Shown: positions 1 to 35,518, numbered from the stretch's first letter. The stretch is DNA of 35,518 nt from Candidatus Thorarchaeota archaeon (GCA_048882385.1 JBHLRQ010000025.1:1-35518), one strand, 5' to 3'. Numbers and translations are program-made. Notes: generated by a model from the letters alone, not told the origin.

Positions 1-3000
1 ATGCCTCTCCAGTTGGCAAAGTCATTGATATTCTCAGGAAGCACATCGAAATACAGCCTGGTGTAGACAAAGGAGTGTGTAGTTCTTGTTGCATCATCAT
101 GCGTGCATTTGAATATGCCGAGCCACCGATGATACCAGATGTTCCATATCTGGTGGTAGGAGTTAATCCTAATTGCCACTGGGAAGTTAGGCATTCCTAT
201 TCCTGGCTCAATCCAAGCACTAGTATTATAGAACTCAGCTCTCCAACCAGCTCCGTATTGGGTATCTAATGGACTCCTAAATGGATAGCCAGAAATATCC
301 GGGATGTAAGGTGCACCTGTTTCGCTCGTATTTGAGAAGGAACCAGGTGGTGCGTCAATGCTTATCCAAGGCACATTCCAGCTTCTTGACACCCAATAAT
401 CTGCACCCTTACCTGTTGCGGTTAAGTTGCCTACGAGCTTACAAAGCAGTTCGATACGGTCTCCCACATCTAGTCCATTATTATCAACATCGTAGGTGTT
501 TATTGTTGGATTACCAGAAATATCACTTATTGGCACCACATTGCAAATTTGATTTGGACTTCCAAAGATTGCTTTTGTGAGCCATTCTATGATAGTGCTC
601 TTGGCATCAAAAAAGAAGTCGAATATTGCCAAGAATATTTCGAAAATCCATCCGACAACAGGTATCGATCCTATAGCGGCGCTAAGAAGTGCCCATATGA
701 CGTTTATAACCGTTGCAACTACCCCATATGCAATAGCCAACTCAGTACCCAAGGTTCCTCCAATTGCCATGCCAATCTCAATCGCCATCCATATGGATAA
801 ACCAATGTCCACAAGACAACAAATGACATCAAGAGAATTACCGATTGCTCTGGCGAATTTGTTTATTCCCGTGCCAACTTTATTTATGGCTTTACATGAC
901 TTGAACCAAGAACGTGTACTTTTTCCAGCAGCTACTGCACCTTTACTGAAGCCCTTCGCAGGTAATGTTTTCAGAGATTTAAATGCCTTCATGCTGGTTT
1001 GTGTAATATCACCAAGGTAACCAAGTCCGTCGATTCCCCAGGAAATGACATTATCTACAGTATCTATGATAGCAGCTTCAGGAAAGTCGAAGATTACTGG
1101 CGAGTCGCCCACTTGTGTAATAATTGTCTGTCCAGCGTGCCAATTCAGCATCATGGCTAGTAGATTGTAAACAGAAAGCTCTTCTTGACCCCAATTCAGA
1201 ATCTCAGTCATTATTTCCTCCAAGGCTAGATAGCGGAAGCTGGAGGTGTTGTAGAGATTGGTCTTCAGTGTCTTTGCAATGGTGATTTCTTCCGCAACCA
1301 TATCGAATGTGCACGAACTGCCCATGACATAAGTCCCAGACAACACCTCGGAGAGTTCCAAGATCTTGCTATGATCTTCATTGGCGATTATGATTGGTAC
1401 ATTCTCGCTCTCTGGAAAGTATGGAGCTAATCCTTGGAGCGCTGCTGGCAACATATCATTGCTCATCGATACAAATGCTTCATCACGATTTGAGAATGAT
1501 GCAATTAGGTTGTAGATATCAATATCATGATTGAACAGAATATCAGGCATATCTGCAAGTGCAGTGGTGGAGTTCCTCAAGTAATTGTATGAAAGTAAAA
1601 TATTTGCTGCAATTGTCTGATTTCTGTTTTCACTATAGAACAATCCTAGGTCAGAACCATAGCACTCTTCCACAACTAGGCCAGATAGCATACATGGCTC
1701 CTCATAAGTGACAAGAGTTATTGGCTCAGAATAAAAACCGACGTCTTCAATTTCAAATCCCACAAACTCAGAAGAATTAGCGATTAGTATACCATTATAT
1801 CCGAGCGAAACATAAAGCTCATTGTACCCGACAAATCCAGTCTTGCTGGATTCACCCCGGACTGAAAGAAATGATTCTCGCTCGCCTATCTCAGTAGCAT
1901 TAAACACAAGAAGTCCACTATCAGCTACTGTAAGGTATGGGCCATTTGGAATCTTGAAAGCAACCATATCATTGCCAAGATCCAGTATTTGAAGCCCGCC
2001 ACTCATCGGCTCAGTTTCATTAGCTACTGCTATTCCCTCATATCCGATGGATACATACATACCATTAGGAGCAGATAAAGTGCTTACACCTACATCACTG
2101 TACCCAATCACCTTCCATATCAGTTCAACCTGAAGGGATAGGTTTACTGGATCTGATCCAGGGTAGAACATCCTACCTATGAACGCAACTATATTACCAT
2201 ACTCCATCACTGGTGCAAGAGGTAGATGCACATAACCTGCCATTGCAGTTATTCCGTGCTCGTTTAGGATTTCCTGATTAGGAATCACATTAGTTGTAAC
2301 ATTGAGTTTTGGCACAATACTAACGTCTCTCTTTGAATTGTCAAGATCCTTCATTCTACCCTCAGCATCATATGGCCAATCCCAAGTCTGATAATACAGC
2401 TTTAGATTTTCAGGATTCTGGGGAACGATTTGAAAGGTCACATAGGTTGGCTTACCATTCGTTAGAACATCAATATCGAACTGGGGTTGGACTAATGACT
2501 TGGCAAAGGGAGATAGGTCAGGTGCATCATTCACACCGTCGCCGTCATTATCAAAATCCCATTGATTCGCAAGACCATCACCATCAAGATCAGTACTTAC
2601 TCCTTCAGGCAACTCAAAGAAATCAGGGAGGCCGTCATCATTTGTATCTGGATTCGTTGGGTCCAAATTGTTGAACACCTCGAATGTGTCATTTAGTTTA
2701 TCGAAGTCGGAATCTGTGTTATTAGAGTCGGTTCCAATAATGTTCTCAATGGCATCATACAAACCGTCATTATCCGTGTCATTTGCGTCACCTGGAGTCA
2801 CAGCTTCCAAAGCAAGCACCAATTCTTTCAAGGAGAAGGGAGTTCTGGGAGGATTGACTGATTCAAGAAATGACTCAATAATGGGAACCTTATTCAATAA
2901 CTCATTTTCTGAGTCATCTTTCAAAAACATCGGCTGATTGAAACCTCGCTGAATATCAACTGCAATCAGCATAGTTATCAATAACACAGTAAATGCGGCA

Positions 3001-3038
3001 CATATTACTCTCTTCAAGGTCCTCAACCTCTTAACCAC
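1..3038 (-). CDS. Giant secreted/surface protein with bacterial thrombospondin type 3-like (DxDxDG) Ca-binding repeats and an internal hydrophobic helical region; partial, runs off the left edge
   Basis: Absent from the ORF track, consistent with no stop inside the window. Manual minus-strand translation from GTG at 3038 (upstream in-frame TAG at 3072-3074) gives MVKRLRTLKRVICAAFTVLLITMLIAVD (signal/anchor), then DTDNDGLYD, DSDFDKLND, DTNDDGLPD, DLDGDGLAN, DNDGDGVND (~2790-2520), and later a Lys-rich plus Gly/Ala hydrophobic segment ending GSIPVVGWIFEIFL. The frame was open in every segment I translated and is still open at position 3 (>1000 aa). Confidence 0.9.
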   Translation of the reverse strand, partial: MVKRLRTLKRVICAAFTVLLITMLIAVDIQRGFNQPMFLKDDSENELLNKVPIIESFLESVNPPRTPFSLKELVLALEAVTPGDANDTDNDGLYDAIENIIGTDSNNTDSDFDKLNDTFEVFNNLDPTNPDTNDDGLPDFFELPEGVSTDLDGDGLANQWDFDNDGDGVNDAPDLSPFAKSLVQPQFDIDVLTNGKPTYVTFQIVPQNPENLKLYYQTWDWPYDAEGRMKDLDNSKRDVSIVPKLNVTTNVIPNQEILNEHGITAMAGYVHLPLAPVMEYGNIVAFIGRMFYPGSDPVNLSLQVELIWKVIGYSDVGVSTLSAPNGMYVSIGYEGIAVANETEPMSGGLQILDLGNDMVAFKIPNGPYLTVADSGLLVFNATEIGERESFLSVRGESSKTGFVGYNELYVSLGYNGILIANSSEFVGFEIEDVGFYSEPITLVTYEEPCMLSGLVVEECYGSDLGLFYSENRNQTIAANILLSYNYLRNSTTALADMPDILFNHDIDIYNLIASFSNRDEAFVSMSNDMLPAALQGLAPYFPESENVPIIIANEDHSKILELSEVLSGTYVMGSSCTFDMVAEEITIAKTLKTNLYNTSSFRYLALEEIMTEILNWGQEELSVYNLLAMMLNWHAGQTIITQVGDSPVIFDFPEAAIIDTVDNVISWGIDGLGYLGDITQTSMKAFKSLKTLPAKGFSKGAVAAGKSTRSWFKSCKAINKVGTGINKFARAIGNSLDVICCLVDIGLSIWMAIEIGMAIGGTLGTELAIAYGVVATVINVIWALLSAAIGSIPVVGWIFEIFLAIFDFFFDAKSTIIEWLTKAIFGSPNQICNVVPISDISGNPTINTYDVDNNGLDVGDRIELLCKLVGNLTATGKGADYWVSRSWNVPWISIDAPPGSFSNTSETGAPYIPDISGYPFRSPLDTQYGAGWRAEFYNTSAWIEPGIGMPNFPVAIRINSYHQIWNIWYHRWLGIFKCTHDDATRTTHSFVYTRLYFDVLPENINDFANWRG

Positions 3039-3450
3039 TCTCTCGAATCCTGGGGAAAAGAATCGTTCCTGCTAGAAGTCTGCCTCTTCTTCAAATTCCA
3101 CTGAACCACGAGCGAATATTACAAGCTAGAATTTTGTCATAAATATTCCGAGATTTTGCTGGAGCGCAATAATTCGAAAATTAGCTTCATTTTATTACAA
3201 TTGAAACGATATTTGCTCATTTGAATAAAGCAAACGAGTTCTCTGCTTAGATAATCAAAGACATCGAATGCAGTTCTAGATGTATTGTATGATTTGAACA
3301 TGTACAAGGATTATTCGACCTAGTTTCCAGTGCACCGCGTTGTTAAAACATAGCGGCGCTTACTTTCTTTTTCGTTTCTGAGAATTCTAACATCGTAGTG
3401 CGCGAATAAGCGACCTAATTAGGGAAAATGCAACCGAGGTCTTGATTGAC

Positions 3451-3999
3451 ATGGTCCGACTCCGTATGTTTCTTACGCTTGGAATTATCATTATTCTCGC
3501 ATCATCATTCTCCGTAGTACAGACTACGCAAAATCTAGCCGCGATTAATCCCGGTTTCAGAACAAGTCAAGATGATGGACCTGATATCTACCATTGGGGA
3601 ATTGAGGGTGAACCCGAGCTGGGTGAGGGTTTTGATGTATGGGCTAATGTCACTGATGAAGAAACCTCTGTTCTGAATGTATCAGTAGTTGTTTCAGGTC
3701 CAAATATGACACTGAACAGTCTCATGCCTTTCAATGGTAGTCTCTACACCGGGTCTGTTCCTGCGTTTCCAAATGATGGAGTTTTCAATGTTCTAATCCG
3801 CGCTTTCGATACTGAGAACAACTCAAGAGAGAGCTACGATGTTGACATCACATATGAAGCAAATCCAGTCATTCCGATTGATCCTTGGATTACAATGCCT
3901 ATTGTAGTTACATCAAGTTTAGGGCTTATGGTTGTGGTTGCTGGAATAGCTCTAGTTTATGATCGAAGAAGAAATGGCTCGACTGAAACTCTCGCATAG
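3451..3999 (+). CDS. Membrane-anchored extracellular protein with a probable Ig-like beta-sandwich
   Basis: N-terminal signal peptide, beta-rich core (FDVWANVTD...VLNVSVVV...YTGSVPAF...FNVLIRAFD), several NxS/T sequons, C-terminal TM helix followed by RRR. ATG 3451 preferred over TTG 3442. Confidence 0.75.
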   Translation: MVRLRMFLTLGIIIILASSFSVVQTTQNLAAINPGFRTSQDDGPDIYHWGIEGEPELGEGFDVWANVTDEETSVLNVSVVVSGPNMTLNSLMPFNGSLYTGSVPAFPNDGVFNVLIRAFDTENNSRESYDVDITYEANPVIPIDPWITMPIVVTSSLGLMVVVAGIALVYDRRRNGSTETLA

Positions 4000-4059
4000 T
4001 CAGATACTACCTTTACACAACCAATCGGTTCCACAATATTTGTATCACATATGATATAA

Positions 4060-4082
4060 TCGTGAATCTTATAAGTTCACGA
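4060..4082. promoter_or_regulatory. Inverted repeat enclosing a TATA-like box upstream of the ABC operon
   Basis: TCGTGAA-tCTTATAAG-TTCACGA: 7-bp perfect arms around a palindromic TATA-like core. Confidence 0.35.
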
Positions 4083-4229
4083 ATCTTGAGGACAAAGTAG
4101 TCCGAGCATGCCGCATCTTCATTTGATCGACATGTGAAGAAAGTGAAATATTGTTTGGCTTTTGTCAAAAATCAAACAATTTATAAGAGTTTGAACTTAA
4201 TTCGTGATGCACTGGAGGAAACAGCCGCG

Positions 4230-7019
4230 ATGTTCAGGTACGCCTTAAAACGAGTCGTTCGTAGTTATCGTCTCTTCATCGCATTGACTATCGGAGTCTT
4301 TCTAGCAACTACATTCTTCACATCAACCAATGTTGCAGCAGACATTCTTTCACGGGATGCACTTGATGCGAGCGTGGAAGGAATTCCATATGACTTTTCG
4401 ATTGACTCTAGACGTTCAAACTGGACAGTGGATGATTTTGGAAATCTGGAGGACGATTTGATAGCTCTGGAAGGTGTATCAACTACAACACGCTCGTCAT
4501 CGATTACCTTCTTGACAAATGAAACGAATGCGAATTTTACATTGGCTGGTGTAGAGCTAGATTCAGAATTCTCAGCAGGTATGCAACTGATATCGGGTAG
4601 GTCCTCACTAGGTCCAAATGAAACCTATATCGTACGTGGATCTCGAAATGAGTCTCTCTTTACTCTTGATCAAGTTGTTGAAGTCAACGTGACTGTGTCA
4701 CGTGGAATCCTTCCACCTTATATCATTGAACGAAATCTCACTGTTGCCGGACTTGTTACACTCCCTGAAGATCTCCGAGAGGCAATTGTTCCCAACCCAC
4801 TAGGTGGTATCTTTGGTCTAATTGCGAGCTTGGGACAAGGTGGCGCTATCGGATTTACATTGGATACATCCTATAACTATATGATAACGGACTGGAATAT
4901 GGTCTTTTCATCAATATTGGATGAAGCTGAAACAGTTGGTTCACATACAGGCGTAGATGTACGAAACATTATCCACCTTCAGATTGACCGAGCTCAATAC
5001 CTTGACCCATATGATGTTGCTACATCATTAACCCGAATTGAAAGTCTTGAAGAAATCATCAGCACTCGAACATCAGTTTATGATGCTAATGTCATCTCTA
5101 ACCTTCAGTTTCCCCTCATGTTTTATCAATTCACCCAACTAGGAATGAGTGCCCAGTTTCTATCTTTGTCCCTTCCAATCTTTCTCTTAGCCTATTTTGT
5201 CGGAACATTGGTGAGTGACGCTGGATATAACTTCAGAAGAAGAGAGATTGGTCTGTTACTTACGAAGGGATACCAACGTCATACGATACGACGAATGTTC
5301 CTCGTAGAGGGTGCCCTCGTGGGAGGACTAGCTGGAGGCGTTTCTATATTTGTGGGGACTTGGGCTGCATATTATGTTCTGGGTGTGACGAACGTTGACC
5401 TCCTTTCTGGTGTATTGATTAACATCATCTCGGTCATTCTATCGATAATTCTCGGGATGTTCTTAGGTCTCTTCTCAGTGTGGAGACCAGCAGGTCGTGC
5501 GTCAAAGCTAGAGATCCTTGATGCCTTGAAACAGTACATTTTCGTGGAGGAAACTTCTGAATACAAACGATTGCTACCAACTATCTCATTAATTCTTGGA
5601 ACTTACAAGATGATAGTCTGGATACTTGGAATCGATGTGACAGCACTCTTCACTACAATTCCAACAGGTAACTTCTTTATTGTGATAGTCATCGGAGCCT
5701 GGCTTGCGGTTGATGGAATTCTCAACTCGATTGGACCCCTATTGTTCCTCTATGGTGCAACAAAGGTCTTTATGCAGGGTTCTCTGAGATTTCAGGAAAC
5801 AGTTGTTAATGCTGGGAAGAGATTCTTTGGAGCATTTGGTACTCTTGCAACCAGAAATGTGAAGAGAAATCCCTCAAGAACAGCATCACTTGTGTTTATT
5901 ATAGCTCTAATTGTTTCATACGGGATATTTGCTACAGGAAGTCTATATTCTCAATATGATTATACTGAAAGAACAGCAAAGTACGATGTTGGATCAGATT
6001 TGAGACTTCAGTTGAATCCTGGTGCAAATGTCACTGATATCCTTTCTACAGTGAGATCATACTCCTCAGTTGATGGTGCAACACCCGAGTATTATCTTGA
6101 CCTACGTGTTGGAGCAGTATCTATCGAAACTCGAGGAGTGAGACCTGATGAATGGCTTGACGTTGGGTACTGGGAGGCTCAATGGGCAGTAAGTGATTTC
6201 CGGGAGATGATTTCAAACCTTGACGATAATGAGATAGTTCTCTCAAGAGATGTTGCACAACGTTTGGAACTTGAGGTGGGTGATTCAATCTTCGTAGCTG
6301 GTCCATTCGGTTCTGGTACTTATGAACTAACTATTGTTGGTGTAATTGGATATCAGACTGCAGTTGAGTTCATCTTTGGTGGTGTAACTTTCGCCACAGG
6401 AGGACAATATCTTTCTTACGTGTCAGAAGGATTTCTAAATGAGAGTCTCCTGCTGCTGACATCAACAGCAAACATACTTGTAGACACTACTGAGGGAACC
6501 AATGGCACAATCCTGCAAGAACAGCTTGCTTCAGACATCTCAGATGTATACGCAAGTTACTCTGTCACTTCTGAGATAGCTGATTACAATAGCAGTGCAT
6601 TAAGGAGTGGCACAATAAAGATACAATGGATGGCAATTACGTTTGCTATACTTCTTGCTATTGTTGGAACTGGTCTTGTCGTCATTCTCACCCTGAGAGA
6701 GAAGGATGCTGAGATTGCATTACTTTCTGTCAGGGGATTCAATAAATGGCAGTTGTTCAAGACATTACTCGCAGAGGTCCTAGTGACAATTGTGTTCGCA
6801 TTGTTAATGGGCCTTTTCGTTGGATATGTAGAGAATTTGGGACAAGTGTCTCAATTGAATCAGAACCAATCTGGACTGATTCGATATCAGATCTTTCTGG
6901 GAGGAGCAGCAGGTAACACAATTCTGATTTTACTTGGTGTTGTGCTTTTGGCTGCAATTATACCAGTCTGGTGGGCTTCGAGGAGAGCCGAAACAAAGGT
7001 GATTGTATTAAGGTCTTAG
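4230..7019 (+). CDS. ABC transporter permease, FtsX/MacB family (two fused halves)
   Basis: Two FtsX-type signatures (RRREIGLLLTKG...MFLVEG and EKDAEIALLSVRG...LLAE), two large extracellular loops and multiple TM helices. ATG 4230 follows GGAGG (the ORF track starts at 4134). Confidence 0.9.
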   Translation: MFRYALKRVVRSYRLFIALTIGVFLATTFFTSTNVAADILSRDALDASVEGIPYDFSIDSRRSNWTVDDFGNLEDDLIALEGVSTTTRSSSITFLTNETNANFTLAGVELDSEFSAGMQLISGRSSLGPNETYIVRGSRNESLFTLDQVVEVNVTVSRGILPPYIIERNLTVAGLVTLPEDLREAIVPNPLGGIFGLIASLGQGGAIGFTLDTSYNYMITDWNMVFSSILDEAETVGSHTGVDVRNIIHLQIDRAQYLDPYDVATSLTRIESLEEIISTRTSVYDANVISNLQFPLMFYQFTQLGMSAQFLSLSLPIFLLAYFVGTLVSDAGYNFRRREIGLLLTKGYQRHTIRRMFLVEGALVGGLAGGVSIFVGTWAAYYVLGVTNVDLLSGVLINIISVILSIILGMFLGLFSVWRPAGRASKLEILDALKQYIFVEETSEYKRLLPTISLILGTYKMIVWILGIDVTALFTTIPTGNFFIVIVIGAWLAVDGILNSIGPLLFLYGATKVFMQGSLRFQETVVNAGKRFFGAFGTLATRNVKRNPSRTASLVFIIALIVSYGIFATGSLYSQYDYTERTAKYDVGSDLRLQLNPGANVTDILSTVRSYSSVDGATPEYYLDLRVGAVSIETRGVRPDEWLDVGYWEAQWAVSDFREMISNLDDNEIVLSRDVAQRLELEVGDSIFVAGPFGSGTYELTIVGVIGYQTAVEFIFGGVTFATGGQYLSYVSEGFLNESLLLLTSTANILVDTTEGTNGTILQEQLASDISDVYASYSVTSEIADYNSSALRSGTIKIQWMAITFAILLAIVGTGLVVILTLREKDAEIALLSVRGFNKWQLFKTLLAEVLVTIVFALLMGLFVGYVENLGQVSQLNQNQSGLIRYQIFLGGAAGNTILILLGVVLLAAIIPVWWASRRAETKVIVLRS

Positions 7020-7028
7020 GTGATTTAA

Positions 7029-7922
7029 ATGAGTGATAACAAAGCATACATTCAGGCGGATGAACTTGTAAAGGTCTTCCGGTTAGGAAATGTTGAGGTT
7101 CAAGCCCTCAGGGGGCTCTCACTTCGAGTTGACAAGGGTGAAATGGTTGCCATTGTTGGAGCGAGTGGTTCTGGAAAGACAACTCTACTCAACATCCTTG
7201 GTGGAATTACCAGAGCAACTGCTGGTCAGACTGTTGTTGCGGGATATGACGTGACAAATGCATCACCCGTTCAGCTTGTAGCTTTAAGGAGAGAGATTGT
7301 TGGACATATCTTCCAAGAATTGAATCTTATTCCCACCTTGACCGCGTACGAAAACGTAGAACTCCCTATGCTGGCCGCCAAAGCTGATGGAAAGAAAAGG
7401 AAAAGACGAGTAGAGGAACTGCTCTCGATTGTTGGTTTGGCTGATAGAATGAAACACAAGCCCGACGAACTCTCAGGCGGAGAACGACAGAGAGTCGCCA
7501 TTGCTGCTGCAATTGCCAATGATCCTCACGTGTTGCTTTGCGATGAGCCAACTGGGGACCTAGACACGGAAACCGGTGCAATAATAGTAGAATACCTCCA
7601 TAAGGTGAACAAGGAGTATGGAAAGACTGTCCTCATGGTGACTCACGATCCTTCGATTGCACGACAAGCTGACCGTATCTTTAGAATACGTGATGGTCAG
7701 ATAATCTCTGTTCAGACTCCAACCAATGATACGCAGATGGGTGCTGCTTCGAGAGTAGATGTCATTCGTGAACGTCTTGCTGAGATTAAGGGAGAGATTG
7801 CCCGTCTTGATGAAGAAGTCAAAGCTGGTACAATAGATCCAGGTATTTTCGCAGGACGAAGAACACAATTGGCTGACAGACAAAAGATGTTCGAGGAAGA
7901 GCTTCATCGATTGGGATTGTAG
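7029..7922 (+). CDS. ABC transporter ATP-binding protein, LolD/MacB family, with a C-terminal helical extension
   Basis: Walker A GASGSGKTT, signature LSGGERQR, Walker B LLCDEPTGDLD, H-loop VTHD; AGGTGA SD upstream. Confidence 0.95.
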   Translation: MSDNKAYIQADELVKVFRLGNVEVQALRGLSLRVDKGEMVAIVGASGSGKTTLLNILGGITRATAGQTVVAGYDVTNASPVQLVALRREIVGHIFQELNLIPTLTAYENVELPMLAAKADGKKRKRRVEELLSIVGLADRMKHKPDELSGGERQRVAIAAAIANDPHVLLCDEPTGDLDTETGAIIVEYLHKVNKEYGKTVLMVTHDPSIARQADRIFRIRDGQIISVQTPTNDTQMGAASRVDVIRERLAEIKGEIARLDEEVKAGTIDPGIFAGRRTQLADRQKMFEEELHRLGL

Positions 7923-7988
7923 TATTCATCAAAGATTTAAATTCCAGAAGTTCCATCTCTAAAATACAATAAGGGGTGGGTTGAAACA

Positions 7989-9044
7989 TTGTCACAAGAT
8001 GAGTCTGTTGAGTTTGTGATTGCTGGTGTAAGAAAGGCTGAAGCTAGACTTTTAGGTGAGGCTGAAGAGTTTTTTCGACGTGCAATAAAGCTGAACCGCG
8101 AGAATGCTGTAGCTTGGTACAATCTTGGAATTCTTCTAGCGGAACAAAATCGCAAAGAAGAAGCCTCAAAGGCTTATACTGAAGCCATAGCTTCAACTCC
8201 TGGTAGCATATTCGAAGATGCATGGTTGAACCTCGCAATGACAAGAATCGATACTGGTGGAGCTCAATCTTGCATTGATACTATCGATGAAGCTATTCAA
8301 TTCATTCCGCAATCTGACTCCCTCTGGAACACAAAGGGTGTGTTGCATCAAGCCCTTGATCAGCTTCAAGAGGCAGAGGAATGCTATAGAAAGGCAATTT
8401 CAATAAATCCGAACTTTGATCTTGCATGGGTGAATCTTGCCAAAATCTATGCGAGGACAGGGCGACGAGAGGAAGCAAAAGATGCGCTGAAGAAAGGATA
8501 CAGTGGTAGACAGTTTACTAGTCTCGTTGATTTGGAAAAACAGTGGGCTGCAACGAGAGATGAGCTTTCTGATATATTGCCAGATTGGTTTACCGAAACG
8601 ATGGAGTCTTCCTATCAAGATATAATGGCTCAGGAAAAAATGGGGGGTGCTATTCTTGCTCCTCGTTCATATAAGAATCCAATTACGAGAAGCTACATTC
8701 AGAAGACTCTTTCTAAGCATCCTACTAACGCACAGCTTTGGATGGAGCTTGGTAAATTTCAGATGGAATCGGAGGAATATGATGATGCTGAAAAATCATT
8801 CAAACGAGCACTTCGACTTAACGCAAAGATTCCTCGAGCTTCATTCAATCTTGGAATGATATTCATGAAGAAAGGGATGCAGATTGAAGCTGTTGAAGCA
8901 TTTACGGTTGAAACTGTTAATTCTCCAAATAGTGATGATGTTTGGGAACTTCTAGGAAAGTCATTGGAAATGATTGGGAAGATGAAAGAAAGTAGAGCTG
9001 CTCTAGACAAGGCAGAAGCTCTCAGAAATTCTAGACAGTTTTGA
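7989..9044 (+). CDS. Tetratricopeptide repeat protein
   Basis: Repeated AWYNLG/LWNTKG/AWVNLA/ASFNLG...A..Y..AI..NP motifs in two blocks. Confidence 0.88.
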   Translation: MSQDESVEFVIAGVRKAEARLLGEAEEFFRRAIKLNRENAVAWYNLGILLAEQNRKEEASKAYTEAIASTPGSIFEDAWLNLAMTRIDTGGAQSCIDTIDEAIQFIPQSDSLWNTKGVLHQALDQLQEAEECYRKAISINPNFDLAWVNLAKIYARTGRREEAKDALKKGYSGRQFTSLVDLEKQWAATRDELSDILPDWFTETMESSYQDIMAQEKMGGAILAPRSYKNPITRSYIQKTLSKHPTNAQLWMELGKFQMESEEYDDAEKSFKRALRLNAKIPRASFNLGMIFMKKGMQIEAVEAFTVETVNSPNSDDVWELLGKSLEMIGKMKESRAALDKAEALRNSRQF

Positions 9045-9103
9045 AAATATTCAGAAGAACTTATCAAAGGCTTGTGGAGATATTTTCATTAGGAGGAATT
9101 CCA

Positions 9104-10441
9104 ATGGGGGGAAAACCCTCAAATCTGTATGAATGGATTAAACTAGGTAAGAAATTATCGAACGAAGGCAATCACAAAGAAGCTGAGAAGACTTTCAAAC
9201 AAATCACTAAGGACTACAAGGATGACGCTTTGTCGTGGTATAATCTTGGTGTCTTTTATGGTAAGATGAATGATCCCAAGAATGCAATCAATTGTTTTGA
9301 GACTGCTTTGAAGTTACAGCCCGAATTTCCTCAGGCGGTAATTAACATTGGTTGGCATACTACGAGTCTTAAGGGAGGAAAAGACGGAATCAAGAAACTA
9401 CAGAAGTTGAAAAGGGATACTGAAACATATGCAATGGTATGGAGTGCAATTGGTGTTCTACACTTCAAACTCGAGGAATACAAAGCCGCTGAAAAGGCTC
9501 TCCGAACGGCAGTTGAACTTAAACCAAAATACGAACATGCTATAATCAATCTTGGTCGAGTACTTCAAGCTCTTAAGGATGAAGACGCAGCAGCTGGAGT
9601 TATTCGTGAGCATTTTGGAGAATCTGCTGCACAAAGACACAAAGCTTTCCTAGGCGTAGGAACATATCCCACTGTAGGATATATGTTGCCAATAAGCGAT
9701 AGAGAAATCGAATTGGCTGAGATAGCTGCAGAGTTTCCGGATGCTGCAAATTCTTGGTTCGAGCTTGGCAATGAGCAGATAGCGAATGGGCGAAATAGCA
9801 AGGCTGCTGAATCTTTTAGGAAAGCATCAGATGCAGATCCTAATCACTTTGAAAGCATTTCTAATCTTGGAGCTGCCCTCTTGAATGGATGTGAGTATGA
9901 GGAATCTATTGCAGCTCTGAAAAGGGCACAGGAATTGAAGCCAGACCATGAGGCACCAATTAGGAATCTAGCAATGATCTATGAAAAGATTGGTGAATAC
10001 GAGAATGCAATGTCATACCTAGATAACCTCTCTTCTTTGCTCCCAGGTGATGATACTCTAAAAATTGACAAAGCGCGAATGCTTCTAAATCTGGACAAGA
10101 AAGAGGAAGGTTCTCAAGCATTATGCGAGCTCTTCAACATCAATTACGATCCCGAGGATCTAAAAATGTGGAAATCAGTAGGTCTTGAACTATACAATCG
10201 GGATTATCTTGATGGAGCTGATATTTGCTATCATGGGGCGTTAGGAGTAGACAGGACTGATCCAGAAACCAATTTCTACATCGGAGTAATCGCCTTGAAA
10301 CAAGGTCGATTGATGATGGCCGAAGTGATGCTTTGGCAAGCATTGACTCGAGATAAGAATCTGGTTACACGATTGAAACAGGTGCCTGGATGGGAGGTTC
10401 TGCTACAATCTGGAATGCTTAGAATGATAATTGGAAGTTGA
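9104..10441 (+). CDS. Tetratricopeptide repeat protein
   Basis: Multiple TPR units (SWYNLG, VWSAIG, SWFELG, SISNLG). ATG 9104 follows AGGAGG (the ORF track starts at TTG 9041). Confidence 0.88.
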   Translation: MGGKPSNLYEWIKLGKKLSNEGNHKEAEKTFKQITKDYKDDALSWYNLGVFYGKMNDPKNAINCFETALKLQPEFPQAVINIGWHTTSLKGGKDGIKKLQKLKRDTETYAMVWSAIGVLHFKLEEYKAAEKALRTAVELKPKYEHAIINLGRVLQALKDEDAAAGVIREHFGESAAQRHKAFLGVGTYPTVGYMLPISDREIELAEIAAEFPDAANSWFELGNEQIANGRNSKAAESFRKASDADPNHFESISNLGAALLNGCEYEESIAALKRAQELKPDHEAPIRNLAMIYEKIGEYENAMSYLDNLSSLLPGDDTLKIDKARMLLNLDKKEEGSQALCELFNINYDPEDLKMWKSVGLELYNRDYLDGADICYHGALGVDRTDPETNFYIGVIALKQGRLMMAEVMLWQALTRDKNLVTRLKQVPGWEVLLQSGMLRMIIGS

Positions 10442-10456
10442 TTTTTACTTAATAGA

Positions 10457-10489
10457 GAAGCTGAACGGGGTCAATCCCCGTTCCGCTTC
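10457..10489 (+). terminator. GC-rich hairpin after the TPR genes (terminator-like or REP-like)
   Basis: GAAGC-t-GAACGGGG-tcaat-CCCCGTTC-c-GCTTC: 13-bp stem with one mismatch, followed shortly by a T-run. Confidence 0.45.
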
Positions 10490-10523
10490 GATATCTTTTT
10501 GTCACCATTAGAGTAGCCTAGAG

Positions 10524-11405
10524 TTGGTGTTCTGTGTGAAACTCCCCGTAATAGTGGTCCATGGTGGTGCGACTGTCTTTGATGAAAAGTACCACGATGA
10601 GATTCTCGTAGCAATAAAAACCGCTGCAGAGAGGGGGATGTGTGCTCTTGAGAATGGGGGATCCGCACTTGATGCTGTGGAAACCGCCATTTGGGTCCTC
10701 GAGGAAACTGAGCTCTTCACTGCTGGTAGGGGTGCAAGTAGAAACCTTGACGATGAGATTGAGCTTGACGCAGTCATTATGGATGGTGATCGACTAGAAA
10801 GTGGAGCTGTGATGGCTGTGAACGATATTGTCCATCCAATCTCACTAGCTCGATATGTCCTTGAAAGGACCTCTAATTCTCAAATTGTTGGTTCTGGTGC
10901 AAACCGCTTGTATAAACAGATGATTGCTGATGGGTATAGAGAAGAAACTCACGTTCATAGAACTGAGAGACCCCAGATTTCAAGAGAGTGTGACACTGTC
11001 GGAGCAGTTGCTGTTGATGAAACTGGTCGCATCGCTTCAGCATCTTCAACCAGTGGATGGCCTGGAAAGCTGCCTGGTCGAGTGGGCGATTCTCCGATTG
11101 TTGGCGCTGGAGTCTATGCCAACGATGTTGCAGGAGTAAGCTGCACAGGCAAGGGTGAGCAGATTCTTCGAATAACCATGGGTAGAATAGCTGTCTATCA
11201 TGTAGAACAGGGACTTTCAGTCCAAGAATCTGGTACTATTGTGATGTCTGAACTTCGTCAGAAGACTAGTGGTGAGGCTGGTCTTATTCTAGTTGACAAT
11301 CAAGGTGAAGTTGCAGTGCAGTTTGATACACCACACATGCCTGTTTCTATCTTTGCGAAAGGAATGGATGAGCCATATGTTGCCATGAAACCCTCTTGGC
11401 CTTAA
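10524..11405 (+). CDS. iaaA: Isoaspartyl peptidase / L-asparaginase (Ntn hydrolase, asparaginase 2 family)
   Basis: VHGGA, ALDAVETA..LE, ELDA, autocleavage site D|TVGAVA, STSG, GRVGDSP, TGKGE. The true start may be GTG 10536. Confidence 0.9.
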   Translation: MVFCVKLPVIVVHGGATVFDEKYHDEILVAIKTAAERGMCALENGGSALDAVETAIWVLEETELFTAGRGASRNLDDEIELDAVIMDGDRLESGAVMAVNDIVHPISLARYVLERTSNSQIVGSGANRLYKQMIADGYREETHVHRTERPQISRECDTVGAVAVDETGRIASASSTSGWPGKLPGRVGDSPIVGAGVYANDVAGVSCTGKGEQILRITMGRIAVYHVEQGLSVQESGTIVMSELRQKTSGEAGLILVDNQGEVAVQFDTPHMPVSIFAKGMDEPYVAMKPSWP

Positions 11406-12601
11406 CCGTCGATAAGCCGTTTCTCTCCCTTGATTTTTTTGATTTCTGTTATGTCCTGACTCACTTCAAGACACCCGAGATACTTTCCACTACTGTTTCG
11501 GACTGCAAAGTATCTGATGTGTATAGCTCTTCCTCTCAAGTTGATCCAAAACTCTGCTGAATCTCTTTTTCCAGCTCTAAAATCATCTAAGATTTCTTGG
11601 ACCCTATCTATACTGTCTTTGGGGTGACAGAGTTGAACACTTCTTCCAATAACTGCTCGAGATCGTACAAAGATGCGGTTTGGTGATTCACTAAAGAATC
11701 GAACTCTATCATGATCATCAACAAAGGTTGTATCTACTGGCAAATGATTAAACAGCAGTTCCAACTGTTCAAGTGTCAGAGTACCGCTGCCAAATGTGAC
11801 TTCACCACTTTCAGATACACCTACTGCTTTTTCTAAAACTTCTCTCTTCGGTTGTGGAGTGTAACTACAGTAGCCAATGTCATCAAAATCTTGGGCCACT
11901 ACATCCCAATCCCTTTCCGAAAAAATCCTCAGTGCTGCTGGGAACAAAATATTGTTCTCTTTGTAAAAATGGTCCGCCAATTTCTCAGATAATGCAGCTA
12001 CAGCATCATCCATTTTCATGATGTTCTTTATGAGTTTAGGATCCTTTTCTGAGTTCAGACTGAATATCTTTTTCTCCAGGGTGTGGATCTCTTGATGTTC
12101 TGACCACATTGCTGATGGAGGTCCAGTCAATCCGTGTTTTTCTAACACTGGAAAAACTGCGTTTTCTTCTCGTTGGTAATGTGATTCTGATTCTATGAAG
12201 AATTCAATGAGTTCTTGCACTCTAGCCAAAAAATCAGGTGTTGACTCCAATTCACCAGTGGATATTGAGTTGACGAGACTATTCAATTCATTGATAAATT
12301 CCATAAGCAACGTGTGCTCAGACATGAGAGTGTGGACAGGATGACCTGAAGTTTCAAGGGGTTTTTGATTCTGTACTTCAACTCTGAATAATGAGCTTTG
12401 AATCTTTTGCATTTGATTAAGATCCTTTTGTGGAACTCCTTCGTCGAGTAATTCTTTCTCAAAGTAGGAGAACTCAGCAGGTGTGACTACACCGAGAATT
12501 TCTGAAAATGATTTTGCAATTTCATCAAGATCATCTCTCGCCTGGATTTTCTTGATTATTTTCTTGAAATCATCCATCCTCTTAGTGATCATTAGATTCA
12601 C
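11402..12601 (-). CDS. DUF438 + hemerythrin-like + PAS domain protein
   Basis: GHPVHTLMSEH, HYQREEN..FP, MWSEH, HFYKENNILFP (hemerythrin-like); C-terminal PAS_10-type LPVDTTFVD...R..IGRSVQLCHP. Confidence 0.88.
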   Translation of the reverse strand: MNLMITKRMDDFKKIIKKIQARDDLDEIAKSFSEILGVVTPAEFSYFEKELLDEGVPQKDLNQMQKIQSSLFRVEVQNQKPLETSGHPVHTLMSEHTLLMEFINELNSLVNSISTGELESTPDFLARVQELIEFFIESESHYQREENAVFPVLEKHGLTGPPSAMWSEHQEIHTLEKKIFSLNSEKDPKLIKNIMKMDDAVAALSEKLADHFYKENNILFPAALRIFSERDWDVVAQDFDDIGYCSYTPQPKREVLEKAVGVSESGEVTFGSGTLTLEQLELLFNHLPVDTTFVDDHDRVRFFSESPNRIFVRSRAVIGRSVQLCHPKDSIDRVQEILDDFRAGKRDSAEFWINLRGRAIHIRYFAVRNSSGKYLGCLEVSQDITEIKKIKGEKRLIDG

Positions 12602-12613
12602 GACGAGGATATT

Positions 12614-13348
12614 TTACACAACTGCCTTGATATTTCCTTTTACCCCAATCTCGAATGTTCTCAATGGAATATTCAGACCAGTGTTGAGAATCGCTTGAGC
12701 GACCATTCTAGCGAGTCCATGACAACATGGCACCTCCATGTGAACTACTGAAACATCTGTAACATCATTAATTCTGAACATCTCAGTTAGTTTTATCAGA
12801 TTCTGTTGAGCGTCCTCAAACTTCGGACAGACTAGAATTGCTGTCTTATTCTTGAGAAAATCATCGTGTATCGAAGTATAGGCTAGAGCAGCACAGTCTG
12901 CAAGTATCAAAAGACTCGCGTTTTTGAGGGCTGGATGTTGTGTACTTAAGAGCTTGAGTTTGATAGGCCAGTGAGTCAAAGCAGATTCTTTGGGCTTCAA
13001 CACTGACTCAGGGAGCAGATGATCTGGTCCATCATGTTCTCCTTCGGAGTAGGTGAACGTTTCACTTCCTGAACAACACACATCTTGTTGTGCGAGCTTG
13101 GTTTTGCGAATGTTCTCTTTTGCAGCTTCTTCATCAAAGGGTAAGGTTTCTACCTCTCTCAGAGTCAAGGCTCCTTCTGGACACTCGCCCAAACAAGCGC
13201 CGAGTCCATCACAATATGTTTCTGATACAAGACGTGCTTTTCCATCGATGATCTGTAGTGCTCCTTCTGCGCATCCTGGGACGCAATTTCCACAGCCTGT
13301 GCAAAGATCTTCGTCGATATGAATCATCAACCTCTTGACAGTACTCAT
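12614..13348 (-). CDS. 4Fe-4S dicluster (ferredoxin-like) domain protein
   Basis: CTGCGNCVPGC and CDGLGACLGECP, plus the C-terminal motifs WPIKL, ADC, CPK and MEVPCC typical of the family found next to hcp/DUF438 genes. Confidence 0.88.
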   Translation of the reverse strand: MSTVKRLMIHIDEDLCTGCGNCVPGCAEGALQIIDGKARLVSETYCDGLGACLGECPEGALTLREVETLPFDEEAAKENIRKTKLAQQDVCCSGSETFTYSEGEHDGPDHLLPESVLKPKESALTHWPIKLKLLSTQHPALKNASLLILADCAALAYTSIHDDFLKNKTAILVCPKFEDAQQNLIKLTEMFRINDVTDVSVVHMEVPCCHGLARMVAQAILNTGLNIPLRTFEIGVKGNIKAVV

Positions 13349-13412
13349 TCTACCAGACCTACTTCTTAATGATAGTTAATTCTTGAATAGTAGCTGCTTT
13401 TAAAAATATAGT

Positions 13413-13430
13413 AGTTACCAAATGGTAAGT
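13413..13430. promoter_or_regulatory. Putative HxlR operator in the divergent promoter
   Basis: AGTTACCA-AA-TGGTAAGT palindrome directly after an AT-rich TATA-like stretch (13398-13410) and before the HxlR start. Confidence 0.5.
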
Positions 13431-13434
13431 GTTG

Positions 13435-13833
13435 ATGATGACAAGCCGATCGAAAGAAGCAGTTGAGATGTGCCCTGTATTTGCCGCATCTAGGATCTTG
13501 GGAAAGCGATGGTCGATCCTAATCATACAGGTCTTGTTGAGACCTGAAGCATCAATTGGATTGAGATTCCATGAGCTTCAAAAAGAGTTAAGCTGGGTGA
13601 GTCCGAAGATTTTGACCCAACGACTACGTGAACTACAAGAAAACGAAATACTCACTCGAACGGTTGACGCAAGTAACATTCCTCCTGCTGTTTGGTACAC
13701 ATTGACAGAGAAAGGAAAGGATCTTCAATCCACACTCGAAGCGATGCAGACGTGGGGTCAAAAACATGGTGGACACGTTGTAGCTGTATGTGAACGGAAA
13801 GGATTCGCACACTGCCATGAGTGTCAACATTAA
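13435..13833 (+). CDS. HxlR/DUF24 family winged-helix transcriptional regulator
   Basis: CP...ILGKRW, RFHELQ, SPKILTQRLREL, PPAVWYTLTEKG; extra C-terminal C-x7-CHEC. Confidence 0.9.
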   Translation: MMTSRSKEAVEMCPVFAASRILGKRWSILIIQVLLRPEASIGLRFHELQKELSWVSPKILTQRLRELQENEILTRTVDASNIPPAVWYTLTEKGKDLQSTLEAMQTWGQKHGGHVVAVCERKGFAHCHECQH

Positions 13834-13886
13834 CAAAATGAGATATTAGAGACGGTTCCTGATTCGTTGACGACACAAACAATTCA

Positions 13887-14891
13887 ATGAATCAGGAGTT
13901 ATCCCTTTTGAAACACAAGATCAAATTCGGTGCTAGACTGAGTCGTGTTATTTCAACTGTTGCACCAGACAGTGAAAACATCAATATCACTCCATATGAG
14001 CAGATTCAATGGCCTGTGGTACGAGACGTAGCACAGGAATGTGAGCGTCTTGGTTTTGATTCTATAATCGTTCCTGATCATCCAATGGATGATGTTTCTC
14101 GATATGCCTGTATGTCTATGTTGGCTGCTCTTGCAGCCTCAACTGAGAAAGTGACCATTGGTACTTTGACTGTGAATACAATGCGATATCTACCCAATCC
14201 CTCTCTGTTTATCAAAGAGGTTGCCACTCTAGATGATATTTCAAACGGGCGTCTGTATCCATTTGGCATGGGGCTTGGATGGACACCGCACGAGTACAAA
14301 GCATTTGGATTTCCCTTTCCGAAACATAAGGTTCGACTGGCTCAATTGATAGAAACAATTGAAATGATGAAATTGATGTTTACTGAAGATTTGATCACGT
14401 ATGAGGGAGAGCATTTCCAGATTAGAGATGTAATTTGCGAACCAAAACCAGTCCAAAAACCATTTCCAATTGTTATTGGTGGTCGAGGAAACCGTACACT
14501 TGGCGTGGCTGCCAAATACGCTGATCATATTGATATCTACGGCGGCATGGATTTAGATGATCTACAGGAACGGCTCAGTTACATAGAGGAAACATGCTCT
14601 GAAATTGGTAGAAACTACAAAGAAATCGTGAAGTCTTGGGGTTGCTGGTTCTGGATCTATGAAAATGAAAAAGAACGAGATCGATATGCTCCAGAAATCA
14701 AGCGGCTGTCTGAATATCCGGAAGATAAGTTCCAGGCAATTATCATTATGGGAACACCAGAAGAGATTGTTGAGAAGTTTGAATCCCTCATAAATCTCGG
14801 AATCACATATTTCACTTTACGATTTGAAGATCTTCCAAGTATGCGCGGACTGAATCTCTTCGCAGAACATGTAATGTCCGAATTCAAGTGA
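13887..14891 (+). CDS. LLM-class flavin/F420-dependent oxidoreductase
   Basis: GFDSIIVPDH, ATLDDISNGR...GMGLGW...EY.AFG, YEGEHF, PKPVQKP.PIVIGG, GTPEE. Confidence 0.9.
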   Translation: MNQELSLLKHKIKFGARLSRVISTVAPDSENINITPYEQIQWPVVRDVAQECERLGFDSIIVPDHPMDDVSRYACMSMLAALAASTEKVTIGTLTVNTMRYLPNPSLFIKEVATLDDISNGRLYPFGMGLGWTPHEYKAFGFPFPKHKVRLAQLIETIEMMKLMFTEDLITYEGEHFQIRDVICEPKPVQKPFPIVIGGRGNRTLGVAAKYADHIDIYGGMDLDDLQERLSYIEETCSEIGRNYKEIVKSWGCWFWIYENEKERDRYAPEIKRLSEYPEDKFQAIIIMGTPEEIVEKFESLINLGITYFTLRFEDLPSMRGLNLFAEHVMSEFK

Positions 14892-14894
14892 GTT

Positions 14895-15374
14895 CTATTG
14901 ATTGCGGGAGTCCTCGATTATCTTTGCAAGTTCCTGCTCAATTGTTGGAGTCATTTTGGCTCTGGTCTTGATTCGTCCGATCTCTTTTCCTTCTTTATCA
15001 AATACTATAATCGTAGGGCTGCTTGTGACCTGAAATATTTCTACCTCGATAGGTGATGGTGGAACGTCCCAGAGCTTGTCTGAACCATAAGGTGGTTTCT
15101 TCATTCCTCCTAAACAAGGAATAGTCACTCCAATCTCTTCCTCCAACAATGCTAAGACTGGGATTGCTCTTCGTGCGTCGCCACACCAATCTGCAAAGAG
15201 AGCAACAAAGCTGTAGCCTTCCTCAATGAAAGCTTTTAGCTTCTCTATAGCTTCTTGATTGAGACTATAGTCATCACGCTGTCGAATGAATCCACCTTTA
15301 TAGGCTGGTGGCAAAGATTCAATTGCATCTTTGGAAGATGGAGCCTCTTGTCTAACATCGTTCCGGGTTGGCAT
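14895..15374 (-). CDS. Thioredoxin-like protein with a single active-site Cys (WCGDA)
   Basis: FADWCGDARRAIP, cis-Pro loop VTSSPT, KEGKEIGRI. Confidence 0.8.
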   Translation of the reverse strand: MPTRNDVRQEAPSSKDAIESLPPAYKGGFIRQRDDYSLNQEAIEKLKAFIEEGYSFVALFADWCGDARRAIPVLALLEEEIGVTIPCLGGMKKPPYGSDKLWDVPPSPIEVEIFQVTSSPTIIVFDKEGKEIGRIKTRAKMTPTIEQELAKIIEDSRNQ

Positions 15375-15413
15375 TTGCTTTTCTCTCCATGACTAGATTG
15401 CTGTTCTTTCCAA

Positions 15414-15911
15414 TTATTCTGTTTCACACACTATATCTGTTCCCTTCTCTCCTTTTTTGGATTGAAGGGGAGATTTCTGTATAAGCTTCACGAGCTGTTT
15501 CAGATCTGTGCTGTGATCCGATTCCTCTTCTCTCATATGCTCCAGAAGTAATCTTGCAATTGGGTCAGAAATCTTACCCAACGCCTTCTCCAGTAAGCTA
15601 ATCATTCTATCTTCTTCCAGAGCTAGAGAATTCAATTCTCGTTCAAGTTTGATTCGGCCTGCATAGCGAGCTACTTTGGCTGACCACTCGTCACATGGAG
15701 TTGTTGATAACAACTCTTTCATTCCTTCAAGGAACTTGATATGTTTCCATGTATCAAGTCTCAAATCTAAGAAGACAAGTCGTACTGCAGTTTCCTTTGA
15801 ATCTTCTTCAAGTTTGACGATTTTCTCCAATGTGTTCTGTTCTAGTTGGATCTGTTCATCTAACACTGCGATTATCTCTGCTTCAGTCCCACTCAAATAT
15901 TGCATCTCCAC
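15414..15911 (-). CDS. Ferritin-like / rubrerythrin-like four-helix bundle protein
   Basis: Duplicated helix-pair pattern with E...D-x-x-x-H (DTWKH) and E...EExxH (EESDH). Confidence 0.7.
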   Translation of the reverse strand: MEMQYLSGTEAEIIAVLDEQIQLEQNTLEKIVKLEEDSKETAVRLVFLDLRLDTWKHIKFLEGMKELLSTTPCDEWSAKVARYAGRIKLERELNSLALEEDRMISLLEKALGKISDPIARLLLEHMREEESDHSTDLKQLVKLIQKSPLQSKKGEKGTDIVCETE

Positions 15912-16033
15912 ATTCGACAGTTATTAATAATCCATCAATAGTTGTTAATAATAAATTAACAATAGTTACTTATTGTTTGTGCATATAAGATTATCTCTCT
16001 GGTGTTTCTTATTAGAAGTTGCTGGTGGCGGTT

Positions 16034-17038
16034 CTATTCTATGTGTAAAGCTCGTCTGTAATCTGGATGGTCGAACTCTACTTCCTGTTCACGATCATTA
16101 CCCAAGAACTGATTCATCATCAGGGCGGCATAGTTTCCAGTCCCTACAGCCATAGCCACTTGTTGAGTTATAGGTCTTACATCTCCAGCCGCCCAAACAC
16201 CTTCGATATTGGTCTTTCCACGGTGGTCTGTGAGTATGTTTCCTTTTTTATCAACTTCAACACCAATCTGCTGAGCCAGCTCTGATCTGACAACATCAAC
16301 ATATGATACAAAGAAAACGTTCGCTTTTAGCTTTCGTCCATCTTCAAGCGTGACAGATTGTATAGCTCCAGGTCTCGGAAAATCTATCTTTTTGATTTTT
16401 CCGGATGTCCATTCATAAGATGATTCATCCAATTTTGAAAAATCATTCTTTTCAAATGGTACATAGGCGTCTTCAGTCATGAGAATTCGAATCTTCTTTG
16501 TGAATCGAGTCAGGGAATTCGCTACATGGATAGCACTCCCAGCAGTTCCAGCATTAACTATGAGCACATCTTTGTCTTTACATAGTGGCGCTTCGCAATC
16601 GGGACAGTAGAATGCTCCGTTTCCAACGTTAGCCACCGGTAGCCAGCTTCTCCATTGCCCGTCTACTTTGGGATGTTTTCGAGATGTGCCTGTAGCAATG
16701 AGAAGTGTTTTCGCATGATATTCACTCTCATCTTTAGTTCGATAACTTGGAGCTGTACGAACCGTAAATTTCGGATATCTTCCCGATATCTCCACAACAT
16801 CAGCGGCTTTGAATTCTGCTCCTGCAGCCCGCGCTTCTCCTTGGATGTTTCTCAAGAGACTTCTTCCTTCATGATACACAGAACCTGAATAATTGAGGAT
16901 TGAGTTGGTATGGAAATGCATGGGACTTGTTCCTCGATCCAGAACAAGCACGTCTCTCTCATGATATGCCAAGTGTAACGCCGCTGAGACACCCGCTGGT
17001 CCTCCACCAATGATTATCGCATCATGAATCTTAACCAT
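16034..17038 (-). CDS. Thioredoxin reductase-like FAD-dependent disulfide reductase
   Basis: GGGPAG (FAD), IATG, redox CPDC, TNIEGVWAAGDV; the nicotinamide-binding motif is degenerate. Confidence 0.85.
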   Translation of the reverse strand: MVKIHDAIIIGGGPAGVSAALHLAYHERDVLVLDRGTSPMHFHTNSILNYSGSVYHEGRSLLRNIQGEARAAGAEFKAADVVEISGRYPKFTVRTAPSYRTKDESEYHAKTLLIATGTSRKHPKVDGQWRSWLPVANVGNGAFYCPDCEAPLCKDKDVLIVNAGTAGSAIHVANSLTRFTKKIRILMTEDAYVPFEKNDFSKLDESSYEWTSGKIKKIDFPRPGAIQSVTLEDGRKLKANVFFVSYVDVVRSELAQQIGVEVDKKGNILTDHRGKTNIEGVWAAGDVRPITQQVAMAVGTGNYAALMMNQFLGNDREQEVEFDHPDYRRALHIE

Positions 17039-17328
17039 AATTAAGAAAACTCCTTGTAATTTGGTTTCTTCACACCGTTAAGAACTATGTGTAATGTGCA
17101 TAACTGAAATGAAAGCAAGAAGATGCAAATAGAGACTCCAAAGTTAAATTAACAGTTAATCTTCTTGGCTCGATTGTGTTTAATTTTGAAAATTTATCAG
17201 ATTTCTTATTATCATTTTGTAACCTAACGTGTTGTAAACAACGATAGAAATTTACAAATGAAAATCAAAAACAAGTTCATAGTTACAATACGAAATACTA
17301 ATATGTGCCTCTTGCTCCTGTCACAACT

Positions 17329-17448
17329 GCCAGGTGTGGAACCCCCAAGCTCTAATCGGGGACAAACGGGATACTTCCAACCGGAGAATACATTGTCGAT
17401 GCTCTGTTGTCCTCTCTCATCATGCTTTGCAGCTATGGCACACCTGGC
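17329..17448 (-). ncRNA. Candidate 120-nt structured RNA, possibly a C/D-box guide
   Basis: Perfect 10-bp terminal stem, GCAA tetraloop hairpin, AUGAUGA box, and two further stems whose G-U pairs favour the minus strand. Confidence 0.35.
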
Positions 17449-17467
17449 GATTTGATTCTTGGCTTAG

Positions 17468-18661
17468 TCAGAAGAATGACGCTGCAGTTTCACTGACAGT
17501 TTTTGGTCCTTTCATTTTCGCAGTCTTCTTCGGTGAGAGCACCTCTATCAATTTGTAATCCCGAGTTCCCATTCCAAGTTTCTCACCATACTGAACCATG
17601 AGATATGGATCTTTCAATGGACCATTGACTCTTTGAAATGGATGCAAATTCGGGTCATCGTGCAATCTCACAAATGGTGGGACCATACTCTCAATCAAAC
17701 CCTCCTTGGCAATGAGGTCGAGACTGGCTTGTTCGATAGCTATAATGTCTCTACTTCCAAGGACTCCTATGTCATTTACTATATGCGGTAGACCCATACC
17801 CCAGCAATCACACCATGGTGTGATATCAATCAGGAAATTGAGATAGAACCGCTTGTTCTCATCGAAGGTCTTCATGATCTCATTTGCACCGATTGCCATC
17901 AACTCCTGGAAGAGCGCAAAGTTCTCTTGCTTAATTTCAATACAACCAACTCCTTCGTCTGCTTTGATACAATCCATGCATTGTGTACACATACCGAATG
18001 CGACTGTAAGTTTGTGTTTTTCCTCATCATATTTAATGCAGTCTTCTTTACATGCTTTCACAAGTTTCTTGGCATGTTCAGGAGTACACTTCTCGGCATC
18101 CCAGTATGGTAATGACTGTTCGACTCCGTGAATCTTATTCCATCGAGAGGGTCCATGATAGCCACCTAGGGCAATGTTCTTGATGGCTCCACCAAATCCA
18201 CATGAGTTGTGTCCTTTCACATGAGTGAGGTCAATGAGAACATCCGCATCGTTGAGTACTCCACCAATCTTTAGTGTGTCAACATTGTGAAAGTTCACGT
18301 TAAAGTCGTAGGTGTATCCATCCTTCACACCAGCAACAGGGATTATTGGACATCCACAGGTTTCCTGCGTATATCCCCTTTCCACTGCATTGTATACCGC
18401 TGTAGGATTGTCAGTGATGAAGGGGTATCCTCCAACCTCCTTAACAGCCTTCACAATCCTCCTTACAAAGAAGACAGGAATCGTTTGATATCCATCATTG
18501 AAACCAAGGTGCATTTTGATTGCGACCTTGTCTTTCTTCTCAATTGTTTTCAAATCTAACTTTTTCAATACTTCATCCACTTTGGCTCCGAAAGCAGCCC
18601 ATCGTGCTGTATTGCCTAGAATGACGGATCCAAAATAGACTTTCGAGGGTTCTGAGCTCAT
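17468..18661 (-). CDS. DUF362 domain Fe-S protein
   Basis: KVAIKMHLG, THVKGH...FGGAIKNIALG, CTQCMDC, ITPWCDC, DIGVLGSRDIIAIEQASLD. Confidence 0.88.
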   Translation of the reverse strand: MSSEPSKVYFGSVILGNTARWAAFGAKVDEVLKKLDLKTIEKKDKVAIKMHLGFNDGYQTIPVFFVRRIVKAVKEVGGYPFITDNPTAVYNAVERGYTQETCGCPIIPVAGVKDGYTYDFNVNFHNVDTLKIGGVLNDADVLIDLTHVKGHNSCGFGGAIKNIALGGYHGPSRWNKIHGVEQSLPYWDAEKCTPEHAKKLVKACKEDCIKYDEEKHKLTVAFGMCTQCMDCIKADEGVGCIEIKQENFALFQELMAIGANEIMKTFDENKRFYLNFLIDITPWCDCWGMGLPHIVNDIGVLGSRDIIAIEQASLDLIAKEGLIESMVPPFVRLHDDPNLHPFQRVNGPLKDPYLMVQYGEKLGMGTRDYKLIEVLSPKKTAKMKGPKTVSETAASFF

Positions 18662-18921
18662 ACCTTAGTGACTCATTGTAGTCAGTTAAAATGGTTACTG
18701 ACCGAGTAAATTGCAGAGAAAGGGTGCTACAACCTTAATGAAAGACCCATTAGGGATGATGCTTAGTAATCGAAATGCGCACCCTTCCTCATGTCCCCGC
18801 AATCGAGAACCGACTTCTCCCGTGGGGACCCGCAAGATAGGATTAACTTTTGTTAATAAAAGGAGGATGAAAGGTGTTGTCTGTGTGGAAACTTTGACAC
18901 ACCATAGCGTACATCGGAACC

Positions 18922-19455
18922 CTATGTTGTCATTGAGAGACCGAATGGCTTACGAATCAGATTCCCAAGCCCGAGACCAACAAGGAAATAGTAACCATAA
19001 AAGCTCAGACCAAAACCTGCACCTGTAGGAGCGCCTATCATTCCTGTTAGAAATGGTAGCACGTCTTGGATGTTGAATGGAATCACTGCAACAATGCTGT
19101 TGCCATATATTGTGTTCATCAAACCAAAGACAAGAATGAGGGGGATATAGAATACACACATGGGTTTACATCTATCTGTCATCATCGAGCTTTGGATTCT
19201 CATGATTCGTCCTTGGTCTGCTTGAACCTGTTCGAGTAGAACAGGATCCAAGGTCTTCCTTGCTTCATTGAACTTCTCTCGCCATGCTTGGATATCTTCC
19301 ATATTCTGTTGCATCCTCTCCATATCTGTAAACCGTCTAGTTGCCCAGATTGACATCAAGGCAAGCCCAATCGCCACGAGTGTCACAAAGACTGTTGACA
19401 ATGGCATTACTGCAACAGGTGAGAAAAATGCTAAGATGTCGCTCCAAATATCCAT
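18922..19455 (-). CDS. DUF106 / EMC3-TMCO1-Get1 (Oxa1 superfamily) membrane protein
   Basis: TM1, cytoplasmic coiled coil (DMERMQQNMEDIQAWREKFNEARK), KPM before TM2, YGYYFL in TM3. ATG 19455 preferred over TTG 19482. Confidence 0.82.
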   Translation of the reverse strand: MDIWSDILAFFSPVAVMPLSTVFVTLVAIGLALMSIWATRRFTDMERMQQNMEDIQAWREKFNEARKTLDPVLLEQVQADQGRIMRIQSSMMTDRCKPMCVFYIPLILVFGLMNTIYGNSIVAVIPFNIQDVLPFLTGMIGAPTGAGFGLSFYGYYFLVGLGLGNLIRKPFGLSMTT

Positions 19456-20107
19456 GTAGCTTCGCCTAGGTTGCTGATTCAACCTGAGCTCATTTTAAGG
19501 ATTGTCTTTTACACATCTCGAATCATTAGTTATCCACAGAGCAATTTTATGATGTTCTAATTTCAAATTGCATCTCGCTCGTTTGCACAATTTTGAACGT
19601 AGGTCCCATCAACCCAACATTACTGAGTCCCATTTTGAATGGCGGCGTATACCCAACCCTGTAAATATATCATGTTGAAATTCTTCTATTGTTTCTACTT
19701 CTCATTGTCAAAAATAGCTGATTCGGTATGATACATACTGTCTCCTAAGGGGGTCCCATAGGCCCGGCTTTAATTTTGTACACGCTGTTCTTTTTCTATT
19801 GTACACGTTATAAATTTAGCAAATGATTTCGATGTCATCGTACTGTAAACGTTGAGATATTTCGCGCCAATCTATTATCATGGAAGCTATTTCAAAAGGA
19901 TGTCAGCTAATATGTATTATATTTAAGCAAATAGATGTTAATTTGTGCAATATTCAATTCTTAATTTTCAATTTTGTGCAATAAATGACAGCTTTCATTG
20001 AATAGTATATGGCGCGAAAAGCTTACGTTTACCCATAGAAACCCTATTCCTTTATATTTAGGTTAGCGTGTACTTCTTCTGTCTACCGCCGGGAGGGTAC
20101 GACGCAC

Positions 20108-20377
20108 ATGATGATGTTTAGCAGAATGCTTAGAAGACAAGGATTCTATCGAGTCAAAAACCAAGAAGACCCGGTGTACATGAAACACGGTGTTGGATTG
20201 GGCGGAATTTATGTAAGAATTGAACACAAGAAAGCTCTGATCCAGGTTCGAGACCTTGGAATAGAAGAGGAGTTCACCAGGGTCAAGAAGCTTGAGAATT
20301 TTATCAATGAACTTGAAGACACAGCCTATCGCGAGAAATGCTTCATCGTCCATAGAATGCGTGGAACCGGATCCTGA
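20108..20377 (+). CDS. Small hypothetical protein (89 aa)
   Basis: Protein-like alpha/beta composition, TATA-like TTTATATT at 20051-20058, and a hairpin plus T-rich tract downstream. Confidence 0.7.
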   Translation: MMMFSRMLRRQGFYRVKNQEDPVYMKHGVGLGGIYVRIEHKKALIQVRDLGIEEEFTRVKKLENFINELEDTAYREKCFIVHRMRGTGS

Positions 20378-20409
20378 TTCTCTCTCACACTCCTTCCTTA
20401 CGAATCTTG

Positions 20410-20428
20410 GGCCCGGTGAATCCGGGCC
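20410..20428 (+). terminator. GC-rich hairpin downstream of the small gene
   Basis: GGCCCGG-tgaat-CCGGGCC followed by tttccctcattttt. Confidence 0.45.
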
Positions 20429-20490
20429 TTTCCCTCATTTTACTAGGTTATGTTGATAAGTCGACTAATCGATATCATGTTTGAGTTGCT

Positions 20491-21849
20491 TTGAAGGACC
20501 TTGCCATCAGATATCAAGATGCAGTGGCTGAACGGGATTATTCGACAAGCTCTCTATTAATAGAGCAGGCACTGAAACAAGGAAATATTACTGATATGGC
20601 GAGAAGTCTCGAAACGATTGAAGGATCTGTTCACCATTTAACATTAGAAGTGAGGGATCATATCTTTCATACACTTGGTTTATGGGATGTTTACTTCGCA
20701 GTTCAGATGTCATCAACGGACGTTTTGAAATTGCTAAAAGATCAGGAAACACGCGAGAATGCTCGGATCTTCATGGTTGATTTCATAAGAAATCTCCTCA
20801 AGCGGAAAGACAAACGTTTTGATCAATTCTGTGTCAATATTCAAACTGTTAGCAAGGGGCATTACGCAGTTCTTGTGCCACAGATATTGGAGGAAAGAAC
20901 TGAAGAACTTCTTAAATGCAAGATTCAGTTTAATGAAGGTCCTCCTCCCCAATACTGTACTGCTGATTTGTTGGATACATACTATGGGGGGAAGATTGTC
21001 ACTGCTACTCATGGACACAGAGCCTTTGATATAGTAGTGAATGAAGCACAATACATCACAATAAGAGATAGTCTAGCATCCGCGGGTCTTGAAATAGATC
21101 CCATGCTCGTGAAAATGGATGATGATGAGTGGGAAGATTATCTGCAGAAAAGACGAAAGCCAGAGAGAGGAAAATCTTCAGGAGAGCTAGGTGAACTAGT
21201 AGTGCTTCATAGAGTAAAATCAGCTCGGTCCGATATTTATTCCAAACTGTTCAGAAAGCAAGTTGCTGCTCTGAATGCCATAGAGGCATCAAAAACTCAA
21301 CTTTGTAATGACATTCTAATGGATGTGATTACTAGTCCGACTCATCAGCTAAGGATGAGGGCACTAAGGCTTCTCAGTCAAACTGGTGACTTGATGACTT
21401 TGGAATTCCTTGCTGATCTAATGAAGAATGATCGTGATAGTTCAATCCGGAAAGAAGCAGCAAGAGTGTATTCATCCTTGTCTTCTATCTCTGCAGGCTT
21501 GGGACGTGTTTCACCTCCTGTTGTTATTACAAATCCTTTCCTCAAGCTCTCAAGAATCAACAACATACTGAACACTCTGATTTCAAAAAGAATGCCAACA
21601 ACTATGATTGACGAAACTATCCAGTCTATTGTCTACCAAGGGGGTTCTGATTCTACCGAGATGCTCTTGCGTCTTTTTAAACGACCACAAGAGGTTATTC
21701 GTCTAGCTATCATCAAAGCTTCACAATTGCTAGACAAACAAAGTGCTGCATTGATAATCAAGGAAGCTCTTAATGATGAATCTGAAGAAATTGTGAGACT
21801 AGCTGAGAAGGAAATTGATGCACGTTGGTCTGATGCAGTATGGGAATAG
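20491..21849 (+). CDS. HEAT-repeat (PBS lyase-like) protein with an uncharacterised N-terminal region
   Basis: LRMRALRLL, DRDSSIRKEAA, VIRLAIIKA, ALNDESEEIVRLA repeats in the C-terminal half. Confidence 0.78.
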   Translation: MKDLAIRYQDAVAERDYSTSSLLIEQALKQGNITDMARSLETIEGSVHHLTLEVRDHIFHTLGLWDVYFAVQMSSTDVLKLLKDQETRENARIFMVDFIRNLLKRKDKRFDQFCVNIQTVSKGHYAVLVPQILEERTEELLKCKIQFNEGPPPQYCTADLLDTYYGGKIVTATHGHRAFDIVVNEAQYITIRDSLASAGLEIDPMLVKMDDDEWEDYLQKRRKPERGKSSGELGELVVLHRVKSARSDIYSKLFRKQVAALNAIEASKTQLCNDILMDVITSPTHQLRMRALRLLSQTGDLMTLEFLADLMKNDRDSSIRKEAARVYSSLSSISAGLGRVSPPVVITNPFLKLSRINNILNTLISKRMPTTMIDETIQSIVYQGGSDSTEMLLRLFKRPQEVIRLAIIKASQLLDKQSAALIIKEALNDESEEIVRLAEKEIDARWSDAVWE

Positions 21850-21927
21850 TCAAAAAACATGGGCGACGAGACCGCTAGTGTAAATCTGTGCCATCACTGT
21901 TTGCGTCATTTGATTATTCAAGAGAAG

Positions 21928-22290
21928 TTATTCTTTGAGGTGCCTCAATACTGCCATCATGAAAGTGGTGGTTTCCAATTGGCTGTACATTGGTGTCGAT
22001 GAATCAATGTTGCCTCTTTCTAGTGTCTCATGTTGCTTCGCTGTGAAATCCAGCGATCTCGTCTTTTTTGCACCAAGTAATGGTGCGATGGGGCTCTCCG
22101 AGCCTGGTCCCCGTTGCTCGAAAAGCTTGCTCCACGGTTTTGCGTCCAGGTTACATTCGTGTTTGATTGCTACGTATCCGCGATCTTGTTGGAAAGAAAT
22201 CCTTGAGGAGAAGGAATACGAGGAGTTCATTATTGCATTCACCAAACTGTTTCGAATTTTCGCAGAAGTCGCAACTCTACACAATTGCAT
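21928..22290 (-). CDS. Possible hypothetical protein (alternatively a non-coding structured region)
   Basis: 120-aa ORF between a minus-strand TATA-like TTTTATATG (22341-22333) and a T-tract (21857-21852); no recognisable motifs. Confidence 0.3.
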   Translation of the reverse strand: MQLCRVATSAKIRNSLVNAIMNSSYSFSSRISFQQDRGYVAIKHECNLDAKPWSKLFEQRGPGSESPIAPLLGAKKTRSLDFTAKQHETLERGNIDSSTPMYSQLETTTFMMAVLRHLKE

Positions 22291-22392
22291 TGCTTATTTC
22301 GCAATTCCGATGATAATTATTTGCGAATATCGCATATAAAAGAACTGGTATAACCATCCAAGGAATAGTTCCTATTAGCCTTCAACCCTCAA

Positions 22393-23595
22393 TCATCTAC
22401 GAATTTTCGAAACCAAATATCTTGGCGCAATAGCTAAAATTGCACTACGAACCGATCTAAGTCCCAATAACATCTCCGCAATTACCCTACAGGACTTTTC
22501 TGAACTAAGGAAGGTCGATCCCATGGGCCTTGATCCTGACTCAAGGAATCTCTTCTGCAACCAGAGTCCCCATTTGAGATCAGCACCAAATGTACTGGTC
22601 CATGACTTCTCGTATCTAGAGAGAGCTGTCTCAGAGAAGTCTTTGTCCCTCAAACATTTTGAAACAGTTTCAGCGGCTTTGAAACCTCCCATCATTGAAT
22701 AGTAGATGCCCTCCCCTGTAATAGGTGAACAATGACCTGCTGCGTCTCCAGCGAGTAGAATTCGTTGTCCATATGACGGTTTCACGATACCAGCTAAAGG
22801 CATCAAAGCTGCTTCCTCTTTTACAATTACAGCTCCAACATCTTTCAATTCATCACTAATTGGCTTCACATTAGCAACAAGATGGTTAAGATAGTCAAAT
22901 GCTCTCTTGCTACTCTCCCTTACCTTGTTCACCAGACCACCTGTGCCAACAACAGTTTCATGATCTCTGGGAAAATTCCAGGCGTATCCTCTTGGAGAAA
23001 ATTCGGTACCGTAGTAGAAATCATTGGTATTTGACAATGTTTCTTCTGTTTTCATTTGATACTGAACAGCATATCCCATCTGTTCGTTTGTGGGTCTAGC
23101 TCTGACATGACCAAATCTTAGACTTGAGGGATTGGCTCCACTTGCATCGATCACTGCCTGACAAGAAAGAGTACTACTGATACTTCCCTTGGTGTACCGA
23201 ATCAAGCATCCATCCTTTGTGATATCTATTCTATTACATTCCGTATCTAACCATATCTCTCCAGAGCTCCTGTTCACACTATGAAGAAGTGCATTACCAA
23301 GGTTCTCCCTACTTACATTTACTCCTGCATACTTTTCCAAATTTACATGCCTGATCTCAAGATCGGGAAACTTCATTCTTATTGAATCGATAGGATGAGC
23401 ACCAGGTATATCCCCAAGATTGAATTCATCAATTGCACGATGCGGAACATATCCTCCGCATGCTTTGTCTTTTCCTGGAGCTGAGTCACGACTGATTAAC
23501 GTGTACGATATATCTAGGTCTTCGAGCTTTCGAGCAGCAATCAAACCCGCGGGACCTGCTCCAACTATGATGATGTCTGTATCTGTGTTGGTCAT
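22393..23595 (-). CDS. Geranylgeranyl reductase family protein
   Basis: GAGPAG, KACGG, IDASG, PRGYAWNFP, LAGDAAG..SPITGEGI. Confidence 0.9.
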   Translation of the reverse strand: MTNTDTDIIIVGAGPAGLIAARKLEDLDISYTLISRDSAPGKDKACGGYVPHRAIDEFNLGDIPGAHPIDSIRMKFPDLEIRHVNLEKYAGVNVSRENLGNALLHSVNRSSGEIWLDTECNRIDITKDGCLIRYTKGSISSTLSCQAVIDASGANPSSLRFGHVRARPTNEQMGYAVQYQMKTEETLSNTNDFYYGTEFSPRGYAWNFPRDHETVVGTGGLVNKVRESSKRAFDYLNHLVANVKPISDELKDVGAVIVKEEAALMPLAGIVKPSYGQRILLAGDAAGHCSPITGEGIYYSMMGGFKAAETVSKCLRDKDFSETALSRYEKSWTSTFGADLKWGLWLQKRFLESGSRPMGSTFLSSEKSCRVIAEMLLGLRSVRSAILAIAPRYLVSKIRR

Positions 23596-23685
23596 TGTTT
23601 GATTTGTGATGTGGAATGGCCCTAATAATCTTGGTCAAACATTAGTAAACGCTAAGTCATCACTCGAGAAAATGAAATTGTATGT

Positions 23686-23764
23686 GCGTGTACTGGTCCG
23701 CATCTTCACAACCGATGGGTTTACTCCGGGCCAGCTCGGAGGTCTTCTTTGGACCAGTACACGC
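23686..23764. repeat. 14-bp perfect inverted repeat enclosing two small hairpins
   Basis: GCGTGTACTGGTCC (23686-23699) and GGACCAGTACACGC (23751-23764). Confidence 0.7.
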
Positions 23765-24059
23765 TTACTCGCAAGTTCCGAATGAGTACACGTTTAATCC
23801 CATGGAGTACATCATATGAGGAGGAGAGAAGTGGGATGGAGAGAGAATGCTGTTTCACTCGGGGTGCGAGATCCCATTACTCAGGCCAGTGTCTTTCATC
23901 TGTTCCTGGACCTTGGAACAGTGCGTTTACTGTAGATATATACTGTACACTATTGTATATTGGACCTTGTAATATCCAGAGTTACTGATTTTCTCGCAAG
24001 TTTAATTACACACAAGAGGATTCAGTTTGTATTAGATTGCGTTGTAGGAGCAGGTGTAA

Positions 24060-24260
24060 ATGATTAGAATTTTGAAATTAGCCATTGCAATAGCTACCAT
24101 AGCAATCGGCTTGGCGGCTCTTTTTATCATAACGATCCCCTCAGCATTTTCAGCAAGTGTTACTGGCATTCCAAGCCTTGCAATAGTAGCTATAGTTGGA
24201 CTTGGTGCATTCATATTCGTGAGTGTTGTTTATGTTTATAGTTTCAAATCAAAGCGTTGA
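24060..24260 (+). CDS. Small two-TM membrane protein
   Basis: AGGTG SD, two hydrophobic helices, basic tail FKSKR. Confidence 0.6.
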   Translation: MIRILKLAIAIATIAIGLAALFIITIPSAFSASVTGIPSLAIVAIVGLGAFIFVSVVYVYSFKSKR

Positions 24261-25392
24261 TTTGCAACTACACTAACCTTGACTCAGGTAGTGTGGCTTG
24301 ATACTCATTATCATTAGTGTGTGTTCCCGTCGTTCTGATTGTATTCGTTGCTATCTAAAGAGGTAAGATGTAGTCTGTTCTACCTGCTGGGTTTCATTAG
24401 ATAGAAACGTTGTAACTTCGATCAAGTGATGAATAATTGCAGTGTGGTGAGAATCAAGAGCATCGGGTCAGACAGAAGCTTTTTTGGGTGTCTAACTCTC
24501 GTATTATATATTAACCATGGTTAATTTATTTCAATTCCAACACTCAATTCTTGACGATTTTTCGAAACATAATATTAACCCATCATTGATTTTTTTAAAT
24601 GATTGTTAAAATATATATTAGCCCTTCAATGGTACAATTTGTTCCAAAATGAATTTTTTATAGGCATCATTAAATTGATAAAATTACAATCAGTTTTTTT
24701 ACAACTATACAAGAATTCAAGCTTCTTTCAAGTATGTAATCCAACTTTCGCGACTTCTGAAATACTTCTTATACTCACTTTCTGTGCTATAAAGTCTATT
24801 CGATAACAAAGCTAGTAAACAATCCTGGTTCTTCACGCAAAAAACTAGGGATACACACATTCTGAGTATGAGTATATCACTATTCCCGATCTACACATTC
24901 TTTATGTACTCAAAAAATGAATACAGGTTGAATGCAACATTCTAATTGATTTTTTAGAGTACAGTGTTATTAGTTGATTATGTTGGATTCAGGATATTTC
25001 AATAATGGTGATGCCAATGGTGATAACTTCCTCTGAAATGTTTTTTGAATTTTGAATAAGGGGAAGTAAAGGAAAATATTAGATGATTGTAAAAATAATA
25101 TGATATATATTAAACCTTTCGAAAAATGGACACTCAGAAATTCTTTGCTTTCGATTTTTCGAAAACCTATGGAAATTGACAATTTGATGTCTTGAGGATG
25201 CACGAGAAGTCACAGAATATACTACTATACTTTGCATAAGCTGAATGAAATCACTCTTGGATTAGAAGTTCTAATTATGTCATTTAGCCTAATCACATAT
25301 CATTTATATCTCGAATCAGAGTATCGACATGTACAATACAAAGTCGCTAGGGACTCAGTGTCACAAACAATTGTCCTGAATCGGAAGCAAGG

Positions 25393-25767
25393 TTGGCAAA
25401 ACAAATGGTTACGATCTTCATAGTAGATGACGAAGCAATCCTTCATCGTCTATACAAAGATGTCTTTAGTATCAAAGGACATGAAGTCGTAGCAGATGCT
25501 TTTGATGGTGTAGAAGCTGTTGAGAAATACATGCAACTGGATCCTAAACCTGATGTAATCATTCTTGATCATAGGATGCCTAATCGTGACGGCATGGCTA
25601 CGATGAAGGAGATTTTGAATCTTGAACCAGGGGCAAAGATTGTCTTCATTAGTGCAGATGCCAATGTTAGAGAACAAGCTATGACCAATGGTGCTTCCAG
25701 TTTTGGTTTAAAGCCGGTGACAATTCGTCATATGCTTGACCTTGTTGAAAGTGCAGTGTCAGACTAA
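25393..25767 (+). CDS. Stand-alone response regulator receiver (CheY-like)
   Basis: IVDDE, phospho-acceptor ILDHRMP..DG, ISA, LKP all intact. Confidence 0.92.
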   Translation: MAKQMVTIFIVDDEAILHRLYKDVFSIKGHEVVADAFDGVEAVEKYMQLDPKPDVIILDHRMPNRDGMATMKEILNLEPGAKIVFISADANVREQAMTNGASSFGLKPVTIRHMLDLVESAVSD

Positions 25768-26194
25768 GAATTCTTGCGACATTAATCAATCAGATTCTAG
25801 GGGGCAATTTTTCCTGAGTGAAGTACCGCATTCTGGTGTGTTGGTAGCCGGAGAGATACCTTTACTTCGTGTTCTACTAAAGATGGCCTTAGAAGATAGT
25901 GGATTTGATGTATGTGGCGAGGCTAATGACTCTCAAGAGCTTCTAGTCTTGTGTCAGAGTCAGAAGCCATCAGTTGTCCTTATTGATTTCAGCATGGACC
26001 AGATTGAACTTGTACGTCTCATTGAAAACATCCTTGATATTGACCCCGTGATTGCTGTCGTCGTTATTTCGGATCCAATTGATGGACAGGGAGAAACTGT
26101 GCTTGCAGCCGGAGCTAGGGCGTATCTTCAAAAACCATTCAGTATGTTCGATATGACTGATATGGTTAGGAAAGTAAAGCCAATATACAGTTGA
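25736..26194 (+). CDS. Atypical stand-alone receiver domain protein
   Basis: Receiver fold (VCGEAND, VVLID, VIS, AGARAYLQKPF), but VAGE replaces the acidic VDD. The start is uncertain, possibly CTG 25814 or GTG 25838. Confidence 0.82.
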   Translation: MTLLKVQCQTKNSCDINQSDSRGQFFLSEVPHSGVLVAGEIPLLRVLLKMALEDSGFDVCGEANDSQELLVLCQSQKPSVVLIDFSMDQIELVRLIENILDIDPVIAVVVISDPIDGQGETVLAAGARAYLQKPFSMFDMTDMVRKVKPIYS

Positions 26195-26196
26195 TT

Positions 26197-26961
26197 TTAT
26201 TCTGGCAAACGTGCGTCAGGGAACGCTGAGATTCCATCAGATCCTATCTTGAACATGATGGGCCGCATAGCATGATTGGCACCACGCATTTTTACAACCC
26301 TTATCGTTCGAAGATAATCTCCAGCAGAATAGAGCATATTGAGCTTGACCACTCCATCACATATGAAGAACGGCATCTCATCACTCTGTGCGTTTTCACC
26401 AGCCCTCAATTCATGCGTTAAGACTATTGTTGATTCCCAGTCTACTATCTCGCGTATAAATCCATAGACTAGCTGACGAATCTCAGATAGGTTTCCTGCG
26501 AGTTCTAAAAGGGGTCCTAACCCATCAACCACAATTCTCTTTGCATTTGTTTCTGATGCCTTCTTCCTTACTAGTTCTGCCAGTCTAGGGACAGTAAATG
26601 GTTGTTCACGAAGTAGCGGATGATCAAATCCAATAACATATTCGTAACTTGTTTCGGTTGGCACAAGTTTCAAGGTTCCGCTTAGTATTGTCAGGGTTCC
26701 TGAGTCTATCGCGTCCTTTGGATTCCAACCAAAATCAGTCATGTCCTCTACAATCATGTCCGAAGTCTGGTCTAACGAAAGCAGAAGTCCATTTTCACTG
26801 TTTGCAACCCCCTCAAAGAGGAAATGCCAAGCCAGGATACTCTTTCCTGTACCCGGACCTCCTGCTAGTAATGTTGAACGACCTTTGACGTAACCACCCT
26901 CAAGTAGTTCATCAAGACCCGTTACGCCTGTACTCACACGAGTTTTCGACATGCGAATCAC
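26197..26961 (-). CDS. Single-domain KaiC-like (RAD55-type) ATPase
   Basis: RVSTGVTGLDELLEGG, Walker A GGPGTGKS, Walker B IVVDG, CDGVVKL, VVKMRG. Probable start ATG 26952. Confidence 0.9.
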   Translation of the reverse strand: MIRMSKTRVSTGVTGLDELLEGGYVKGRSTLLAGGPGTGKSILAWHFLFEGVANSENGLLLSLDQTSDMIVEDMTDFGWNPKDAIDSGTLTILSGTLKLVPTETSYEYVIGFDHPLLREQPFTVPRLAELVRKKASETNAKRIVVDGLGPLLELAGNLSEIRQLVYGFIREIVDWESTIVLTHELRAGENAQSDEMPFFICDGVVKLNMLYSAGDYLRTIRVVKMRGANHAMRPIMFKIGSDGISAFPDARLPE

Positions 26962-27156
26962 TAGCCATTCAATGAAGTGTTCAGTTTTAACCTTTCAGAA
27001 AGAACGATACAATTAGAATACATCCTCGAAACCTTAATTTCTAATCAACCCAGATTACGCGGAGAAAAGCACTAGAAGCCTTTTGATTGTCATAACCAGC
27101 GAGAACCAAGAGGAGCAGGATTTAGCAAGGCTTGCCAATTTCACGGATGATGTACG

Positions 27157-28737
27157 TTGACAGACGACCCGATAATACCGGAGTTCATGATGTATAGTGT
27201 AGGTCTAGAGGACTCTGAATTAGAAGAACTACGGAATCGTCTTTCAGTACAATCCCGCTCCACAAAAGATCGGTTCATGCTTTTTACAGATATCTTAATC
27301 GAATATGTTGGGAGTGGAGAGTGGAGAAACAGAAGTCCTTCATTCCTTGCAATGTGTGCTAAAGCCTGTTTTCTTAGGGGAATGTATGGATACAATCAGA
27401 TTTTAGCTAAGGATTCTCAAAATCTCACCTGCAAAGGATACGCTGCTGCGGCATATTGCAGACAAAGTCTTGATCCAAGATGGCTAAACAACCTTAGAAA
27501 TATTACAAACCAAACATGGCAAGCAAAAGACTACATTTCATTTGCTGAGCTATCTGGTCAATTAGCATCCGTACTAATTGATTTAGGCTACGCGGATCAT
27601 GCCCGACAAGTTGCTTCTGAAAGCATTGAAAAAGTGACTCTTGCCACCGCAAAAGACACAGCTATCCGTAATATGGTTCAGGCTGCTCTCTTAAGTGCTA
27701 GAATAATCCTTGCATTCATTTCAGTGTCTTCAGAATCTCGTGAAGAAGGACACATTCGTCTTGATTCTGCTCAAGATACAGCAACACATCTTGATCATCA
27801 GCTAGCTTTGAATGACATCAAGTTATACAAAGGCCGAGCTCTTGAAGATGTCTTTGAACATGATAGAGCGCTCCCCTTGGTGACATCAGCACTTCGAAAA
27901 TATGAGAAAATGGGTTATTCTTATGGAGTGGCAATAGCACAGAATCTTAGAGGAGTAATTCAACTAAATATGGGTCAACTACAGGAAGCCCGTGACCAGT
28001 TTGAGGAACTACTTATTATTCAACAGCAACTCAATAATCAGGTAGGACTTGCGAAAACTCTGATTAATGTTGGAGAGATTGATAGGGCTCTTGACCAGAT
28101 TGCCCAGATGGAAACGTACAATCGCAGAGCTCTGGAGATAAGTCAAGAAGCTGAGTACATGAGAGGGATCGCCACAGCTACTGTGAATTTAGGTGATGTC
28201 GCACTTATGAAAGGCGATGCTGAAGAAGCACTGAGATTTTACAACGAGGGAATAAAAATCGCAGACGGTGCAGGGATGAAAGCAACCTTAGCTTTGACTC
28301 TTTTTCAAGCTGGGGATGCTAATTTTATTCTACATAGATTCGATGAGGCAATTGCTTTCTATCGCAAGGTTAAGAAACTGTCTACTGAAATCGCTCATCT
28401 TCTCTATGCTTTCAACGCGAAAGCCAGCGAGGTTGTAACAATTTGGGAGGATGGTGGAAAACCAAAAAACGACCTCTTGAAGAAATTGCGATCCATCTTA
28501 GGTAAGCTAAAAGACTGGAGTGAATCACCAGATTCTGAGATGATGAGAAATGTCAGAAGAACTGTTTTGGAAGATCCAGCTAGTGACAGTGACCTCTGTG
28601 TGTTCTTTGATGGTGAGAAAAGCTTCGAATGCAGAGTAGAGAGGAAGGGTCTTAGGAAGGAGTGTTTTGGAAATCTCTATTGGAAAGGAGGGCTTTGTCC
28701 TTACTTCAAAGAATTCATGACTCACCTTGAAGAGTAA
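27157..28737 (+). CDS. TPR protein (long-linker GPSM/MalT/Rap-like TPRs) with a Cys-rich C-terminus
   Basis: About 40-aa repeats (GVAIAQNLRG, GLAKTLINVG, GIATATVNLG, TLALTLFQAG); C-terminal CX10CX10CX10C. Confidence 0.85.
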   Translation: MTDDPIIPEFMMYSVGLEDSELEELRNRLSVQSRSTKDRFMLFTDILIEYVGSGEWRNRSPSFLAMCAKACFLRGMYGYNQILAKDSQNLTCKGYAAAAYCRQSLDPRWLNNLRNITNQTWQAKDYISFAELSGQLASVLIDLGYADHARQVASESIEKVTLATAKDTAIRNMVQAALLSARIILAFISVSSESREEGHIRLDSAQDTATHLDHQLALNDIKLYKGRALEDVFEHDRALPLVTSALRKYEKMGYSYGVAIAQNLRGVIQLNMGQLQEARDQFEELLIIQQQLNNQVGLAKTLINVGEIDRALDQIAQMETYNRRALEISQEAEYMRGIATATVNLGDVALMKGDAEEALRFYNEGIKIADGAGMKATLALTLFQAGDANFILHRFDEAIAFYRKVKKLSTEIAHLLYAFNAKASEVVTIWEDGGKPKNDLLKKLRSILGKLKDWSESPDSEMMRNVRRTVLEDPASDSDLCVFFDGEKSFECRVERKGLRKECFGNLYWKGGLCPYFKEFMTHLEE

Positions 28738-28862
28738 ATTTTATTCACAATCTATTCATAGATACGGTAACTTGCATCAGATTGAAGCAACGTGAATGCG
28801 CGACATATGCTTATATTCCAGTACAACGCAACTTCATCTGCGCAAGCAAGGGGACATCCGAT

Positions 28863-30242
28863 ATGAGCGCTGAAGGCGCAATTCCACCCCGTATTAGGGA
28901 TGCATTAGACTCAGCTGATGGCTACGTTTTGGTAGTTACAGGTAGACCTGGAACAGGTAAGACTCTATTTGTACATGAGGTCTTCAGACAATTCAAGGAT
29001 TCGTTGCTTATTCTTTCAAACGCTGAAGCAACAGCCGCTGCAGAAGAGGAATTATCATCGCTACCTCGTTGGTCTGAAAGACATGCCGTAGCTCACTATT
29101 GGAGAACAATGGATGATTCTGAAATTCACGAAGCCAATCTTCATGAGCAACTGTCACGATTACTTGGCGGCGCATCCCTGAAAGAAGACCATTCAGTTGC
29201 TATTATCGACTCTTGGTCAGACTTTATCATGCCAATTCGCTCAGAAATGCAGTATGAAATTCAACAATCATTGATATTCGCAGCTAGGAAAGAAGGTAAG
29301 AATCTTGTTCTCGTAACAGAGGGAGATTGGGAAGAGAGCTACCAACGACCACTGTATCACTCTGCAGATGCAATCGTTCGACTAAGAAAGCTGAGAAAAG
29401 ATCAGCGACTTTACCGCCAGTTGACTATTGAGAAGATGAGAACACTGCCTATTGAACAGGATTCTTTCCTGTTTACTTTGAACAAAGGTCGATTCACGTA
29501 CATTCCATGGTATGTGCATCAGTTTCCTCCAATAACAGTGGAGCGAGAATCAATCAAAGATCCATCAAACTCACGAATATCCTCAGGAAACAGGAGTCTG
29601 GATATGATTCTTGGAGGAGGATTTGAGAAGGGTAAACTCAGTCTGATTGAAGTGGAAAATCTAGCAGCGCCATATCTGGAAACAATCTATATTCCTTTTC
29701 TCTCAAATCAACTCCAATTGGGTCGACCTGCTGTAATTCTTCTACCGGAAGGTTGGTCTCCTGATCAATTCATGCAGGGACTCAGTCATTTCATTGATCC
29801 AAAGCTAATACAACAACAAGTAGTATTCTTTGGTAGACATGCATTGGGTGCGAGAAATGTACGTACAATTGATGATGATCCCTGGAAAACACTCCAAGAG
29901 ATTCGTTATGAAGGAACACAATTAGAACGTGAGTTTGACACGCAAGTAACTGAACTATTTGCACTTGATACACTAGAAAACAAATACGGTATAACTGACC
30001 TTAAGGGAATGATGGCTGAGATTACCGCATCACTACCAGCCACTTCAAGAGCAACAGTCACAATTTTGAGCCAAGAACAAGGCTTGAAAAGTGGTTCTCT
30101 TGCTCATAGTGTACATCTGAGAGTGCAAGAGCTGAGTGGTGTACTGAGTGTGTGTGGTGTAAATCCTAAAACTAACTACCTTGCTGTGCGACCCTTACTA
30201 TCCAAGGGTTTTCTTGACTATGATTTAGTACCAATAGTATAG
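28863..30242 (+). CDS. GvpD-like double-domain KaiC-family ATPase
   Basis: IPPRI...LVVTGRPGTGKT, IIDSW, ADAIVRL, IEKMR, FLFTLNKGRF; the second RecA domain (RISSGNRSLDMILGGG) lacks Walker A. ATG 28863 preferred over TTG 28782. Confidence 0.85.
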   Translation: MSAEGAIPPRIRDALDSADGYVLVVTGRPGTGKTLFVHEVFRQFKDSLLILSNAEATAAAEEELSSLPRWSERHAVAHYWRTMDDSEIHEANLHEQLSRLLGGASLKEDHSVAIIDSWSDFIMPIRSEMQYEIQQSLIFAARKEGKNLVLVTEGDWEESYQRPLYHSADAIVRLRKLRKDQRLYRQLTIEKMRTLPIEQDSFLFTLNKGRFTYIPWYVHQFPPITVERESIKDPSNSRISSGNRSLDMILGGGFEKGKLSLIEVENLAAPYLETIYIPFLSNQLQLGRPAVILLPEGWSPDQFMQGLSHFIDPKLIQQQVVFFGRHALGARNVRTIDDDPWKTLQEIRYEGTQLEREFDTQVTELFALDTLENKYGITDLKGMMAEITASLPATSRATVTILSQEQGLKSGSLAHSVHLRVQELSGVLSVCGVNPKTNYLAVRPLLSKGFLDYDLVPIV

Positions 30243-30253
30243 AGGTGTGTGAA

Positions 30254-30364
30254 ATGAAGGCTAAGACAAGAGAACTGTGTCCATGGCAAAAGGCTAATCT
30301 CTTGACAGAGTCTGAGTTTCATCCCTACACCCTCTCAAAAATACTACCGCCGGTGGTAAGATGA
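30254..30364 (+). CDS. Putative 36-aa peptide (MKAKTRELCPWQKANLLTESEFHPYTLSKILPPVVR)
   Basis: GAGGTG SD at 30242-30247, ATG 30254, and its TGA overlaps the next start as ATGA (30361-30364). Below the ORF-track cutoff. Confidence 0.45.
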   Translation: MKAKTRELCPWQKANLLTESEFHPYTLSKILPPVVR

Positions 30365-30741
30365 ACACTGACAGCAAAAAAATACTGGTCGTTGACGATG
30401 AGGAGATGACCACTGAACTAGCAAAAACATTCCTGGAAAAACACGGATTTACGGTGGTAATTGCCAAAGATGGAGAAGAAGCACTCAAAATCGCAGAGGA
30501 TGAGGTTCCTGACCTTATTCTCTTAGATGTTATGCTTCCCACAGTTGATGGTTTTGAAGTCTGCAAACAGCTGAAAGCAAAGAACACTTTCAAGAAAACT
30601 CCTATCCTCATGTTTACTGCAAAAGGTCTCAGCAGTGATATGGAAAGAGGAGAGGCGGCTGGCGCAGATGAGTACATTGTGAAACCATTCTCTGGCAAAG
30701 CTTTGGTGGAGACAATTAGAAAACATCTAGAAATAACCTAG
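30361..30741 (+). CDS. Stand-alone response regulator receiver
   Basis: VVDDE, LLDVMLP..DG, FTA, YIVKPFS all intact. Confidence 0.93.
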   Translation: MNTDSKKILVVDDEEMTTELAKTFLEKHGFTVVIAKDGEEALKIAEDEVPDLILLDVMLPTVDGFEVCKQLKAKNTFKKTPILMFTAKGLSSDMERGEAAGADEYIVKPFSGKALVETIRKHLEIT

Positions 30742-30755
30742 CGAGTGTAATCGAA

Positions 30756-31439
30756 ATGTCTGGTGAACCCTCTCAATCTCATGGGTCTCAATTCAGCATA
30801 GTCGACAATCTACTTACTAGACCGCCCAAGGGCTACGTTTTCCTTGTCATGGCTTCGCAGGATAGTCATTATGATCTTTTCATGCTTACTCTCATAAGAC
30901 GTGCTCTTGAGATGGGTTTGAACACTCTTGAAGTTGTTACAGAGGCTCGGAATCGATCATTGATGAATGAGCTCTCACAGATGCAGGGGAATGGATTCAA
31001 GATTATGGAAGTTGGATATGGTCAAGACACCCTAGGTGATTATACTTGCTCTCCGCACCTTCATGAAATCAACATACAGCTGAGAAGTCTACGAAAAGAT
31101 CTCACACCTAATTTGATTACATTTGAAGGATTGACACCCCTGTTGATAGATTTCTCAGCACGAGATGTTGTTCAATTTTTCAAAGAATGTGTTGAAGAGA
31201 GCATAAAGATTGGCTCAAATGAGTTCTACCTAGTCCATGCTGAAACTGCAGATCCTGTAACAATCAATCAGCTATACTCATTGGCACAGGGAATCATTAC
31301 TCTGACCACTTCCCGAGGAAAACACTATCTCACAGTAAAGAAATCAAAAGGTGTGGAGCTTCCTTACAATCCAATTGAATATGTACCAGTCATGTCGAGT
31401 GAAAAAAGATCTGATTGGAAAATCATCTGGAACTGGTAG
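30756..31439 (+). CDS. Inactivated KaiC/RecA-fold protein (DUF835/RAD55-like)
   Basis: Strand order and the motifs ITFEGLTPLL, LAQGIITL and VKKSKG match the KaiC fold; Walker A is replaced by ASQDSHYD. Confidence 0.68.
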   Translation: MSGEPSQSHGSQFSIVDNLLTRPPKGYVFLVMASQDSHYDLFMLTLIRRALEMGLNTLEVVTEARNRSLMNELSQMQGNGFKIMEVGYGQDTLGDYTCSPHLHEINIQLRSLRKDLTPNLITFEGLTPLLIDFSARDVVQFFKECVEESIKIGSNEFYLVHAETADPVTINQLYSLAQGIITLTTSRGKHYLTVKKSKGVELPYNPIEYVPVMSSEKRSDWKIIWNW

Positions 31440-32162
31440 TTAATCCAGGTCTACAACAAACTCCTCTTCTTCTTCTCTATCATCAGAGGATTTTCTTTCT
31501 TTAGGCCGCAGGTGTTGCCCTGAAAACATCCTTTCAAAGAGACGAAGTGCCTCTTGGACAGTCGATGTCCAAGTATCTTCTTCTACAGCATCATCCATTT
31601 TCTGTCTCACTGGATCAAGAAGAGACCGCACTTTCTGACAACTCTCATCATCCCACTGGGCTTCATCCATTATAGTTTCGATTTGCCGTATGATTTGACC
31701 TCTAAGTGATGCAAACCGCATCCTCTCTTCATCTAGATCTGTGAGTCGTTTGTTCACCTTGCCTAACTCTCTGAGAAGTCTTCTAACTGCGGCTACATCT
31801 GGTCTTGCTTCAGGAACAATGAATCCCTGGGGAATAACCAGTCGTCCTGTTTGTCCATGTCTTGTTAGACGCACAACAAAGGCATCTGGAAGGATAGTTG
31901 TAGATAGCCCAAATCTAACATTCAATCTATAATACACTCTATCCGGACCAAGTTCACTCTCACCGTGTTCTCTTTCTACAAGACCTGCTCTCTGAAGCGC
32001 TTCAAGATGTTTGAAAACTCCTCGAGGGGTTAAACCGAGCATTGTACTGAGTTCATAGGGATAGTGTGCTCGTTGAGCAAGAAGTCTAAGTATCCTTCTT
32101 CTTGTTTCGTTGCCTAGAGCTTTGAATACTCTGTCAAGATCACCTGGTCCTTCTTGCGACAT
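31440..32162 (-). CDS. ArsR-type wHTH + coiled-coil regulator resembling the archaeal heat-shock regulator Phr/HSR1 (COG1777)
   Basis: ALGNETRRRILRLL...ELS..LG...V.KHL..L..AGLV...GPDRVYY followed by a coiled coil. Confidence 0.82.
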   Translation of the reverse strand: MSQEGPGDLDRVFKALGNETRRRILRLLAQRAHYPYELSTMLGLTPRGVFKHLEALQRAGLVEREHGESELGPDRVYYRLNVRFGLSTTILPDAFVVRLTRHGQTGRLVIPQGFIVPEARPDVAAVRRLLRELGKVNKRLTDLDEERMRFASLRGQIIRQIETIMDEAQWDDESCQKVRSLLDPVRQKMDDAVEEDTWTSTVQEALRLFERMFSGQHLRPKERKSSDDREEEEEFVVDLD

Positions 32163-32206
32163 CTTGTTCTATCTCTCTTTTCTACGATCCATTTGATACT
32201 GTTGAA

Positions 32207-32344
32207 TCACAAATATTCAACTTTTTCCCAGATTCCATAGAGAAAAACAAGCCATTCCATATAGAGTTCATCTGGTTGCCAGAAATCAATTCCTGAATTC
32301 GATAACCAATCCGGGAAGACTTGTTCTTGTTGGTCTGATTCCAT
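32207..32344 (-). CDS. Small acidic, Trp-rich hypothetical protein (45 aa)
   Basis: ATG 32344 after GGAG; MESDQQEQVFPDWL...EWLVFLYGIWEKVEYL; lies between the operator and the regulator on the same strand. Confidence 0.45.
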   Translation of the reverse strand: MESDQQEQVFPDWLSNSGIDFWQPDELYMEWLVFLYGIWEKVEYL

Positions 32345-32407
32345 TCTATTTTCTCCAATATATCTGCGATGCGATGAATTTCTCCAAATCAATCGAATCC
32401 ATCGAAT

Positions 32408-32431
32408 CTAAGATACCTTTTGGTATCTTAG
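32408..32431. promoter_or_regulatory. Perfect palindromic operator
   Basis: CTAAGATACC-tttt-GGTATCTTAG abutting a minus-strand TATA-like TTTTATG (32438-32432). Confidence 0.6.
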
Positions 32432-32469
32432 CATAAAAGGCTTGTCACATGACCATATTGAATATCTGT

Positions 32470-32784
32470 TTAGGGAGAAAGCTTACTTCGAACAGGAGGG
32501 TTTCGTTGAGTTGATGAATCATCTGAAGGTGATTGTGTTCGATACTTGTCCAGCAGAGTTTCTGATTTGTCATATATGGGGCCTTGACCTGTTAGAAATC
32601 CTGTTGAAACTCCATCCTTAGTTTTGATGACTGGACGCGAAGCTTTCATCATGAGATATCTGAGAAACTCAAGATCTGTCACTTTTCGTCCCATTTTTCG
32701 CTGGTATCTCATTTTTTCCTCTTCCCAGGTCAAAATATCATGTTCTGTGAGTCCTTTGAATAGTTTATTCTTGAGTTCGCCCAT
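32470..32784 (-). CDS. Small hypothetical protein, possible ribbon-helix-helix-like DNA-binding domain
   Basis: KNKLFKGL (strand), helix, then VTDLEFLRYLM helix; disordered tail; GGAG SD. Confidence 0.6.
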   Translation of the reverse strand: MGELKNKLFKGLTEHDILTWEEEKMRYQRKMGRKVTDLEFLRYLMMKASRPVIKTKDGVSTGFLTGQGPIYDKSETLLDKYRTQSPSDDSSTQRNPPVRSKLSP

Positions 32785-32945
32785 TTTTCAGTCTCCAATA
32801 AGTTAACCATTCTAACCAAAATGTATACTATATTCCCTTGTGATACCCAGAGGATACGAGACATAAGTTGACTAGAATAATTATCTTGGAATATTGAAAA
32901 GGTTTGTAAAGAAATGGATCCATATTCCTCAATGAGGAGAATTCA

Positions 32946-33182
32946 ATGGTACAGATTCCACCTGTAGCTCTGCCTGATTTTTGGTTTCAAGTATTCATTT
33001 TGTTTTCTCCATTTGTTTTTATTGGATTCATTGTTGTTTTGATAATCTATAGCTATATTAACCGTGAAACAAGGGAAGACAAGATTTCAAGAAAAAAGGC
33101 AATCCAGAAGAAGAGATATCCTGATTTTAAGATGGACTTAAACAGAAGTTTTCATGAATCTGAACAAGATCAGGACTCATAG
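32946..33182 (+). CDS. Small single-pass membrane protein
   Basis: GAGGAG SD, one long hydrophobic segment followed by a charged tail. Confidence 0.6.
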   Translation: MVQIPPVALPDFWFQVFILFSPFVFIGFIVVLIIYSYINRETREDKISRKKAIQKKRYPDFKMDLNRSFHESEQDQDS

Positions 33183-33372
33183 TTTGGGCAATTTCCTTCC
33201 CAGTCTTTCTATGTCCATCATTCTTGTTTTATTGCTTCGCGACGCTCTTCTCCTGACCGAGGAGCATTTGGATCTCTAGTTTCTCTGATATGGCATGTTT
33301 TAATTACCCGAAAAAGCGTGAAAAGGAAACTAAAAGAACTCAAAAGAAATGGTCAGTCAAAATTCTGACCTA

Positions 33373-34509
33373 TCATCCGTTCTCCTTTTCATTTTCTTGT
33401 TCAGTTTCTTCAACTTCTACTTTAGTAGCCACAACTCCACCTTTGGTTGTAGGTGCTGGAGTGAATGTTGCTTCCGGAGTTTCTAGTCTGGGTTTATGAT
33501 ACAGACTCTCTGATCTGGTCTTTGTGAATTGAGTCACTGCAGTCCAGGTCGCAGACCTGTCTGCTAGTGGGGTCAGCTTCTTGATGCGAAACATTACAAT
33601 TGCTGCCAAGTCGATTAGGATTATGTTCATAGCAAGCAGAGCAAACGACCCGATACTGATTCCGATAAGTGTCGAATTGGCAAATTGTAGACCAAGGACC
33701 ATCATCAAGGCTGCATTGACAGCCGGTGGCATCAGTGCTGCTGATATGGCAACACCGACAAGGCTTGACATATCTCCTTTCGTGACTGAAACAGCCACAG
33801 CAGGACCAGATATTATCGCTACGCCTACATCAATTGGTGAAAAACCACCTCTTCGAGTAATCTCAGTCAGAATTTCATTGCCCCAATTAAGTTCGATTCT
33901 TCCCACGAGACCTGCTGGACCACCAGTATATAGTATTGGTACTAGAAATGCCATTACTATTCCGACTGCAAATGATAGTCCTAACGAGATGAGCTCATTG
34001 ATTGTTCCTTTAACAAACAATTGTCGGTCTCTAACAACATATCCAAGAGCAACCCCCAACATTGGTCCCATCAGTGGTGATAGCAGCATTGAAGCAACAA
34101 TCACTGTGGTGTTGTTCTGTATCAGACCAAATCCCGCCATTGCTGCAGCCAAGATTGAGAAAGCAATGAAGTCAAAGCTCAATGAAGATTGCTTCTTTAC
34201 GTTCTCATAGATTTCTTCGACAGCTAGGGTTGCGTCTCTCTGAATCTTTGTTTCACTGACCTCTTCAACTTCCCTTGGAAGGGATGCCTTCAGATCGAGA
34301 ATGTCAATGAATCCATATTCAACACCTACTCCTCTACTCTTCAGCTTCTCTATAGCCTCACTGGCTTGATCATCTGGGATTCTGAATACCAGTAGGTGAG
34401 CATTGTCAGTGTCTAGTTTTGTAACATTATTGACACCCATTGCATCTATTACAAAATCAAGCACTGCCTCTGTTTTTTCATATGGCACAGTTATTTGCAC
34501 CTGTTTCAC
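33373..34509 (-). CDS. TIGR00341 / DUF389 family membrane protein
   Basis: GLIQNN..VIVASMLLSPLMGP, LVGVAISAALMPP, LLAMNI; N-terminal ferredoxin-like domain. Confidence 0.88.
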   Translation of the reverse strand: MKQVQITVPYEKTEAVLDFVIDAMGVNNVTKLDTDNAHLLVFRIPDDQASEAIEKLKSRGVGVEYGFIDILDLKASLPREVEEVSETKIQRDATLAVEEIYENVKKQSSLSFDFIAFSILAAAMAGFGLIQNNTTVIVASMLLSPLMGPMLGVALGYVVRDRQLFVKGTINELISLGLSFAVGIVMAFLVPILYTGGPAGLVGRIELNWGNEILTEITRRGGFSPIDVGVAIISGPAVAVSVTKGDMSSLVGVAISAALMPPAVNAALMMVLGLQFANSTLIGISIGSFALLAMNIILIDLAAIVMFRIKKLTPLADRSATWTAVTQFTKTRSESLYHKPRLETPEATFTPAPTTKGGVVATKVEVEETEQENEKENG

Positions 34510-34681
34510 AGACGCGCACGGCTCCCATGTTAGTTCCGAAACTTCATTGGAAAGCTATTAAGAGTTTCTGGACAAGCATTTTTTCATTGATTGTAATACC
34601 ACTAATACCATTTTCACAAATTGCGCATATAACACCAAGCTTTTCTTTGACACAGGACTTGAATTTCAAAGAGGAACACGC

Positions 34682-35371
34682 ATGGCAGTCATCGAGGTTC
34701 TTGTTGCATGGTTCGCATTATCTCTCACAGGAGCTCTTGCACCAGGTCCTCTTTCTGCTGCAGTAATTCAACAAGCTAGTAAGCGAGGTCGCCTTCACGG
34801 AATCTTACCCATGGTTGGACATTCGATTGTTGAGCTTGGAATTATGAGTGCGATCATCTTGGGTGTCAATGCCTTGACTCTAACTCCGTTTGTTGTCGAT
34901 ATCATGATGAGTTTTGGTGGATTCATCATCATTATCTTCGGTTTCTTGGCACTTCGTGACTACAAATATGAAGCACTGATACCTGATTCCATTGCAAAAT
35001 CTGAAACCTCCACGTTCACCGCACTCGAGGCTACGACGCAAGGAGCTTTAGTTAGTATCTTCTCCCCATATTTTCTGCTCTGGTGGTTTGGAGCTGGTCT
35101 CTCATTCATCAGTCTACTTCTCGTGGACCTTCAGCTTTCTTTAGGCACGGTCTTCTTTGCTGGCGTTTTGATCTATTTCACACATATTTCGACAGACTTC
35201 ATCTTTGGAGCTTTTCTTTCGGTTGGAGCTACTTATGGAAGTGAAAAAGCTCAGGTTGATTCCAAAGCAGGTCGTCTAAACTTAGTCAATATTGGGATAG
35301 GTCTGTTCCAAGTAGTTCTTGGTCTATCATTTATTGTTTTAGCAATACCTGGCCTTCTATTTGGTTCCTAG
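34682..35371 (+). CDS. LysE-family translocator
   Basis: SLTGALAPGP, GHSIVE, G..VSIFSPYFLLWW; about six TM helices. Confidence 0.88.
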   Translation: MAVIEVLVAWFALSLTGALAPGPLSAAVIQQASKRGRLHGILPMVGHSIVELGIMSAIILGVNALTLTPFVVDIMMSFGGFIIIIFGFLALRDYKYEALIPDSIAKSETSTFTALEATTQGALVSIFSPYFLLWWFGAGLSFISLLLVDLQLSLGTVFFAGVLIYFTHISTDFIFGAFLSVGATYGSEKAQVDSKAGRLNLVNIGIGLFQVVLGLSFIVLAIPGLLFGS

Positions 35372-35437
35372 CATTTGATTAATGGTTTAGGCACAGAACT
35401 CTTTAGGATGACATGATCATCGCCAATAGGTGATTCT

Positions 35438-35518
35438 ATGACTAAGATTCTCATAACCGGATTCGAACCCTTTGATGGATTCACAGTCAACCCCTCAGAA
35501 GAAGTGGTAAAGCGTCTT
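35438..35518 (+). CDS. pcp: Pyrrolidone-carboxylate peptidase (pyroglutamyl peptidase I), N-terminal fragment
   Basis: AGGTGA SD, then MTKILITGFEPFDGFTVNPSEEVVKRL, the family N-terminal signature; truncated by the right edge. Confidence 0.85.
   Translation, partial: MTKILITGFEPFDGFTVNPSEEVVKRL

Follow-up and report, generated by a model that had tools for sequence, protein, structure and literature searches.

KaiC-type ATPases, receiver domains and TPR proteins meet in several well-described signalling systems. In cyanobacteria, KaiC acts by way of two kinases, SasA and CikA, together with the regulator RpaA, and pseudo-receiver domains take part in the same clock within KaiA and CikA. The haloarchaeal protein GvpD lowers the amount of the activator GvpE, and in Bacillus the TPR proteins of the Rap/RRNPP group act on Spo0F and ComA. 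Makarova, Galperin and Koonin, writing in mBio in 2017, are said to have described archaeal KaiC-like ATPases as signal transduction hubs.

In the parts of the survey by Galperin et al. (2018, PMC5847659) available to us, archaeal KaiC hubs, inactivated KaiC domains and REC-KaiC fusions are already in print; stand-alone receivers are said to predominate in archaea, where they are thought to signal via protein-protein contacts, and ArsR-type genes are noted near REC-only genes. Thorarchaeota are mentioned there for an NtrC-type regulator only. A partly available account of a genetic screen in Haloferax volcanii (PMC13464002) lists among its hits CirA, a KaiC-like protein with one domain, and the two-component system QarA, in the context of density-dependent control of shape and motility.

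Here we describe a block of receiver, TPR and KaiC-family genes within a 35,518-nucleotide stretch of Candidatus Thorarchaeota DNA, hereafter the window. On balance, we favour reading it as a two-tier signalling module without a kinase of its own, in which a receiver-TPR core carries an add-on of three KaiC-family proteins working with one receiver.

Results and discussion

ORF calls and Pfam searches placed the genes of the block where a preceding sequence-only reading had located them. REC1 (25393-25767, plus strand; PF00072, E 2.8e-20, 73 bits) is a canonical receiver (DD / D / S / K) whose phospho-chemistry residues are kept in an alignment of 12 orthologs; its identity across the family is 62-92%, and of the 43 loci covering its position 41 have it intact. 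REC2 (25736-26194, plus strand; PF00072, E 9e-15, 55 bits, residues 35-144) is atypical. It retains the Asp, Ser and Lys, and its first acidic pair is G-E or G-D in all nine aligned orthologs, leaving the acidic pocket incomplete despite the PF00072 match. Because orthologs do not share the first 30 or so residues of the ORF, the true start of REC2 probably lies about 30 codons downstream. REC3 (30361-30741, plus strand; PF00072, E 3e-30, 105 bits) is a canonical receiver of the CheY/PhoB type, with acidic pair, phospho-Asp, Ser/Thr and Lys all conserved.

The KaiC-family genes occupy three separate slots interleaved with the receiver and TPR genes. KaiC1 (26197-26961, minus strand) is a single-domain KaiC-like protein (PF06745, E 6.7e-48, 163.5 bits against a cut-off of 26.6) with structure-sequence matches to KaiC (1e-42) and PH0284 (3e-28). 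Its Walker A motif, GGPGTGKS, does not vary among 11 orthologs, and the Asp of Walker B is also in place, the segment 'ivvDgl' aligning with Walker B of KaiC. The catalytic Glu pair, which we take to be E77/E78 in S. elongatus KaiC, is missing; D-Q is found there ('sldq' against 'tfee' in KaiC), and orthologs have SLDQ or SLDE. These motifs predict a nucleotide-binding protein in which the catalytic Glu pair has been replaced.

The GvpD-like two-domain ATPase (486 residues; 28782-30242, plus strand) matches PF06745 (E 2.6e-9) and, marginally, PF07088 (E 8.9e-6, 26.2 bits against a cut-off of 24), both matches being confined to the N-terminal half. Its N-domain has the P-loop GRPGTGKT; the C-domain has none, yet retains the KaiC entry motif ISxGNxSLDxxLGGGF. 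Since orthologs begin near residue 28, the Met at that position (about 28863) is the likely true start. No match to PF20440 (GvpD_bR2) was seen at E 0.01 or better; that family is matched by more distant relatives in other families. Orthologs occur in 14 of the 27 genomes of the genus. The gene does not lie among gas-vesicle genes, no gvp family being found in the 34 window ORFs; a whole-genome profile search with PF00741 gave no match, and its control families gave no match either.

KaiCx (30756-31439, plus strand) gave no Pfam, NCBIfam or PDB-sequence match. Its AlphaFold2 model (pLDDT 87.2, pTM 0.85) was matched by Foldseek to PH0284 (2dr3; E 1.4e-12, TM 0.72), then to the KaiC CI domain and FlaH. 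The P-loop position reads ASQDSHYD, and the conserved Arg finger is missing, the Arg position of K-x-R-G being K, T or L. KaiCx is therefore predicted to be an inactivated KaiC (iKaiC), with a KaiC/RecA fold in the model and the nucleotide-binding motifs gone from the sequence. No other protein of the block is as well conserved, and it has 94 relatives at an identity of at least 61%; all those with a source name are from Thorarchaeota except one partial 'Promethearchaeota' record. The motifs and the KaiCx fold model uphold the proposal that P-loop-bearing and P-loop-less KaiC-fold proteins are mixed in one locus.

The TPR protein (526 residues; 27157-28737, plus strand) matches TPR_12 and other TPR Pfam models over residues 226-411; its N-terminal 225 residues have no family match. 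In the AlphaFold2 model (pLDDT 90.4) residues 8-470 form an all-helical solenoid, followed by a C-terminal four-Cys module whose cysteines (C481, C492, C503 and C514) are invariant. Among 1.84 billion proteins only four full-length cluster representatives were found.

A small ORF (30245-30364, plus strand; 39 residues from GTG, 36 from ATG) without a Pfam match lies between the GvpD-like and REC3 genes. It had been counted as a 36-residue peptide of the module. We compared 17 related loci: the gap is at most 36 nt in nine, and where it leaves room the ORFs are unrelated. The ORF is probably not a gene, judged on this lack of conservation.

No histidine kinase, che, arl/fla or gvp gene was detected by Pfam among the 34 ORFs of the window, as had been noted, and no kinase is encoded together with the receivers in the manner of a classical two-component pair. 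The accompanying statement that a DNA-binding output domain is also missing did not survive. An ArsR/Phr-like winged-helix gene (31440-32162, minus strand; PF01022, E 7.7e-9) begins where KaiCx ends and is convergent on it, and an HxlR regulator gene (13429-13833) lies elsewhere in the window. The ArsR/Phr-like protein has a long helical C-terminal part, and among NCBIfam models it comes nearest to the Phr heat-shock regulator (E 4.6e-15, below cut-off). We compiled a locus table of 46 rows (the window and 45 related loci). The regulator gene was detected in 39 rows and adjoins the block in most relatives; it is missing from the four g3 loci and from L030, and in L028 and L035 inserted genes part it from the block. 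It is the likely candidate for the output.

The block itself is real and its order unchanged in every related genome inspected. The seven genes have identical order and orientation in each of the 18 trio-bearing loci of sufficient length, drawn from 12 genera, an arrangement far beyond chance (the trio being KaiC1, the GvpD-like ATPase and KaiCx). That the locus has no kinase is likewise conserved in Thorarchaeota: in 38 of the 45 related loci the fetched flanks contain none, and in the other seven it lies at least 3 kb outside the block. The genes are distributed in two tiers. The N-terminal domain of the TPR protein, standing for the core REC1-REC2-TPR, is present in 68 of 85 family genomes and in all 16 genera; KaiCx, as marker for the trio, is present in 37 of the 85.

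The table has 44 informative rows, two contigs being too short to tell. All three trio genes are intact in 18 and none in 25, and a single locus has a KaiC1 frameshift, giving an all-or-none pattern in 43 of 44. Both KaiC1 and the GvpD-like gene are absent or remnant in all 25 trio-less loci. Remnants persist in five of these (pieces of all three genes in L074, a split KaiCx and partial KaiC1 in L077, two remnants in L078 and one apiece in L079 and L073), which proves that the trio was lost there. Over the TPR tree (45 rows), which is a gene tree of the locus itself and not a species tree, we count 12 changes of trio state, at least eight of them forced by well-supported branches; the deepest branches are trio-bearing. 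Because relatives keep or lose them strictly together, across 8-12 independent changes, the three KaiC-family genes are marked as one working unit, in line with the earlier suggestion that they depend on one another. The pattern is also compatible with a hetero-complex of 'live' and 'dead' subunits.

It might be argued that there is no functional tie, and that the block reflects inherited synteny in a young family with the KaiC genes as dispensable, often-lost paralogs. The wider synteny (geranylgeranyl reductase ... DUF389, LysE) is indeed retained in most genomes, and other kinases of the genus also come and go. Inherited synteny fits poorly, however, with three separate slots for which 43 of 44 informative loci have no intact partial state over 8-12 events, with the altered flanks of L030, L049 and L050, where the block is nonetheless whole, or with a relaxation that is specific to REC3. 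We regard this explanation as highly improbable.

That relaxation singles out one receiver. REC3 is intact in all 20 trio-bearing loci; of the 25 trio-less ones, 12 have it intact, one has a broken copy and 12 have none. Measured against the TPR protein, REC3 identity falls short of expectation by 6.8 points in mixed pairs and by 12.0 in trio-less ones, and the shifts of REC1, REC2 and the ArsR/Phr-like protein are at most 2.6 points, the pairs behind all these values not being independent. REC3 thus evolves faster, or disappears, after loss of the trio, and is coupled to it. The 12 intact REC3 proteins of trio-less loci keep all phospho-residues, so REC3 must also have a role independent of the trio. 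The suggested link between receivers and KaiC-family genes accordingly stands, by distribution and divergence, for REC3.

The sequence-only reading had pictured all seven proteins as one machine, in which receivers dock on a ring of mixed KaiC subunits, the TPR protein acting as scaffold, sensor or Rap-like phosphatase. The strict gene order, the interleaving of KaiC genes with receiver and TPR genes, and the single strand and short gaps shared by the TPR, GvpD-like, REC3 and KaiCx genes would all agree with this, and Rap proteins are among the fold matches of the TPR protein (TM about 0.6 normalised to the Rap chain). Against it, REC1, REC2 and the TPR protein are intact in all 25 trio-less loci except two rearranged ones, with hardly any shift in divergence. 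The three therefore work without the KaiC proteins, and scaffolding KaiC is not the main task of the TPR protein. The likeness to Rap fares no better: the Foldseek matches are to generic TPR folds, LGN and APC5 come first with Rap chains ranking 36th and lower, and there is no conserved gene for a Phr-like peptide. A single machine of seven parts is therefore unlikely in our view. As for family membership, we rejected the Rap/RRNPP receiver phosphatases, whose marks would be a specific Rap fold, with an N-terminal helix bundle ahead of the TPR part, and a Phr peptide gene.

Could the trio instead be a GvpD-like turnover device that acts on the ArsR/Phr-like regulator, the receivers forming a separate pathway that merely shares the locus? 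The PF07088 match above cut-off, the GvpD_bR2 matches of more distant relatives and the position of the regulator gene, which adjoins KaiCx in most trio-bearing loci, would suit such a device. The window's own GvpD-like protein, however, has no GvpD_bR2 match. The divergence of the regulator is unmoved by trio loss (0.6 and 0.8 points), and its gene persists in nearly all trio-less loci; it is REC3, not the regulator, that relaxes and disappears. A turnover device is thus a very unlikely explanation.

The genome has nine receiver-domain matches, three of them at the locus, and 18 matches to HATPase_c. We tested 13 of its some 16 kinases for co-variation with the trio within the genus (C81, C123 and C118 being left out). 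One of them, an orphan cytoplasmic PAS-PAS histidine kinase unlinked to the locus (G000:C4:71826-73247, the C4 kinase), follows the trio; none of the 12 others does. By Pfam its domains are PAS, HisKA and HATPase_c only. Orthologs (56-73% identity) are present in all 13 trio-bearing genomes of the genus and in none of the nine inspected genomes that have lost the trio fully. A further ortholog is found in G008, where the trio is still decaying, and G011 has a fragment of 68% identity with a stop codon. G009 has the kinase, the locus not being found in this 83% complete genome. No clear ortholog is seen outside the genus (identity at most 46%). As these data amount to just three (well-supported) to five independent contrasts (sign test, p = 0.25), the C4 kinase is a candidate only.

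The same co-variation of trio, REC3 and kinase would arise if the signal ran the other way, with the trio as a sensor or timer (of energy, redox or time) controlling the PAS-PAS kinase, which would in turn act through REC3 on the receiver-TPR core and the regulator. G008 has kept its kinase and the sister genome G016 lacks both kinase and trio, which means that the trio goes first; REC3 can moreover outlive both. The kinase, however, lacks any KaiB-like or pseudo-receiver domain, the locus contains no KaiB gene, and KaiC1 is without the catalytic Glu pair needed for a slow ATPase or timer of the KaiC type. We hold this reversed flow to be possible but doubtful.

Returning to the favoured two-tier module, we infer its physical contacts, signal direction and output as follows. 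The first tier would be the core of REC1, the degenerate REC2 and the four-Cys TPR protein, usually near the ArsR/Phr-like regulator. Because receivers are scarce (nine domains in the genome, three of them at this locus, for some 16 kinases), unlinked kinases are the most likely source of the phosphoryl groups that reach the core. The receivers would have the TPR protein as their partner, with the regulator as the probable output. The second tier would be the add-on, in which KaiC1, the half-dead GvpD-like protein and the dead KaiCx most likely form a mixed oligomer of the RecA/KaiC type. This unit would work with REC3 and, in this genus, probably also with the C4 kinase. A likely path is that the C4 kinase phosphorylates REC3, which may then set or read the nucleotide-dependent state of the KaiC assembly, which could in turn tune the core's signal to the regulator.

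A single-domain KaiC gene again has KaiCx-like and GvpD-like genes beside it in two other Asgard families; its product is 38-40% identical to a paralog encoded on contig C36 of this genome, against 33-36% to KaiC1. We note that a KaiB/thioredoxin-like gene sits at that different KaiC locus on C36. More tentatively, the mixed ring of the trio, some of its subunits binding nucleotide, might together with the PAS-PAS kinase and REC3 be an ATP-driven switch or timer that is complete in itself and can be plugged in. It would be the archaeal equivalent of the KaiC-SasA/CikA-RpaA arm, bolted onto an older receiver-TPR pathway and discarded whole. The same iKaiC and GvpD-like parts would in other Asgard families be coupled to Ras/Arf/Rag-type small GTPases and TackOD1 regulators. 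Were this speculation true, the KaiC set would be a portable signal processor reading either kind of molecular switch.

Comparison with known systems

As in the KaiABC clock, a KaiC-type assembly would here be coupled to a histidine kinase and a receiver (the kinase being a candidate from gene co-variation), and REC2 may play a part like that of the pseudo-receivers of KaiA and CikA. Unlike the clock, the locus has no match to the KaiA or KaiB families (Pfam, window ORFs), and the sensory domains of the candidate kinase are PAS domains only. Where the clock has a KaiC whose two domains both carry live P-loops, the locus encodes a live protein of a single domain (with D-Q), a two-domain protein that is half dead, and a third that is dead. 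Nothing in the data points to a rhythm. Membership of the KaiABC oscillators was rejected, there being no kaiA or kaiB at the locus and only one P-loop in the two-domain protein.

The GvpD-like ATPase resembles haloarchaeal GvpD in its length of about 480 residues and in its N-terminal P-loop domain followed by a P-loop-less one. It differs in having no PF20440 match and no gvp genes in the window; its neighbours are receivers and KaiC paralogs, not GvpE. With the Bacillus Rap proteins the TPR protein shares a solenoid encoded beside stand-alone receivers, and Rap structures are among its fold matches, but it is larger, ends in the Cys4 tail and has no conserved partner peptide gene. CirA and QarA, as far as the available part of that report goes (PMC13464002), are an experimental precedent for a pathway common to KaiC-like proteins and two-component systems, though their genes are unlinked, the lineage is another one, and no iKaiC, GvpD-like or TPR partner is reported in that part.

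The locus also resembles the archaeal KaiC hubs, in which KaiC-superfamily proteins, some of them inactivated, are linked to receivers. The sequence-only reading knew of no characterised system with this combination of genes. We found no account of the cluster in the papers searched on Thorarchaeota KaiC and on archaeal GvpD, KaiC and response regulators; the general idea of a KaiC hub had already been published. In the present locus the link is one of neighbourhood, not of fusion, and it joins four KaiC-type domains (from three genes) to three receivers and a TPR/Cys4 protein peculiar to the lineage. The KaiC-family genes are moreover an optional addition, and they disappear together. The locus is therefore a variant of the proposed archaeal KaiC signalling hubs, in an arrangement that is new.

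Results and discussion

The genome behind the window is 3.7 Mb in size and 95% complete, and the window is the whole of its contig C25. The names borne by near relatives of one encoded protein assign it to Thorarchaeota. The stretch 25393–31439 carries seven real genes, arranged as three transcription units. The first unit, on the plus strand, carries the stand-alone receivers REC1 and REC2. The second is a single-domain KaiC gene (KaiC1) on the minus strand, convergent with REC2 at a distance of 2 nt and divergent from the gene for a TPR protein (TPR), with 195 nt between them. The third runs on the plus strand through TPR, a GvpD-like two-domain ATPase, the receiver REC3 and the KaiC-family gene KaiCx. 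An ArsR-type gene (31440–32162, minus strand) starts one base past the KaiCx stop. Pfam recognised the three receivers, one strong single-domain KaiC and TPR repeats in the block; the 486-aa GvpD-like protein gave a weak KaiC/GvpD P-loop match in its N-terminal half. Scanning 23 other window ORFs with Pfam turned up a regulator of the HxlR type and a hemerythrin-PAS protein, and no match to families of histidine kinases, chemotaxis, the archaellum or gas vesicles. A search of the whole genome for gas-vesicle families gave no match, and neither did the control families, so this negative carries no weight. Neither Rfam models nor a tRNA search matched anything in the window. None of the 20 runs listed as containing the stretch is an RNA run. 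PADLOC returned only generic REC, TPR and wHTH matches and thus indicates no defence system.

Several other features of the window were noted. A MacB/FtsX-type permease (961 aa) and its ABC ATPase are followed on one strand by two TPR-rich proteins of 351 and 466 aa (4134–10441). A DUF438-hemerythrin-PAS protein, a 4Fe-4S ferredoxin-domain protein and the HxlR regulator are grouped at 11402–13833, possibly as a redox or oxygen sensing unit. The ORF at 18922–19482 encodes a membrane protein of EMC3/TMCO1-like type (PF01956, E 1.3e-18), a family known chiefly from eukaryotes. The stretch upstream of REC1 (23600–25390) is low in GC (34–38%) and has no ORF of at least 90 aa. In relatives this slot measures 1.5–4 kb and holds variable genes (a Fer4 protein, DUF4760, a phage-type integrase in locus L027); its variable length and content suggest an insertion hot-spot.

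We mapped the window proteins by tblastn onto 720 kb of related sequence: 45 loci, which represent 16 genera of the family. The block, proposed as a module in the sequence-only reading, proved constant where the KaiC genes are present: in 18 of the 18 KaiC-bearing loci that are long enough (window included) the seven genes keep identical order and orientation, at identities as low as 38–63%. Among the 45 loci, insertions into the block occur at junctions only. In L030 a GNAT gene separates TPR from the GvpD-like gene; L035 has an ABC transporter ahead of ArsR, and in one genus (L028) a TrmB-HTH/MEDS gene (11650–13077) lies between KaiCx and ArsR. The MEDS part of this last protein has a weak KaiC match. 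In L030, L049 and L050 the flanks are altered and the block is whole; a beta-helix protein adjoins the block of L030. The same reading had placed no kinase at the locus, and this holds beyond the window ORFs: the fetched flanks of 38 of the 45 loci contain no kinase-like sequence, and in the other seven it lies at least 3 kb outside the block. One bin, G003, has two full block copies, L025 (contig C166) and L026 (contig C150), with TPR proteins 71% and 56% identical to that of the window, the second grouping with another genus in the tree. With 7% contamination, this bin may be a mix of two organisms.

The distribution of the genes divides the block in two. The N-terminal domain of TPR was found in 68 of the 85 other family genomes, including 20 of the 23 high-quality ones, and in all 16 genera; the KaiCx profile has matches in only 37 of the 85. 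In KaiCx-less genomes the locus persists as REC1-REC2-TPR-(REC3)-ArsR, and all three KaiC-family genes (KaiC1, the GvpD-like gene and KaiCx, hereafter the trio) are missing from three separate slots. Scoring the window and the 45 loci (46 table rows), we found the trio wholly intact in 18 and with no gene intact in 25; one locus (L025) has a KaiC1 frameshift only, and two contigs are too short to tell. Five loci retain decay remnants: pieces of all three genes in L074, a split KaiCx and partial KaiC1 with the GvpD-like gene absent in L077, two remnants in L078 and one each in L079 and L073. These remnants show that the trio was lost, not gained. On a maximum-likelihood tree of TPR (45 rows) the trio state requires 12 changes, of which well-supported branches impose at least eight; its deepest branches carry the trio. 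This tree is built from a gene of the locus itself, so a single deletion allele passed on by recombination would form a cluster on it; the trio-less state does not. We read REC1, REC2 and TPR as an old, self-sufficient receiver pathway, and the KaiC-family trio as a single unit, added or dropped whole. The earlier picture of receivers acting with a mixture of live and dead KaiC subunits is partly right: it fits the jointly lost trio and the REC3 coupled to it, and is unsupported for REC1, REC2 and TPR, which persist without KaiC. The retention of TPR in trio-less loci also leaves its suggested role as a KaiC scaffold unsupported.

REC3 follows the trio. Each of the 20 trio-bearing loci has an intact copy; of the 25 trio-less loci, 12 keep REC3 intact, one has a broken copy and 12 have none. 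Protein identity was also compared with TPR identity, taking trio-bearing pairs as baseline; locus pairs are not independent, so the resulting shifts are descriptive only. REC3 shifts by −6.8 points in mixed pairs and −12.0 in trio-less pairs, against −1.3 and −2.6 for REC1, −0.9 and −2.4 for REC2 and −0.6 and −0.8 for ArsR. Surviving REC3 copies in trio-less loci keep their phospho-residues. The positions relaxed after trio loss (G29, V57, E117 and T118) are too few to serve as an interface map. We read REC3 as the trio's link to two-component signalling; the direction of the signal, all physical contacts and the output are inferred.

The kinase missing from the locus was sought elsewhere in the genome. 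The genome has only nine receiver matches, three of them in the block, together with 18 HATPase_c and seven weak HisKA matches. Thirteen of its kinase genes were searched in same-genus genomes, leaving out three kinase-like genes. One stood out, at 71826–73247 of contig C4: a 474-aa PAS-PAS-HisKA-HATPase_c protein with no receiver nearby. Its orthologs within the genus are 56–73% identical and occur in all 13 trio-bearing genomes, in G008, where the trio is decaying, and in G009, whose locus was unassembled; none was found in the nine other trio-less genomes inspected. A fragment in G011, 68% identical, contains a stop codon. The other 12 kinases are universal or vary irrespective of the trio. 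The genus tree provides three well-supported independent contrasts (five in all), all in one direction, and with so few the sign test gives only p = 0.25. Outside the genus there is no clear ortholog, and a link between kinase and trio was dropped at that range. Within the genus the C4 kinase is probably, beside REC3, the trio's link to two-component signalling. The region 5 kb upstream of it (4118–4711 of fetched locus L096) encodes a gelsolin-repeat protein of 197 aa (PF00626, E 3.4e-29), one of the eukaryote-like cytoskeletal genes of Asgard archaea.

Alignments show that REC1 and REC3 keep the acidic pair, phospho-Asp, Ser/Thr and Lys. The acidic pair of REC2 is G-E or G-D, and conservation is lacking over the first ~30 residues of the ORF. 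In KaiC1 both the P-loop and the Walker B Asp are intact, with D-Q at the position of the two catalytic Glu when aligned to KaiC structures. The GvpD-like protein, whose orthologs begin near ORF residue 28, has a P-loop in its N-domain; its C-domain has the KaiC entry motif and no P-loop. KaiCx gave no match by sequence (Pfam, NCBIfam, profile against PDB sequences). Its AlphaFold2 model (pLDDT 87.2) matches PH0284, the KaiC CI domain and FlaH. With this fold, no P-loop and no conserved Arg-finger residue, KaiCx is an inactivated KaiC, which bears out its initial description as a KaiC without Walker A. The only pair submitted to complex prediction, KaiCx (40-row alignment) with REC3 (21-row alignment), reached 0.00 where the mark was 0.32, an outcome that speaks neither for nor against contact.

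The high-confidence TPR model (pLDDT 90.4) shows a helical solenoid over residues 8–470 followed by a small C-terminal module with four invariant Cys. Its fold matches are generic (LGN, APC5), with Rap proteins from rank 36 only. Just four of 1.84 billion cluster representatives align over the full length; the N-terminal 225 and C-terminal 87 residues match no Pfam family, and the Cys tail has no usable match in the ESM Atlas. For the ArsR-type neighbour the best named match, below cut-off, is the archaeal Phr heat-shock regulator. The 36-aa ORF between the GvpD-like gene and REC3, once counted as part of the module, has no Pfam match and is unconserved in related loci; its candidacy as a Phr-like peptide was likewise dropped.

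Outside the family, two further families of the phylum give weak matches to the KaiCx profile (E 1e-9 to 1e-25). There the KaiCx-like gene adjoins single-domain KaiC and/or GvpD-like genes (L038, 280–7200; L040, 3514–12841; L044, 270–6103; L045, 307–4196), and Ras, Arf and RagA-type GTPases, a longin protein and TackOD1-AsnC regulators replace the receivers and TPR. These four neighbourhoods contain no receiver, and their regulators are of the TackOD1-AsnC-HTH type. The adjoining single-domain KaiC is closer to a paralog on contig C36 of the window's genome than to KaiC1, and we rejected it as a KaiC1 ortholog. The C36 locus (L080, 7151–13239) is a second KaiC system in this genome. Three genes follow one another there, one thioredoxin/KaiB-like, one a strong KaiC and one KaiC-like/DUF7504; Roadblock, WD40, HEAT and Ras-family genes adjoin them. 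In another family (genome G060; L031, 175–2128) a receiver with 58% identity to REC3 comes directly after a two-domain KaiC/GvpD-like protein of 509 aa, and NosD/beta-helix proteins adjoin the pair.

Conclusions

KaiC-like ATPases were reportedly proposed as archaeal signalling hubs by Makarova et al. in 2017. The proposal has little experimental or evolutionary backing and few concrete partner sets suited to bench work have been named. The locus is real and well conserved, and its value is clean evolutionary evidence for parts that work together. It is a natural experiment: repeated concerted loss groups the three KaiC paralogs with one receiver and probably, within one genus, with one kinase, and sets two receivers and TPR apart as independent. 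The outcome is a defined, testable five-protein reconstitution set from an Asgard archaeon, in which the C4 kinase is a testable candidate for the 'missing kinase'. The related neighbourhoods hint that other Asgard lineages have these KaiC parts wired to small GTPases, a point that bears on the integration of eukaryote-like switches into archaeal signalling.

In the main texts of the papers searched, we met neither an account of this cluster nor one of a KaiC–GTPase neighbourhood in Asgard archaea. Its elements have precedents. Galperin et al. (2018, PMC5847659) already describe KaiC-like hubs, inactivated KaiC domains, fusions of the KaiC-REC and REC-iKaiC types, and REC-only genes that lie close to ArsR genes. 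A Haloferax screen (PMC13464002) hit a KaiC-like protein as well as a two-component system, both within a single response.
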